Shown: positions 1 to 64,000 of the stretch, piece after piece
Position numbering within the stretch: position 1 is the first letter of the stretch
How the letters are laid out: the number at the start of each line of letters is the position of its first letter
From: Phoronis australis
Taxonomy: Eukaryota > Animalia > Phoronida
Assembly: GCA_002633005.1 (NCBI GenBank)
Contig: NMRA01000133.1
Location: forward strand, 490,627-554,626
Length of the DNA: 64,000 nt
Reading direction: 5' to 3'
Program-made: the position numbers and the translations under genes
Notes under the pieces: model-generated
What the model was told of the DNA's origin: nothing
Seen by the model: only the letters and a program-made list of their open reading frames with translations
The model's database searches: none

Positions 1-124
1 TGGAAATCTTCAAAAATCGCAGGGGGGCGCTTAACCGAGCAGTGGGCGGTTAAATCGAAAATCCATCTAAAGTAGGGGGTGGGTGGTTAACTGAGCATGG
101 GCGTTAACCCGAACGTTTACGGTA
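1..124. mobile_element. End of a non-autonomous DNA transposon (TACCGTA-type terminus), truncated by the window edge
   Basis: G-rich GGGCGCTTA-type subterminal motifs ending ...TTTACGGTA; same architecture as the element at 41363-42889. Confidence 0.5.
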
Positions 125-1456
125 TTACCGTTAATTTCAAATGAAAACACGTGATTTTGGCAAGATTTTTTCGCCGCTAAACAGCTATTGAACTCTACCA
201 TACTCTACCACAGTTCTCCCTCGACTCATTCACCCCTCAACAAAAACAAGGCAAGCTCCTGGTACACGTAACACACCATTTCGGGCTTCAAATACAACCA
301 AATATTTTAGAGGGTGGAATGCACCAGTTTTCGTGTTGAAAGTTAGTTTGGCGGCGTGATGTTAGAAACAGGAGCGTGGCGTTATAGATAGCACTGTATT
401 TTACATACGTCATGTACACAGAACTATATATTGGCATATATCAGGTACATCTATTTTGACAAAATAACTCTTACAATGACCAGGCACGTGACAGCGAAAC
501 ATTTTGCTCATAACTTGCCTAAATTGGCAAACTTTACCAAACCGTGAGCAAGCATTAAACAGTTCTACTACAGATAAGACAACAGTATCAAATGCAGCAT
601 TTCTGGGACAAAATATGAACCAACAAAATATAGAAAGCTACTATAATACAACAAGGGTTTTACACACCTAATAACACTGATTTTTCATATTTTTCAATAA
701 ATTTGAGCCACGATTTGCGACCTAACAACACATACCATAAGCTTAAATGAGCCCCCTAACATCACACCTCTAACTCAATGTATAAATTCAATATTTTCAG
801 GCAGCATGCTGCACTTCAAACAAAACTAGTCACCATGCCAAATACTTGCATTCATACCTTCATCTTGTCCCTCAATGTCTGGGTTGTCTCTCATCAAAAG
901 AGTAAGTCTCTACTCCCGAATCAGACCGAGGCCACGGCTATATACATGTACAATAAAGTTCTAATTGATCGCATGCAGTTAGTGTAACATAAACGTCATT
1001 GCGTAGCGTGCTTAAACAGTTGCGAGACTGCGAATTTGTTTGGCAGGACTGTATTTAAACATGTGACTTAAGATCAAGTTCTATTTCGAAAACTTGTAAG
1101 GAAATTGCGCAGCACAGAAATCTTACTAAAACCCGACTTTTGGTTGCGTGCTAACAACATACAACTCAAGACATGCTCAATAAATGCAAGACTCCATAGA
1201 GGCTTCACACCTCATGTCATGGACGACTTGAGCAATTCGCAAATTCTACAGTCATCCAAGAATACTCCAAATTACCGACTCTGTTTAATCAGATCCTGAA
1301 TTTTGAAATGAGTTTAGACGAGATTCATATACCATAGTCAGGTTGGTGGGTGTAATCCTAACTTCTAACCAAACATTGCCTTAAAGCATAAATTGGAAAT
1401 GGTTCATTTAGGACACCAGATCATCACCAAACACCATTTTAGAATTTTGCACGTTT

Positions 1457-1694
1457 CAGGGCTTGGAATGACCGACGACAAAAAGAGGAAAATTTGGTAG
1501 ATGATGTTTCGTTCCACAAATAAATAAGCATGAGTGATAGAAATACTTTTTGTGTAGTAAAATTAAAGTGAAATAAAACGTTTTTGCATGAATAAATTCA
1601 AAATAATGAGAAAAAATAGACATCCGGAAATCAAGAGGAAATCACAACCAAAAAAGAGGAAATCCTCTTAAAAGAGGAAAAATTCCAAGCCCTG
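1457..1694. mobile_element. MITE, 238 bp, hAT-like
   Basis: 13-bp TIR CAGGGCTTGGAAT/ATTCCAAGCCCTG; subterminal AAGAGGAAA repeats; near 6-bp TSD acgttt/aagttt. Confidence 0.8.
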
Positions 1695-2552
1695 AAGTTT
1701 TCTTCAGGAATGAAACAAACCATGGGATAACAATACTAGACTAGTATTTAATCTGGCAGTGACAATAAAGCCAGGGCTAAAAATTTGTGAAAAATGCACT
1801 GGGATAGCAAAACTTCCAGGAACAAGCCACATGTCATTTACCAGGTTGGCGAGGAGGTAGTCTCGCCCGTCAACAACTAGCGACAGATACTTGCACTTAA
1901 CCCTGGTGTATTGCACTCCCAAACCCAGGAAGTAAAATGACAATAAGTACCTAATAAATACCTGAAAATCATAACATGTTAATTAATAGTTTTATCAGTG
2001 GAAGTTCAAATTGGCCACAATGCCAACGAGCTTGTAAAACCTGGGATATCATGATAAATACATACTTTCAAGAGTTCATACTTATCAGGCTAAAATTACG
2101 ACTGTTCAGGCTAACTGTCAACAATATCTTCCAACAGAACATTTAAACTAGTCAGACAAAGGGTGACACTTTCAGTCATTTATTTACGACACCAGAAATT
2201 TCAAATTCTCTGATGAAACATTTTCAGTTTGATTTTCTTTCAGTGTCTTATTGTGTCATTTTGTGACCCACCAGTCTCTTGGTCCCGCTCTCTCATCGCC
2301 CTTCACACCTTGCCCTTCCATGGCTTTCTCCCCTGCCTGACATCTGTTGGCCAGATTCTAACTCACAACATGCAACATTTGCAGAAGAAACAGTTGACAA
2401 GCTGACTCTCTTCTATGTCAATGCACGATCCACAAGACCTTCAATTGCACTACAGCAAGATAGGATCATCCAAGAAGCTGACACATACCTTAGTAAAGAG
2501 CACATGCTCCTGACTAAAGTTTTGTTCAGGAAATACTCTCATCACAACTGCC

Positions 2553-2780
2553 ACACTGTGGTACCTAGTCTATACACTGTGGTACCTAGTCTATACACTG
2601 TGGTACCTAGTCTATACACTGTGGTACCTAGTCTATACACTGTGGTACCTAGTCTATACACTGTGGTACCTAGTCTATACACTGTGGTACCTAGTCTATA
2701 CACTGTGGCACCTAGTCTATACACTGTGGTACCTAGTCTATACACTGTGGTACCTAGTCTATACACTGTGGTACCTAGTC
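2553..2780. repeat. Minisatellite, 21-bp unit (ACACTGTGGTACCTAGTCTAT), about 11 copies
   Basis: Near-perfect tandem units; source of the YTVVPSL pseudo-ORF. Confidence 0.95.
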
Positions 2781-3379
2781 AGAAGTCTATACACTTGAGC
2801 TCCACATTCCTATCAGAGCTAAGTATTCTGTGGTCTTCACACCCCTGAGTTATCATAAATTCTGCACACACAAGCCCAAATTGCAAAAGAGGCTAAAACA
2901 ATATGGCTGACCACTAAATGGCTAAGGCATCTATTACTGTTACAATAATATTGCATCGTTTTGTGACCTAAACCCAGCCAGGCATTGCATGTGACAGACG
3001 TGACACAAACATTATTGTTGAGCTTGCAGTTGAAAATGACAAGACTGCCAAAAATAGTTTCACTAAGAAACAACCCTTAATTCCATACCACAAGGGCCAT
3101 ACCAACACTTGATTAATTTTGTTTCTCAATGAAGACCTACATGGCAACTAACTCTAAACCACAGCAACTCAAAGTCCCTGCTGGTCACCATCATTCTCGT
3201 CACCTTTGTCATCGTCATCATCTCCAGTCATTATCACATAGCCTTTAAGACGGCGACCATCACACATGGGTTGCTGGCCACCACATGAAACAACCCCAAA
3301 GAGGGACTAAACCATGTCCTTAACTTTTCACCTCATATGTCGACTCATGTAGGCACTGTTTGGCCTTTATATTACTATG

Positions 3380-3660
3380 CTATTTTGTTTACGAAGTCAA
3401 TTTTTAACTTTGATGTCCACCCGGAGCAAACTCTATATTTAATTCTCAATGTTAATGAAAACAAATACGGATCTTTCCATACAACGTCCCAAATTCAAGG
3501 ATTATTTATTTTCGCTGAAAGATGGGCTCAGTTTTCAAATACATTACTAAAATGTCATTCGTCAAAGTGTAGCTCACACCAACTATAACTGGACAACACT
3601 TGTGTGAGCAGAAGAATTGGGAACTTAGTTGAGTCTCTATTTGGGACTGCATAATGCAGT
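3380..3660. mobile_element. Diverged inverted copy of the 10211-10642 MITE
   Basis: Collinear similarity to the reverse complement of about 10215-10530, e.g. GGGCTCAGTTTT and GGGAACTTAGTTGAGTCTCTATTTGGGACTG. Confidence 0.65.
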
Positions 3661-4417
3661 TAAGGTTATGAATGACCTTATGGACAACTCTGTGCATTCA
3701 GTCAAATATCAACAAAACAATAGAATTTATCTCAACCCTGATGTATTTGAATTTTGACTTCATAATAATCTGCTTATGACTGGGTCGCGTGATAATGTCT
3801 TTTTTAGTAAAATTTAGCAAAAAGAAAGGCACAAGCATAGAAAAAGAATGGTATTTATAAAATGACAAAATTTTGTTAGATATAAAGGAATCTCAAAAAA
3901 GTTCCTCACGCCAAAGTCGATAGATTTAAAACAATTTCTTAGTAAACTTTGAAAAACAATGCACAAAGCACGGTATATGAAAGTTTGATCAGCCACTTTT
4001 TAAGACATAATTTTTCAAAGTTAACCAAACTTGGACATTTTTCTAGGGTCATAACTGTTAACTGACAGACTAGGACCAACTGCCACATCCATCCTAGTTA
4101 CATAATCCAAACTGATATGCACCTCTTGAACACCCTTCACCAAACCTGTGTTTAATTATGAATAGCTATGGCGTTCAACAACCATGCATACTTTCATTTG
4201 TCTTGACACCCTCAAATCCACATTGCCGTGTGCATATTGCATCATAAATAACGAAGCACGGTTAATTATAAACAACAATTAAAGAACGTTTCTACTGTGA
4301 AATGCTGCACTCAACACATGGCACAGTACAACACGTCGTCTTTGACCTCTCACGTCGTCTTTAACCTCTCACTTTGTTTTCCTTTTCATAACGCCTTCTC
4401 ACATCCTTCTTCATTTC

Positions 4418-4517
4418 TCACGCCTCAGTGTCATCACCTTCATGACCCTTAAGACGTAGCCGGGCAAAATCCTCAAAAATAAGGTCGTCATCCTTGTCCG
4501 CATAACAACTCTCACCA
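4418..4517 (-). CDS. ARRB1: Beta-arrestin terminal coding exon 13 ([32 protein letters not shown])
   Basis: ttgcag|T GGT...GCG TGA; AP-2 beta-appendage binding motif DxxFxxFxxxR. Confidence 0.96.
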
Positions 4518-7500
4518 CTGCAAAACAAGATGGAGATTAAACTTTTATTTAGTCACTAGGAAGGTCATTGAGCAGACAATATTACTTTTCTTACAGTGAA
4601 TCAGCTTGGATGATATTTTAGCACAAAACGTGTCAGTGACAAACCCGAGAAGATACTCTGGCTTTAATGAAACAAACTTATGTTAATCAAAACAAAGTTA
4701 AAGCAGCAACACGGTTCTATGTGTTAGAATTGTTAGAGCCAACATGGCGCTATGTGTTAGGATTGTTAGAGCCAACATGGCGCTATGTGTTATCATTGTT
4801 AGAGCCAACATGGTTCTATGTGTTAGCATCATTAGAGCCAACATGGCGCTATGTGTTAGCATTGTTAGAGCCAACATGGCGCTATGTGTTAGCATCGTTT
4901 GAGCCAACATGGTTCTATGTGTTAGCATTGCTAGATCCAACAAAGAGATTCCGGACACCCCTGCTGAAGATGAATAGCGCTCGAACTAAACCCATGGCAC
5001 TAAAACGTTTTTACACCAAAGAAGACCGCTCCAACCAACAACTTCAAAGATGAGTGAAACCTGTCACAATGCAGGCAAACTTACTTTGTATCTAGTTGAA
5101 TCAAGTTTGTATCGACAGGCACATTGTCATCAGGGTTACTAGTGGCCACCACACTAGCTGGCCGACTTGGAGGGGGTGACTCTGGTGGCTTAGGATGGGT
5201 CAGCGTGAACGGCAACTCCACAGAGAGGTCACTGCAAAAACAACAACAGACAAACATTACAACCTTATATTTGCTTTAAATCCAGTCAGTCATAGGGTTC
5301 TTCCTCCAATTATGATTGATGAAAGGAGCCACAATCTCTTTTAAGTCACTCGTAAGTTTTTATCCTCTAAGACCCTACTTAAACCTTACTTAGAGCTTAC
5401 TTAAAGAAGTGATGAACCTGCCTACTGCCTAACAAGACTGATCTCGACTCGTTCCTTATACGAATTTGAAGTGGAAGAAATGACAAACAATTCCAACTCG
5501 AGACCACGCGCAGCGCATAAAATGACCACTCTGGTCACTCCAACTTATTGACCCTATCTCAAGCAGTATGGATGACAAAAGTTGGACGTAACGTGCCCGT
5601 AATTTGAGAACCAGGTTGATGCTCATTATTCAGTGGAGAAAACTGGTTCTCAAAATTCAGCAATATATATCCGACCATTACCGGAATGAACTGTTAGTTC
5701 TACCAAAGGCCAGAAAGCACTCCTCATCTGTGTACGGAACAAGTTAAGATCGATCTTAAAATGTTAAGTAAATGAACACCAGAAGGCAATCTTGACAGAT
5801 ACCAGGTTTGTAGCTGCACAATATACCCCCCATTCTCCTGCCATTGTCAATATTTCTAATATGACACATACAGTAACAAAACCCACATTTTGAATGAGAC
5901 TGCGTATTGCCATGATTTTGGTCAGAACTTATTTCTGAGATAGGGAAGAGCTGACAATTGTTGATACTAGCCACTAAAGTTGAACGTTAATTGGCTTTCA
6001 TTTAAAAGCTTTTAATTAGAGGACCTCCATGTGACAAGTAGTCTTGTGAAATAAAAAATACGACAAATTTGTCCTTTCACACTTCTTCCGGTTCCATGAA
6101 TGTGTGGACAGCTAATCATCTGTTTTAGATGTTTTTATTTCTCTCTTGACTAACAAGCTTCTTGGTGACCCCCAGTATAATAGATACAACAACTACCATG
6201 ACCCGTGGAGAGGCTAAGTAGATACACTATCTTGTTCGATATCTTCAGATTTCAAGATGGCCACCCAACTACCACCCGAAGCGGATATGATTACAAAAGA
6301 ACTCATGTGCGACATGCTATCCAGGTACGAGAAAACACACGACATCGAGGTTGAACATCTTCAAGTGTCAAGAATGACTAAACCGGGTGAGTAACAAACT
6401 TCTTCACATGATAATTTCTGTCGCTCGTTACTCGAATCACACAACTGGAAATCATCAATTTGTTTTCATCACAACTGTTAATGTCACTACGTCTTTCGAA
6501 AACAATTTACAATATTTTAAATTTGAATTTTGCAGCTAAAATAACCCATTGAGATTACAAATAAAAATATCCATAAAACAGTTCTACAGCAAATCACTTC
6601 TTATATGGCACATTACAAAAAATTATATAAAAGGCAAATTCATGCAAATAGCCAACTGTTGCTAATTCATTTGACTAAATTTTAGGAAACTATTTTCACT
6701 TTATTTAGGTTAAACAATTTATGAAATGGATTTCAAGCACGTTAGTTAAGTTGAATTTGTGCCCTAATACATCTCATTCACCACAACTCCAAACATTTTC
6801 AATGTTAACTGAATGTAATAAGAATCCATTTTTGGAGGTGCAGTACCACCTAAAATGGCTGCACTGTAGTAAGCGACAGCAAACTACTGCATTATGGGTA
6901 CTCTCTCAACTGCTGCCACACAGGCAGGAAGTTACAAAGTATTTGTTTTTGTGATAACTTTCCACTGACGAAGCTCATTATGTGTTCAAAATTGTTGAAC
7001 GCAAAGTGACAAGTTATCTTTAATGTTTTTTTTTGTAATTTAAGGTGAGCACATTGGAAGCTGCATACTGCGAGTGTGCGTAACCACTAAGTCATTGGAC
7101 GGTGTCAGCAAACAGCATCACTTGGTCGTTAAGACTAACTTCACTGACCCAGTCCAAGCACAGAGAGTGACAAATAACCTAATGTTTGTCAAGGAGATCC
7201 AAACCTTTAAAGAGCTCCTCCCTGCTGCAAACAGCCGGATTCGGGAGATAACTGCAGGGCAAGATGGGGTCACTTACGCAGTGTCAGTACCAGAGATGGT
7301 TGGTTACAGACTGGGAGAGGGGCATACTAGCATGTTGGCACTGAAGGACCTCAGTACAGAGGGTTACAAGAAGGTGAATGTATCGGAGAGTCTAGACATA
7401 TGTCACTGCAAGCAAGCCATGAAAGAAGTGGCTGCCTTCCACGCCATTGGCTACCTGCTGAAAGATGGGGTCACAAGGGAGGCGTTTCTGACGAGGTATC

Positions 7501-10500
7501 CTTATCTGGGCGTCTTCAACTACACCAGCCAAGAGTTCATTGCACCTTTCATGGACATTATCCGACTCACTTCAGACAGTCTTGTGGAGTTCATTCTGAC
7601 CTCTGACCTTAGTGAGGACCTCAAGCAGCAGGCTGGCAAACTACGTCTGCACGACCCTGTTGCAGAGCCCAAAAGCTGCAGTGCTCCAGTAGAACCGTTT
7701 GCAACCATATGCCTCTTGGACTTCTCGACAAGGAACATGCTGTTCAGATATGACGATCAAGGGGTGCCAGTTGGGGTCAAACTTCTCGACTTCCAGACTG
7801 TATATTATGGGTCGCCAACATTCGATTTATCAATGTTTCTCTATACAGCCTGTTTTGACGGCATCAAGCAGGACATATTGGACGACTTGCTGAGCACGTA
7901 CTACAATGCTCTAGCGGATAATTTGAAAAAATTGAGAGTGCCACTGAAGTTCACTTATCAGGAGTTCTTCAAAGAGTTCATGAGAACACGACTATCCGCT
8001 CTGTGGTACGGACTGATGACACCTCCCTTCTTTCTCATAATGGGTGGATTTTTGGCTAGAGATGAAGTGAAAGATCCCACCTCAGGTGGACCAGCTAAAC
8101 AATTGGCTAAAGCATTGAGTAGGAGTGTCTATGCGCCATTTCTGTTAGACACATACAGGCTGCTGTCAACATATAACTTTTCAGTGACCTTACAACCTCT
8201 TTAGAAGCCAAAGGATGCATGGGAGATAACTTTACTTTAAAACGATTCTAAATCATTCTTTTTACTATTACGATCGATTTTAATTGTTTGGAATCGAAAG
8301 TAGACAAGATTTTACCAATTTTTACAAAGTTTTGTACTTTTTTGAAAACATTGTCTTTTTAAAGCTGTACTTCACCCAGTCTAGTTGGCTAAAAACAAAG
8401 ATGCAACTTGGCCTTTTATTCAAATAAAATTTGTCTCATGACATTCCATACCATGATGGGATTCTATTTCTGATAACAACGAGAACAATGAAACCATCAA
8501 CGACTTGAGCAAACGCATAATAAGTTAGAGTTCATTGGGGTTGGCCTACTCTAAAACCGTGAATTTGAAAATGTCACTGAAATACATTGCCTGTGAATTT
8601 GAAAATGGTCACTGAAATACATTGCCTGTGACTCCAGTTCCCGGCTCATTTCGGAACAATTCAAGATCAGGCGAGCGTGTTGATGCTTTTAAAATCGTAT
8701 TCAACAAAACTGGGTCCAGCAAGAGGCTTTTGACATTCCCAAGAATACCTCGATATCTTTTTTATTGTTTTATTCTACAACGGCAGTGGGTGCACCCGGT
8801 GGTGAATCAAGTGCGTGAGATATGGACGAAATGGCTGTACACTTTCTACATCAAGGTACTGTCTCTCTGGTTCCAAAAGGGATCTTTATTCAACATTTTT
8901 ATCATTTAAATGTAACCCAGTAATATACATAGTCTCACCTCTTACGTTTTTGTGAAATTTAGTTGTTAAGCTAATGATTCATTTTGCCAGGACTTTCCCC
9001 AGTTTCCCCCCCACAAAGTATAGAATCAAGAGCCTAGTCAGTAAATGTTCGGAATATAGTCCCATGGGCCCCACCTCTGCAACCACAATTGAAAATTTCT
9101 ATGGTTTGTAAAGTGTTCCATTCTCAACAGAGTCAACAAGTGTCAAGTAAAATGAGAAACAGGACCAAGTGTATTTCAGCACATTTTTGCCTTAAACAGT
9201 ACAACATACAACAAACTTTAGGTACCATGGCATGGTAACCTCTCTTAACTATACAAGTTGGTCCTCATTACCCGTCCAAGTCACATTTTCCCTCTATATG
9301 TCAAGGCTTGGAATTTTCAGCGGAAACACAGATTTCCGCTTTTTTCTTTTATTCCCTCTGCGTATTTCCGTTATATTTCGGATTTGCCATAAAATTATCG
9401 CGGCAAATTAGTTTCTCACCATGGTGTTGCCAATGACTCGAAAAGCGGAAACTGCTCTTTATGTTTCGGAGGAACGAAAATAGTAATTGCGAATCACAGG
9501 TGCTCGAAATTTCCTGATGACTCGTAACCATATATCAGAAATATGTCTTCTTAGTGATGAGTGATGGCAGTGGAAATCGAGGAACACATAAATTCAAGCG
9601 CCTGTGCCTGGGATACCGTGGTTCATCAATGGCGTCTGCATTTGGTACAAAATCGCGGTGACAAATAGTGCGATTCTGTGGTCAAAAATGCGAGAAGTAG
9701 ACAGAATATTTCGTGGAAAAAGTGGATAAAAGAAACGGTCAATGTCTTCACAAACAACATAAGTCAAGGTTTGTGCTCTGTAAACTCTGAGAGAGGAACA
9801 ATTACGGAGTGCGTGGCCGAGTCGCCTTGGACAAAGTTGGAGTCAGAGGACCGACTGAAAACGATAAAACACTAGAAATAACGGTTCCTGAAAGGAAATC
9901 CAACCGTAACACGTTATTCGTTGGACTGGAATCGTGAGATGTGAGTGATGTATGTCCAAGCTTGGGGTATTAGTCCAATTTTCACTATCCTTATTTATTA
10001 TCTAAATTATCAACCTGTTTTAATTGTATCTTTGTTACATGTATTTAATTATTATTTTACTACTTTATTGTATTATATTACTGTTTTATATTTTGTTGTT
10101 GAGGGTCCTCTTGGAAAGCAGTGCTTTCAATGAAAAGGCCACCCTCATTTTAAATGTTACAATAAACAAATGAAAAAATAAAATTAGAAACATGCAAGGC
10201 AATGACCAGTGGCTGGTTGCATGAAACAGTCCCAAATAGGGACCCAACTAAGGTCCCTAAGTCTTTTTGCGTATTTGTGTCTTTATGGACTCACAGATGC
10301 AATATTTTTCTATCATTTCATCCTCATTATGAGCTCCTCTTTGATTACTGACATTTTCTAACAATTGAACTAAAAACTGAGCCCAGAGTTCATTGAAAAT
10401 AAATAGGGACCCAGCCCTTAAATTGGGGGTGTTGCATGAAAAGATCCCGAAAGATTTTCGATAATATTGACAATTCAACGTAGAATTCACTCTTGACTTG

Positions 10501-13500
10501 TATCAAAGTACAAAATTGACTTAGTAGTGAAACTAAAACAATTCAAGAAAGGGCAATCGATGTTTTCACAAGTCCAAAAATACGCAGTAGATTTAGGGAA
10601 CTTAGTCGAGTCCCTATTTGGGACTGTTTCATGCAACCGGGCAAAGGAGACCAGACATTCTAGAAAGTCTGATTCTTTGTTGCTGACGTACCTGGTGCCC
10701 AGAAGTCCCAGAATCAAACGAACTTTGACTTTGTACTGCACCACAATGCCAAGATTTTCTTTCTGACTAGGATCTTGGATTCTGAAATGACAGCATACCA
10801 CATGTGAACAGCATACGACCTGTGAACAGCACTATGTAGATGGTGAGATTCCAGCCAATATTAGGAAACATTTTAAACATGGCCACTTTACCCATGAAAG
10901 AAGAGACACGTTACTGATACTTTCCTTTAATAAATTTTGCAGCAAGAACGGATTGTAATATCAAATTTATCGATACAATTTTAAAATAAGGTTCCATAAA
11001 AATGGCTTAGGGTTTCATTCTGGGGCTTGGCTATTCAAAACCCATAGGGGAGTAATAAAATAATCATCTTCTCAGCCAGGACTACAAACCCTCTTTTAAT
11101 CTGTGTTTAGTTAGTCCAAGTGGGACACTTATATGAGGGCTGTTCCAGTAAAATCCATGTGGGAGGGGGGGACGGCAGTAGAAATAAAAATTCATGGGTG
11201 GTGGTCTTCAGAAAAAAACTCAAATTATGGGTGGTCATTCCTGTAAGAAGTGATGCATTAAAAATGGGTGGTATTTTTTGATCTGTTAACCTTGACAGGT
11301 TGGTTAATTCAGCCAACACATCTCCAAAGAAATCAAAACTCAAAAAATGCGATTGGCATATATCCCAACTTATCCCAATACAAAAAAGCCCATATTGCCA
11401 GTGAACAGAGTGCAATATGTTCACTAAGCCATTAATCAAGTCATGGGCAACTTGATTTGAACCAAGTGCTTGTCTGCAGTCCTATTGAATTGAAAAGTTA
11501 TGCAACACTAAACTGGTGTTAACACATATAAGAAAATTGATGATTTTTAAATAAAAAGTATGAGGAGTAAGATAAACAAGTTCCAATATTCACTTGACAT
11601 AGAAGTATAAAAGAGTTTGTGGAGACAGTTTGAGATTCATAGATCCTTATAATTGAAAAAATGTTCATTGAAATTATAGACACATGGTGAACAGAGACAC
11701 CTGGTGGCTGCCAAAAGTATTGTTCACAGGCTACTTTAATTTTTGACAATATTGGACAAGACAACTAGTTCTTGTCTGTCAATCATCTAAGTTCTTAACA
11801 GGTCCTCCTGGAGGCAATTTGTTTGCAAGTGTTGGATTTTATATTTTAACCTATTAAAAATAATTAAAAAATTATGGGTCATGGGTTGGAGAAATAAATG
11901 AAAAATATGGGCGGTGGGTACGAAATAAAAGTGCCTTCCCCCCCCCTCCCATACAGATTTTGCTGGAACAGCCCTGACTAAGAGCAGGTTTCACAAAGAA
12001 CTACTTTCACTGATCTTGCATGTCAATTTCAAAAGGCCTATTGTGTATGAAAGATGTCCATGACTTACAACCACAGGCAAAATGCTAATCCTCTATCTGA
12101 ACAAGTTACCCCACCAAAACCCAAAATGGTTTTCACGTTTTACACAAGTGTTACCATTGATTGAACGACATCTCTCTTGGCATACTCAGCAGGCGCATCC
12201 CACTAAGCCCATCACAACAGATCCAACCATGAAATGGAACAGTCGTTTAAACTGAGATTTTCAACTAATTCTTTTAAATACTGAATAACTAGTTACTATT
12301 TCTCCTTACATGGTGGACGATGCCAGACAGGTGTCCTCGTGCTTCAACTTCCCGTCCAAGGCTAGCCCCCTCTTGTCTCTGTTCTTCTCCAATAGAGGCG
12401 TCAACTCGTAAACTTTACAGAAGCCTACTTGATTAGCATGAATGGAAAACCCGTCCCTGAGAGTAGTAACGTCAAGATGAGGTAGGAGTAATTAATAGAG
12501 GACACAAGTGGAAGAGCAAACCATTCTCCATAAAATTAACAGAATAAGACCGTTGTTTGATACACATGCATGAATATTTGTCAAGTAAGTGGAATCTGCA
12601 GGGGGTCCGGTTAGCAATACATCTTGTTGCACAGTTGTAGTTTAAGTAGAACTGATGTACATTGAAGGCTTTTAAGGCCAGGACAACACGGAATTCTGAC
12701 AAAGTATGTAACTACAATGATAATCAAAGAGTAACAGCTCCCTGTAACTTCTTACACTTCTAGAGATATTCTTGTGTTAAATTGTGACTTGGGTACTGAA
12801 ACCTCGCACTTGAACGACATAAAAATCAACCTTACACAACAACAACTTGTTTACAAAATGTAGACGAAATAGGAAAAAAAGTGAACACTATTTGAGTGAA
12901 GTGTGCGTGTGGATGTTGCTTCCAATAAAGGTTCATGTGGCAGTATACCTAGCACAGACTAAATTGTAACATACCATTTATATTCGTTAAAGAAATAAAC
13001 CAACACCCAAAAGAAAATCAAAGCTAATGAAATGGTATCCACAAAAACTTCGTTCCCTTTCGTTTGTGTCGAAGCTGTATGAAAGATTGGTAGCCTAAAA
13101 TGGCTGCGAAACAATCTTTCAGCAGTGTGACATTGCACGATTGTAGTGCTGACATGCAACAGAATATAAGGCAAGAGCAATGCAAAGTGATGGTAGACCG
13201 TCAACAGCAAAGGTTCCAGGAGTCAATTTTACAAGTCAACCCATCAAATTGATCAACTTTGAAATAACTGTCGGACAGAGCACACCTTGTTGAGGAACAA
13301 CAGAGATGCTGCTGAGATAGTCACATACAACGGAAAAACAGAGTGTTGGTCCATTCCTATCTTATACCCTTCAAAGGTAAGGCAATTTGAAGCTACTATA
13401 AAAATTACATGTAAACAAGGGCTTGAGTACTTAATACGTTAAAACTCTGTGTATCACTTTCTAACATTTCATCACACTAGGTCAAAGTGTTTTGACAAAA

Positions 13501-16500
13501 TCCAACAGTAAAAACAAGAGTAAAATGATCAACACCATGTGCGAAGACAGTTGTCAAAAATGACTGGTGCTGAACTTACGTACTTTAACCATTTACCTTT
13601 AAGTGAAACTCAGTTAAAATCTGATACGTGATTTGAAAGATAATCAGCAGCTATGAAATGCTAACTCAAAACCAAACATGGGTAACAGGAAGTACTAAAT
13701 ACTGGATCTACCTGAACATAGCTATGGAATGCGTCAAGTATACTAACTATGTCAAGACATTATGTTAAGACACTTACACACTGAGTTACCCACAGACAAC
13801 AACTAACAGGATGAAATGGGTTACAGGAACTGTTTAGTCAGACCTGTGTGAAAGCTGGCTGATGGTGGCACATCCCTACCATAATCTTTGTGTTGAGGAA
13901 ATGAATAGATTTGGAAATATTGTCAAAACTTAACTACAGAGCACCATATGCACTATTCTCCACACTGCAGGAAGGTACTGTTCTTAAAATATTTTACTTT
14001 TTCACATCTTCACTATTATTTATGAAATTTTTATCTCAAAGGTGGTAAAAATAAATGTGAAATAATCTATATGAAACGGAACAACTCGGTTGCCGCACTC
14101 AAATATGTACCTAAAGTACATTATTTTTTTTGTATATAATAAATTAAGTCCAAAAAATCTGAATACTTCTTATACAAGAGCAATGTGTAGCATTGAAATG
14201 CGCCCACAACTGCAGTGCAAACAGTGTGCATCAAAGGGTGTTTATTAGAATAAAAACAGTCCACTAGATAATACAGAATACGGAAGGTGTCATTGTCTCT
14301 CGAATAGAAAGGTATTTGCTAAATATCATCAAAGACAGAGACGAACACGAAAAAAATGTCTTTAGGTGGCGAAGTTGGAGTCCAAATGGTTTCTAGGTGT
14401 CACAAAATTGCTTTTAAGCACTTTGAGAGATAACCACAAAAATGGACAACGGAACAAGTGAGATTTTGATCATATGTCCACAAAAACGTGTGGGCACATA
14501 ACACACCATTGCGCAATGTAAACGTTGTTCTGTTCCACTGAATTACACAGCAGACAAAACAGTTTACAAAATACTACAAATTAAAAACTTCTGATCAAAA
14601 ACACCATCTGTTATATATCACTAATTAGAAAAGGCTTACATCGGAGGCCAAGCTTGTTTTAAGCTACGAAGCAGCATAAATATATTCCAATGATAAGTTT
14701 CAGCATGATCACCAAAAACATGTGTTGCACAGACACATGTACAAAATAAAAGCAGTACGGCTAGAAACAGGATGAAGAAACAGGATGGAAATATGGAATG
14801 ACAAAATGCGTCGCTGATGAGAGAGACTCAATAGGAATGCATTATTGCAAACTGTTAACATAAACTTTAATTTAATGGTCGTGTTAAATACTTTAATATC
14901 TAAAGAAAAATGTACATGGCTATCAAACTAAGACACTCCATCGCTAGACTCCTATCTCTTGTTAAGACCTACTGAACAAAGCTTTCAACTATTGATTTTG
15001 TCTTCAGGCCCTTGGCAGTCAATGGCAGGGAGTAAATTTATTAGAACTATCTATCACCAACAGCTAAAACCAGAGTCTATTCTCTCAATAAACTGAAACT
15101 CACACACCAAAAAATTTTCATTTAATGAAAAGGGTTTTAGTCGCAGCCTAATATTTTAGACAATGCCCCTACCGTTGGAAATCGGGAATTTTTTCTGCAA
15201 TCTCTGTTGCCAAAGTTGCACGTTCAAGCCTTTTAACAAGGCAGCAGGGCAAAGGCAGTAAACAAGTAGTTTTGCCAACTTACTCGGAGTCACACTCGGC
15301 CACCGTACCTTTGTACTGTGCGGTTGTGAAGAGAGAGATATCAGCAAACTGGCGAACTGGATTAAGAAGAGAAACCAACAGTTTAAACGTACATGACAAC
15401 AAGCAGTAACCACATGACCCCTGTGTCCCCCTGCAAACTGTCCCGCCTCCGTGATACATCGGGCCAACACATCACTCCCACGTACAGAGGGCTCACAGAG
15501 AGGGAGAAAAGATTTAACCGCAGTTTATTCTCACAAGTCTGTGTTGAGCTGTAGCGTGTAGAGTTCATGCATACAACATGTCTTTTTGTGGAGATGTACA
15601 GTAATAAAGGCTCCCTAATTTCCTGTTACGCAATCCACGATTTCCAAGCAAACTTGATTTATAATTGCAGAGAAATATATTAAGTTAATGGGCTTCAAAA
15701 TAAGGATGTGGTTTCAAATGGAAACCTATTATTCCTTCTATCAAATTTGCGAGAATGTCACCATTATTCTGCAAACAGGAATTTACGCAGTACTTGGAAA
15801 CTAGGGAGAGTTTGCAGAGAAACAATACAAGGAACCCAGACACCGTGACAAGAGACATGGCAACCAGAGCATGCTGAGAACCAGTGAACTGTATACAGCC
15901 AGCACATACTCCACTGAACATATACACAAGGCAAGCAGGAGAAGGGGTAGTCTACCCACAGGCCACTAGTACTCTACCCCTGACAACAGAGGGCATGTGT
16001 GGTCAGTGACACTTACTCAGATTCCCTCTCCTCCACCGGGCACTTGTAGGTGGCGCTACTAAACAGTATGATGTCGGCTGCCTGGATGACTAATAAAGGG
16101 CCAATGGTTGGTAAAGATTTCATTGGAAAACAGCAGGCACAGCACAGGTATAACTATTGGCAGTTCCAAGCAACACCACGTGAATATGTATCAATACACT
16201 ACAAACCATGTCATGGTTACATACAAACATTGTCATGGTTACACAAAATGTTGAGACTGCTATAGGGTAACGCACTTCAGAAAGTGAAAACTGGACACAT
16301 TCACAGTTAAGGAGAAAAATAATGCAGTGGAGAGACTAAAAGTATTCTGGCCAAATCACAAAAGAGATGGGCGCTATCTCCAGGGCATTCTTCTTACTAT
16401 GCTTGTTCCCACAAACAGGATTCTTTGTTTGCAATATAAAAATGCTGTGAGAGAAAAAAATGTTGGTGGTTCTTGAGAAAAAGCACTTGTCCGCCATGTA

Positions 16501-19500
16501 GTGAAATGGAAACTATCAAGGAGAACACGCGCGTGGTTAGTGGAGGAAAAAAATTGATTACACTGAAATCTGGCCATTATATTACATGGCTTGTCCAATA
16601 CTGTTTTCGGGGTGGCTATAACATCTGATCAATGTCCATGGTATTTTACAAAGTCTGACCTATGGTCTTAGAAGTTCAGCCACAGAATTTATAAGCCAAC
16701 CCAATGAACTGTTTTTCAAACATGGCAGTGCATCATGTGATAATTTGAACATTGCCAATTGGCTGATACGAGTTGATAATCTTCGTGCTGAACAGTCACA
16801 CATTTCAAGTAACGGGGAATTATGAGGCACTCCAACACAGTGATTGTAATAATACGACCATTGGAGAGGTATCAACCCGTCACCACATTGAATTAAGAAA
16901 AATCGGGAGGGCTGCCAACCTATTTGACACAATTTAACCTCCACGCTAAAAATCTGCATTTTGCAAGTGAAAATGAGTGTGAAATCTAATATTTTTTGAA
17001 ACTTTTAAATTTCATTCATAACATAATATTCCCAAAACAAGAAAGCTCAGTTTCAAATTGCCTTCAACTAAAAGGGGTCATTACAAACCAGGCTCATCAC
17101 ATCAATGTTTTGCAGTTGGCATGGTCAGGCACAGTGGACCATAGCAGAGCAAATCGCGATATCCCGTGATCCACACCAATGTTGTCAGCCATGACATGCA
17201 GCGAATTCTTTTGAATGCTTTCTACGAGTAATCTAATTCCTAGGGGTGTTTATCTCCAAATATCAGCTCTCGGCATTCTGACATGACTTTTGTAACAGAT
17301 GACATCCCACAATGCACGGCTATTAAGTGACGTTTTCATTCACAAACTTTAACTGCCCAATCACGAAAGAGAAAGCCCAAAATGCAAATTACTTTCACAC
17401 TCTCTCGTACTCAGTACAAATTTTATAGGTGGGATTTCGCGCTCTTGATCTTGAATATTTTCGTCATCTACTGGATTTTTCTGCATCATTCTTTGCTGCT
17501 CTCATACTTCAAAATATTGACACATTTAAAAATATCTTTAATTTTTAGCCGATAGTCTGAGTCAAGAAAATTTCAAAAACACGCATGTAGCATCTTAAGA
17601 CCACACAAGTGCAGAGAGTCCTGGTCAATCTATAACAGTTGGCAGCCCTGATTTGATATAAAGTAAATACATTTATAAGAAAGTCAGGAAATGAGAGCAA
17701 AATGCAACTTCTGAAGGGAAAATAGGTTGATGGGATATTTTCGCAAATACCAAAACTTCAAATGCCTTTGATGACTGGAGAAGACAACAAGAAACTGTAG
17801 TGATGGCTCACAACATATGTTGTGGAGTTGTATTCGTATTTCACAGCATTGGTTCTAGAGGTGTCTATTTTGTCAGTTATCACACAGGGACACTAAAGCA
17901 TCCTGTAAACAAGGAACTACCACGTCTATGCAGTTTTTAACTTACTGTCACTATTTGCTGCAGGATAGCATAGCACAGGCACAATACATTGTACGTCCAC
18001 CAAACACAGCTACTTGTTGGCTGACTTCTCAATGTGACATCATGGTGTTCAGTACTGAAAACTGTTGTAAGCAACCTCATTTCCTCCACCAGTAATTTTG
18101 CTTCAATGGTCTCCAGTCATCGTAAGTCATTTAAATCCAGGATTTGCCCAAAAGAACCGTACTTCTTGTTTTCATTCGTCCATAAAATGTAAACAACTTC
18201 CTGACCACCCGAAAACGGACACCAAAGTCAAATTAAAATTCACAGCAGCTACACTTTCCAAAAGTATTTAAATGAGATCCTGATAAATAATACACAACAC
18301 ATACGATATAACCGCACCACAGGTAAATACCGCTACCTATCAACATACCTGATATCTTGATTTTTTTAATGGTTTTAGTTGTGTTGTTGTCCACTGTCAC
18401 ATTCACGTTTATCTTTTCTCCATGGTAGTATTTCTGCAGTTACAACAGATGGAGGTGAATAACAAAGCATTACAACGTTAAATAATGCAAAGTGAGGCTG
18501 GTCATGAATTTCCAAGAAAATGATGGAACACTAATTACTAAACAATTAACAGAACGGTAGAGCTCTCAGCTCAGTAATTATGCACTAATTAAGCATTTTA
18601 ATACTATGAACCACTCAAGGATACAGTCAAGGTGTACCAGAAACACGAGAACACTTTCTGTCGAAAAACCAATGGCAGTCAAAATGCACCTAGTTTAGAC
18701 AGTCAAATGCAAGTTGATAACATTTTGCTGCAGACCTGCTGACACTCGCCACACCAAGTTGCAATTTTGTAACCTGAAGTTACCCATCAACTTTTTCATG
18801 ATTTTCATTGAGCTTCGTGATTTCTGAGGTTTTTCATGATGAGCAAGCAGCATGTAGGCTCAGTCAAGCTTCAGTCAGTCCACAATACAATGTGAAAAGG
18901 GCCATTTTGAGAAACCATACAAATCATATGAACCATTCCTTACCTCCTTGTCTAGAGAGGCCTCCAGTTTCAGCTTGCCAGGGCTCATCATGAACTCCTT
19001 GGTGGCCTCCGACATGGGTTGGGGTGCTGCTTCTGTGGGGGCATAGGTCAGCTTACGAATGGCCAGGCGCACAGAGTTCCTAACAGAGAAAGACAAAGAC
19101 GAGCCTCAAATCATATATGCATGCACGCCTGTTACATTCAAGGGCCAGATGTTACCAAGAAAATTCAGAATGACAAAATAGATATAAACACAAAACGTAT
19201 GGAGAGTGTTGTAGATGAAGTAATATCCCACGAGACATTCTGTGTATCGACCGAGATCTCATACGTGGAATAATGTTGACCTGGATATAACTTCATCTAC
19301 GCCATTCGAGGTACGTTTTGTATTTGTCCCATACGCTTCAAATTCTGAAGTTTCTTTCATTTTTTCTCCAAATTTTTAAATAGCTCACCCTGACTGTTCA
19401 CATGGCGGATCACATCCTATATGTATGTACTTGCACGTTATGATACAAGTTTTCTCTAGTAAAAGAAAGAGTTTCAAATGTAACGATTAATTACTTGAAA

Positions 19501-22500
19501 AGAGATAACAAAGACGACGGTAATTGTGCATTGAACTTGTAACATTTCCTGCAAAATAATTAAATATCAGCAGTATTTAACATTGCGTTACCGAGGAATC
19601 GGCACCTGACATTTAAATATTTAGCAAATATGATAAAGAAGTGTCATTAACAGTTTTTACCAGATGTTATGTTTGAGAAATGATTGCATACTGAGTGTTA
19701 TTTATACTGCTGCAATTTTATTACTTTGAACTATTGAACTATGTTGAGAAAGTTTGATGATCGAGTCGGCTACGGATGTTGAGTTAACATTGAAGTACTT
19801 TTTGAACTTTCCATGTCAAGAGGTCACAATTAAACTAGTCAAAGTAGTGCACTGGGGAAAACAATATCGCATGACCGTATCGCATTCGACTTATTCAACG
19901 CGTATGGGATAAGAAAGGTAATCCAGCTACCCAGTTCTAACTGTTAATATCATTTTTATTAGCATGTTTCTCATATGTCTATTCACCTGTTCAGTCACTT
20001 TAACACAACGTGTTCCTGCTCCCTGTCATCAGCAGGTTGGCAGATTAATATCCTCAACAAAGAGGAAGCTAGTACAGATACTCTTCGATGCTTTTCTCAC
20101 TGACATTGAAACTACTTAATTTTCAGTAACTGGAAACCAGTGTTGATATTAGACCTGCGTGCTGACGCACACAGCTGTAACACAGTTTCTCAATTGTTTT
20201 GATGCATAGCGCTTGTNTTCCAAAAGTCCGTAAAGAGTCTATCCAAATATCTAACGCGGCTAGTCATGGCGTCGCGTTGAAGCGTAAAATCAGGATCTGT
20301 AATTTCATCAATCTCTACAAACTGTCGAGGTAAAGTTGACGTTATACGTCCATGGATGAGGTGTGATGGAGTGAGTGGTACTGGATCCTTGTATTTAAGG
20401 TCAGCTAATTCAAAGGCACTTCACTTCAAACGTGACGGTTAAAATAATATATTTTAAATACCCATGCATCAACATTGTTGAAAAACGTTGTTTTGGTTCC
20501 ACGTTTTGGGGTGAAACGCTTCATTTTTTGGTTTATTTAATACACCACCTTAGCGTTCTAAATTACATGTTGTGATAAAACCATGCGCAGAATACAGTTC
20601 ATTGTTTACTGAAACACTAAGATTCATTCTTGCCAATTTATTCCAGTTTGAAGTTTGTGATTTGACCTTATTAGCATTGTGTGGAGGTTTGACTACCAGG
20701 CACAGTTGAGATCGCAAACTTTCGCAATGGCACAATTTATCGTAATCCTCAAATTGCGAGTCAGTGGGGACTTCTGCAGCACAATATTCTATCATACTGC
20801 CAAAGTCTGTAAGGCCTTGAAGTACAAATCTTTGTGGTCTTGGGGTATTGATAGTTCTACTCCCAACGGCTGAGGGTGTGGGGAAACTGGCGCAACCAGA
20901 GGGACAAGGATAATTGAGACAAGTGTGAAGGTTGACAGAATGACGAGCAAATTGGCGGAAACTGCCATGTTGGAAGAACTTTTCAGTGAAAAGAATTTCA
21001 ATGCATCAACAAAAATTATACCAGTTTGTGCTTCAAAGGCATTACTAAACTGTAACAGTTTGAGGGTTAAGACAATTTGTACAATTACATCAACCAAAAA
21101 CTGTCACAACAAAAAATTACAAACAGTCTGTGTTTCAAAGTCATTTTGGGCTTGGAGGCGATAACTTGTCTTCATATTGCCATAGAACTTTACAAATCAA
21201 AGGTGTGCTTCACAAACAACAGGTCTTTTGAAATTGATGTGCAAGGTCAGTAAAAGTAGTTCTTTGTGATCTGTACTCTGTAAGTAAACACAGTTTAACA
21301 AAGGGTTTATGATCCTGGCGGAGGAGATAACTGTTTTATTAACCCTCTAGGTTTTGAATAGCCAAGCCTGGAATGGCTCTGTCAAAACTGTTCTAATGAG
21401 AAATTGACAACAGTCTGTGGTCTTAAAATGCAGTAATAATATATGTGTAGTCAGCACCATCTGTACACAGTTGTCAGAATGTATGTGATGTCTTACCTTT
21501 TGTGAGGCTTATTCAACTCATCAGGTACATAAGTCTTCAACTCATAATCCACTCCACATGGCTGTAAACACAATTAAGTAGTTTAGTTAACTTGTCTCAA
21601 TAGTTTTATAAATTGCAGAAGCGCGACTGAAACACGACTGTACTTTCTGTTTGATATACTCTCGCTCCTACTCTCTTTACCATTTTCTGGTGTTTACCGC
21701 CCACTGGCTCTCTTCCGCTGCTTGTGGGCTTCTTAGCGTGCGTAACATTCACACCCTCTGTTTGTATGCCCTACTGTCACTGTTTATTTCACTTCAATCG
21801 TGTTCACTTTACCAAGTGCCAGATGATCAAACACAGAAATATAGCTACAGTAAAAATTTCTGAATTTGGGACAAAAATAATTTCTAAAATTGACATTAAA
21901 AACCAGACGATTGCCGCACAAATAAAAAAGTTCAAGTTCAACCAACGTTTCGTCTATTCATTAGACATCATCAAGATCATATTTAAAAAGGACAGCAAAT
22001 GCCAACATACAGCTCAGGTAACATCCATAGAGTGAAGTGAGAGATACATAGAATATAGTCAGTAGCTGGTCATCCCAATAGTTGCAGGGTCACTGAGCTC
22101 TGCATGTTGTTCAGAGAATCAGTAGCATGCTGGTTCTGAATGGCCAATGACTCTTTAATGTACAATAATTCTTTATTAGATTCTCTGCAGATGAACTTTT
22201 ATTTGTGCGGCGATCATCCGGTTTTTAATCTTACTGTGGCCAAAAACTGATTTTAATTAAAATGAACATATTTCCAGTCTGCCATATCATTGTAAATGGT
22301 CAAAATTTTACCAAATGTTATTTGGTAATAACCACGCCAAACACATCGGCCAAAAGCAAAGTAAATTTCCTGACAACTTATTGCTGTAGTTGAGAAACTC
22401 GACAAAATTAATTTTCACGGTCTACCATATTGTGTCCTAAGATATTTCAACTTGCTTGTTTGTAATGTCTATTGGCAATCTATTTCAGAATGCACACCGG

Positions 22501-25500
22501 AAAACTGGGAACCGTACAGAGAATATATAAGTGAGTGTACATCACGCTGTCCAACACGAAGTGCAGTCGTGTTTTCAATCACGTTTGTACTACTGAATGG
22601 CTGGAACCTAACTATAGAAGTCACAGACAGCAAGAGTCTCAACAGCACACTGTCATTATTCTAAAACTGTTTTCACTGTCATTGGATACCTTTGTTACCA
22701 CCTCTAAAGTGTACTTACCCCTACTATTCATATCACCACCAATAAACCCGGCCCCATCGATTAACAAACTTTTGATTCAGATCACTTACAGCTATAAAAT
22801 TGGTACTACCTTGTTCCTTACTCGTACTAGAGGCAAAGTGGGGAAGTGCTAACAATTCTATTATTGGTCAAGATCACGCACGATATGTTGAATTGTCACG
22901 GCGTGTCACTGCGCGACGAACATGGTCTCACGCACTACCCAACTGTCTGTTCTTCAATATCCCAAAAATCATTCCACATTTGACTATGAAAAAATTTTAA
23001 GATGGAAAATGGCCTTAAACTAAAGTTATTTTTGACGACAGAAAGGCGTGTTCATTAACCCATGAATTTCTCTCCACTTAGATCTTGTAAACTGTGGATA
23101 AGTCAAGATAAATGCTTGGCTTAACAAAGGCATTTCTACAGACTATTTCAAGGGACAAACACAATGCCTGACTGGACATAACAAGTCCCTTGTTACAGTT
23201 ATTGTGTTTACTCTGTGAAATGAAACAGAGAAACAACTGATTCCCCTTCACTAACCATGGTCGCCCTGACATAATGCTTTCTAGCACTTTCTGGAGTTAA
23301 CTCTTAATTGTTGTAGATTGTACACCAATGATGACTACAATAATCTGGCGAAACTAGGGCACCTGTGTTTACACTTGAACTCTGTCAGTCCATTACACAT
23401 CCAATGATCATATACCTGACACTGGTAATGAAGCGTTCTATTGATATGCTGGCCAGACGTTTATCTTATTGCCATCACCAATTTTTGTGTCTTGCTGATG
23501 AACAAGGTATCTATTACCATTCAAATGCCTTGTGGGTAATGTTTATAAGAAAGCAGATGTGTTTGATCAGAAGACAGGACATCTGATCAGAAAAAGACCA
23601 GTTGCTTAAAACAAACAGATGTTCCATCTGCCATCTTATGAGTAATTACCAAAGCACATATGTGCAAAATGGGTAACTTGCTAGCCAATCGAGTCATTGC
23701 AATGTAGGCTTGTCATAGTAAGCAGGTAGATCTGTCATCTTGAGGTCAGATGTCATGGAGACAGAACAGACTTCAGATGAGCATTTACAAGTGAATTTAG
23801 ACAGCAAATGAGACATCTGATCTGCCTTCTTTCTGATCAGACGGCATGTAAACATGGTATCAGCAATGTTAAAACTGTTGAAGCTGAGTATAACAAAACA
23901 AGAACACGTGACACCTGCAGTAGTAAGGAAATTGTCCACCTTTGTGAAGTCCTTGTACATTTCATCTAATAACTTTTCAACTGTTCGTTTTCCACTCGTA
24001 CAAATATATATCTTCTGAATCCACGATGACTGAAATTTTTTGAGCAATTTAAATCTAACTGGCTATCAGGTTTAAAAGTGAGGCAAGACAGCTAGGAAAA
24101 GTGTGATTCAGTTTAGTGCGCAATTCACTTGGTGTAAAACCTCTCTGCCTATAAACAGTCCACGCAGTGCCACTCACCTTGCCAGTGTCCCCTGGTGCTG
24201 GCTGAAGTGTGACAGAGGCTGGTGAGTTAGGGGGTAACTGAAACCATTTAAAGAACACACCCATGACAACATTTATATTCCATTTCTCCTGATCTGAATG
24301 ACTTGAGGGCCCTCTTGGAAAGCAGTGCTATCACTGAAGAGGTCACCCTCATTTTAAATATCACAATAACAAATAAATAAATAAATAAATAAACTTTCAA
24401 TCATTATTTATACTAGTGTTGAGTAACTAAATGCGTAATGCTTCGCCTTGTTTGTGAATTTCATATAACTGTAATACCATACTTAAGTTGCCAAGAGTCA
24501 TTTCTGGAATTATTCGGTTTACACTTTTCAGATCCTCCCCAAAATGAAAGGAAACGGACGTTTCATAGTCTCTGATAACGTGGAGTAAAGGAACGCAGAG
24601 TGTGATCTGAAACACATGCAAATCTCCAAATCAACAATGTCTCTGAGTAAGCGAAATCCATTTTCCCCACCCGGAATCAGTCAAATTTTATCACAATTCT
24701 TAACAGGTGCGTCGTCTCACCTGGAAAAAGAAAGGATAAGCATTGGGTCCAAGCTTCTTGATGAGTCGCTCCTGAAGTCGGGTCAAAGGTCGCTTGTTTT
24801 CCTCCTCCACTGGGTAAACCTGCATCGAGGCCAGGAACAAGTCCTTCCTGAAGGTAAGGCCGAGAACATCCAGGTCCTCACGGCCGTAGCGGAACGCGGC
24901 CAGCACATGGGCAAACACCTTGCGACCTTTCAGGTATTCAGGGTCAGCTAAGACCACGCCATCTGGAATCACAGCAGGAGTCTCTGTTATATGTCTAGTT
25001 TAAATCATTCCAAAAGTTCAGAATTAAAAGATTTTAGGCTTCTACTGAATCAATGATTAATAAACCATTAAGCCATTTTGAAAGTAATTAACTGAAAAGG
25101 AATACCTTATGGAAATGGAAATAGCCATTAGGGTGTGCAAAGGTAATACTTATTTGAGTTCTTCACAAACTCTGCAGAGAACTACTGCTTCTTACCACCC
25201 ACAACCACAACACAGTCTCGCCTTTCATAAAAAACAACACACTTTGAAAATAATTGGCAGACAATGAAAACTTTGTTGAAACTAAGGCGCATGAGATCGA
25301 CAGATAAAATTAGTTAGTGTCAACCATACTTACCCCATGCCTTGGTGTTAAATTTCACAATCATGTCAAGACATGTCCAAAAGTATTATTATACAAAGGG
25401 AATTTGTCAAGAAGTAAAATAGCTCACTGGGGTGTCCAAGTAGTTGAGTGAATCTGAAAATCCCAGTTTTATCAAACGTGTGGTCGCTAAAATGTTTGTT

Positions 25501-28500
25501 GGCACATTATGCCTTATGTTCGTTGGCACATTACTGTAAACGCAACAATGCATTTTTGAGAGAGCAAAAGGTTGCAACAGATCTTGACTTGTCAATTTTC
25601 ACGAGTCATGTGATTGAGTTATGTGCTAACTGAAATCAAAGATACCACCGTCTCAAGTAAGACCAGACTTACACGAACCTTTAACTACAATGAGCCCCTG
25701 GAACGTGAACTCTGTCAAATACTTAAAAAATTCCATAAAACCAGTGAAGGTGTTTTGAATACAACCAATTGGGAAAGTTGAAGTTAGTTAGATTCGTCTG
25801 AAAATCAATGGTTCTGGCACCAACTAACCACATACGTTTGAGTCAAATTTCAAGATTTGTAAAGCGTTTTGACATAAGTGGCTACTAGATACACCAAAAA
25901 GACACCAATATTGTTTCAGAATTACTACTTAGAAATAAATGTTGATGAAATACCAAGCAACCACTAAGTCCAAACACATCTTGTAAATTCAGATTTGTAA
26001 CACTAGTTTTTGGAGTATAAAAGATACTAGACAAAGAACCTCAAACTGTGTATCCCTGAATCTATTCACATGTAACAGACTGATGCTGAGAGCTCACTTA
26101 ACAGAAATGTTGGGTCATATAGTTTAGAGTTATTCTGATCACTGTGTTGTCATTACCCCGATTACCAGAGCTACTCATGCATTGTGATGTGTTTTGGTTG
26201 CATTGCCGGCCAGTGACATTGCTTCCCGATGACAGTTTTATGTCAGTGAAATAAAAAAACCCCATTGACTACTTGGATCATGAATGGCGTCTCATTTTTC
26301 ATTTCCAGATTTGTAACAGTTACAGCTGCCCAACGGAAATAAGCCGTACTCAGTGACCTCTGTTGGTGACCTTGGTGAGATGACTGTATGCAACACATGA
26401 CGCAATACAAACGTTCAGTGAAAACTTGTTCTTTCCATGAAGTTTAGCCATGCACCTCAGACTGTAGTTAACAGTTGCATTGCCATGGCAACAGCTATAC
26501 ACTGTAGATAGTGAAATTACTTGTACTAATATTGATTATAAAATATATTGCCTGATCCACAACTTTACAGCACGGCATATTAATGTCACCTTCACTTAAC
26601 AAAAGAACTAATCATGAACGGGGCTTCGTTATTAATAAATGGTTCGCAACAACTTAACTTAGATCTGAATATTTTTCTAATAGTCACAATGTTCACTTTC
26701 ATTTACGATTATAGCAAACAAAAATTTGAATTACTTATCAGTCTTATCGATATAGCCTCTTTGCGTTTTTGTGTTTATGTGCATTTTGTAGTCCGTTTAT
26801 TTGTAATTAGATTGTTCAATATCCTATGCATTACTGGAGAAATCGTCTTTTGTAATTTTGATATCTGTCAGTAATGATCCTCTATATGTTTATTGTTATC
26901 ATAATGTTAATCTGCCTGCATATGATATCTTCGATATGTGTGCAGTATTTGTATCACTTCTTTTATTATTCTTAAGATGAAATAAAAGTTAATAAAAAAA
27001 ACCCACGGCCCTCAACAGTTTTAAATATACGTGACCTTGAACTAGTATGAACTAGAACTAGCATGAGCTGGAACTAGCGTGACCTAGAACTAACGTTACC
27101 TAGAACTAACGTTACTTAGAACTAATGTTACCTAGAACTAGCGTGACCTAGAATTAAAGTTACCTAGAACTAATGTTATCTAGAACTAACGTTAGCTAGA
27201 ACTAACATGACCTAGCAGCATGACTCGTAACTACCACATTGTCAACTTTCCAACAAAAGTTGACACTTGTTTGCGTATTTATGGCAGACTTGTGAAGTTG
27301 TCATCTTGATATGCAAATGACACCATCACATGACTGAAGCTTGACTGTATTCCATGGAAGTTAGTTTCTTGTGAAAAAAAGGAGTTCATTCCCACAGTTA
27401 ATTGGGAAATATAGCCATGTGCTGCAAGGAGCACATGATCAAACTAGCGCTACTTGAGACAATTTAACATTTACGTAATGTGCCCCAGATCGACACAGAG
27501 CAAACCAAGTCGTCATGACCTTTTACAGGATATATTCAAGCTGTGGTCAACAAACCAAGAACTGAGTGGGCGGGGCGGTCACACCTGAAGGAAAGCATGT
27601 CACGTGGCCACTGAGTGAGGAAAAATACAGATACATCATGGAGTTTTGTCAAGTAGTAAAATTGGGTGTTGCAAAAATATTAGTGAAAAGGGGGCATTTA
27701 GACACTGAGGATGGACAAAGGACTTTATGGAGACACAGCACTTCTAAGTGGAACTGCCCCGCCAAAAGTGGTACGGTTGGGAAGTACGCAAAGGCCACAC
27801 TCGGATCTATCCTCTACCTAATATGGAAGAAGCCTCATCTACCATTAATGATGACAACCCATTAGCAAATGATAACATGCAATCACACAACAGAAATACG
27901 CCACCCGACTATTGATACACCAATCCTTCATCTAGTACCTTAAGAACCGCTCCAGGCATGAGCTTTGTGTTCTCCCAAAAGGCTTTCAGTAAGAGAGGCA
28001 AATTTTAGTACATAATTAATTTCAAGTCATCACTCCAACTGTTCTAAAACAGGATGTGATTAAAGGAGAGACATACCTAATTACTTGCTCCTCAGTCACA
28101 AGTATCTAATTAGCGTACTGAAAGCCTAATTGCTAGAATGTGAATGTACAAGAGCAACTTGTAAGAGATGTCAAGAATTCTGATCACAGGTGAACTTCAG
28201 CTATGTGAATATGTCATAAAAGGCCATATTCAGCTCATAGACATACGTGAATGAATCGTGATAACAAGACAATTCAGCTCACGTAAGTCTGTGAATGTAT
28301 TATGAGAAGATATATTCAGCTCATAGAAAGAAATACTTAGCTCATAGGCAGGGCAGAAAAGGAAATAAGCTTCCGTATTTACTTAGCTTTCGAGAGAAAA
28401 TGAGGACTTCTGACATCATAAAATAAAACGTCAATTTATTTTGCTTCACATGTTGATTGGATGATTATTGGAACAACTATAGGAAAGCAATTTCAAATAT

Positions 28501-31500
28501 ACTCGACCCCAAATCAGCAGCTTGACTTGATTGAAGAAACATTGCAAAAGTTCGGGAGAAGTAAATGAATAATTTATTGGATGGCTCACCCACTCACAAC
28601 CAGCTCAATAGCTGCATCCGGTCATGTGTTTATTTCTGTCAATGACAAGTCTCGCTTTTGTTTGGATTTCCTGAGAAGTTCAAGAATAAAGTTTCCAGAG
28701 CTAACAGTTGTAGTTTTCCAAGGTTGCTGCGTCAGTTCAAGCCTGGAGATAATAGATCGTGGTTTTGGTTTGTTGGCCTATATATTAAGCACTTATTTAC
28801 AGTTCCTATGTCTCATTAAATTGTGAATATGCATATGAAGTACATAAACAACCACGAGTCTTACGGTGAGCCGGAAACCATACAAGAACCAGTTACCATT
28901 ACAATCTCGCTAAAGTCTCATTTTGCAGACTATTTTTATGTAGATGAGTACGGTAATGTCATCGATACCCTACTGAAACAAGGCACAGTTTTTATTATTT
29001 ATTTTATGATTAGTATTAGTACTTGGAAGAACAACAATCACAATCACAGTGGCTGCACTTATCAATTCTTCCACCAGAACCAGGTAAAATATCTGCTTGG
29101 TTTGCAAGCTGGAAGTCATCATCCAGAATGAATCTAGTGTCTCAGCCAGTTCACCAGGCACCGGTCGAGTGAATCAACTACAGCTGATATCACCATGTTA
29201 AAATGTACATTTTCCTACCACATTTAATCCAAAATCCTCTAAAAACATAAAAAGGGGAAAACTCGATTAGTCATAACGAAGAACAGAGCTAGACGGTCAC
29301 CAACAGATGTCACTATCCCCTGTTATTATTATTCATCTAGGTCACCGTTCATAAATTATGAGAAAAATCATTAATTTCATGAGAGCAGACGACACTGACA
29401 TGACTGAATTAACACAGCTGACATTTTCACTACCCTACATTTCTGCTAAAACATACAATTTGCATGCAGTTGACATTTTCAGTGCTATATACCTCAAGGC
29501 ATCATACTTCAACACACACTCTTGACTTGGTCGTCTCACTGTTCTATTATTTCTACACTAAAACTGACCCTTCTTATTTTAGAAAGGTTTCTAATCTTGT
29601 TGTGAATGGTCTCAATTTATCAGAACGAAAGGTTTGTTGGTAGCAATGGTAATGAAAAAAATTAAAATTTTCTTGCATGCCACCACAGAGCATATTAAGC
29701 TTATGCTCTGTGGTGGCATTACTGCGTCATTTTATCTTTGCTTGAGAATGAAACAAGAATGTTTCGAAATATCGTGTAACTTTTAATTATGTCGCTAGGT
29801 CAATATAGATTATTACATGGCGAAGTCGTTCTCCCCCATTATCTAGAGCCCGAGTGGATTTTGTAGAATTATCGCCCGAAAGGCTAACGCTCCTCAGGCG
29901 ATAATTCTACAAAATCCACTCGGGCTCAAGATAAGGGGGATAACCGCTGAGAACATGTAATAATCTATTTATACCACATACTGAACGAGAAATATTGCAA
30001 TGAATCGATCTACCTTTCTCGACTTGCCTTGGCTTTGTAACTACTTTCTATGTCAGAGGTCGTGACCTTTTAAGAAAAGCCGAGCTATTTTTGTCAAATA
30101 AATGCTTTTACTCAAAATCAATTGAACATTTCAACAAAATAGAAATAAAGTGAATCTATAAATTAAGGTTTAGCAACTATTATAGCTTACTACACATTTT
30201 ACATGCTAAGCTTCGACTGGGAAAATATTGTCTGCTAAAGTAGGTTACCACTGGTAACTGAGTATAATGGTCAAACCAAAGGATCTTGACTACACGATAT
30301 CCGCAAGTTGGAGATCGGTGATTTACAAGTGAGAACACGAGAGAAAAATTTCTCTGAATTAAAATATCGTTGTTATGGAAATTATGTCTTATTTTCATAG
30401 CGCATAAATGTAGGTACTGATGCCCTTTATTGAACATGCGATTGTTGCGCGTGCTCAATTAAGTATTCTATTTTCCCGCTCGAGGACGTCAGCTGCTGAG
30501 TGGTGTAGTGGTAAAGTCGGCGACCCGAAACTCTTGAGGCCCAGGTTTGAAACCGGCCTCGGTTTCCTGCCAAAATGTTATCTCACTAGTGAGATAACTA
30601 AATGGGTTATTACACAGTTGTAGTTGCCATTCGAGGCTAATATTGTGGTATAAGTCACTTTATCTATGTTCAGTTGAGAGTAGAGTTTTGTTCCGAAGGT
30701 ATGAACGTATCGGAATAAAGACTGTCAACAACGAAAAGCGTCGTGCGTTTAATCCATTCTGTATATCTGAAAACTTGCTCCCGAAGTACAGCTAATGACT
30801 ATCAGAAAATACCTTCAGACATGCCATTGTATACAATGCGGATGGGTTGTTTTGATTTAATGGATGAACATCAAGCTAATACTTCCAACCCATGTAAACA
30901 CAGCTATATTTCGCCATCTTTGGCCAACAAACATTAGTTGTAAAGGAAAGCGCTCAACAGTTTCAAGATGCACTTGCAATGCAGAACAACAGCAAAAAAG
31001 AAAACGGAAAAGGAAAAATGACCATCAATGAATGTGTAAGGATAAGGAAAAATGGTCATCACTGAACGTGTAATTGAAACTTCAGGGTCTGATGATCATG
31101 CCAGGATAAACCATCAGTTAATATCTACAGAGTAAGTGCAACGTGAAAGAAATTTGTTTTCATCAAGGCTTGACATTAACCTTTTGTCAAACAGTCGGTG
31201 AAGTAGAAATGAAATTTACTTGACCTTTGTCCTGACCTTTAACTCAAACCGAAGTCACTTGTACTCGTTCAATCATAGATGGAGGAATTCACATTTCTTT
31301 ATTTCTTTTCATGTTTTTGCTTCGTTTCTTCACGTCCTTTGATTTGTTTTATGCATGTCGTAAGTGAATCAAATGTCACAAAACTTCACTGAGGCATGAA
31401 AATGAGTAAACGATGCTTTCATTGTTTTTAAAAGTAATCAAAACACACAGTAGAGAATCTGTTGCTGTCATATGCCATATTGGGTTTTACCTTTGTGGGA

Positions 31501-34500
31501 CTCACAATGCAACAGTAGACACACCAACATGTCCCCCCTAGCGTTCCTTCAGCTATGAAAACACATCAAACGTGAAACAAATAGGCATACAAACATCTAA
31601 TCCAACAAAGTTCTCCGCACTCAGTCTATAGATCCGTTTCAACAATGTGCTTACACTCATTTGTGCCATGCTTTGTAACTTCGCTATTCCAAATAGTCAC
31701 AAAAAACTGGCTTTTATTAGAAATTTGTTACCCATTAGGTTTATCAAGCGACGTACCCCACAATTCAGTTGAAACGTATGGCACTGGCTATAGTAGAACA
31801 CTTGAAGTACTAGACAGTACAGTTGCAGTACACGACACTTTAAGGTGAAAACAAAAATGGCAAGAAGTGAGAGATCACTGAGAGAAATCTGTTTAAGACT
31901 TGGAAAGAAGAAATCAATAAAGTGCATGGATATCTGTGTGGAGTGTATGGATATCTGTGTGGAGTGTATGGATATCTGTGTGGAGTGTCCTTTATTTCAC
32001 GTCTTCTTTAAGTTTCCTGAACCAGCGAGATGGGTAAACAGTTGATTCCGGAAATCTGTAACTTCTGCAGACACAAATTTTCCACACAGGATGTATCGCT
32101 GGGCTTGTCAAGCCATACTAGAGTCGCTATGGTAACAATGGTAGGCATGAACTAACAGCATTTATTGGAACATCTAGACACATAGCAAAATTTTTTTTCT
32201 GTGGTTATGTTGGAATGCGTTCATTCCTATTTTATGTTATTTCAAACTTGGCTTTTTTGGTCTGCCGTCACTGTTTAAAAACTGCAATTCAAAGCGGAAT
32301 CAACAATTGGTCGAACTTCAAAACCATTTGCCCGGACTTCAAAACCAGCTGGCTGGACTGTAAAACCTAATGGCTGGTGTTCTACTTGGAACACGAATCA
32401 ATACCGTGAAAAACAGCAGTACTTACCAATAGGGTCCACATGGTCCAGATGATCAATAAAGTCCCTTTTGCCCAGGTAAGCTGTGATCTATAATCAGGTA
32501 AATTTAGTTAAAACTGCATTTCATCAGAGGTGAGGTGCTACAAACGAAGAAGGGTTTAAAATAAGTCTTGTAATTCACCTTGCCATGATAGAAGAAAATG
32601 TTTCAGAGTTTTTGGGGCTAGTCAACCTAAAGTTGTTAATTCAACAATGGCGCATGTATGCACTTTCTGTTACTTGAGTTTGCAGCTCATTTGGTAACAA
32701 TTCTAGATCGGATGAGCATGGTGATGTTTTTAGACCCCCCCCCCGAAGTGCTGTAGTTAAGAACTGACAGCTTCCTTAACAGCAGTGAAATGCTCCTTTA
32801 AAAAGACCATAGCAAGGGAACACACATGGGAACAGACATTTTCATGCAAAAATAAATACAAAATCTTTAGTGGTGTTACTACAGGAGTACACACGCACAC
32901 GCACACGCACACGCACACACACACACACACACGAGTTTCCAATTTAACAATGCCTCTTGTGATTTTATTTCTGTTTTCTTCCATATATTAAGGTGACAAG
33001 TTGGAAGATTCAAAAATGATTTTCGTGCAACAAAAGTTGAGACGTTTGGAAGACTGCGACTGTAGAGGAAAGATCCCCAGAACGAAAGAAAAATTTCTTA
33101 TCTTGAGAAGCAACAACAGCAAGATCGCTTAATAAAACTAGCGCTTCACAGAGCATGTCACAGGTACCAAATTTTTCCAACCACTTTAATCCAGCAGCCG
33201 CATTTGCAAATAGCGAACTAAAAAGCTGGTACATGAACACTAATACATGTCCTTTTTGAAGTCAAGTTGACACTTAAGCCAACAACAATTCAAGCTTTGT
33301 AGGAAAACGCACACCGAAAAACTGCTGTGTCCACAGTGTGGAGCCACAGTGTACCAGGAAATGATTAGTTTTTGACTAAAGAAACAGATTTTGTTTCTTT
33401 ATGCAGAGCAAATACAGAAAGACCAGGTAAGACAAAACGCCAATTTATTAATATCTGGAAATATTGACCTAAAATGAGTTGGACAATTTCAAGGAAGTGA
33501 TGACAGGCTGTTAATACCTGTTACTCAGAAAATCAATTTCCTAAACTTAGAGTTCTGTAAAAAGATTGAAGGAAACCTCCAAACACACCAATGAAATTAG
33601 CTTGTACGTTGCTGTCCTGGAGCATGTTTTACAAAAGGGCATACACCTGTTCTTAAAGCGTCGTAACTTGAATTTAGCTGGCACACAGTTCATTGAACGC
33701 ATTTAGGAAGGTGGTCTCTGAAGACGGCATTTAAGTTTAATTCAGTAACAACATTTTACTCTTATCCAAAATGCAACTTCACAATCCCAACAATGTGCCA
33801 ATGATAGTCTTAGTTATGACCAGGCAGACAAATTTCAATAAAACCAGCCCTTGCTGAAGACCTATTGCAAGACTGTCTAACCTAAAATTAAACAAATTTA
33901 CCTTTCCATTTGGACTGCTCTTCTTGAACACCCTGAAAAACAAATAAAGACAGGTTGCAAAACAAAAAACAATTATCAAAAGCAAAATTTGTCCGGTCTG
34001 TATCGAGGCATACTGGCTAAATACAGTAAGGGCAGACATTTATGGTCAGCAACAACTCCTTCCAAAGCCATAGTGTGCCCAATGTTCACACTTGGGCGAA
34101 CACGGTACCAGTCTAGCTATTAGGGGCTAAAATGCCATGTGGACAATACTTAATATGAACAATAACAACCTTTCTTTTCACCATTCATAATATTTAGCCC
34201 AAATTAGAGCAAGCATTTTCCTTGGGACGTATGAAGTCAGGTGGTTAGAATACAGATGTTTGGGAAAATGCCTTCAGTTTTCTGATTAAGTCTTGTTGGA
34301 GAAGAGGAGATGTTAGAACAAATGGTGAATTTCCAAGACAATTACCATTACGGTCTTTATACTTCACTCCGAATACAAGTGACATCTGGTGTACACGGTC
34401 AGAAATGACAAATGGCACTGCCACAGAAAACTGAACCGACTGTTTCCTTCCGAAATTAGGTGAATTGCTGGCTAATTCAAAGGAACAGACCGAGACTATT

Positions 34501-37500
34501 CCTTGCATTATGTAGTTCATAAAACATGTAGTGGAATAAATCGAGAATCTTACACGAGTCGCAGGTTCATGGCCAGTTCAGTACATTGACATACTGACAT
34601 CACAGACTGATTATCTATCATGCAAGTGATTTCTCAAATTATAATTTATAGATGATTTTAAAAGCTTAATTCTACTTCTTTAAGTACTAACACATCCACA
34701 GAACTACACCAATGTGGAGAAACATTTGAGTAAGTTATTATGAGTGCCAAACAATTGCCAGTGCTAAACATTTAGTATCACCCAGCCTACTGCAAAAGAT
34801 GTCACATAATTTGCATGAATTATTACCCAAAAGTACCAAAAAGACAGGAAAATATTGCACAGCTTATTTTCCCATGTACGGCATTACGTCACAGAGATTA
34901 GACACTGGAGCCAAGTCCTCTGCAACCAAAGCTGTGGTAAATCTCCACATAACAAGCAACGCATTAAAAGTTGACAGAAAATTCATAGCAAATCTTCATG
35001 TAAAATTACAAGCAACACAAGTTTACAGAAAATTCATGGCAAATCTTCATGTAACAACAAGCAACACAAGTTGACAGAAAATTCAACTTCAAACACTTGC
35101 CAATCATTGACGAAGAAATAAAAGGATGCTTGTTCATTTTTGAAAATATTTCCACAGAAGTTCGATCCATCTGAAAATCAGCCACTCGAACACTTCTGTC
35201 CGTTAGAGCACTGATTGGTGTTCGCAACTGGTCTTGTGGCAAGTTCTCCGAACTGAAAATCTATGGACTTCAATTTCGGAGGTCATAGGTGGCCTGAGGC
35301 GACCGTCTGGTTCAGGTTAAGCGTCCATTGCTTAGGTAGGCACATATCCCCAATTTCTTGAAATTTCTGATATAAGCGCCCAACTCTAGGTTCAGCACCC
35401 ACCTCCCTATTTGTAGATTCACCATTAAATGACCAGAGCATGAACCCAAATATTTACAATATAATGTATCTGCATCCTATGAAAAATAAAAGGTTCATCA
35501 ATGCAAGTGTATTTTACAAATAGTGAAAAACTGTCTTGACTAATAACTTTTCAAAGCAGCTACAAGTTTTCAGATGTTTTAGAAAATTTGGCTAACACAG
35601 TTAAAAGTCTAGCAGTCACTCTATAAAGCACTAGTTTTCAAATTACAAATCTATATCACCATGGCAACTAAGTAGAACAATTTATTTCATTCCAATCCAG
35701 TGGGATGCCAAGTCTAAAGAAGAAAAACAGACAAGCAATATATTTTAAGGCACCAAGGCAGTTGATTTTCTGCCAACTGTTCAGTTCCACCACAGTGTGA
35801 CTCATTGTGATATTTCTCATTGCCACAAAAGTCATCGTAATGTGTGACCATCGCCACACAGAGTCACAGGTTAAGTATTTAGAATAACTGCAACAGTGGT
35901 AAGAAGTAACATTGCCCTCTCTTGCCTGAGTGAAAAGCGTTTGTTCGTGTCTTCATTAGAGGAATTTTTTGGGTTGTGGGGTAAATACCTTAACCCTTGT
36001 AATCACCAAGAACACCCACTGGTCGCCACCAAGTCCACCCCTGGTCACCACCAAGTCCACCCCAGGTCACCACCTCATAAGCAATGTAGTTGTCAAAAAT
36101 AAGTTTTTTGTATTTGTTTCAAAGCCTCACCTTATACACTGCCAAGAGCAGACCACCCAACAGCCATGGCATTAGTGAGTACATCAAAAAGGAGAAAACA
36201 AAAATTAAGGTGCCAAAAATTCTATATTTTCGGAACGAACGTGAACGTACTACCAGGCAGTAATCACTCCATCAGCTGGCCAAAATCTAAAACAATTGGT
36301 TTTCTACATATCTCCTGGAAACGCTCTCACATAAAATGGCCACTAGGAAGCACTGCAATGGTCAAATTCACCCAAAAATCTAACAGTGCTGGCATATTCT
36401 TATCATATACAGTCTATACTAAGTATAATTGAAATCTGCCAATCCGTTCTCTAGATATCATCCATAAAATGCTCTTGCCACAAACAACCCTTGAAAAGTC
36501 CTTTGTCGCCATTACATCTCAATTTCATAGGAAAGCGTGTCAACAGGTAATAGCAGTATGCCCTGGCACACCACAAGAGATTGTCATCCTCATCATCAAT
36601 GCCCGTCACCCCTACCAGGGTATAGGCCACGAATCAAGAGATTTCCATTTTGTTCTGTCCTGGGCGATTCCTTCTAGCTGTCTCCATGAGTATCCTAACT
36701 TCTCCATGTCATCGGTGATGCATCTTCTCCAGGTCATTCGTGGTCTGCCTCTATTTCGTTTACCCTGTGGGTTCCACTTTAATGCGTGTTTGGAAGTGCT
36801 ACTTGTTGGTCTTCTTAGTGTATGTCCAATCCAGCGCGATCTCCTCTTCCACTGGTGTCGGTCCTGTTCTTCCCCACAATTCTTCATTTCTTATCCTTTC
36901 TGGCAACTGTATGCTCAAAATTTTTCTCAGGCATGAATTGACAAAAGTTTGCAGTCTCTTGAAGTTTGTTTTTGTGTTTGTCCAGGTCATTGTGGTGGAC
37001 TTTAATCCTGGCATCAATTTCAACAACACGACCACGCATTACTAATGACGCTAACAATTAGATATTCACTGGCAACGACAATGACCTTAGTCCAGCCGAC
37101 AGGACAGTAATCAGGTATGCATTCCAAAGATGTGAAACCCTCACAGAAATCCAAAATCATGCAAGATTTCACAAGATATTGCCGAGTATTAAAAGTACAG
37201 CATGTGATCACTCTAGCGTCTTTCGCGAGGTTCTCTGTATAAGGAAGTTTCCACTTGTTTTGATTCAGAAATACAGCAGAAAAATTACGAGGTGGGCACA
37301 AACCCAAGCAGTGAGTGCTTAATTGAAAATTGTCAAAAGTAGAGGGTGGGCAATCAGCTAACAAGTGGGCACTTTATTCGGAAATTTTTAAAGACAAGGG
37401 ATTAGTACTTATGGCATGTTTGTTGGTGTCTGTACACTTCTGACAAATTTGTGTTTCCACTTGTGGAGATCACTGTTCAAAAAATCACCTACAGGTGTTG

Positions 37501-40500
37501 CATCAAGCACGGGCTTTAAAGCCAGAAGTAAAAACAATCAATTTGGAGGAAACAAGTGTCCAGTACTGCTCCTTGTTTATGGCTCTAATGATTTCACGTG
37601 TCGAGTACTGCTACTTGTTTATGGCTCTAATGATTTCACGTGTCGAGTACTGCTACTTGTTTATGGCTCTAATTATTTCACGTGTCGAGTACTGCTACTT
37701 GTTTATGGCTCTAATGATTTCACGTGTCCAGCACTGCTACTTGTTTATGGCTCTAATGATTTCACGTGTCGAGAACTGCTACTTGTTTATGGCTCTAATG
37801 ATTTCACGTGTCCAATACTGCTACTCGTTTATGGCTCTAATGATTTCATGTGTCCAGTACTGCTACTTGTTTATGGCTCTAATGATTTCATGTGTCCAGT
37901 ACTGCTACTTGTTTATGGCTCTAATGATTTCATGAAGCCTATAAACTAGATCAGCTTCAGCTTCATTGACCACTTCTTTCTGTGGTAAGAGCTAATTACA
38001 GGCACTACCTTAAGTAGACTTGAGGTGATAACACAACCAAGGAGAAGGTGCAATCAACATGACCAAGATTACCAATCAACCAACCAATGCTTGCTTCAAA
38101 GGCATCTTTGAGAAATAAACAACTTTCATTGATTTTCAGTAGCAATGTATTACTGTCATGTTTGTCCGTAACACAAGTTTCCACAAATGGTACTAGCCAC
38201 CTCACCAAGCACTAAATTTTACTTTAGGATTAAAAGGCTCTTTCATACTGACTTAACTTTAATCCGAGCGTCGACACAAACTGCGAATTTAACTGAACCG
38301 TAGTTAACGGACATCAAAGTAAACAGTAGGTGACGCTGTTGTCATCGAAGTAATCGCAAGGTGGCGCTGATGCATCACGTGCATGCTAAGATTTTTTTAA
38401 TGATACAATTTGGGAACATTTACACGTGTTCATTGACATAAAACTTATTTCTAATTCCATTGGTGATTATTCGAGCAAAATTCAAGCAACTATTATTGAC
38501 GACCCTTCCCTTTAATTGTTGATGAAAATAGTGGCCCCTAGCGATAATTTCGATGGTACCGAAATTGACTGTTCATACTGTATGGCAGCGTGGACGCTCC
38601 GCTGTTAAATCCACCTGTTATTTTAAAACTTTGACCCAGGACTGAAGTTAACTGTTCATACTGACCGCGCGACGTGTTGATGTTAGTATGAAAGGGTCAA
38701 AAGATTGATAAACATCAGTAACTGAAGATTCTGAAATTCTATTTCAACATGCAATGTATAAATTTCCATTCTTTGAACAACAATTTTTTGAAACTGCTTA
38801 ATGAAGAAAAACTAATTTTAGACAATATCCACGCATCACAGATCACATATAAAAATTCTTGAAGAACTTGTTCTCATGATCTTATTACCATAGTCTTCCC
38901 TTGAATGCCACTTAACAAACATTAACAACATACCCATAGGACGTCACCATATGTACTTCTCTCAAGAAGAACTTTTCACACACAGACAAGATGGGACAGA
39001 CAGACAAGCACACTGGTGCAACAGGGCTGTGTTTTGACAGCAACCAGAGCACCACATTTAGGCCTGACTGAACATGCGTCTGGTGTCACAGTCTGCCTCA
39101 CTAATGTTTTATGTCCAATCAAGATATTTTGGTCTTAGTTTCAAGTGGTTCACCCTGACAGATGGCTTCCTTCTCTATACAAATCAAGCTGGGACAACTG
39201 GGAGGTTTTTTTTCTATCTTCAATACATTGTTTTAAGCAGCCAAAAATAGAAGATCTGCAGATCCTGACACCTGATGGTAACCTGGGGTTTATTCAGGAT
39301 TTCAAAACAGGGCATCCAAGATGGGTTTGCCCAAGTTCCTAGTACGTCCATAACCAATGACGCGTGACGGCGTTTTTTATGACTCCAAGTCAATTGCTGT
39401 TGTAGTGTGGTATGTTACTGTGGAGACTTATTGTATCTATCCTACATCATGTCTAAACCAACATTTTTATTCTCGTGTAAGCCAATGAGCTCGCAGTGTG
39501 TCCAAATGATGAACGGGGTGGCCTAGCTAGGGTGCCTAAATTTCAGTCAGGTTGCTCACTTGGGATGCCCTAGAACCTTCTAGATTAAGGTTTGGTGGTA
39601 ATTCTGGCAAAAAAACAGAAAAATGGTAAAAACATATTCCGTGACACATTGGTGGATCAAAAATGACCAACATACTCATCAGGATAAAATGAGAACAAAG
39701 TGATATAGCCAAAGGGCTCCATCCTGACCAACCACATAAAACAAGCACTAACTTCGTTTATTTCACATGTCGGTTTTTGTGCCCATCGCAACAATTAATT
39801 CAAAACATTGATCATTGTGCAATGTGGTGTAGCTTACAAAGTGCTTAATACAGAACTAGATAAGATTATATCATCAGCATGGTGCATTCATAGAATAAAG
39901 GAACATCGATTCCTACAGGTAGGTAAGACCCTAGTTATTCTAGCGCCACCTAGTGAGTCAACTTACATGATATGCAATAACTAATGACTTTGTCTCAGAG
40001 AACCAGATTGACAAGAGGGCAGACCAGAATGTAACACACACATAGTATTTCTAGCTAATAAGAATTTTTGTAGATAAGGTGCAACAACAATTATTGTCCC
40101 ATGTCCCTAGACATCATGCTGCCAACCTCTTGTTGCACGGCGGGAATTCACCTGAGTTTTCAGACCTCAAGTTTTCCACAGCATGTCTTAGCAAGACCTT
40201 ATCTGATGTGATGCCACAAGATGGGATCTTGCCCTACTAATTTGCTACGTTTTTAAACCTGCAAATTGTCTATCTACTGAATGGCAGCACTGGAGTCAGT
40301 AAACAAATGCAGCCAATTTTGAGACTGAGCACCAGACAGTGAAATGTGAGAGTGTGAATCATGATGTTTAAAGATCTACCTGAGATAAACCTACTGCCAG
40401 TCAAATGCCATAATCTGCCTGACACACGCCCACATCCCTAAACACAGTACACCAATCTCGCCCACATCCCTAAACACAGTACACCAATCTTGACTTCAGC

Positions 40501-43500
40501 GCTCTTCACATTTGTAAATGGGAAGTTGGAAAAATTTCATCAAACTTTGTCTGGCCTTTTTGAAGTAATGGCAAGAGCCCAAAAGGAATTAACAAAAATA
40601 AGCATTAAACCATTTAGTACAAAACCTCACTAATTAAGAACACTATTTGGGGGACAACAGAAATACTTTTTCATAAAAGATAAGCATAAAATGAATGCTT
40701 TTAACGCGTTTAAGTTCTTAGACCCCTAACTACTAACAATGTTTTAGAAATTGCTTACATTAAGTCTTTTGAAAATTAAATAATTTTGTCAATGATTTTT
40801 GTCTGAAATGGTTAGAGTATATATACGGTAACTCCACCTGCTCGAGCTAGGGTAACTTGCTCTAGAGTAACTTACGCCACTTTTAATGACTGTGTGGCCG
40901 CAAACTTGGAGCAAGGTGGAAGTAATTATCAGCTGCGATTACATACAGATGGCTCTTCTTGTGAGCACCCCTAAACATGCTCTTGGTTTTAATCATGTGA
41001 TTAAATGGGATGATGGTCGGGCATGTTGAGTGAAAGTAATCTAATAACTAGAGAGATAAGAAAGTCAATCCCGGTTAAGAAAAGTGAACAGGGACGATGG
41101 AGGTTATAAGCTGTCCAAAATTTGGAACAGCCTGACCACCACGCCACCTAGTGTCCAATAACTTCAGAAGATGGTTGCTGATAGGAGCCGAAACTGTCAA
41201 GGGTAAATATGTTCTAACTGGCTGTGAAAAAGTAAACTACACTCCTTCTCTTAAGTGTAGTGGCACCGCTGAATGTCGTCACCAAATGTCGTTGTGTGGC
41301 TTGCGAAATTCTATTCATCAATAATTACTGTAGGGTAACAGAACTTTTTTGATAGCAAAATATACCGTAATAACCGCCCAGGGCGCTTAGAAAAATTCGT
41401 TTCGGGGGGGTGGGGGGCGCTTATTATAACGCAAGGCGGTTGAAACCCGGTCTCCGAAACAGGTGAAATCGAAAGCTAAGATTCATCATATTTACACTCT
41501 GTGACGTATCTGCAACCTATGAAAGACTTTCTACAAAACCGTGATGCATTGCTATCAAACTTTGCTGCTAAATTACGATCATTTTACAGAAAATTGTGCC
41601 GAAATCCCGGGGCGAAAACTCGCTGAATGAATGCCTCGCAATCGTGGATATGGCGACTTGAATGCTTAAATAAAAATAAAGTTTCGACTCAAGCAAATTA
41701 CCTGAAATCCTCCTTAAATTTTCCAAGTAGCGCCCCTAAGATTTTTAGTTCCCGTTGAGTCGGTATTAACGGCAGGTTTAAGTACAAATTTGTGCTACAT
41801 CGTGCCATATACATGTATGATTGGCAACACGAGAAAAATGTCTGGACGAACACACATGTTGTTGTCACGTGACGTTTGTTTTGAAGTTCGTCTGCGTTTG
41901 TGAGTAAGCGAGCGCGTGCGTGTCACCAGAGTTCATTTGCCAGAGCACAGACCGTCATTTGGCCAGAGCCACACAATCTAACGAGCTAAAAGTGCATTGT
42001 ATCTAAAGAAATTTGCACAAGCAGTAACCCTAAACCAGAGCGTATTTCATTCAGCACTTGCCGGTCTCATGTGCTAAAAACGTTCGACATTTGCTTCGGT
42101 AAGGCCCATATTAGTCGCCATGTGGCTGGATGCGTACGTGACTATCTGACAGTTATTTGTTGGTGTAAGGGTGTGTCAAGCATTCACTGTCAGTGGTAAT
42201 TTTATCGGATATTTGGCTTAAAAACACCAATTATGGTTAATCAAACAATCCATCTTAAAAATAATGTAAACATTTTTTATAGAATTAGAAACTGTCGGAA
42301 ATTAGTGCCAATATTCATTTTTTGCCGATGCTATGCTACCCGTTTCATGAATGGATAGTTCCCGACTAATGTCTCTGATGACAGGTTCATGGATGTAGCG
42401 CGCGCTTCCTGGCCACGTACTTTTAACTCTGGCCAAGCTTTTTATTAGTCTTCGATTTGCAGTTTTCACTTGTACAAAGAAATTTGGATTCCTGTTGAAA
42501 GCGGGAAATATCTACAAAGCAATCCCGTAGACAAGTACACTACGTCTGTTCTGAAAGGCCAGACCATTGGTCCTCGCAAGATCAGCAAAACTAATTTGTG
42601 TTCGTTTTGAGGCATGGTGGAAGTTTGAAGTGTATAGTCACAGCTGAATACCGACATAGCGGCTAGGCTCGTAGTCTACAAATTCTGCACACAATGATTT
42701 TTTTCAAGACTGTCAGATATTATTGTTATTATTGATAAATTGAAGACATTACTGTAGAATTTTAGGACTGTAGGTAAGGCATTTTTAGCACTACACGTTC
42801 ACGGACTGGGCGCTTATTTTAGCAAAGACTGAAAACGTGTGGGGGGGGTGCTTATAGGGGGATGGCCGGTTATTACGGCGAATATGATACTATTCTAAAG
42901 GAGAATATTAATGGACAATTGGCAACATGCTGGATTGTGACATCGTTTCCATGTCCGTTGTCGTCAATGAAGATAAGAAGAGGATTGACAATGAGTGGTG
43001 CCAACTGGGTGCCTCCAACCAAAACTGGTAAGTGAGCAAAGAAACAACAAATCCCGAATCATTTTTGCTCGTCTTGGACAGATTCTCAACCTTGAAAAAG
43101 TGTGCAACTAAACCACTATTGCGACATCAAAGGCCAGAACTTACAATGCTTTTCTTTAGCCTCATCAAAAATTTGTTTTTTTTTACAATACCCAGCTTAA
43201 TGAATTTTCCATCCAATTTTCCAGCAATCTTATCATGACCTTCCACTGAGTTTTAGAAATTTCTTGCGCTTCTGTCCAAATTGGGTTTCATCCGTTTTCG
43301 ACATTCTAGCAACAGACGAACTTGAGGAATAATGAAATGCGTGTTACTTGTGACTGCACGGAACTGAAAATTGTTGTAAGTTACAGCTAGAAGTCGCCAC
43401 CATGTTGAAAAGGTGAATCCATGGAAGTCGTAGATGTTGTTAAATCTTGATCTTATGAACTGGATTATTGCCAACAGGAAGTAGTGCTTATTACGATGAC

Positions 43501-46500
43501 AACTAAATACATTCCGCCAATAAGAGAGGACACCAAGTAATTCCTATTGATTTTTTCAAACAATACAATGATAAAGTGCGCATGCTTTTACCACGCAACA
43601 GAACCATTAGTTTACAAAATCTATCCATTTTCTAGTTGACAGCTTTTGTTTTCGGATTCCAACCGAGTCCCTGGAAAGAGGCAGCGGTCGGAAGATAACC
43701 AAGAAAATAATGAAAACCATTTGTAGACGTGTATCATATTGAAGCAGCATTGAGAAATTTTAGTTTCATTGTGATATGGAACACCCATGACTTTCAGTTT
43801 CTTGAAAGTCAGACACAGCGAACTGTGTCAAGGGTTTTACAGAGAGTTTAGGTTTTTGCTGTCTCCACCAAAACATTAAGACGAGCACTTACATTCATTT
43901 GTATGCCATTTTCAAAAGCATTTAAAAACCCAGTGCAACATACAATATCGCGTGTACAGCGCCACCTAGTATGCACTGAAAAGAATCAGGAAAAGCAGAC
44001 GTTGAAAATTTCTGCAGGCATTTTTAATGCTTTTCAGATGGAAAAATGAATTTTCCTGTGTCTATTGTTATTCACCATCCTAACGAAATTATTTAAAAGT
44101 ATGAAAATCCAATATCAAGCCAAAATGCTTCACTGCAACAGGGTTCAAAATAACGCTAAGAGTCTGTGTGCATGAGGATTTGCTTCTAAATGCTTCCATA
44201 AGATGCATTATTCCGTGTTAAAAATAAGTGCCTCACCAGTAACTGGGAGTCTCAGCTAGATTAAAAACATTCACGAGTGTCAGCATGAAATCAATACACA
44301 AGTAATGTTCCGAGCTTGCAAATGCTCAATTTCATAACCTATATGACAGTTGGAGCCGGTTGTATGTGGCACAGAAGAGTTCTGCAAAGTTTAATTTTTA
44401 AGATAAATTTATATAAATGAATCCATTGATAAAATATGAAAACCGACAAGTCAAGTTCTTTTAAATAACAACATAATTTTATGTAGTTTTCTTGGCTTTA
44501 AAGTGGCTTATTTGTGAATTAACGCATTTTTTTGGTTTTCTTGTTCTGTCTATGAATACACAGACTTTGACAATAATTGACCTATCGCTACGATTATGAG
44601 CGACGGCTTAACTGACCAATCAGAACGCAGCACTCTTTACACACCTTCGTAACCAAGCCGTCATTTTACCCCTCAAACAACATGCTGCCAGGTAAAACTT
44701 ATTGTTTGTTTGTCGACTTTTCGCAAGGGGCAGACCCAGGCCTTTATGCAGCTCTGATGACTCACTTTACAGAACATTAAAGCTCCGTAAGGTGTTATGA
44801 TAAACTTTATAACATCAATTTGAGTCTAGTTCACCAACAACTTAGTACACTCTTCATTTAACCAATATCTCTAAGATTTGTCTGGTAAGCTACTGGACTG
44901 TTTTCGTAAATTTAAATACAAAAGTCTTGATCTACACATATTTTCGAGTAAAGAAGCTCACTTTAACCTTTTCAACTCCACAGACCGCTTGACCGGTCTC
45001 TGAAACTTACTTCCATTCAACACCATGGACCGCTTTATCGGTCTCACGACATGACGAACTTCAAGCAACACCATATTTGATTGGTTGATTAGGGGAATTT
45101 TTTGTGTACGTCACAAATTTAAATATAGACTTACCTTCATTCTTAACAGCTTTTCTGATTCGTTGCTGAGATGTAACGTGAGTTATTGAAGGGGTTTTTC
45201 CAAGAATTTAGATCGATGACTTGCAAAAACAAAATGTCGGCCGACAGCGATTCAGACGTAGACTTTTCAAATGACAAAATTGGCAATAATTAGTATGCTT
45301 TTTACTTAATTAACATATCAGATAATCCAAAAAGGAATTCTTATGTATCTGGCCAGAGTTTGTTGACTATTATGACAAAGAAGTTGAATTTCATGGCTTT
45401 GAACTGGAGGAAAAGTTAACAGGTGGCGAATTTCGCAATTGGGTCAAACATGAACGCTGTTGAACTCCGACAACTTCGCAGTTTCTGAACACGTGGAGTG
45501 TTGGATGGTTCTGATAAGTTAGAACTTTCAAAATTTCTATATCCATGAAATATTTGGTGAAATTGTCAGGGTAGTTAATTTAAACGTCCAAACGAAATGT
45601 GAGTCACAACCGGAAGTGGACAAATTTGAATCGATCGCCGAATTTAAATCACTTTATGGCCTTCAAATGTTAATAGAAGATGTGAAATATGATCAAAAAT
45701 GTATCTTAAAAAATAGTACTGAAGAATATTGACGACACTGTTACTCATAAACCATTTTTATTCTTTAAACGATACATTGAATTGGCAAATTGGCAAATAA
45801 ACACCGGCGTTTCAGGTGTTACTTACCTCATTACCTGAGAGTGAGACTTTTTAATTTGGCGAAATTGTTGATAAAATTCATTCTGTTCTCTACATTTTGG
45901 TGTGTCACACTTTGAAATTCAATGATAAATGGATTGTCTATGGAATTTTGAAAACAAGCACCTCAGTTCGGCCCAAGTATGCAAACTTACTTGGGGTTCA
46001 GGGACACAATGGCCGACAGTTACTTGGAGTTGAAAGAGTTAACTGAGGGCGTTTTGTAAACTTAGATGTAGAAGCCTTGGTCTGCGCATTTTTTTGTAAA
46101 CCTCATTGTGTGTGGGGAAGATTATTGGTGAATGTGGGTGGGGTTACGCGCCGTTGGAATCATGGACGCCATGGAATATTGGGAACTTCGAAATCCTGGA
46201 TAAAACACTGGGTGGAGCTTGCGATAGGTCAATTTGAAACACTGGCAGTTGGTTTAACTGTTGAATGGATGCTGCTGAAATCTACAATCGTTTGTTTTTA
46301 GCTCAATAACATTTACATGAACAATGTTGTAGCATTACATTAATAACATAAGAGAGAAGCAACAAACACAACTCGATACGATAGCTAGGTAAATATCACA
46401 GGGGAGATAACAAATCCATTGTCTAGCATTAAACACGATTAGGTTGATGTCCCTGTAGACTACATTGTCAGTGCCGTGGACTGCAGAGCATTGTTGCACC

Positions 46501-49500
46501 AGTAAACTCCAGCAACAAGATACCAGACACAGATGACAGACCAGACACAATCAACTAACTGAAATGGATTCACATCAGACATGTGACAGAAGTCAAGGTT
46601 ATGTATGTTTAAAGTTAAACCCACTTTACAGAATGAAACAATCTGAGTTGGATTTAGTGTGCCTCTGACAGGCGCTACAGTTAATGAATTGGTAAAGGGT
46701 TCAATTAAACATCCAAACTTTGATAACAAATCAATAGAGAAGTGTTTTCTTAAGCGAAGATCATTGTTGACCACTCAGCTCAGGTTTGAGTTCAGACACC
46801 ACTTTGAACAGGCCACAGATTCACCAAAAAGAACAGAAAACATTTCATACATTACGACAAAAATAATTAGAGATGAACAAAAATTGCTAGGCACAACAGC
46901 TGAGCACATGCCCAAATTGCTGGTCGTGATGGCTGAGCACAAGTTGTACTGTTCGTCATAGCACAAGTCATATTTTCCGACATGATGGCTGGGCACATCA
47001 CAATGCCATCAGAGCAAGTCGAATTGCCGTCGTTATAGCCATCAGCACAAACCGAATTGTGTAAAATGACGGCTGAACACAAGTCGTATTGCCCATCATT
47101 AGTGCTGGGCACAAGGTGAATTACCCACCAAAATAGCCATCAGCAGAAGCCGAATTGTCTGTCATGAGGGCTAAGCACAAGCCTAATTGACCTTACGCCA
47201 GAAAATGAATGACAGGTGTGATTGACCAATCAGAATGCTGCATTCCGGACATTCCTCCAGACTGCAGTTCAAATCGACATCTTGTCCGACAAGCATTAGC
47301 GGTTGTAGGACAAAACACTTTCAACTACAATGTGCATTTTAAATGGCCAAGAAGTGTTGTTGTGGTGTGTGTAATTCAGACAGTCGTTATACCGACAGAG
47401 ATGAAAGTCCTGTCAATTTTTGGTCTTTTCCAAAGCCTAAAAGTGTTGTAATGAGCAAACGATGGATTAATCAAACTGTGTGTACTCCCGCACGAGCAGC
47501 CTAACCAGTCAACATTGCTTGAAAACTCGAAAGCTAAACACAAGTATGTTCTAAGGTATGCAACCTTTTTGATATTTCGTCCCAATATTGGATTTTTGGC
47601 TCTGGATTACAGTCTTTGTCAAGTGTGTGGCCGCCGCCTCTGCGACCACTTTCTGGTTCATTATAACCATACATGACAACCATTTCCATAGCACTGACGA
47701 AAACAAGATAAAATTTAGTCAATCAAGAGTCAAAATGCATTGCATGCCCGTAGCCTACTAACCTATTGGAGGCTTCTACAAAATGCATTGCATGCCCGTA
47801 GCCTACTAACCTATTGGAGGCTTTTACAAAATGCATTGCATGCCCGTAGCCTACTAACCTATTAGAGGCTTTTACAAAATGCATTGCATGCCCGTAGCCT
47901 ACTAACCTATTAGAGGCTTTTACAAAATGCATTGCATGCCCATAGCCTACTAACCTATTAGAGGCTTCTACAAAATGCATTGCATGCCCATAGCCTACTA
48001 ACCTATTAGAGGCTTCTACAAAATGCATTGCATGCCTGTAGCCTACTAACCTATTAGAGGCTTCTACATACTGACACTCCTCAGTCTAGGCAATGTCGAC
48101 TGGCTCGTGAGTGTTATTATCTCGACAAAGATTGCCAGTAAAAGCCAAAGCGAAGGATTGAAAATTTTATTATGAACATCGGAGAAAATGCACATTAATT
48201 ACCAAAAATACGTAGCATTTTGGCGCTACGCCGTGGCACTACTGAGTAAATACACAGTGCCCATTTACACAGTGCCGGTATTAGTGGTTGACATGTAGGT
48301 AGTATATAGGCTAACTCAGATACAAAACAATAGGTTCATAGGCAACATTCTGAAGTCGCTAAGTGTGCTTTGTTTAGTCTGTCTTCGGAAGTCATAATCA
48401 CAGTCACCACTCAAGTACTGACCAGGTTAGGCTGCTGTTGTTTCATCAAAATCACTACCTTTGATAATGTTACTTTGAATGGTTACAGTGGGACTCCGAA
48501 TTTCGACTTGTTACGTGTGTCTGTCACGGCGCCGGCTCGACCATCGACAATCACTGGATACGAAATTCTCGGCTAAACTGTTACAGTTACAGCTCAGTAG
48601 GTTTCTTGATCCCTTAAATATTTTAGTAAAACGTTCGTTTTGCTTTCAGAGGGAAGAATTGTTATTCATTAAGGATTTTTACTATTATTTTTAACCTCGT
48701 TTGTGCAGTTTTTGTCAACGCTGATGTCAACTCGAGGCTTATAGGATTTGCGTTGATCTCTGAAACATCCGCGGGCGGTTTACATGTCAGGTGTCCTCGA
48801 TGTAAATCTTCACCCCGTTCCCGTTGGAACCTTTTCTGAAGGCTGTTGCCTTTTGTCTTTGTTATGACGAGATTCATAGGGAAGATAATGTTGGTCAACG
48901 TCTGCGTGAATATCAGTTAGCACACCGGTCTTGCATGACGAAGCCATTGTCTGATGTCGGACTTCTGCATCCCGTGACATCATAGGCGGAGCGATCTTCT
49001 GCTGGCGTAAGGTCAATTGCCTGTCACAACAGCTGAGCACAAGCCATATTGCCTGTTAGGGGGCTAAGCACAAGCCAAATTCCCCGTCACAATAGCTGAG
49101 CACAAGCCATACTGTCCGTCATGAAGACTTGAACAAAAAACCAAATGGCCACAACAATGGCTGAGAACAAGCCGAATTGCCTATCAAGATAGATAGCTGA
49201 ATGGAAGCAAACTGTCCATCAGAACCTAGAATTACCCATCACATGATGGGTAGTTACGCATCATGACTGGGAAATGTATTTAATCAGATTTCTTTTGGCG
49301 TGGACGTACGCTTGTTACTAAAATTGACAAAGGTTACTTTCAGTGACATTCTTTAGAGACCTAGAGGATGAAAAGAAATTGTTTGTCAGTCCAGTTGCAC
49401 TCACTTCTAACTCCAACAAAATGCTTGGTTTAACAGTAGGTAGCTGAACCCAGCTATCAAGACATGCTGGAGAAATCGTCCATCTTTGTATCACTTTATT

Positions 49501-52500
49501 GAGATCTAATTTATGTGGGAGAAAGTGTGCTAGACTGTAAGGAATTTTGGACTGACTAAGTATTATTAAAACTGTCACTTTTCACTTTACCAGCCATCTC
49601 ATTGCATAGATGAACATGACTGATTTCTCACCAAATGTTACCAGATAACAGCTGTCCTTAACAAACCACTCAAACACCTAAGCAAAACTTTACACGTATG
49701 TAATTTAATAAAACAAATTTGTTATTGTAAATTACATTTTTCTACCAACCAAAATCTCCTACATTGAAGAATCTTTCATCATTAATAGTTAACACCAATT
49801 TCGGATAAAAGCAATTGTCAAAACAGCACTTTCTTTATTATTCAAGGACTGATAACAATGTTTCCACTGCCCACAATTTTCTAAAAAAATATTTTGTGGT
49901 GATAGCAAATTGGTACCCAACTTGAACATGGTAAAACTTCTTATTTGGCAATACATGTATATTTTTACGAAAAATGTAATTTCCCTTGTTCACCATGCTT
50001 AAATTGGTGATTCTACCATATGTGACAGTTTAGGATGCCATACAAGAATGAATTAGATGTGACCCAATTATCCTGTTTGATGTTGACCCAAATTTCACTG
50101 AGCACCTAGCAATAGCCAATCCCGTTGCTCACAAAATTATAACTAAATGCCAAAAGTGCCACCACGCCATGCTCACATTAAAGCATCGCTGCTCTATAAA
50201 TCATTTACCTGCTATTATATAGTTAATATTTATGACCATTTCATCTGCCCACTTTTGTTACAAATGAGGCCCTAACAACAGTTAAAATGACGCGCCACAC
50301 TAATGGTGAACAACATAGCTGACAGAAACAATATATCTGCACTTTTAAGTTAAGTGCATTAATCATGTTTTCATAAAAATGATCATTTGTCCTTGGCCAG
50401 TGTCAAATGACCTTGTTATGTTTTACGCATAAATTCATTAATGTCATCCGTCAATGCAATCACATCAAAGCGTTAAAAAAAATTGACGAGCTTGCCTCTA
50501 AGTGTTTATGAACATTTAATTCTCACCCCATGCTATTAAAGGAATACCCAGTGCTATTTACGTAATATGACTATTACTTTGGGACATCCTGTTTCATACA
50601 ATGTGAGTGTTTTTATTTTATTGTTCCATGACAGCCATGAAATAAGCAAATTAGCACTTCCTGTTTTCTCTGGTTACACTGCAGTTAGGAGTCCATGGAG
50701 CTCTTTTCGTTGGTCAATTTTTGACACGCCACTTTCAGCAGTGCCCAATACAACTTTAACGGTGGTTGAGTTCAATCAATTTATATTACAACAAATGACT
50801 TGATTTCACTGGATAACATACAGCTACAAGCAGAAAGTTATTTTGTTCTGCTGACGGCCATGTTGCATGTTCACAAGAATCACGAAAGACCAGGAAGTAC
50901 GGATATCCGTCCGCTATTTAGAGATGAAAACAACAGCGCTGCAAATACATCAAAACTGTTAAATTAAGTTAATGAACGTACACAATACTGCGTTCACATG
51001 GCATCACCTCAAGGAGCAGATCCATTCACCCTCACACATGAAAGCTGCCACCAGCTGCTCAAACAGCAGGTGGACAGCTCTTCCATCCACTGGCACACCT
51101 CCCTTCTTACCAAGAGAAGACAACATTCCAAATATGGAACTTGCGGTTACAGTCCACGCCAGACTTCCCTGTCATGAGGGCTGGACAAAAGTTGAATTCA
51201 CTGTCACAAACGTCTTCCCTCATGACTGAGAATTTTGAGGGAATAAACAGGAAAGTTAGTATGGTGCCTAACCCACTCCGTAATTGACCTATCGCAAGCT
51301 CCACCCCTTGAGAAAAGTCAACAAACAACCAATAAATTCCACCTGGCAATGTGTTGTTTGTTGGATAAAATGGCGGGTGTTTTAAAAATGCTGTGTTCTG
51401 ATTGGTCAGTTAAGTCGTCACTCAAAATCCTGGAGATAGGTCAACTAGAATTATGCTGCCGGTCATTTTTGAAGTGATGACATCATAACGGTTAATTCTA
51501 TTAAAAACAACCAGATTGCTGAAAAGATTGGCACTTTGAATGCCTTGTTATATTGGCTCAGATGCAACTCTCTGGTACAGACAATCCAAGAGACAACTGA
51601 TTGAAAAGTTTCGCAGACATTCAGTCTTTACCATCACCACAGTTGCAGTCCCTTTCACAGACTGGGGATCCACTTTACCTGGAATTCAGGACTACCACCT
51701 CCACACATATTTAAACTAAAATTGCCACTAGGGCGCCAAATGGTAATCCGATCTGCCCAAAAATTGTAATCCTTCATTATCAGCTCCACAAGATCAAATT
51801 TGCAAACTTTCATGAAAATCCTGCAAGGGGTTTGGGAGAACCAGCTGTTGATGACAGACGCCTCCTTAAAGTTGACAGCAACATTACCCAGCCACACATG
51901 TATATACAGGTACATAAAAAGCCATGCTAAGTATTTGCATTTAGTTGGACTCTTAAAAATGAATGTAGCCATTATCATTGGAAAATGTTTTGCAGACACC
52001 TACTGTAGATAATGAAATTTTCAGGCCAAACAAAGTTCAACAGTAGATTTATCTCATACAGACTGTACTTGAAAAATGGCACACAACAATATTCACGGAA
52101 AATATGATGCAAGTTGACTGAGATTGGTATAAATAATTAATGTTATGGTATGATTCAAAGCACCAACATGAAAAAGACACTCATAAGTTGATCGCTGACA
52201 TTTAGATGTGGAAAAGCATGTGAAATCCCTGCTCATTTATTTTAAGTTGGTTGACCCATGATGCAGATACCAGTTAGATGTATACACGAAGGTCCATAAA
52301 ACTTGACTATAACATAAAAATAGCATGACAATTCAGGACGATTGTCAATGGCAATCAAAATTTGAGAGCTTTGGAGGGAGGGGATTAACATTTGAGCATG
52401 GTGGAACACAACACACGCACAAAAATGTCGATCAGGGAGTCCTAGGGTCAAAATTGTGATGTAGTACACGCCTCATACGAGGTCACTATTTTGAAAACCT

Positions 52501-55500
52501 AAGTGACTATTTACATTGCAAGATGGCAAAATAGCAAAAAGCTGCTTATTTAAAAATTTGTCAGGAGAGCAGCAAACATACAGTTTACTTGGTCCACTTG
52601 TAGGGCCTATTTGGCCAACTTGTTGCTTAAATGTCCCCTGCCTCAACAATGGACATCATGTAATTCACAACTTTCTCAGAGGAATCAAACTGCCAGAAAC
52701 ACATGATTTTTGCATCAGCTATTCCAAAAGGAGTAACTAGCGAACATCTCATGTCCTGTGAAGACAAGTTGAGGGCTATTGCCTTGAATCATTGCATTTG
52801 ACAAAAACTGGGTTAACAACGCAACCAGATATTTCTTATTACAGGCTAATTTGTTGTACATACCCCCAATTTGAGGCATTCACATCAGGCTTAGTGATGT
52901 GAATTTAAAGATTTTGCACAACAAAAGCTTTTACTTTACAGCATCATATAGCTAGTGGGAAGCCACCCATTGAAGCTGTAATTCATTAATTGATTCACAT
53001 GGTAAGAGCAAATTTACTTGAAGTAAAATGACAAAACAAGCTCTTCAAGCCAATGAAGAAACATATAAAGGCCATGCAAACATGCCACTGTCAATGCCAA
53101 CCATTAAGTTTCATTGTGAAGGAACTGCAGAAGAGATGTATCTATTTGCCAAACTTTCAAAAACCTTCCCGTCTTAAGTGCGATTTACAGCAAAAATTGC
53201 CGACTGTGAAATGACTAAGTAAATGTTGACTCAATGTATAACTACAAAAATACAGCAATCACTGCGATACGACTAAAATAGTCTGTGTAAACTCCACAAA
53301 CCATTTTCAATAATGAACGAGTTTGGATTTTGCAGAGGCAAGTTCTTCACAGCTGTGATGCGTTTGAAAAACAATTTACCATGGGTTTAGCTCATAGGAG
53401 ATTAGTTATTTCTTCAGTACCATCAGTTTGGACACTTCATTTGGCACTAGTACAATGGATTCTTTGGTTTTACATGCAACCCCTACATTATGGACAATGG
53501 ACTGTCAAACATGTACACAACTTTTGTACTTCCGATTGAGTTTGAATCTTCTGTAGAGAAGACGAAAATTAGCACCTAAAACTATGCATCAAAGTAGGTA
53601 AACGCAAGTTTTTCTGACGATACCTTTTAATTTCCAGAGTTTGCTATAGGTATTTGCACTGAAGGAAACAAAAACGCGTCAACTTTATACAAGTTGGACA
53701 GTAGGTATGATGGCCCGGAGTCAGTTCAGGGATAAAAGAGCTACCTCACTCTGAACACCTTAAAGGTAGTGAATTGTAATGCATGTGTTAAAGGTAGCGA
53801 ATTGTAATGTATGTGCTAAAGGTAGGGTATTGTAATGCATGTGTTGAAGGTAGTGTATTGTAATGCATGTGTTGAAGGTATTGAATTGTAATGCATGTGC
53901 TAAAGGTAGTGCAATGTAATGCATGTGCTAAAGGTAGTGCAATGTAATGCATGTGTTAAAGGTAGCGTCTTGTTTGTATGTGTTAAAGGTACGTAGAGTA
54001 TTGCAATGCATGTGTTGAAGGTAGTGTATTGTAATGTAAAAACACTGCAAAAGGGAGACATTTAAGTCAAAGGTTGTTTATGCCAGGATTACCAAAACAC
54101 GACTGCGATGATGTTACTGAAGACCATGTGTGACCTGCCTCACACACCTTGTATCACTAACAGTCAGCAGACACCAATGAGTCTCCATGGCGACTCCAAG
54201 GTCAAACTGTGAAAAAACTAGTTGACCAGTGGTACATTTAAGTAGTGGCTCTTGTGGATTGATGGCAACCAAGCCAAAAGTTGATTATTTTTTTCATACA
54301 ACCAGTTGACATACACAAGTTCCATCTGGGGGCAAATACAGCTTCACTCATCTTCTTCACACAGTCAGTCATCTTGCTTAAAAGAATTAACAAATACTGC
54401 TGAAGAGACTACAAGGGACCCAGACAATGGGAGGTCTCATGAACACTAACGATAACCTTTCCTTGCATCTATTGAGAACACTGCATCAACATTTCACCAA
54501 GATCATACCTCTTGTTCATCCCACGACGAGAGTCTTAATGAAAGGTGGGGGGAGGTGCTAAATACACAGATTGCATGTCCAACATAACCTTATTGCCAAC
54601 AAAACCCTCATAATAGAATTAGCAAAATGTAAAATACCTCAAGGCATAATTTCATCAAAACTGGTGTGTGGGTCTGGTATCCGGCCAGTCAGAAGAAACT
54701 GATACCTTTAAATGAGTAACTTTTATCAGATAGTCGTAAAATATTCAAAATGCTTGTGAACCTAAAAGTTGTCAGTGTAACAACAATGAACTTTTGCGGT
54801 ATTTCAGGAAAGGTAAAAAACAGCTCAGCACCTGTGCATTTAAAATACCTCAGCACATATCATTCACACTTAACTGCGTGTCAAATCTCTGCTCTGAGCC
54901 AGTAAAAATGCAACGCACAATACATAATTATACTTCTTTAAATACCATGAACAATCACTAATGCAAAACAAGATTCCAAAAGTTACTATTGGGTGACTTG
55001 CTACAAAAAGTTACAGCTTTTCAGGGCTCGACGCTATTAAAATCGCCAGGTCGCATTTTGCGACCTAGTCAAAATCCCAGGTCGCATTTTCAAAATCCAG
55101 CTCGCATTTGTAAATGCCAGGTCGCAAAATTTTCCCGCCATTTTTACGCGCCAAAATAGATTTTTTAGATCATCTAGAAAATGTTTAGATTATGCTCTTA
55201 TCTGCAGCGTTAAATACTCNAACAATGAACTTTTGCGGTATTTCAGGAAAGGTAAAAAACAGCTCAGCACCTGTGCATTTAAAATACCTCAGCACATATC
55301 ATTCACACTTAACTGCGTGTCAAATCTCTGCTCTGAGCCAGTAAAAATGCAACGCACAATACATAATTATACTTCTTTAAATACCATGAACAATCACTAA
55401 TGCAAAACAAGATTCCAAAAGTTACTATTGGGTGACTTGCTACAAAAAGTTACAGCTTTTTAGAAGAACTGCATATCCTTAGGAAATCATAAATGACACT

Positions 55501-58500
55501 TCCCATCAACATCACAAATTTTGAGGAGTTGGGAAGTGTAACACCTGTGCTTTAATAGCTATTGCAACTCCTCTAAAAATAGGTGGATTAAACTGTGGAA
55601 CTGCACAGTTCTCCTTCAGTGGGAAAGGTCTAATCAAACCGTATTACGGTAATCACTACAGATCGTGACATGCAACACATGCACTCAATCAAGCGAGTGA
55701 TTCAACTTCGCTATTTCTGGTGTTCAATCCCTGAAGAGAACTACGGAAAAACTCCAATGTTTTTTTTTGTCGGAGACTAGCAATTAGTAGAGAAGGAAAG
55801 GAAATTGCGATGAAGCTTTGACAAACCGGAGTTCCCATGATTAGAAAGTGACAAAAGTCACAAAATAACTACGAATCACAAGCTGCACTCACTCGAGCAA
55901 AAATTTAGTGGAAAAGATGTGCTATATGATTCCGCAAAAATGTCCGTAATCGGCGAGCCTTCATACGGCTGTTGGTCATATTGACCACAGCTTCCCTCTA
56001 GATCCCTCATTCATTCAAAACTATTGCTCCCCTTACTATCTATGAATGATAGGCCACTGGACTCTAGTAAAGAATTATGGGAAGTCGAGTTTTAGCGCAG
56101 GGTTTATTTGTTACATATTTTTGGGTGTTAGAAAACAGCGATTAATGTTCCGTCTTTACACTGAACGTCTGCCTCAGCGTGCTCAACGTCGTCAGCAATC
56201 AGCAACGATGTTAATGTACTTGTGAATGGTGGACTTGCCTATTGTCGCGGGTTTGCAAGGGCGTCTCATCAGACCAGATCTTTTACAAAATCAAAAGAAA
56301 TCAAAGTCAAAACTGGAAGCTTTTACGACTATGGCAGGGATGCCTTTGGCACACATGGTGCTATGTATGTCACCTCAGTTTTCCATTTCCTGGCGAGTAA
56401 TAAATTATCAGGCTTATCCAAACAACTGTCACAATGTCTGAAGCACATTCAGAAATAAGAGGTAAATATAAACTGCCACAAGAAAGCAAGTTAAAACTGT
56501 CTGCAAACAGAGAGCGAAATTGATCTGACAAGTAACACTTAGAGAAAGAGATCGAAGGACGATGAAGACCGCGACACTTGACGACAAAGACAACGGCTAC
56601 AGGGAAGGACTTTGAAGAGCACGACACATGATGACTAGGACAATGGCTCTTGGGAAGGACATTGAAGAGCACGATTCTTGATGACAAAGACAGCGGCTCT
56701 TGGGAAGGACTTTGAAGAGCACGACACGTGATGACAAAGACTACGGCTCTTGGGAAGGACTTTGAAGAGCACAACACTAGATGACTAAGACAACAGGTAA
56801 TGGGAAGGACTTTGAAGGACACGACAGTTGATGACAAAGACAACGGCTACTGGGAAGGACTTTGAAGGGCACGACAGTTGATGACAAAGACTACGGCTCT
56901 TGGGAAGGACTTTGAAGAGCACGACACGTGATGACTAAGACAGTTCATGGGAAGGACTTTGAAGAGCATGACACTTGATGACAAAGTCAACCGCTCTTGG
57001 GAAGGACTTTGACGAGCACGACACTTGATAACAAAGACAATGGCTACAACAGGGCTGCAAACCTATTAAGAACATCCTGTGCAACCTTCATGCTAAATAT
57101 CCGTACTTTACAAGTGAAAACTTGTACAATTTCCAACATTTAAAGAAGATGGATCGATACACACACAAAAAAAATTTCAATTTCAAACCATGATTGACTA
57201 AAAAAGCAACATTAATAACTTAGCTCGTCACATCAATGTTTTTCGGCTTTTGCTGTCAGCATGGTTGACTTCTTCCCATAATATCAAGGCCCCACAAATC
57301 CCGATATCTCATAATTCTTGATCCATAACAATGTTATAGCTGTCACGGTTCTCAGTGTTGAAGACAGCGTGATTAAAGGTGGTTAATTCCATTCCTGTCC
57401 TCTAAATGTAATTAAATGCATCAGTATAATCGTCTCCGTAATTTCCCTCTCGATGACAATTTCCAAAGCACACGATGTCCCACAATGCAAAACCAAGTAA
57501 GTGCATTTTTCATTGGCCAGTCCTTCACAATAAATTGCAACTGACCAATCACAAAAGGAAAATTTTGCACGCGAACTGCATTCTGCACTGTTACGCAGGA
57601 TACATTTCTTTGGCCAGATCTTGTGTTATTGACAATTTCTGTCACTTTCCGATAATTCCTGCCTCAATCTTCAATCGTCTGGTGCTTCGAAACACTGCTG
57701 ATTTTATTTTTTTGAAGAAATATATGCTCTACACCGGTAACATCTGAAAATCTGTACGTAGTTATTTTTAGGCTGTTAAAATACGTAGAATACAGACAAA
57801 TCTGCAACAATTGGCAGTCCTGCTACAGGGAAGGAGGAGAATGACATTAGATAACACAGACAACAGCTACTGGGAAGTATTTTGAAAAGACAGTTGATGA
57901 CAAAGACAACAGCCACTAGAAAGGACTTAGAAGAGCACGACAGTTGATGACAAAGACAACAGCCACTAGGAAGGACTTAGAAGAGCACGGCACTTGATGA
58001 CAAAGACAACAGCCTCTAGCAAGGACTTAGAAGAGCACGACAGTTGATGACAAAGACAACAGCCACTAGGAAGGACTTAGAAGAGCACGGCACGTGATGA
58101 CAAAGGCGACGGCTACTGGGAAGGAAGTTGAAGATCATGACAATTGATGACTAAGAATGCAGACAACAATGCGACAACACCAACACGTATGTGTCAACGA
58201 CATCAATGACAACAACGTCAGTGGCAGTGATGGTGTCACCACTATGAGTGCTACCATCACCAGTGACTATGACAAACCACTGACCATCAGGGCATCTATG
58301 GCCAATGATAATAAGTGATTACGTTTTATGACCCTAATTCAGTTTGCTATTACTCCTGTAGAGACATGGGTCTAGGATAGTTTCTTGTACCTTACATCAT
58401 ACTGTTTTACTCTGGACTTGCATTTATCAACTTTGCTGCATAACTTTTAAGTGCAAATTTTTCCACTTCTTTACAAACGGGAGAACAAAATTTACTGGTA

Positions 58501-61069
58501 TATGTTTGACAGTCCGTTGTCCATACTGTAGGGGCTGTATGTAAAACCAAAGAATCCATTGTACCAGTGCCAAAAGTCAAAAATTATAGCTTTGCATTAC
58601 TTTCTGTTTGACTCCCATAATGCAGGAAGCTTTAGAATTTCTGATATGACTGTCACCTTACTAGATCTATAGCTCTACAAATCATGACTGAGCAACTGGA
58701 AAAAAATGACACCTTTCCCAAAAACAATAAATCGGAACTGAAACTTGACACTGGACAGCAATGATGCTATTTTTCATTTTGTCATATCATAGGTGTAATT
58801 TATGCATCTGCACAAAAATTGTCCATACAGCCTGAGTAGGACATGAAAAGTAACTGTTGAGTCTACTCGACAATTGAATCTGTATCAGCCAAGTTCGCAC
58901 ATAAACAAGTTGGAATTGGCAACAATATTGCAACTTGTGCTGGAGGTCTCATGTAAGACCAATTATTACCTAAACCAGAAGACAGCTCTACTTAATTGAA
59001 CTTTTACAATGGCACCAGCTAGTTGATATACAGGCCCCAGAATTAAAGCCAACCAGATAATTGCATTGAAGTGCACAGCACAACCAGTTACCAGAACAAA
59101 TTACTCTCGGAATGAGTCGTCTCTAGGTTTTATAGTGGACACTGTTTGGGTGGGGCAACTTGACACACATGTGAAAACGTACCACCTTATCGAAGTAGGG
59201 TAACTTGTTCTGAGGTAACTTGGCCCAGCGCAAGTGGGTGCAAGCATGCAGAACTACAATCTGCATGCTTGCTCAGTTACTGATGGTTGGTGTACGTAAT
59301 GCTTTTGAGTCATATTTGTTGCAAGATGTAGCATGTGCAGTGTGCACACAGGATTGACTGGAGACAAGTAGCTCAAAGGGAAGGTGTTCTAGTGTTACTC
59401 GGCATGAATTTCATTACTACTGAATATTTAGCCACAGAGTCCATGATATTTCAGTCCTGCCAAAATTGCCAGTGTATTTGGGTGAGCACAGTAATATGAT
59501 AGCTCTCAGCAAAGGCACAGTGTTCTTCCTATGGGAATGCAAAATTGATTTACTTTATGACAAAAAATATACTAAACAAAATATACCAGGACACTATCAA
59601 AACTACGATCACTTGGATTTTAGGCCCTGTCGGCTGTCATACTAACTTATTTCTAGTCTAGGCAGAGCGTCGACGTATATTGCAAAGTTAACTAAACCGT
59701 TCATATCGGCTTTGGTAGTTAACAACATCGAAGTAAAGGGTAGGTGATGCTGTCGTAATCAAAGTAATCACAAGGTAGCGTTGCATACCAAGATTTTTTT
59801 AATGTGACAATTTCAGAACATTAACATATTGTGCTAATTGAAATAAAACTTATTTCTAATTCGATTGGTGATTATTGGAGCACAATACTAGCGATGACAC
59901 TGCCCTTTAATTGCTGACGATAACAGTGGCACCTGGCTATAACTTCGATGGGACCGAAGTTGACTGTTCATACTGCACCGCAGGGTCGATGTTCTGCTGA
60001 TAAATTCACGTATTTACTACTCAGTTAACTGGAGCTGTTAACTTCGATCCAGGACCGAAGTTACCCACTCATACAGACCATAACTCCACAAAACATTGAC
60101 ATGGCGACGTTAGATGAAAATTAGGTAACAAATATGTCAATGACATCATCCTAAGAAAACATGGCCGCCAACAGGCAATGGGCATTTATACCATGTACTC
60201 AAGTAAATAACACTGGTTTTAGGAAATGTGATTTAATTCAATCGTAAATTCAAAGGGTCAAAGTTCATGTTATCAAATACTAGACAAAGTTTATTGACAG
60301 GTAGTGCTCGATTATGCAACTCTTGCAACTTGTCAACATGACCTCACATTTTGTTTAGCGGCCTGACCACCACCCCAAGTTACCAAAGAGTCGCCACATC
60401 AAAATACTTCAACAAGTAAACAGATGGGAGTCGAACCTGTTCGGTAAAAACAGAAGGGATTGTTCGTGTCTCATTTAGACGTTCATATCCTGATTCCACG
60501 TCCTTATTCTGAGTACACTATGGTTTATTTCCATGACGACTTATCTTGGCTTACACTTAATGACTCCAGCATGAATGTTTTAAGTTTGAGTCAGAATTAA
60601 AAATTTTGAGCTTTTACCCTAAATAGTCTATACTCAAGTAAGTTGCTCGAGCCCCTGTGCCATCAAGTGCAACCTTGGACTCCCCACTCAACAGCATATA
60701 CAATAATATACCCAAGCAGAAAATAACAGACAATTATCTTGAGTGCACAAAAACGGAATATCTCTATAATAACTTCGAGTTCGATGTTGAAGACAAAGAT
60801 TCGACCCTAGGCCCTGAACTCCATATTCTGCTTCCATTAGTAACACCAAATCTCTGTTCAAGCCTCACAAGTAGAGTCTATTTATTGTGGATAAAGTAGA
60901 AACCCAGCTACAATATGTGCCCCCATAAGTATTCTGTAATGAACTCAAGAAGATGGTAAGAAAAGAAAGTGGTTTTCATGTCAAACTGTGTCAAGAGTAA
61001 ATTGTTTACTTACCTAGTGCCTTTTTTCTGCCCATCATCTGCTGGGCCATTCTGTTCTGAGCTGGCCAT
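4418..61069 (-). CDS. ARRB1: Beta-arrestin (non-visual arrestin, kurtz/arr-1/ARRB-like), complete spliced CDS, 430 aa, 13 exon positions with alternative exon 9
   Basis: Join (minus): 61014-61069, 33902-33932, 32427-32487, 24721-24962, 24178-24237, 21497-21561, 18944-19079, 18349-18433, [16017-16089 or 15284-15356], 12310-12456, 10692-10781, 5085-5231, 4418-4517 = 1293 nt. All introns GT-AG with matching phases. Motifs: [48 protein letters not shown]. The symbol marks the family; one-to-one orthology with ARRB1 is not claimed. Confidence 0.96.
4705..4941. repeat. Minisatellite, 33-bp unit (GAGCCAACATGGCGCTATGTGTTAGCATTGTTA), about 7 copies, in arrestin intron 12
   Basis: Tandem units visible directly. 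Confidence 0.92.
5085..5231 (-). CDS. ARRB1: Beta-arrestin exon 12 ([19 protein letters not shown]...[11 protein letters not shown]), 147 nt, contains clathrin box
   Basis: ttgcag|T GAC...ACA AA|gtaagt; [11 protein letters not shown] and LIQLD motifs. Confidence 0.96.
6257..8204 (+). CDS. Ecdysteroid kinase-like / CHK (EcKL, DUF227-type; choline/APH kinase fold) protein, 429 aa, two coding exons 6257-6386 and 7045-8204, nested antisense in arrestin intron 11
   Basis: AAGATGG start; exon 1 [15 protein letters not shown]...TKPG|gtgagt; acceptor taag|GT GAG restores [13 protein letters not shown] in frame with ORF 7074-8204. Motifs: [61 protein letters not shown] at 8423. Confidence 0.9.
8423..8428 (+). 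terminator. Candidate polyadenylation signal of the nested kinase gene
   Basis: AATAAA about 220 nt after the TAG at 8202-8204. Confidence 0.5.
10099..10185 (+). mobile_element. 3' tail of a LINE/SINE (stem-loop plus A-rich tail)
   Basis: Second copy at 24304-24393; shared CCTCTTGGAAAGCAGTGCT...CACCCTCATTTTAAAT core. Confidence 0.65.
10211..10642. mobile_element. MITE with ~50-bp TIRs (PIF/Harbinger-like)
   Basis: GGTTGCATGAAACAGTCCCAAATAGGGAC... at left and its reverse complement ...GTCCCTATTTGGGACTGTTTCATGCAACC at right. Confidence 0.85.
10692..10781 (-). CDS. ARRB1: Beta-arrestin exon 11 ([29 protein letters not shown]), 90 nt
   Basis: tttcag|A ATC...ACC AG|gtacgt; [11 protein letters not shown] motif. 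Confidence 0.95.
11137..11974. mobile_element. PIF/Harbinger-like MITE, 838 bp
   Basis: ~33-bp TIR GGGCTGTTCCAG(T/C)AAAATC...; 3-bp TSD TGA/TGA. Confidence 0.85.
12310..12456 (-). CDS. ARRB1: Beta-arrestin exon 10 ([48 protein letters not shown]), 147 nt
   Basis: tctcag|G GAC...ACC AT|gtaagg; gate/lariat-loop motif [11 protein letters not shown]. Confidence 0.96.
15284..15356 (-). CDS. ARRB1: Beta-arrestin alternative exon 9b ([25 protein letters not shown]), 73 nt
   Basis: atccag|TT CGC CAG TTT GCT GAT...TCC GA|gtaagt; closest to the beta-arrestin consensus. Confidence 0.94.
16017..16089 (-). CDS. ARRB1: Beta-arrestin alternative exon 9a ([25 protein letters not shown]), 73 nt
   Basis: tattag|TC ATC CAG GCA...TCT GA|gtaagt; open frame; same length and phases (1 to 2) as 9b; homologous to VRQYADICLFNTAQYKCPV. 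Confidence 0.88.
16907..17650. mobile_element. MITE with AGGGCTGCCAAC TIRs; same family as 57050-57822
   Basis: AGGGCTGCCAAC...GTTGGCAGCCCTG; internal collinear similarity to the 57-kb copy. Confidence 0.75.
18349..18433 (-). CDS. ARRB1: Beta-arrestin exon 8 ([28 protein letters not shown]), 85 nt
   Basis: ctgcag|AAA TAC TAC CAT GGA...TCA G|gtatgt. Confidence 0.96.
18944..19079 (-). CDS. ARRB1: Beta-arrestin exon 7 ([14 protein letters not shown]...[10 protein letters not shown]), 136 nt
   Basis: Within ORF 18875-19096; tgttag|G AAC...GAG|gtaagg. Confidence 0.96.
21497..21561 (-). CDS. ARRB1: Beta-arrestin exon 6 ([22 protein letters not shown]), 65 nt
   Basis: ttacag|CCA TGT GGA GTG GAT TAT GAG...AAA AG|gtaaga. 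Confidence 0.95.
23070..23300 (-). pseudogene. Highly decayed CR1/L2-like reverse transcriptase remnant
   Basis: KVLESIM...[12 protein letters not shown]...[11 protein letters not shown] has the spacing of KVLESI...ISDSQHGFRKG...IYLDFSKAFD; weak. Confidence 0.35.
24178..24237 (-). CDS. ARRB1: Beta-arrestin exon 5 ([20 protein letters not shown]), 60 nt
   Basis: tttcag|TTA...AAG|gtgagt. Confidence 0.96.
24304..24393 (+). mobile_element. 3' tail of a LINE/SINE with (TAAA)n tail
   Basis: Matches 10099-10185; GAGGG...CCCTC stem; (AAAT)n end. Confidence 0.7.
24721..24962 (-). CDS. ARRB1: Beta-arrestin exon 4 ([16 protein letters not shown]...[19 protein letters not shown]...[11 protein letters not shown]), 242 nt
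   Basis: Within ORF 24700-24972; finger-loop motif; ttccag|AT...CAG|gtgaga. Confidence 0.97.
27031..27215. repeat. Degenerate minisatellite, 16-bp unit (ACCTAGAACTAACGTT), about 11-12 copies
   Basis: Periodic CTAGAACTA. Confidence 0.85.
29805..30653. mobile_element. Interspersed-repeat-like element with a terminal 164-bp palindrome and an internal tRNA-like segment
   Basis: Palindrome 29805-29968; inverted TTATACCACA/TGTGGTATAA bracketing 29969-30653; A-box/B-box-like segment 30495-30563. Confidence 0.55.
31920..31988. repeat. 21-bp tandem repeat, 3 copies (GAGTGTATGGATATCTGTGTG)
   Basis: Direct inspection. Confidence 0.85.
32427..32487 (-). CDS. ARRB1: Beta-arrestin exon 3 ([21 protein letters not shown]), 61 nt
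   Basis: tatag|ATC...ATT G|gtaagt; YLGKRDF motif. Confidence 0.95.
32889..32932. repeat. (CACACG)n/(CA)n microsatellite
   Basis: Direct inspection. Confidence 0.95.
33902..33932 (-). CDS. ARRB1: Beta-arrestin exon 2 ([11 protein letters not shown]), 31 nt
   Basis: ttttcag|G GTG TTC AAG AAG...GGA AAG|gtaaat. Confidence 0.95.
36585..36990 (-). mobile_element. 5'-truncated RTE-clade LINE fragment, frameshifted
   Basis: [13 protein letters not shown]...IRNEELW then RWIGHTLRR...[21 protein letters not shown]...AQDRTKW in another frame; (GAT)n-like 3' tail. Confidence 0.88.
37556..37934. repeat. Minisatellite, 42-bp unit, 9 copies
   Basis: GTGTCCAGTACTGCTACTTGTTTATGGCTCTAATGATTTCAC repeated. 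Confidence 0.95.
38236..38698. mobile_element. PIF/Harbinger-like MITE; second copy at about 59622-60110
   Basis: TIR GGCTCTTTCATACTGAC/GTTAGTATGAAAGGGTC; AAA flanks; long collinear match to 59622-60110. Confidence 0.75.
41363..42889. mobile_element. Non-autonomous DNA transposon, ~1.5 kb (TACCGTA-type, Tc1/pogo-like by inference)
   Basis: CCGTAATAACCG at left, CGGTTATTACGG near right end; GGGCGCTTA subterminal repeats at both ends. Confidence 0.65.
44575..46234. mobile_element. AATT-flanked non-autonomous DNA transposon, interrupted by a piggyBac-like insertion
   Basis: AATTGACCTATCGC...GCGATAGGTCAATT; short relative at 51282-51445. Confidence 0.75.
44967..46038. mobile_element. piggyBac-like non-autonomous element, 1072 bp
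   Basis: TTAA|CCTTTTCAACTCCA ... TGGAGTTGAAAGAG|TTAA. Confidence 0.82.
47185..49018. mobile_element. AATT-flanked non-autonomous DNA transposon, 1.83 kb
   Basis: Perfect 17-bp inverted ends AATTGACCTTACGCCAG/CTGGCGTAAGGTCAATT. Confidence 0.82.
47731..48066. repeat. Minisatellite, 48-bp unit, 7 copies, inside the 47185-49018 element
   Basis: CAAAATGCATTGCATGCCCGTAGCCTACTAACCTATTAGAGGCTTCTA repeated. Confidence 0.95.
51282..51445. mobile_element. Short MITE, same family as 44575-46234, opposite orientation
   Basis: AATTGACCTATCGCAAGCTCCACCC...GATAGGTCAA; reverse complement matches 44575-44730 and 46210-46234. Confidence 0.75.
53761..54037. repeat. Minisatellite, 28-bp unit (TAAAGGTAGTGAATTGTAATGCATGTGT), about 10 copies
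   Basis: Direct inspection. Confidence 0.9.
54782..55460. repeat. 240-bp direct duplication (54782-55021 = 55221-55460) flanking a partial transposon and an N
   Basis: Copies look identical by eye; the second begins immediately after the N at 55220. Confidence 0.9.
56565..58155. repeat. 50-bp satellite (GATGACAAAGACAACGGCTCTTGGGAAGGACTTTGAAGAGCACGACACTT) in two blocks, 56565-57049 and 57823-58155
   Basis: 50-nt periodicity; blocks separated by a MITE. Confidence 0.9.
57050..57822. mobile_element. MITE inserted in the 50-bp satellite
   Basis: CAGGGCTGCAAA...TTGGCAGTCCTG; flanks ctacaa/ctacag; homologous to 16907-17650. Confidence 0.78.
59622..60110. mobile_element. Diverged copy of the 38236-38698 MITE
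   Basis: Shared blocks TAGGTGA(C/T)GCTG, AAAACTTATTTCTAATTC, TTGACTGTTCATACTG; boundaries approximate. Confidence 0.7.
61014..61069 (-). CDS. ARRB1: Beta-arrestin coding exon 1 ([19 protein letters not shown])
   Basis: ATG at 61069; ends KGT+AG|gtaagt (phase 2), matching the ...KGTR|VFKK junction of beta-arrestins and the phase of exon 2. Confidence 0.85.
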
Positions 61070-61607
61070 TGAGTGAGGTAGTCGTACTTGGTCTCTCACT
61101 CGGATGCGTTTTCTCTTGTCTTTTTGCTATAACTCGAGTGAGTTACAAACTGTGAACATATCAGTTTCAGAAATTCAATATGTCCGCCTTTACCCTTATA
61201 TCGACCTTCACAGACGGAGAAAACTAGAGTCGATAAATCACAAAACGGTATTTCAATGTCGCATGATTTGACCTTGCATTCATAACAACGAGCATAAACG
61301 AAGATAAGACACTATCGGCATTTTACTAAAGTTATTTCATGCAAAGCCACTGGTTTTGTATTACCGACAGCCGACACACAGGGCGACAGATTTCACAGTC
61401 AATGTTGCACTGCAGTGACTCTTTCCTTGCAGGGCAATGAAACAGTTCCGCCCGATTTTTTACGAAACATTTATCCACTGAAAAAAACGGGTAAGTAATA
61501 ACACCTTCAGGACTTTGATATTACGTAAACATTGCAGTCAGCAAGTTTCAGTCTAAATATTATTACACACCGCCTTCACTTGGCTCGATGTGTCACGCAA
61601 GCCCCGG

Positions 61608-62078
61608 AATGCTGTACGTGAACTTGGAATCCTGCTTAATCTCAAGATTAAGCGGAAGTGAGTGTTGCATGAACTTGGAATACGTGAGGCAACGTGACAA
61701 GTTTACTCAAATAATCACGTTCATGTTCATAAAAATTTGCACTGCACTAAATCAAGTTACAATTGAATAAAATAATGTCAATTTTAACTAACCTTTTCAA
61801 CTACGGGCGATTAGTTTCACCAAACAATAATGGATTTAGCCATTTACATATTGATTCCTCAGGTTCAGCCACTCGAGTTACGGTAAAGGAGAAAATGGTT
61901 GTTCGCGAGGCCAATAATTACAAAAATTCTTTTCACCAAACAAAAATTTCACCTTTGTGCCTTAAAGAATATTCAATTCTAAGTTCACGCATACGCGATC
62001 TCGAGATTAAGCAGGATTCCAAGTTCACGCATACGCGATCTTGAGATTACACCAGATTCCAAGTTCAAGCACAGCATG
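61608..62078. mobile_element. Foldback/MITE-like element upstream of arrestin exon 1
   Basis: CGTGAACTTGGAATCCTGCTTAATCTC at left; inverted, reiterated GAGATTAAGCAGGATTCCAAGTTCACG at right. Confidence 0.7.
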
Positions 62079-62674
62079 AACTGGATGTGTATAAGTCACG
62101 TGACCCTCGTAGGCGTATTCGTGACGTTAGGGATACCCATCATGTTTTCTCCTGCAGGTATTTTCCTACAACGTGCACTTTGAGCCCAAAACATTCAAGC
62201 ATTCAACCGCAATTAACTACCGGGGCGATCAGCCATGATTATGTGCCACATCGCATCGACCTGCAAACTAACTGCATTCTTTTTCATGAACACAAGTCTT
62301 TCGACCGTGACGCAGTGTAATTTTGCCCACAGTCACGAAGCATTGCATTTTTTCACGAACCGAAACTCAGTATTTTCTTGTCTTACTTTTTGGCAAGCAC
62401 TTGTCTGTGACAAAAAACGTGTTTAGTAAGAAAAGAACTAAATTTGTGAAAAAGCAGCGGCGTATGAGAGTTCATCGTACTAAACTTTCCGTCGTTAAAA
62501 CGCAGTTGCCGGCGCCGGTTAACTGCGTTGATAACGTGACCCCGGCGGGGTCTATTCTCTTAACTCAGTAATTGGAGAGACTCCACGAAGGAAACCCAAT
62601 CATGTCACATAATTCCAGTATATTACAAAAATCTCCCGTTTGATTTCAACTCCAGACTACACGGGGCTAAATCC

Positions 62675-62826
62675 AGATATCAATCTAGTCTATTGTCAAA
62701 CATTCAATTACTTCTACCACGGTTCAATGAGTTACTAAGAGAACCGGAAATCAACGAAAAGATATCAATCTAGTCTATTGTCTAACATTCAATTACTCAT
62801 TCTACCACGGTTCAATGAGTTACTAA
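62675..62826. repeat. ~65-bp direct duplication
   Basis: AGATATCAATCTAGTCTATTGTC...GGTTCAATGAGTTACTAA occurs twice. Confidence 0.8.
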
Positions 62827-64000
62827 AACAGGTAACAGAGAACCCGCGGAACTCATGCAATGAAGCTATTCTGAATAATTGCCATCATATTTCTTCCGGT
62901 AATACCTCTACATTTGATTTTTACGAGGAATTTAATTAGATAAACTAAACAATTCGAAAAACCACCTGTTTTATATTATAGTCCACGGTATATCAATTTG
63001 ATTTTAGCCAGAACTTATGATTGTCGTGAAGTTATCGCTAATGCTGCACGGTTGTTCTACCCCTCACAAAAAGACCTTAGATCAGCGATCCTGATACTGA
63101 ACTGGCCTGATGACGACAGCGACTTTTCTACAAGTCTATCAAGCGCAAAGCGATGTGAATGGGGCAGAGTTTGTCATGCAAAATCTTAAGCTAACCCGAA
63201 GTGTGCCATGTCATAGGTCAGCTTTCGAAACGAGCTTAAAATACGATGATTAAACTGGGGCCCTGATAACCACCAACTTGTTTCACTAATACAACGTACA
63301 GGCCATTCCAAATCAACGCATGGCCATCCCGTTTGTATCCTTTCCTTGAATATGGTTGCAATGAATCACGTGGTATAGTACCCTGACGATCATGCTGCGA
63401 ACCTTGGCAAAGACTGTATACTGAACCCGCCCTGACAAGAAACTAATTTAGCCCCATGCAATGCCATACTTGAAAATTATCGTTCTGATTAATCATTTGG
63501 TCGAAACCCTTCGTTTTGTTTTGTTTTTAAAGTGATGCGGCAATACAGCGTTCCTAAATACATATGAGTCCAATGAAGTTAATTAAGCTTCAACGGGGAG
63601 TTACACCGTTTCTGTGACTCGATTAATTCAGAGTGTGAAATTTATTACATCGGCTTGACCTATTAGCGTAGCATGGTGCGGGGCTTTAGTGGGCCTGCAC
63701 AGACACAATAACGATCTGTTCGTACTTTTAAAGCCATGAAATTATTTCAAATCTGAATAATAAAGACAAGAGTTTCAACCAATCCTCGTTCTTTACACTG
63801 CCATATGCACCATTGGCACACCACTTGATCCGGACAAATGAAAGATTCATCTAAAAACACATATTCAGTGTGTTAAAGAAGGGATTGTATTATTCCTGAA
63901 GGGTATATAGTCTTTTTCTAATCTGTCATGTACCTCGCCTAATGTAAAGCGTGCGTTTAACAGGCACTCTAAGGAGTTTTCCAAATTTGCTCCAAACGTT

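Follow-up and report, generated by a model that had tools for sequence, protein, structure and literature searches.

Tandem exons 9a and 9b of a Phoronis australis beta-arrestin gene are a mutually exclusive pair

The beta-arrestin gene of the phoronid Phoronis australis carries two homologous copies of one short exon, which raises the question whether a single gene supplies this animal with two arrestins and, if so, what the second arrestin is for. The locus lies in a stretch of 64,000 nucleotides (contig NMRA01000133.1 of assembly GCA_002633005.1, positions 490,627 to 554,626 of the forward strand), here called the window, to which all coordinates refer. An initial annotation made from the sequence alone had described the copies, 9a and 9b, as homologous 73-nt exons preceded by AG, followed by a GTAAGT donor and identical in phase (1 in, 2 out), and its coordinates, splice sites and translations all matched.

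The exon pair and its use in RNA

The gene occupies the minus strand, where coding exons 2 to 13 run from 33932 to 4418 with AG and GT at every border (Table 1). Exon 1 was not located in the window, and the exon number 9 is therefore approximate. The encoded protein is of the beta-arrestin class, with a Pfam Arrestin_N domain in exon 4, beta-arrestins as its best matches, and motifs visible in the sequence that we take to be clathrin-box-like in exon 12 and an AP-2-binding-like tail in exon 13. Judged by exon 4, the best full-length relatives among 120 listed of 2054 are the beta-arrestins of Lingula (90%) and Mytilus (88%). In a quick tree, calculated from 47 rows with exon 9 left out, the Phoronis protein stays unplaced among lophotrochozoans, the nearest row being 84% identical.

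Table 1 Exons of the beta-arrestin gene and the intron between 9a and 9b, in the order of transcription
Feature	Position in the window	Strand	Length	Evidence	Remarks
Exon 2	33902..33932	-		sequence	first coding exon located
Exon 3	32427..32487	-		sequence	
Exon 4	24721..24962	-			Pfam Arrestin_N
Exon 5	24178..24237	-		sequence	
Exon 6	21497..21561	-		sequence, RNA	exon 6 to exon 7 junction in RNA
Exon 7	18944..19079	-		sequence, RNA	junctions in RNA
Exon 8	18349..18433	-	85 nt	sequence, RNA	upstream, common to both forms; encodes K232
Exon 9a	16017..16089	-	73 nt	sequence, RNA	alternative (minor) cassette
9a/9b intron	15357..16016	-	660 nt		
Exon 9b	15284..15356	-	73 nt	sequence, RNA	canonical (major) cassette
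Exon 10	12310..12456	-	147 nt	sequence, RNA	downstream, common to both forms
Exon 11	10692..10781	-		sequence, RNA	exon 10 to exon 11 junction in RNA
Exon 12	5085..5231	-		sequence	
Exon 13, coding part and stop codon	4418..4517	-		sequence	AATAAA at 3510

The two exons agree at 43 of 73 nucleotides (59%) and at 13 of 24 residues, 8 of these 13 common residues being written with different codons, and their flanks are unrelated to each other. The earlier remark that a protein pattern is common to both despite the divergence of their DNA is thus borne out. Across the gene 455 AG-started open frames of 24 codons were scored for their likeness to exon 9, and the two highest scores, 94 and 80, belong to the 9a/9b pair, followed by a score of 30. 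As only two of the 455 frames are exon-9-like, the pair is not a product of chance and there is no third copy among them. Exons 2 to 13 with either 9a or 9b alone form an open frame of 411 residues, from exon 2 to the stop in exon 13. Inclusion of both exons leads to a stop inside 9b, 57 nt ahead of its end, and omission of both to a stop in exon 10. The claim that the frame permits one exon only therefore stands as far as the premature stops are concerned, but the frame cannot itself force exclusive splicing, as the wrong combinations are by virtue of these stops predicted NMD targets only.

The RNA evidence comes from four runs (X1 to X4) of one organism in two studies, with tissue labels absent; about 18-19% of each raw run was read and the reads were mapped to positions 12270-18480. 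A joint was listed when it had three reads at two starts, or a contig. In X2, X3 and X4 the joint between exon 8 and 9b is covered by 30, 14 and 33 reads and that between 9b and exon 10 by 37, 19 and 51; the corresponding counts for 9a are 2, 2 and 8 on the side of exon 8 and 1, 2 and 0 on the side of exon 10. The contig run X1 contains a bubble with two paths of 130-nt contigs, one leading from exon 8 through 9b to exon 10 at a depth of 31.9 and the other through 9a at a depth of 14.9. The four junctions named at the outset (18349>16089, 16017>12456, 18349>15356 and 15284>12456) were all found, and further junctions join exon 6 to 7, 7 to 8 and 10 to 11. Exon 9a accounts for 15 of 199 junction reads in X2 to X4 (4-11% per run) and for about 32% by depth in X1, and is thus the minor form in RNA. 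Some of the reads joining exon 8 to 9a may be splicing intermediates, because the libraries show intronic coverage. Neither a joint from 9a to 9b (16017>15356) nor one from exon 8 to exon 10 reached the listing threshold in X1 to X4, at a sampling of 15 junction reads for 9a. Exons 9a and 9b are a real mutually exclusive pair, the basis of this exclusivity being the 15 junction reads for 9a and one contig bubble. Each exon is joined separately to exons 8 and 10, and the proposal of the initial annotation that one gene makes two arrestins is upheld.

The most likely mechanism of this exclusivity is a regulated choice by splicing factors combined with NMD of the wrong products. A cell-type splicing factor would select 9a, and NMD would clear the double-inclusion and empty products. 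Steric interference, which calls for a branch point of 9b no more than about 50 nt from the donor of 9a, was considered and rejected, as it is not expected with an intron of 660 nt and an AG-free zone of 62 nt before 9b. Incompatibility of U2 and U12 sites was likewise rejected, both donors being GTAAGT of the major class and both acceptors AG. For Dscam-type RNA pairing, the best duplexes of six target windows lay within or barely beyond the range of six shuffles each, and inverted repeats around the exon pair look chance-like.

The locus holds other features as well. The intron between exons 11 and 12 harbours an EcKL-like (ecdysteroid kinase) gene antisense to the arrestin, with two exons on the plus strand (6257-6386 and 7045-8204) that encode 429 residues and match Pfam EcKL at E 1.4e-47. 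Deep two-stranded reads with many variants mark dispersed intron repeats at about 10500-12035, 19200-19750 and 21250-22000. Short tandem repeat arrays lie at about 2560-2780, 4700-4940, 27040-27200 and 37560-37930, and two of them yield long spurious open frames.

The exchanged segment and its counterparts in other animals

Exon 9 corresponds to residues 235-259 of beta-arrestin-1, with both peptides aligning from residue 235, and lies within the 30-residue C-domain receptor-discriminator element, 25 residues of which it covers, R236 and K250 included. The receptor-discriminator elements comprise residues 45-86 and 233-262 of arrestin-2, and a swap of these elements reverses receptor preference, according to the accessible part of a review (PMC11173308). 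Positions 242, 245, 247, 248 and 249 are given as receptor-binding and 232, 236 and 250 as IP6-binding in the available sections of a survey (PMC5501109), and the C-loop is located in the receptor interface in an excerpt of another paper (PMC7913897). The triple replacement K232Q/R236Q/K250Q abolishes phosphoinositide binding and impairs internalisation as well as recruitment to some receptors, as stated in the accessible portion of a preprint (10.1101/2021.10.09.463790).

The two Phoronis isoforms are equal in length and differ at 11 residues, all of which lie in one hairpin. Compared with the canonical segment, 9a carries R236I, C242I, T246S and Q248T (beta-arrestin-1 numbering), and 9b keeps R236 and K250 and has the lineage-specific changes C242S, S245T and C251G. 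The phosphoinositide triad of K232, R236 and K250 is complete in the 9b form, whereas the 9a form loses one of the three lipid-binding residues, with I in place of R236, K250 kept and K232 contributed by the shared exon 8; the mammalian experiments concerned the triple mutant. C242 is lost from both Phoronis cassettes, and the changes of 9b fall at positions on which at least 90% of 53 distinct canonical segments agree. When the alternative Lingula isoform is modelled with AlphaFold2, the hairpin is retained (strands 232-243 and 249-259, pLDDT 76-91), though the test is weak, canonical rows having been part of the 45-row alignment behind the model. It is very likely that the swap alters receptor or lipid handling, and the loss of R236 would weaken the PIP2 dependence of the 9a form.

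The comparison with relatives covered protein records, from which the tandem exon order in those species was inferred. Predicted RefSeq isoforms that are equally long and have all their differences inside the exon-9 segment are found in Lingula anatina (X3 and X2, 11 differences), Tubulanus polymorphus (X2 and X1, 6 differences) and the chiton Liolophura sinensis (X4 and X3, 12 differences). The predicted RefSeq isoforms X2 and X3 of Lineus longissimus have 7 differences, again in the segment only, and X4 represents a third form with 19 differences from X3. In Argopecten irradians the canonical F1D8X1/ADY16711 and the alternative F1D8X2 differ in the 25-residue segment, at their two ends and at a few sites elsewhere; judged from these sequences, the pair is very probably the same splice switch at the cDNA level. 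With these brachiopod, nemertean and mollusc records, the swap is represented in three groups of phylum level besides Phoronis. Unpaired records of the alternative type stem from four chitons, Peronia, the annelid Dimorphilus and record P0205, with a partial one from Leptochiton, and further alternative-type segments occur in Trichinella, in a monogenean paralog and in the tapeworm Schistocephalus. An unused 9a that is decayed or absent in relatives, the outcome that would have spoken against the pair, is not what was found, since 9a reads are present and relatives have equivalents.

Both forms occur in 4 of 20 clusters among the matches listed. The cephalopod, other bivalve, gastropod, Owenia, hemichordate and sea-urchin clusters among those listed have the canonical segment only, which may reflect loss or missing annotation. 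A profile search with the alternative exon returned 52 matches, mostly canonical, with one new alternative segment (P0205), and cephalopod visual arrestins were not retrieved by it. It is highly probable that the exon swap is common to several spiralian phyla. The tails of the proteins vary as well: the AP-2-like tail is absent from the scallop and Peronia alternative forms (P0045, P0055, P0134 and P0140 are short-tail isoforms), the full tail is kept in the chiton alternative forms, and some scallop forms pair the canonical exon with a short tail. A simple acceptor scan downstream of exon 12 of the Phoronis gene found no alternative short last exon of the scallop type.

Several of the records have peculiarities of their own. 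One beta-arrestin cluster (P0378, P0434-P0445) has the alternative-type segment only, in 8 of 8 mappable members, and some of these read straight on from exon 8, as though the intron were missing. The Leptochiton record P0021 lacks 23 residues and has the 3' half of the alternative segment; the end of exon 8 is followed directly by mid-segment sequence, probably through an assembly or PCR jump. Beta-arrestin isoforms of Anoplophora (P0076/P0078) and Penaeus (P0022/P0023) differ right after exon 9, a pattern that suggests that in arthropods another exon, the one in the exon-10 position, is swapped separately. Nemertean, abalone, mussel and Owenia isoforms (P0015, P0126, P0026, P0252, P0032) carry short insertions, 1-5 residues long, where exons 9 and 10 meet, which point to a further microexon or an alternative splice site.

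The substitutions in 9a follow a pattern that recurs among the alternative segments. The set consisted of 282 proteins (redundant, with many isoforms), of which 247 could be mapped and 35 unmappable ones were left out; R236 is present in 228 of the mapped segments and missing from 19. At seventeen positions at least 90% of the 53 distinct canonical segments agree, and 9a alters exactly four of these positions (R236, C242, T246 and Q248) and keeps the other 13. Every one of the 10 distinct alternative segments has all four altered, the change at R236 being partly circular, as this residue defined the canonical and alternative sets. The canonical segments retain R236 in 228 of 228 cases, C242 in 227, and T246 and Q248 in 225 each. 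In 9a, Tubulanus, Lineus A and a Schistocephalus record the four signature positions are the only ones of the 17 that are altered. Under uniform chance a match of the four positions, with R236 left out, would have a probability of 1/560, a value that makes the match look stronger than it is, since exposed positions are freer to change. The signature speaks for either a single origin or a single selective pressure that acted repeatedly. The mean pairwise identity is 8.7 of 24 residues among the alternative segments and 21.0 of 24 among the canonical ones.

The role of the alternative form

The explanation that accounts best for these observations, with a probability of roughly 0.55, is that the exclusive choice between 9a and 9b provides what is likely a second arrestin, the 9a form, with another receptor preference and a weaker lipid-dependent internalisation, serving most likely opsins in photoreceptors. 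Among the purposes that 9a may have, a role directed at opsins is the likeliest one, and opsins would be the target receptors of its product. The link to photoreceptors is circumstantial. Two arrestins were reportedly obtained by Gomez et al. in 2011 from the retina of Argopecten irradians. The scallop retina has two beta-arrestins by which the photoresponse is deactivated, and a slug beta-arrestin moves into the rhabdomeres under light, both according to second-hand accounts in the available part of a paper (PMC7553075); the slug arrestin record has the canonical segment. The Leptochiton arrestin is expressed in r-opsin cells, with a probe that is not described as isoform-specific in the accessible text (PMC4689004).

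The visual arrestins themselves resemble 9a in part. All four signature positions are altered in one S-arrestin-like and one cone-arrestin-like protein. Squid visual arrestin shares I236 and T248 with 9a and keeps C242 and T246, which amounts to two of four, and it is matched by 9a and not by 9b, weakly (E 0.77); its top rank in the profile is inflated by lophotrochozoan flanks that the profile contained. The idea that squid visual arrestin has fixed exon 9a draws on one alignment, which is equivocal. Records P0305 and P0302 were tried as relatives of squid visual arrestin and rejected as not close. At the level of residues, a null comparison for eight vertebrate visual-type segments gave p values of 0.02-0.22, and by mean similarity none of the 8 stands nearer to the alternative segments than to the canonical consensus. 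In a leave-one-out test 9a itself reached p 0.29 and 7 of the 10 alternative segments fell below 0.05. At this level the vertebrate visual segments resemble the alternative ones weakly.

This weakness lends weight to a less probable alternative, by which the switch is equally real and old and 9a tunes the arrestin for receptors or cells outside vision, such as GPCRs that serve neuronal peptides or chemosensation, with a recruitment that depends less on PIP2; the likeness to visual arrestins would then be convergence at exposed positions. Such a role would suit the alternative-type segments of Trichinella and Schistocephalus, which are eyeless as adults, as well as the three forms of Lineus. 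The share of about 32% by depth in X1 is likewise high for a form confined to photoreceptors, unless the sample was rich in eyes. Against it stand the deposited molluscan alternative segments (F1D8X2, the four chitons, the Leptochiton part and Peronia), which in scallop and Leptochiton come with a context of photoreception.

A duplicate under relaxed selection, either as a partly redundant minor isoform or as a means to tune the dose of arrestin by unproductive splicing and NMD, is improbable. The low identity among alternative segments (8.7 against 21.0 of 24) shows that they evolve fast, and just 4-11% of the junction reads in X2 to X4 belong to 9a, but 9a keeps 13 of the 17 conserved positions while its synonymous sites have diverged, and identical positions, four in number, are altered across phyla. 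Unproductive splicing would fit run X4, where 8 reads enter 9a from exon 8 and 0 leave it for exon 10; it is at odds with the complete in-frame isoforms of five other species and with the full contig from exon 8 through 9a to exon 10 in X1. Nothing was found in favour of the view that 9a is an artefact of assembly or of allelic variation, or a pseudo-exon without any use; this view is refuted by the junctions of both exons with exons 8 and 10 in RNA of two studies, by the mere 59% identity of 9a and 9b with their unrelated flanks, and by the equivalent isoforms in other phyla.

The reading of 9a as part of a second, opsin-directed arrestin can be extended to a wider evolutionary proposal, which is doubtful. 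The exon pair might be an ancient spiralian switch that derives a visual-type arrestin from a single beta-arrestin gene through the receptor-discriminator/PIP2 hairpin and that has persisted for more than 500 million years in brachiopods, nemerteans, chitons, scallops and annelids. It might then have been the exon-level forerunner of the visual paralogs of coleoids and flatworms, with the alternative cassette fixed after gene duplication.

Comparison with known systems

The literature search, which reached few subscription journals, found no description of an exclusive exon pair at this position of an arrestin. The term 'mutually exclusive' does not occur in the main text or the two supplements of a survey of deuterostome arrestins (PMC5501109), and the accessible parts of six further papers (PMC5839723, PMC11556747, PMC9776813, PMC12857021, PMC10729476 and PMC7706725) do not mention the pair. 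A butterfly paper reports arrestin splicing, and exon 9 is not named in its available portion. The device of exclusive exons is well known, and the isoform sequences are already in public databases.

What the pair adds is a lineage with one gene and two arrestins, or three in Lineus, that are obtained by exchange of a segment nearly coincident with the 30-residue receptor-preference element known from laboratory chimeras. Animals with the swap likely gain a second specialised arrestin from a single gene and possibly use it for light receptors, and the swap may explain the shut-off of opsins in molluscs and worms that have no visual-arrestin gene. The isoforms are natural chimeras of a single element, which makes the role of this element and of the PIP2 site directly testable. 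Past studies with probes or antibodies common to both forms would have been unable to distinguish the isoforms.

Tandem-duplicated exclusive exons are known from a G-alpha subunit and from the selectivity filter of NALCN, where one functional element of a signalling protein is swapped. The Phoronis pair is like these in that its homologous exons lie side by side and agree in length and phase. The closest parallels in arrestins are the RefSeq isoforms of Lingula, Tubulanus, Lineus and Liolophura, in which automatic annotation has the segment swapped likewise, with three forms in Lineus as opposed to two in Phoronis. The retinal arrestins of Argopecten irradians also consist of one protein with a canonical and one with an alternative segment, but unlike the Phoronis isoforms they differ at the termini too.

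Visual arrestins (vertebrate SAG and ARR3, arthropod and coleoid) lack R236 as 9a does, and those of vertebrates alter all four signature positions. They are separate genes that arose by gene duplication, as stated in the available part of a paper (PMC7553075). In Phoronis, by comparison, a single exon of a general beta-arrestin contains the whole change, and the tail retains its clathrin- and AP-2-like motifs. The experimental chimeras of arrestin-1 and arrestin-2, as described in the accessible part of the review, had both residues 45-86 and 233-262 swapped (PMC11173308), whereas the Phoronis gene swaps the element of the C-domain only and shares that of the N-domain between its two forms.

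Follow-up and report, generated by a model that had tools for sequence, protein, structure and literature searches.

The window, a 64,000-nt stretch of the Phoronis australis genome (contig NMRA01000133.1, positions 490,627 to 554,626), contains a beta-arrestin gene on its minus strand, which comprises 13 exons and occupies positions 4418..33932, counted from its second exon down to the stop codon; exon 1 was not located by tblastn. With the beta-arrestin isoforms of the brachiopod Lingula anatina as tblastn queries, each of these exons was recovered in order on the minus strand. Exon 4 matches the Arrestin_N domain (PF00339, 37.1 bits, curated cut-off 24.9) and exon 8 the Arrestin_C domain (PF02752, 28.2 bits, curated cut-off 27.7), the Lingula homologue aligns to beta-arrestin-1 chains of the PDB with E 9e-172, and stranded RNA reads at the locus run in a single direction only. 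Judged by these similarities, the gene belongs to the arrestin family and is of the non-visual, beta-arrestin type. Its 3' end encodes a putative endocytic tail: constitutive exon 12 (5085..5231, minus strand) contains the clathrin-box-like sequence LIQLD, and constitutive exon 13 (4418..4517, minus strand) contributes an AP-2-like stretch of 16 residues and the stop codon.

Constitutive exons 8 (18349..18433, minus strand; 85 nt, 28 amino acids, ending in phase 1) and 10 (12310..12456, minus strand; 147 nt) enclose two versions of exon 9. The minor form, 9a (16017..16089), and the major form, 9b (15284..15356), both on the minus strand and both defined by sequence and RNA joints, have the same length of 73 nt and the same phase, and are separated by a 660-nt intron (15357..16016, minus strand). 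Each has its own splice sites, with the minus-strand borders ttattag|TCATCCAG...GAATCTGA|gtaagt for 9a and aatccag|TTCGCCAG...GACTCCGA|gtaagt for 9b. Either exon encodes 23 complete residues between a split valine codon and a split glutamate codon, that is, 25 amino acids when the G left over from exon 8 and the initial G of exon 10 are counted, the first base of exon 10 closing the codon that 9a or 9b leaves open. The interval 16017..16089, proposed as an exon in the original prediction, is indeed a real one, with AG/GT sites, an open frame and RNA reads that use its exact borders. The two copies are identical at 43/73 nucleotides and 14/25 amino acids, and their differences are distributed over codon positions 1, 2 and 3 as 7/7/16; being mostly at third positions, they fit an old duplicate under purifying selection. 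A profile of the exon, searched against the 2445 open frames of the window, matched only 9a and 9b (E 8e-15 and 2e-13); a third copy was not found in the window, the next match having E 1.2. By sequence, therefore, 9a and 9b are best described as tandem-duplicated paralogous exons.

Splicing of the pair was followed in the raw reads of three RNA runs from a single study and in assembled contigs of a run from another study (X1). In the three runs, respectively, the joint between exons 8 and 9b (15356-18349) was covered by 30, 14 and 33 reads and that between 8 and 9a (16089-18349) by 2, 2 and 8, and the joint between 9b and 10 (12455/6-15283/4) was covered by 37, 19 and 51 reads and that between 9a and 10 (12455/6-16016/7) by 1, 2 and 0. 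Exons 8 and 10 are anchored on their other sides by the joints 18433-18944 and 10781-12310. Run X1 yielded two 130-nt contigs, one reading 8-9b-10 at a depth of 31.9 and the other 8-9a-10 at a depth of 14.9, roughly one third of the two depths taken together. The four joints named were the only ones listed in 12250-18500; neither a 9a-9b joint nor an 8-10 joint was listed in this interval, where events with fewer than 3 reads per run are left out, so that double inclusion of 9a and 9b may occur below that level. The alternative splicing of 9a and 9b put forward in the original prediction is thus borne out by reads that join each of them to exons 8 and 10: the two exons are mutually exclusive in RNA, and 9b is the major form.

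The pair resembles tandem-duplicated exclusive exons in general, which are adjacent homologues of equal length and phase, have their own splice sites, are used one per transcript and lose the frame when both or neither are included. Since 73 is not a multiple of three, inclusion of both exons or of neither shifts the frame, and the reading frame alone would exclude such products from the protein pool. Steric exclusion is not expected, the 660-nt intron being too long. Some exclusive exons use docking/selector pairing; unlike in those, an inverted-repeat search at 9a/9b found no such pairing, only weak arms of 14-23 nt with 78-94% complementarity, which we take as chance. In all, 9a and 9b form a real mutually exclusive exon pair.

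The low usage of 9a could suggest a decaying duplicate that is spliced in as mere noise and has no function of its own. Its share among acceptor-side reads was 2/32, 2/16 and 8/41 (pooled 12/89, range 6-20%), its mean read depth scarcely exceeds the intron background, and its donor-side reads are few: 9a had 12 reads on the acceptor and 3 on the donor side, where 9b had 77 and 107 (Fisher p = 0.006), the donor-side number of 9a being lower than expected. The same view could draw on the many molluscs and deuterostomes in which the alternative copy is absent from the annotation: it was not found among the annotated isoforms of Haliotis (15), hemichordates (12), Mytilus, venerids, Biomphalaria, Pomacea and sea urchin, nor in those of cephalopod beta-arrestin. 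However, a full 8-9a-10 contig was assembled in an independent run, the frame of 9a is open between canonical splice sites, its differences from 9b concentrate at third codon positions, and parallel alternative exons exist in at least four annotated genomes, as described below. Splicing noise is therefore a very improbable account of 9a.

The protein-level consequences were mapped by phmmer of 9a and 9b against PDB chains, in beta-arrestin-1 numbering. The exon spans positions 235-259, including the C-loop. The first residue of 9b (Arg) aligns to residue 236 and the second residue of 9a (Gln) to residue 237, which places the isoleucine of 9a at 236. Lys250 is present in both forms, and at the other positions of interest 9a has Ile242, Cys251 and Pro252, and 9b has Ser242, Gly251 and Thr252. 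The Lys232 equivalent is encoded by exon 8, so the phosphoinositide triad reads Lys232, Arg236, Lys250 in the 9b isoform and Lys232, Ile236, Lys250 in the 9a isoform. The original prediction had described exactly these differences (Ile in place of Arg236 in 9a; Arg retained in 9b, with Ser and Gly at 242 and 251), and all of them hold in the alignment to solved beta-arrestin-1 chains, with the isoleucine of 9a falling on Arg236 itself and not elsewhere. On this alignment, the swap to 9a replaces the putative phosphoinositide-contact residue Arg236 and alters the C-loop hairpin.

The same exon varies in other animals. Isoforms of one gene that differ by exactly this exon were found in four annotated species: Lingula anatina (1 alternative and 2 canonical isoforms), the nemerteans Tubulanus polymorphus (1 and 3) and Lineus longissimus (7 alternative isoforms of two kinds and 2 canonical ones, making three exon versions in all) and the chiton Liolophura sinensis (2 and 2). 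As in the window gene, a 25-residue block differs between these NCBI isoforms; one version carries VRQFADICLFSTAQYKCTV, and the others lack Arg236, Cys242 and Gln248. The isoforms are automatic predictions, and a published description of them was not found. A pair of scallop cDNAs likewise has precisely this exon as its difference, the form without Arg is further present in cDNA records of Terebratalia, Peronia and a chiton, and beta-arrestin models of tapeworms and monogeneans have it as well. Among the proteins compared, 205 sequences (56 distinct) have the arginine and 32 (18 distinct) do not. Arg236 is found in 56/56 distinct canonical versus 0/18 distinct alternative sequences, Gln248 in 53/56 versus 0/18, and Cys242 in 54/56 distinct canonical sequences versus none of the 16 alternatives, out of 18, in which residue 242 was printed. 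These sequence comparisons indicate that versions of the exon with and without Arg recur across spiralians. A practical corollary concerns invertebrate beta-arrestins annotated with one isoform only, whose gene model may hold either exon and calls for caution.

Orthology of 9a with the alternative exons of the other species is not supported by two exon profiles: 9a scored higher with a profile of canonical exons (43.9 bits) than with a profile of alternative exons (34.4 bits), and it shares 13-16/25 residues with the alternative exons of the four species versus 15-17/25 with their canonical ones, being no closer to the former. The canonical 9b of P. australis is itself unusual in comparison with these species, as its Ser242 and Gly251 occur in 0/56 distinct canonical sequences. 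A full-text search for mutually exclusive exons in an arrestin gene, in a corpus mostly without subscription journals, yielded only a 2010 abstract of the Society of General Physiologists on the scallop (Pecten/Argopecten irradians), in which Arr12 and Arr23 are arrestin isoforms, both from retina (PMC2894550). The abstract treats the two as separate isoforms and is silent on exon duplication, exclusive splicing and the lipid-binding arginine; it also states that both lack a clathrin motif, whereas the window gene has LIQLD (PMC2894550). In the scallop the alternative exon has diverged much further and has 5/25 residues in common with 9a.

What the swap would mean for the protein may be considered first for lipid binding. 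In mammalian beta-arrestins, phosphoinositide binding by K232, R236 and K250 influences the lifetime of receptor complexes and their arrival at clathrin pits. These three residues, named as the binding site in the original prediction, are so identified for beta-arrestin-1 in PMC10030194, according to which the K232Q/R236Q/K250Q mutant (3Q) is deficient in PIP binding, a result that pertains to the triple mutant and not to R236 alone. Chelation by PIP2 of K232 together with either R236 or K250 is proposed there as well. Exon 9a naturally loses one of the three residues mutated in 3Q; however, it changes that one residue only, to Ile rather than Gln, and alters the remaining hairpin too. With one of three PIP-contact residues gone (K232 from exon 8; R236 and K250 from exon 9), the 9a isoform would be expected to have a lower affinity for phosphoinositides, and the exchange of the C-loop segment may retune its preference for receptors. 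We therefore favour, with a probability of roughly 0.55, a reading in which the tandem 73-nt exons are spliced singly and the minor 9a isoform, its clathrin/AP-2 tail being retained, would have a lower affinity for PIP2/IP6 and altered receptor contacts. Against this reading weigh the low usage of 9a, its depth close to the intron background, its scarce donor-side reads and the animals whose annotated isoforms show no alternative copy.

As Lys232 and Lys250 remain in 9a, PIP2 binding may change only mildly, and the swap could instead be mainly a switch of receptor selectivity, with the two lysines keeping phosphoinositide binding adequate. Several observations suit this account: the exon, at 235-259, takes in the C-loop, which is part of the receptor interface and differs in position between complexes (PMC7913897), receptor preference in arrestin chimeras is partly determined by a stretch of some 30 C-domain residues (PMC11173308), and Lys250 is kept in 10/18 distinct alternative exons. 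Moreover, 11/25 residues differ between 9a and 9b, well beyond residue 236. The preference stretch presumably coincides with exon 9, but the loss of Arg236 is the sole change common to 18/18 alternatives, with Arg in 56/56 canonical exons, which points to the lipid site. Receptor selectivity as the main effect is thus an unlikely, though still serious, competitor of the reading with weakened lipid binding. The lipid site and the receptor-facing C-loop are apparently varied together by the choice of one exon, in P. australis and likewise in other spiralians, and the natural isoform pairs, here 11 residues apart in one hairpin, could be used to probe the link between lipid binding and receptor preference.

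The arginine is also absent from visual arrestins, as the original prediction had stated: in place of Arg236, Glu is found in bovine S-arrestin (1ayr/1cf1) and salamander cone arrestin (1suj), and Ile in squid visual arrestin (6bk9), although the squid letters quoted there were only approximate. It had been further suggested that 9a yields a visual-like or receptor-selective isoform sharing the endocytic tails of the 9b form. The second half of this suggestion stands, LIQLD and the AP-2-like tail being encoded by constitutive exons 12 and 13; a visual-like character fares worse, since 9a, searched with a cut-off of E 10, matches 53 PDB sequences, all of them beta-arrestins and none visual. A stronger version, in which 9a turns the product of a general beta-arrestin gene into a photoreceptor arrestin that quenches opsins, would draw on the residues at 236 in rod, cone and squid arrestins and on the chiton, Peronia and Terebratalia records of the form without Arg, which presumably come from light-sensing studies. 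The scallop form without Arg was likewise cloned from retina, but according to the abstract retina yielded both forms (PMC2894550). The retention of the endocytic tail with 9a speaks against such a conversion, as does the presence of the form without Arg in monogenean and tapeworm beta-arrestin models; the tapeworms being eyeless, a purely visual role is disfavoured. The 9a share showed no significant difference among the three RNA runs, for which tissues are not given (p = 0.26). We regard the conversion to a visual-type arrestin as improbable, less so than splicing noise.

A broader and quite speculative extension of the favoured reading is that the switch removing Arg236, with Cys242 and Gln248 changed too, is an ancient spiralian device, present from flatworms to brachiopods, nemerteans and molluscs, by which cells might make either a lipid-anchored arrestin or one independent of lipids, and which might, by gene duplication, have been the source of cephalopod visual arrestin. 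The exon pair offers a way to study how visual arrestins, in which the same arginine is absent, arose from beta-arrestin, although visual arrestins are separate genes and 9a is a splice form. Squid visual arrestin is like 9a in lacking Gln248 and keeping Lys250, and its block, compared by eye, shares 13/25 residues with 9a and 11/25 with 9b.

The minus strand of the window carries a beta-arrestin gene; tblastn with beta-arrestin isoforms of Lingula anatina places its exons in order between about 33.9 and 4.4 kb. The sequence has about 39% G+C, long introns and a eukaryotic character; the Pfam domains Arrestin_N and Arrestin_C are recognised in exons 4 and 8, respectively, with scores that exceed the curated cut-offs. 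Between the constitutive exons 8 and 10 lie two homologous minus-strand exons, 9a (16017-16089, preceded by ttattag and followed by gtaagt) and, 660 nt downstream, 9b (15284-15356, preceded by aatccag and followed by gtaagt). They are equal in length (73 nt) and phase and share 43 of 73 bases and 14 of 25 residues, the 25-residue block of 9a being completed by a G carried over from exon 8 and the G with which exon 10 opens. Their differences are distributed over codon positions 1, 2 and 3 as 7, 7 and 16, which is the mark of an old duplicate with both copies kept under selection. When a profile of exon 9 was run against the 2445 open frames of the window, 9a and 9b alone matched (E 8e-15 and 2e-13), and, as the next match had an E-value of only 1.2, these frames contain no third copy. 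A tandem repeat (33-nt unit, 6.8 copies, 89% matches) was found in intron 12 (4707-4942).

Transcription was followed in RNA of the same species, from three raw-read runs of one study (X2, X3 and X4) and an older run of another study kept as contigs (X1). Reads across the gene have a single direction, as expected for a minus-strand transcript in a stranded library. In X2, X3 and X4, respectively, exon 8 is joined to 9b by 30, 14 and 33 reads and to 9a by 2, 2 and 8, while exon 10 is joined to 9b by 37, 19 and 51 reads and to 9a by 1, 2 and 0. No other joints were listed on 12250-18500 in these runs, and neither a 9a-9b joint nor a skip from exon 8 to exon 10 reached the listing threshold of 3 reads in any of them. 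X1 contains two 130-nt contigs, in each of which a single exon-9 copy is flanked by 29 nt of exon 8 and 27 nt of exon 10, at depths of 31.9 (9b form) and 14.9 (9a form). From the joint counts and the contigs, both forms are spliced, mutually exclusive RNAs, with 9b the major one; by simple arithmetic, inclusion of both exons or of neither breaks the frame. In X2, X3 and X4, respectively, 9a took 6%, 12.5% and 19.5% of the acceptor-side reads, with no significant difference among the runs (p = 0.26). One observation does not fit this picture: 9a has 12 acceptor-side but only 3 donor-side reads, against 77 and 107 for 9b (Fisher p = 0.006). Two other intronic regions drew attention. In intron 10, 11000-12000 is covered 130-430x on both read directions, compared with about 20-40x for the arrestin exons. 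Variant letters are frequent in this stretch, which also has internal joints and, at 11136 and 11975, loose ends numbering in the hundreds; it resembles a repeat or transposable element that is transcribed and present in multiple copies. In intron 6, reads on 19352-19685 run opposite to the arrestin transcript, 45 of them ending loose at 19403 in X2, and may mark the border of an exon that belongs to a neighbouring or antisense transcript.

One gene produces two proteins that differ by 11 residues in the hairpin at 235-259 (beta-arrestin-1 numbering). In the alignment to all PDB chains, the first residue of 9b (Arg) pairs with residue 236 of full-length beta-arrestin-1 and the second residue of 9a (Gln) with residue 237; therefore, the Ile of 9a stands at Arg236. 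Elsewhere, 9a has Ile242, Cys251 and Pro252, and 9b has Ser242, Gly251 and Thr252; Lys250 is present in both, and Lys232 is encoded by exon 8. The alignment upholds every residue named in the original prediction, according to which 9a loses a phosphoinositide-binding arginine and rewires the C-loop. The C-loop of arrestin-1, which we take to be residues 247-254, corresponds by alignment numbering offsets to residues 241-248 of beta-arrestin-1. PMC7913897 counts the C-loop in the receptor interface. K232/R236/K250 is borne out as the phosphoinositide site by PMC10030194, in which a mutant with Gln at all three positions is deficient in PIP binding and PIP2 is proposed to chelate K232 with R236 or K250. 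Since only two of the three contact residues remain in it, the C-lobe phosphoinositide site of the 9a form is predicted to be weaker; its C-loop surface would also differ. That the exon swap is purely a receptor-selectivity switch seems somewhat doubtful. Both forms would retain the clathrin-box-like LIQLD (exon 12) and the AP-2-like tail (exon 13), as had been foreseen.

In the exon 4 homologue search (best 120 of 2026 matches at E <= 1e-10), the nearest named proteins among the matches listed were beta-arrestins of Lingula (90%) and Mytilus (88%), and the window's own protein was absent from these 120. Exon 9 reads VRQFADICLFSTAQYKCTV in almost all protostome beta-arrestins, a few proteins deviating. 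Isoforms of one gene differing by exactly the exon-9 block, as read from 90%-identity clusters, occur in Lingula (one alternative, lacking Arg236, and two canonical, with it), Tubulanus (one and three), Lineus (six of one alternative kind, one of another kind, two canonical) and Liolophura (two and two); four chiton cDNA records have the alternative form. Two scallop cDNAs (P0332, P0047) are likewise distinguished by this block and fit the two arrestin isoforms of Pecten retina (425 and 416 residues, 71 contiguous nucleotides different) reported in a 2010 abstract (PMC2894550). Searching with a profile of the alternative blocks brought in further non-Arg forms, from the brachiopod Terebratalia, ten tapeworm proteins, a monogenean and two further records; the Arg is retained in two trematodes. 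Given such parallel cases, together with the open frame of 9a, its splice sites and the third-position bias of its differences from 9b, the view that 9a is splicing noise is highly implausible. The alternative form was found in none of the annotated isoforms of Haliotis (15), hemichordates (12), Owenia (3), Dreissena (3), Mytilus, venerids, Biomphalaria/Aplysia or Pomacea/Babylonia, nor in annotated sea urchin, Patella/Lottia or cephalopod beta-arrestin; absence from annotation being weak evidence, this argues only weakly against the alternative exon as a universal device.

Of the fetched sequences, 205 (56 distinct) carry the Arg, whose place is taken by another residue in the remaining 32 (18 distinct). 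In distinct canonical and alternative sequences, respectively, Arg236 occurs in 56/56 and 0/18, Gln248 in 53/56 and 0/18, and Lys250 in 56/56 and 10/18; Cys242 occurs in 54/56 canonical sequences and in none of the 16 of 18 alternative ones with the residue printed. Three changes diagnostic of alternative exons are found in 9a (non-Arg 236, hydrophobic 242, non-Gln 248), but not the Lys/Arg at 246 carried by 15/18 of them. Orthology of 9a with the alternative exons of other species is unsupported, as 9a is no nearer to them than to canonical exons by identity (13-16/25 residues with brachiopod and nemertean alternative exons, 15-17/25 with canonical ones) and has the higher score on the canonical profile (43.9 against 34.4 bits). 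It could have arisen from one old origin followed by drift or gene conversion, or by independent duplication with convergent changes. As a canonical copy 9b is odd: its Ser242 and Gly251 each occur in 0/56 distinct canonical sequences, which have Cys at 242 in 54/56 and at 251 in 55/56, and it is the minor copy, 9a, that retains Cys251.

The original prediction also held that visual arrestins lack the Arg and considered a visual-like isoform. The first point was right in substance: PDB alignments, with parts of stored proteins as queries, place Glu at this position in salamander cone arrestin (exon-9 block KKIKIIVEQVTDVVLFSLDKYVKTV) and in S-arrestin, and Ile in squid visual arrestin (KRIKIQIIQLADICLYETVTYKSVV). 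Nevertheless, 9a is unlikely to be a photoreceptor isoform, as non-Arg forms also occur in tapeworms, scallop retina contains both forms according to the abstract (PMC2894550), and the 9a form retains the endocytic tail. Since coleoid visual arrestin is held to stem from a beta-arrestin duplication (excerpts of PMC7553075), descent of cephalopod visual arrestin from an alternative exon is conceivable. Apart from the scallop abstract (PMC2894550), which offers no interpretation of the isoform difference, the full-text literature searched nowhere describes exclusive exons for an arrestin gene. The exon pair is already visible in public isoform annotation, and its functional reading is amenable to testing.

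Many spiralian isoforms (P0017, P0028, P0128, P0322, P0400 and others) have a short optional insert directly after exon 9 (DSSNR, DNSR, DRQSER, DISKR, DLSKR or DR); no joint for such an insert was found in the window's RNA. In Anoplophora (P0078 vs P0080) and Penaeus (P0024 vs P0025) the Arg exon is kept and the next block, equivalent to exon 10, differs, which suggests a separate alternative exon pair at that position in arthropod beta-arrestins.

Follow-up and report, generated by a model that had tools for sequence, protein, structure and literature searches.

A predicted helix spanning the intron between two either-or exons of a beta-arrestin gene may be incidental to their exclusive splicing

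Long-range pairing within introns is known from clusters of alternative exons in insects, where docking/selector systems are described for Dscam exon 6, 14-3-3zeta, Mhc and MRP1 (PMC6071210). In human ATE1, which carries the either-or exons 7a and 7b, the element R3 pairs either with R4 or with the competitor R1, and all these elements are conserved across vertebrates (Kalinina et al., PMC7797038). Steric hindrance in mutually exclusive splicing is attributed, in the treatment given in PMC6071210, to an intron that is too short in its primary sequence, and a frame shift combined with NMD is presented as a standard guard of such splicing (PMC6071210; PMC7797038). An initial annotation of the DNA studied here proposed a steric block that is imposed by an RNA helix, and took this kind of block to be established for some insect clusters. 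The sections of PMC6071210 and PMC7797038 on which we draw do not bear out that precedent, as the insect clusters they treat use docking/selector competition, and in the accessible portions of the review PMC11802352 no mention of structure-imposed steric hindrance in splicing was found.

The locus lies on the minus strand of the window, by which we mean the whole 64-kb stretch of DNA that was analysed. Its similarity to known proteins identifies the gene as a beta-arrestin gene and points to a source animal of lophotrochozoan type. The Pfam domains Arrestin_N and Arrestin_C were found in the open frames 24703-24999 and 18236-18439, respectively, and tblastn with full-length arrestins as queries gave thirteen coding segments that run from ~33.9 kb down to 4.4 kb. 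The top named protein match is a brachiopod beta-arrestin-1-like isoform with 86% identity across one exon; the protein collection searched contained no near-identical match. The part of the gene around the alternative exons is composed as follows.

18349..18433, minus strand: exon 8, 85 nt, constitutive, upstream of the alternative pair (RNA-seq joints 18433/18944, 16089/18349 and 15356/18349; tblastn)
16017..16089, minus strand: exon 9a, 73 nt, minor alternative, encoding (V)+24 residues (AG/GTAAGT borders; RNA-seq joints)
15357..16016, minus strand: intron between 9a and 9b, 660 nt (crossed by a single DNA contig with 0 differences)
15284..15356, minus strand: exon 9b, 73 nt, major alternative, encoding (V)+24 residues (RNA-seq joints)
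12310..12456, minus strand: exon 10, 147 nt, constitutive, downstream of the pair (RNA-seq joints; tblastn)

The 660 nt originally given for the intron between 9a and 9b agree with these limits. Exons 9a and 9b are a tandemly duplicated pair of homologous exons, equal in length and phase. Both have AG acceptors and GTAAGT donors, and they share 14 of 25 amino acids and 43 of 73 nucleotides, with 9b being the nearer of the pair to the canonical arrestin sequence. No similarity was found between the flanks of 9a and the flanks of 9b. Between exon 8 and exon 10 there is no third copy of exon 9, as only 9a and 9b are arrestin-like among 40 open AG...GT candidates. The segment encoded by 9a or 9b presumably includes a receptor-facing loop of the arrestin C-domain.

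Use of the two exons in RNA was followed with three stranded RNA-seq runs (X7, X8 and X9) under the same species label and with X5, a contig set that we guess to be RNA. Reads and X5 contigs were mapped on 10650-19100 and covered the four joints as follows.

Joint 8-9a: 1 contig in X5 at depth 14.9; 2, 2 and 8 reads in X7, X8 and X9
Joint 9a-10: 1 contig in X5 at depth 14.9; 1, 2 and 0 reads in X7, X8 and X9
Joint 8-9b: 1 contig in X5 at depth 31.9; 30, 14 and 33 reads in X7, X8 and X9
Joint 9b-10: 1 contig in X5 at depth 31.9; 37, 19 and 51 reads in X7, X8 and X9

Reads across 8-9a make up 6-20% of the 8-9a and 8-9b reads taken together in the three RNA runs, and the 9a share is 6-32% across all samples. 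No 9a-9b joint was found within 15250-16120 in runs X8 and X9, where at least 3 reads were needed and the 9a depth was ~8-12. Exons 9a and 9b are spliced either-or, with room for rare co-inclusion at this low 9a depth.

In run X9 the joint 8-9a is crossed by 8 reads and the joint 9a-10 by 0 reads, and a depth of ~6-7 continues into the first 100 nt of the intron. This unspliced depth, in which the counts are small, suggests that the donor of 9a may be used slowly.

The exons themselves offer an explanation for their exclusivity. Joined in silico, 8-9a-10-11 and 8-9b-10-11 are both open in frame. As 73 nt do not make up whole codons, double inclusion and double skipping shift the frame: 8-9a-9b-10 meets a stop 13 nt into 9b, and 8-10 meets a stop 29 nt into exon 10. 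Each premature stop has at least 3 exon junctions downstream, and the double-inclusion and double-skipping forms are therefore predicted NMD substrates. Since double inclusion gives an early stop, the missing 9a-9b reads are expected without any helix. Frame and predicted NMD would thus account for exclusivity in the absence of a helix, provided that the aberrant forms decay as we infer.

The intron between the exons carries two complementary arms, one close to each of its ends, together with two further elements that take part in its predicted folding.

15982..16005, minus strand: 5' arm of the helix, at intron +12 to +35, beginning 11 nt after the 9a donor; found once in the window
15943..15981, minus strand: local hairpin right 3' of the 5' arm, with 13-nt arms and a 13-nt loop (inverted repeat I6; in the MFE fold)
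15417..15446, minus strand: G-rich stretch that shares 11 nt with the 3' arm and pairs with 15797-15826 at -31.6 kcal/mol
15407..15427, minus strand: 3' arm of the helix, stopping 50 nt short of the 9b acceptor; found once in the window

The duplex of 16005-15982 with 15427-15407 was confirmed as first annotated, in its sequence, its coordinates and its spacing to the splice sites. Its estimated ~20 bp were reproduced by RNAduplex, which returned 20 bp with 2 G-U pairs, one C/U 1x1 mismatch, a 2-nt and a 1-nt bulge, and an energy of -23.6 kcal/mol. Within the 6.1-kb pre-mRNA from exon 8 to exon 10, neither arm has a better partner than the other arm, and the next-best partner of the 5' arm is a site inside exon 10 (12351-12380, -23.3). 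When all 4265 windows of the 64 kb were scanned against the 3' arm, the 5' arm alone paired with it at -23 or better. The MFE fold of the intron alone includes the helix, and the centroid retains ~8 of the helix pairs. On the antisense strand the helix reaches -21.6 compared with -23.6 kcal/mol in sense, and because the two energies are nearly equal there is no sign of RNA-strand-specific selection. RNA depth in X8 and X9 is 0 over the 3' arm and 2-7 over the 5' arm, the latter without differences.

Dinucleotide-shuffled arms pair with a mean of -14.5 (sd 3.5), and 36 of 2000 are as good as the real ones. Placement was assessed by letting the first 70 nt of the intron pair with its last 110 nt in 30x30-nt windows, where the best duplex reaches -26.3. 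Among 102 shuffled introns 3 match this end-to-end duplex, as do 2 of the 384 other 660-nt segments taken from the window (mean -16.5, sd 3.2). The 11 other introns of the gene all fall short of it (-9.1 to -19.2), by at least 7 kcal/mol. The picture for strength is different. In a 30-nt window scan the window pair that contains the arms, at -25.1, takes rank 7 within the intron, and the best duplex anywhere in dinucleotide-shuffled introns has a mean of -25.3 (sd 2.1, n=102). There are 101 window pairs at -22 or better in the exon 8-exon 10 pre-mRNA (6.1 kb), and the stability of the whole-intron fold has a z of -1.23, with 4 of 20 shuffles as stable. The initial annotation had pointed to the energy relative to shuffled controls as the measure of its helix; in such controls the strength equals the mean of the shuffled best-anywhere duplexes, and the end-to-end placement is reached by few. 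The strength of the helix is ordinary and its end-to-end placement is unusual, with a chance of roughly 0.5-3% that needs several-fold relaxing, since the annotation was free to choose among three introns and several configurations.

Part of the 3' arm is also claimed by a stronger partner. The -31.6 pairing of the G-rich stretch is the strongest 30x30 duplex in the intron and is matched by 1 of 102 shuffles; it contains the gapless inverted repeat I1 (15424-15444 with 15804-15824). Several pyrimidine tracts in the neighbouring introns are further partners of the same stretch (15417-15446). The helix has a predicted occupancy of 0.53 when the intron is folded alone, 0.18 when both exons are included, 0.00 when 1301 nt are folded, and 0.18 when 2.6 kb are folded with a span limit of 800. 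As modelled, the helix does not appear robust, given that its occupancy depends on context and that a stronger competitor overlaps its 3' arm.

Two mutually exclusive pairings that share the 3' arm region could be understood as a means of tuning the ratio of 9a to 9b. By tying up the vicinity of the 9a donor and the sequence 12-24 nt upstream of the 9b branch region, the duplex would slow the use of the 9a donor or weaken the anchoring of U2 at 9b, and the G-rich stretch, by pairing elsewhere, would provide a switch. The 3' arm sits where contacts of the U2 snRNP upstream of the branch point are expected, which we count for such tuning, and the range of the 9a share among samples (6-32%) and the X9 reads left unspliced across the 9a donor are also consistent with it. 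However, the read counts are small, the G-rich stretch pairs with so many pyrimidine tracts that the competitor may be non-specific, and the distant introns show no analogue. We regard tuning of the ratio as decidedly unlikely.

The steric block that was proposed at the outset asks more of the helix. By looping out ~570 nt it would hinder assembly of the 9a-9b spliceosome, so that 9a must join exon 10. The geometry agrees with the proximity of donor and branch point that had been suggested, as only ~23-35 nt would then separate the 9a donor from the likely branch region of 9b. This likely branch region consists of A residues at -26 to -38, 12-24 nt from the end of the helix; the position of the branch point is uncertain, and the sole strict yUnAy match, at -6, is too near the acceptor. 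A path of ~23-35 nt from donor to branch point falls below the spacing that is generally required, and exons 2 and 3 of alpha-tropomyosin are an example of steric hindrance by a short intron. Besides its geometry, the unusual placement of the helix, the reciprocal best pairing of its arms and its presence in the MFE fold of the intron argue for the block. So does the absence of a 9a-9b joint among those listed in the RNA runs. Against this, the missing 9a-9b reads are expected from the frame shift anyway and were sought at a low 9a depth (8-12 reads), and the helix, with its occupancy between 0.00 and 0.53 according to context, faces a stronger competing pairing. Seven introns from other lineages show no analogue, and five of these, at 86-210 nt, are spliceable yet unstructured. 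In yeast, helices that bridge an intron usually aid splicing, which we also count against a block. The sections of PMC6071210 and PMC7797038 used here contain no precedent for a block imposed by a helix. On balance we consider the steric block unlikely.

Comparison with other animals separates the history of the exons from that of the helix. Several lophotrochozoan proteins, which come from a brachiopod, two nemerteans, a scallop, an annelid and a slug, depart from the canonical RQ[FY]ADICLFSTAQYK form solely in this 24-residue block. Two scallop proteins are 94% identical overall, with their differences mostly in the 24-residue block. A metagenome scan with exon 10 yielded 80 loci, 13 of them with two tandem 73-nt copies of exon 9 and AG/GT borders; these 13 tandem-pair loci represent 7 distinct intervening introns. 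Judged from these comparisons, the exon pair is old and widespread, with brachiopod, nemertean, mollusc and annelid sources in addition to AT-rich animal contigs.

An intron-clamping helix was detected in 0 of the 7 distinct orthologous 9a-9b introns of other lineages. In two mollusc-like loci, where the intron measures 559 and 1319 nt, 18 and 31 of 100 shuffles, respectively, equalled the end-to-end duplex, and between these two loci no block is conserved at intron +12 to +35. Five distinct introns from AT-rich loci, 86-210 nt long, are no more stable when folded than their shuffles (z +0.07 to +1.94). In a run from another organism (X6, share 0.05) 0 contigs matched 15250-16120 at 80% likeness. 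Across the distant lineages that were compared, the intron-clamping helix does not seem to be part of the conserved architecture of the pair, and if it works here it would be a lineage-specific addition. The claim in its full form, that the helix makes the 660-nt intron effectively sub-minimal and thereby forbids 9a-9b splicing in a pair conserved across several spiralian lineages, is rather unlikely. If true, a structure-imposed steric block would be a new way to enforce an either-or choice between exons; on present evidence the helix is a candidate for such a role. The firmer result is the context, a beta-arrestin gene with an old pair of alternative 73-nt exons; in the literature searched, including the available text of PMC7553075, no paper describing the arrestin 9a/9b exon pair was found.

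An inverted repeat at the ends of an intron may also have its origin at the DNA level. An old non-autonomous DNA transposon of ~600 nt could have inserted into an intron of ~61 nt, with the arms as its terminal inverted repeats. The arms bound 599 of the 660 nt and leave 11 + 50 nt outside, the orthologous introns of one other lineage measure just 86-107 nt, and near-equal stability in sense and antisense is expected of a DNA-level inverted repeat. However, the intron and both arms occur just once in the 64-kb window, and inspection by eye revealed an ACTG shared near the ends but no clear target-site duplication. A 7219-nt DNA contig also runs through the intron, and because this single contig spans it, the intron is not a young high-copy repeat. 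A transposon relic is very improbable in our estimate; it is an account of origin and is compatible with the helix being incidental.

Our best explanation, to which we give about an even chance, is that the helix is a real but incidental or dispensable lineage-specific inverted repeat and that exclusivity rests on the reading frame and predicted NMD. The length of the exons (73 nt) would set exclusivity in the productive mRNA, and the aberrant forms would be removed by NMD. The unusual placement of the helix, the reciprocal best pairing of its arms and its presence in the MFE fold speak against this reading, as does its location, an intron between two alternative exons being the expected site for a regulatory structure. 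Direct observation covers the pair of exons, the use of one or the other in RNA, the consequences for the frame and the complementarity of the arms with their unusual placement; to this we add by inference that the helix may be dispensable.

Two further arrangements and a search for known RNA families gave no lead. Incompatibility of U2 and U12 splice sites was rejected on comparison with the U12 consensus: exon 8 has the donor GTATGT, exons 9a and 9b both have GTAAGT, and every acceptor is AG. Bridging, in which the region after the 9a donor would pair with exon 10 and loop out 9b, was likewise rejected: 23 of 200 shuffles were as good in the window, and in six other loci 71, 187, 9, 157, 76 and 93 of 200 were, which amounts to no consistent signal. 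The Rfam search returned one sub-threshold match, ceN54, whose 19.8 bits fall short of the gathering score of 60.

Compared with the described systems, the locus shares with short-intron steric hindrance, as presented in PMC6071210, the idea of a first donor and a second branch point that lie too close to combine. It differs in that the intron here is 660 nt in sequence and the distance becomes short solely if the helix forms. With the docking/selector systems of PMC6071210 it has in common long-range intronic pairing in a duplicated cluster of alternative exons; as described there, such systems need one docking site, at least two competing selectors and loops that contain exons, whereas the helix here is one pair with a loop of intron only. 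A docking/selector system for 9a/9b was therefore rejected: over 64 kb just one partner of the 3' arm reaches -23 or better, the 5' arm pairs with the 3' arm and with the site inside exon 10, and no such partner occurs upstream of 9a. The nearest published topology to the 9a/9b helix, going by the part of PMC7797038 that deals with it, is R3-R4 of ATE1. There, too, the either-or exons are homologous, and R3-R4 lies inside the intervening intron with one arm upstream of the second exon. In ATE1, unlike here, the competitor R1 lies upstream of the first exon and resembles R4 (PMC7797038); an ATE1-like competitor upstream of 9a was rejected, the best partner of the 5' arm there reaching just -11.8. 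With the guard by frame and NMD, as set out in PMC6071210 and PMC7797038, the locus shares exons of equal length that are not a multiple of 3, and early stops on double inclusion and double skipping.

Judged from sequence comparison, the beta-arrestin 9a/9b exon pair is old. The 24-residue block encoded by this exon is the sole difference between arrestin isoforms from a brachiopod, nemerteans, a scallop, an annelid and a slug, as seen by protein comparison, and tandem copies of the 73-nt exon were found at 13 metagenome loci. A literature search found no published description of the pair. The proteins and loci listed for it, together with a further exon copy, are as follows.

Window 15284-16089 (-): 9a/9b exon pair; arrestin proteins P0001, P0014, P0016, P0043, P0047, P0054 and P0120; metagenome loci L011, L027 and L055-L068
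L011 7269-7335, matching block L027 9375-9498: third exon copy, 67 nt

This third copy occurs in mollusc-like loci, in the intron downstream of 9b. It encodes (V)QQITRLHLYKSTEYKSNVAYMS between AG/GTAAGT borders, and it is conserved between L011 and L027, at 79% over 124 nt.

Canonical-type and 9a-type exons are also found at separate loci, as on two contigs of one metagenome (L007 and L037) and at L033, L035, L038 and L043-L045. Since the exon types lie apart and each such locus has its own exon 10 following its exon-9-type exon, this arrangement suggests two paralogous genes rather than an exon pair within a single gene.

In X9, one of three RNA-seq runs carrying the same species label, reads joining exons 8 and 9a continue unspliced into the intron that follows 9a (window 15940-16029, -) at a depth of 6-7, a small count. 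No joint between 9a and exon 10 was detected in this run, where counts are likewise small, and the 9b donor was spliced in ~90% of cases, again on small counts.

Other features lie within the arrestin introns. The 11-12 intron holds an intronless open frame of 386 aa on the strand opposite to arrestin (window 7044-8201, +), which Pfam places in the ecdysteroid kinase-like family (EcKL, E 1.4e-47). Part of the 10-11 intron (window 10932-12059) is covered by RNA at depths in the hundreds on either strand and carries numerous variants, joints inside the stretch and loose ends. This part probably represents a repeat family that is transcribed, and it may be the source of the small word share in the run from another organism (organism B). 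Elsewhere, at window 2514-2795, a 7-residue unit recurs over ~280 bases in open-frame translations, and the stretch therefore seems to be a tandem repeat whose unit is ~21 nt long.

In arthropods, the beta-arrestin isoforms P0017/P0019, P0081/P0086 and P0112/P0115 differ in the equivalent of exon 10, which follows the 9a/9b-type exon, suggesting that arthropods possess a separate alternative exon pair.
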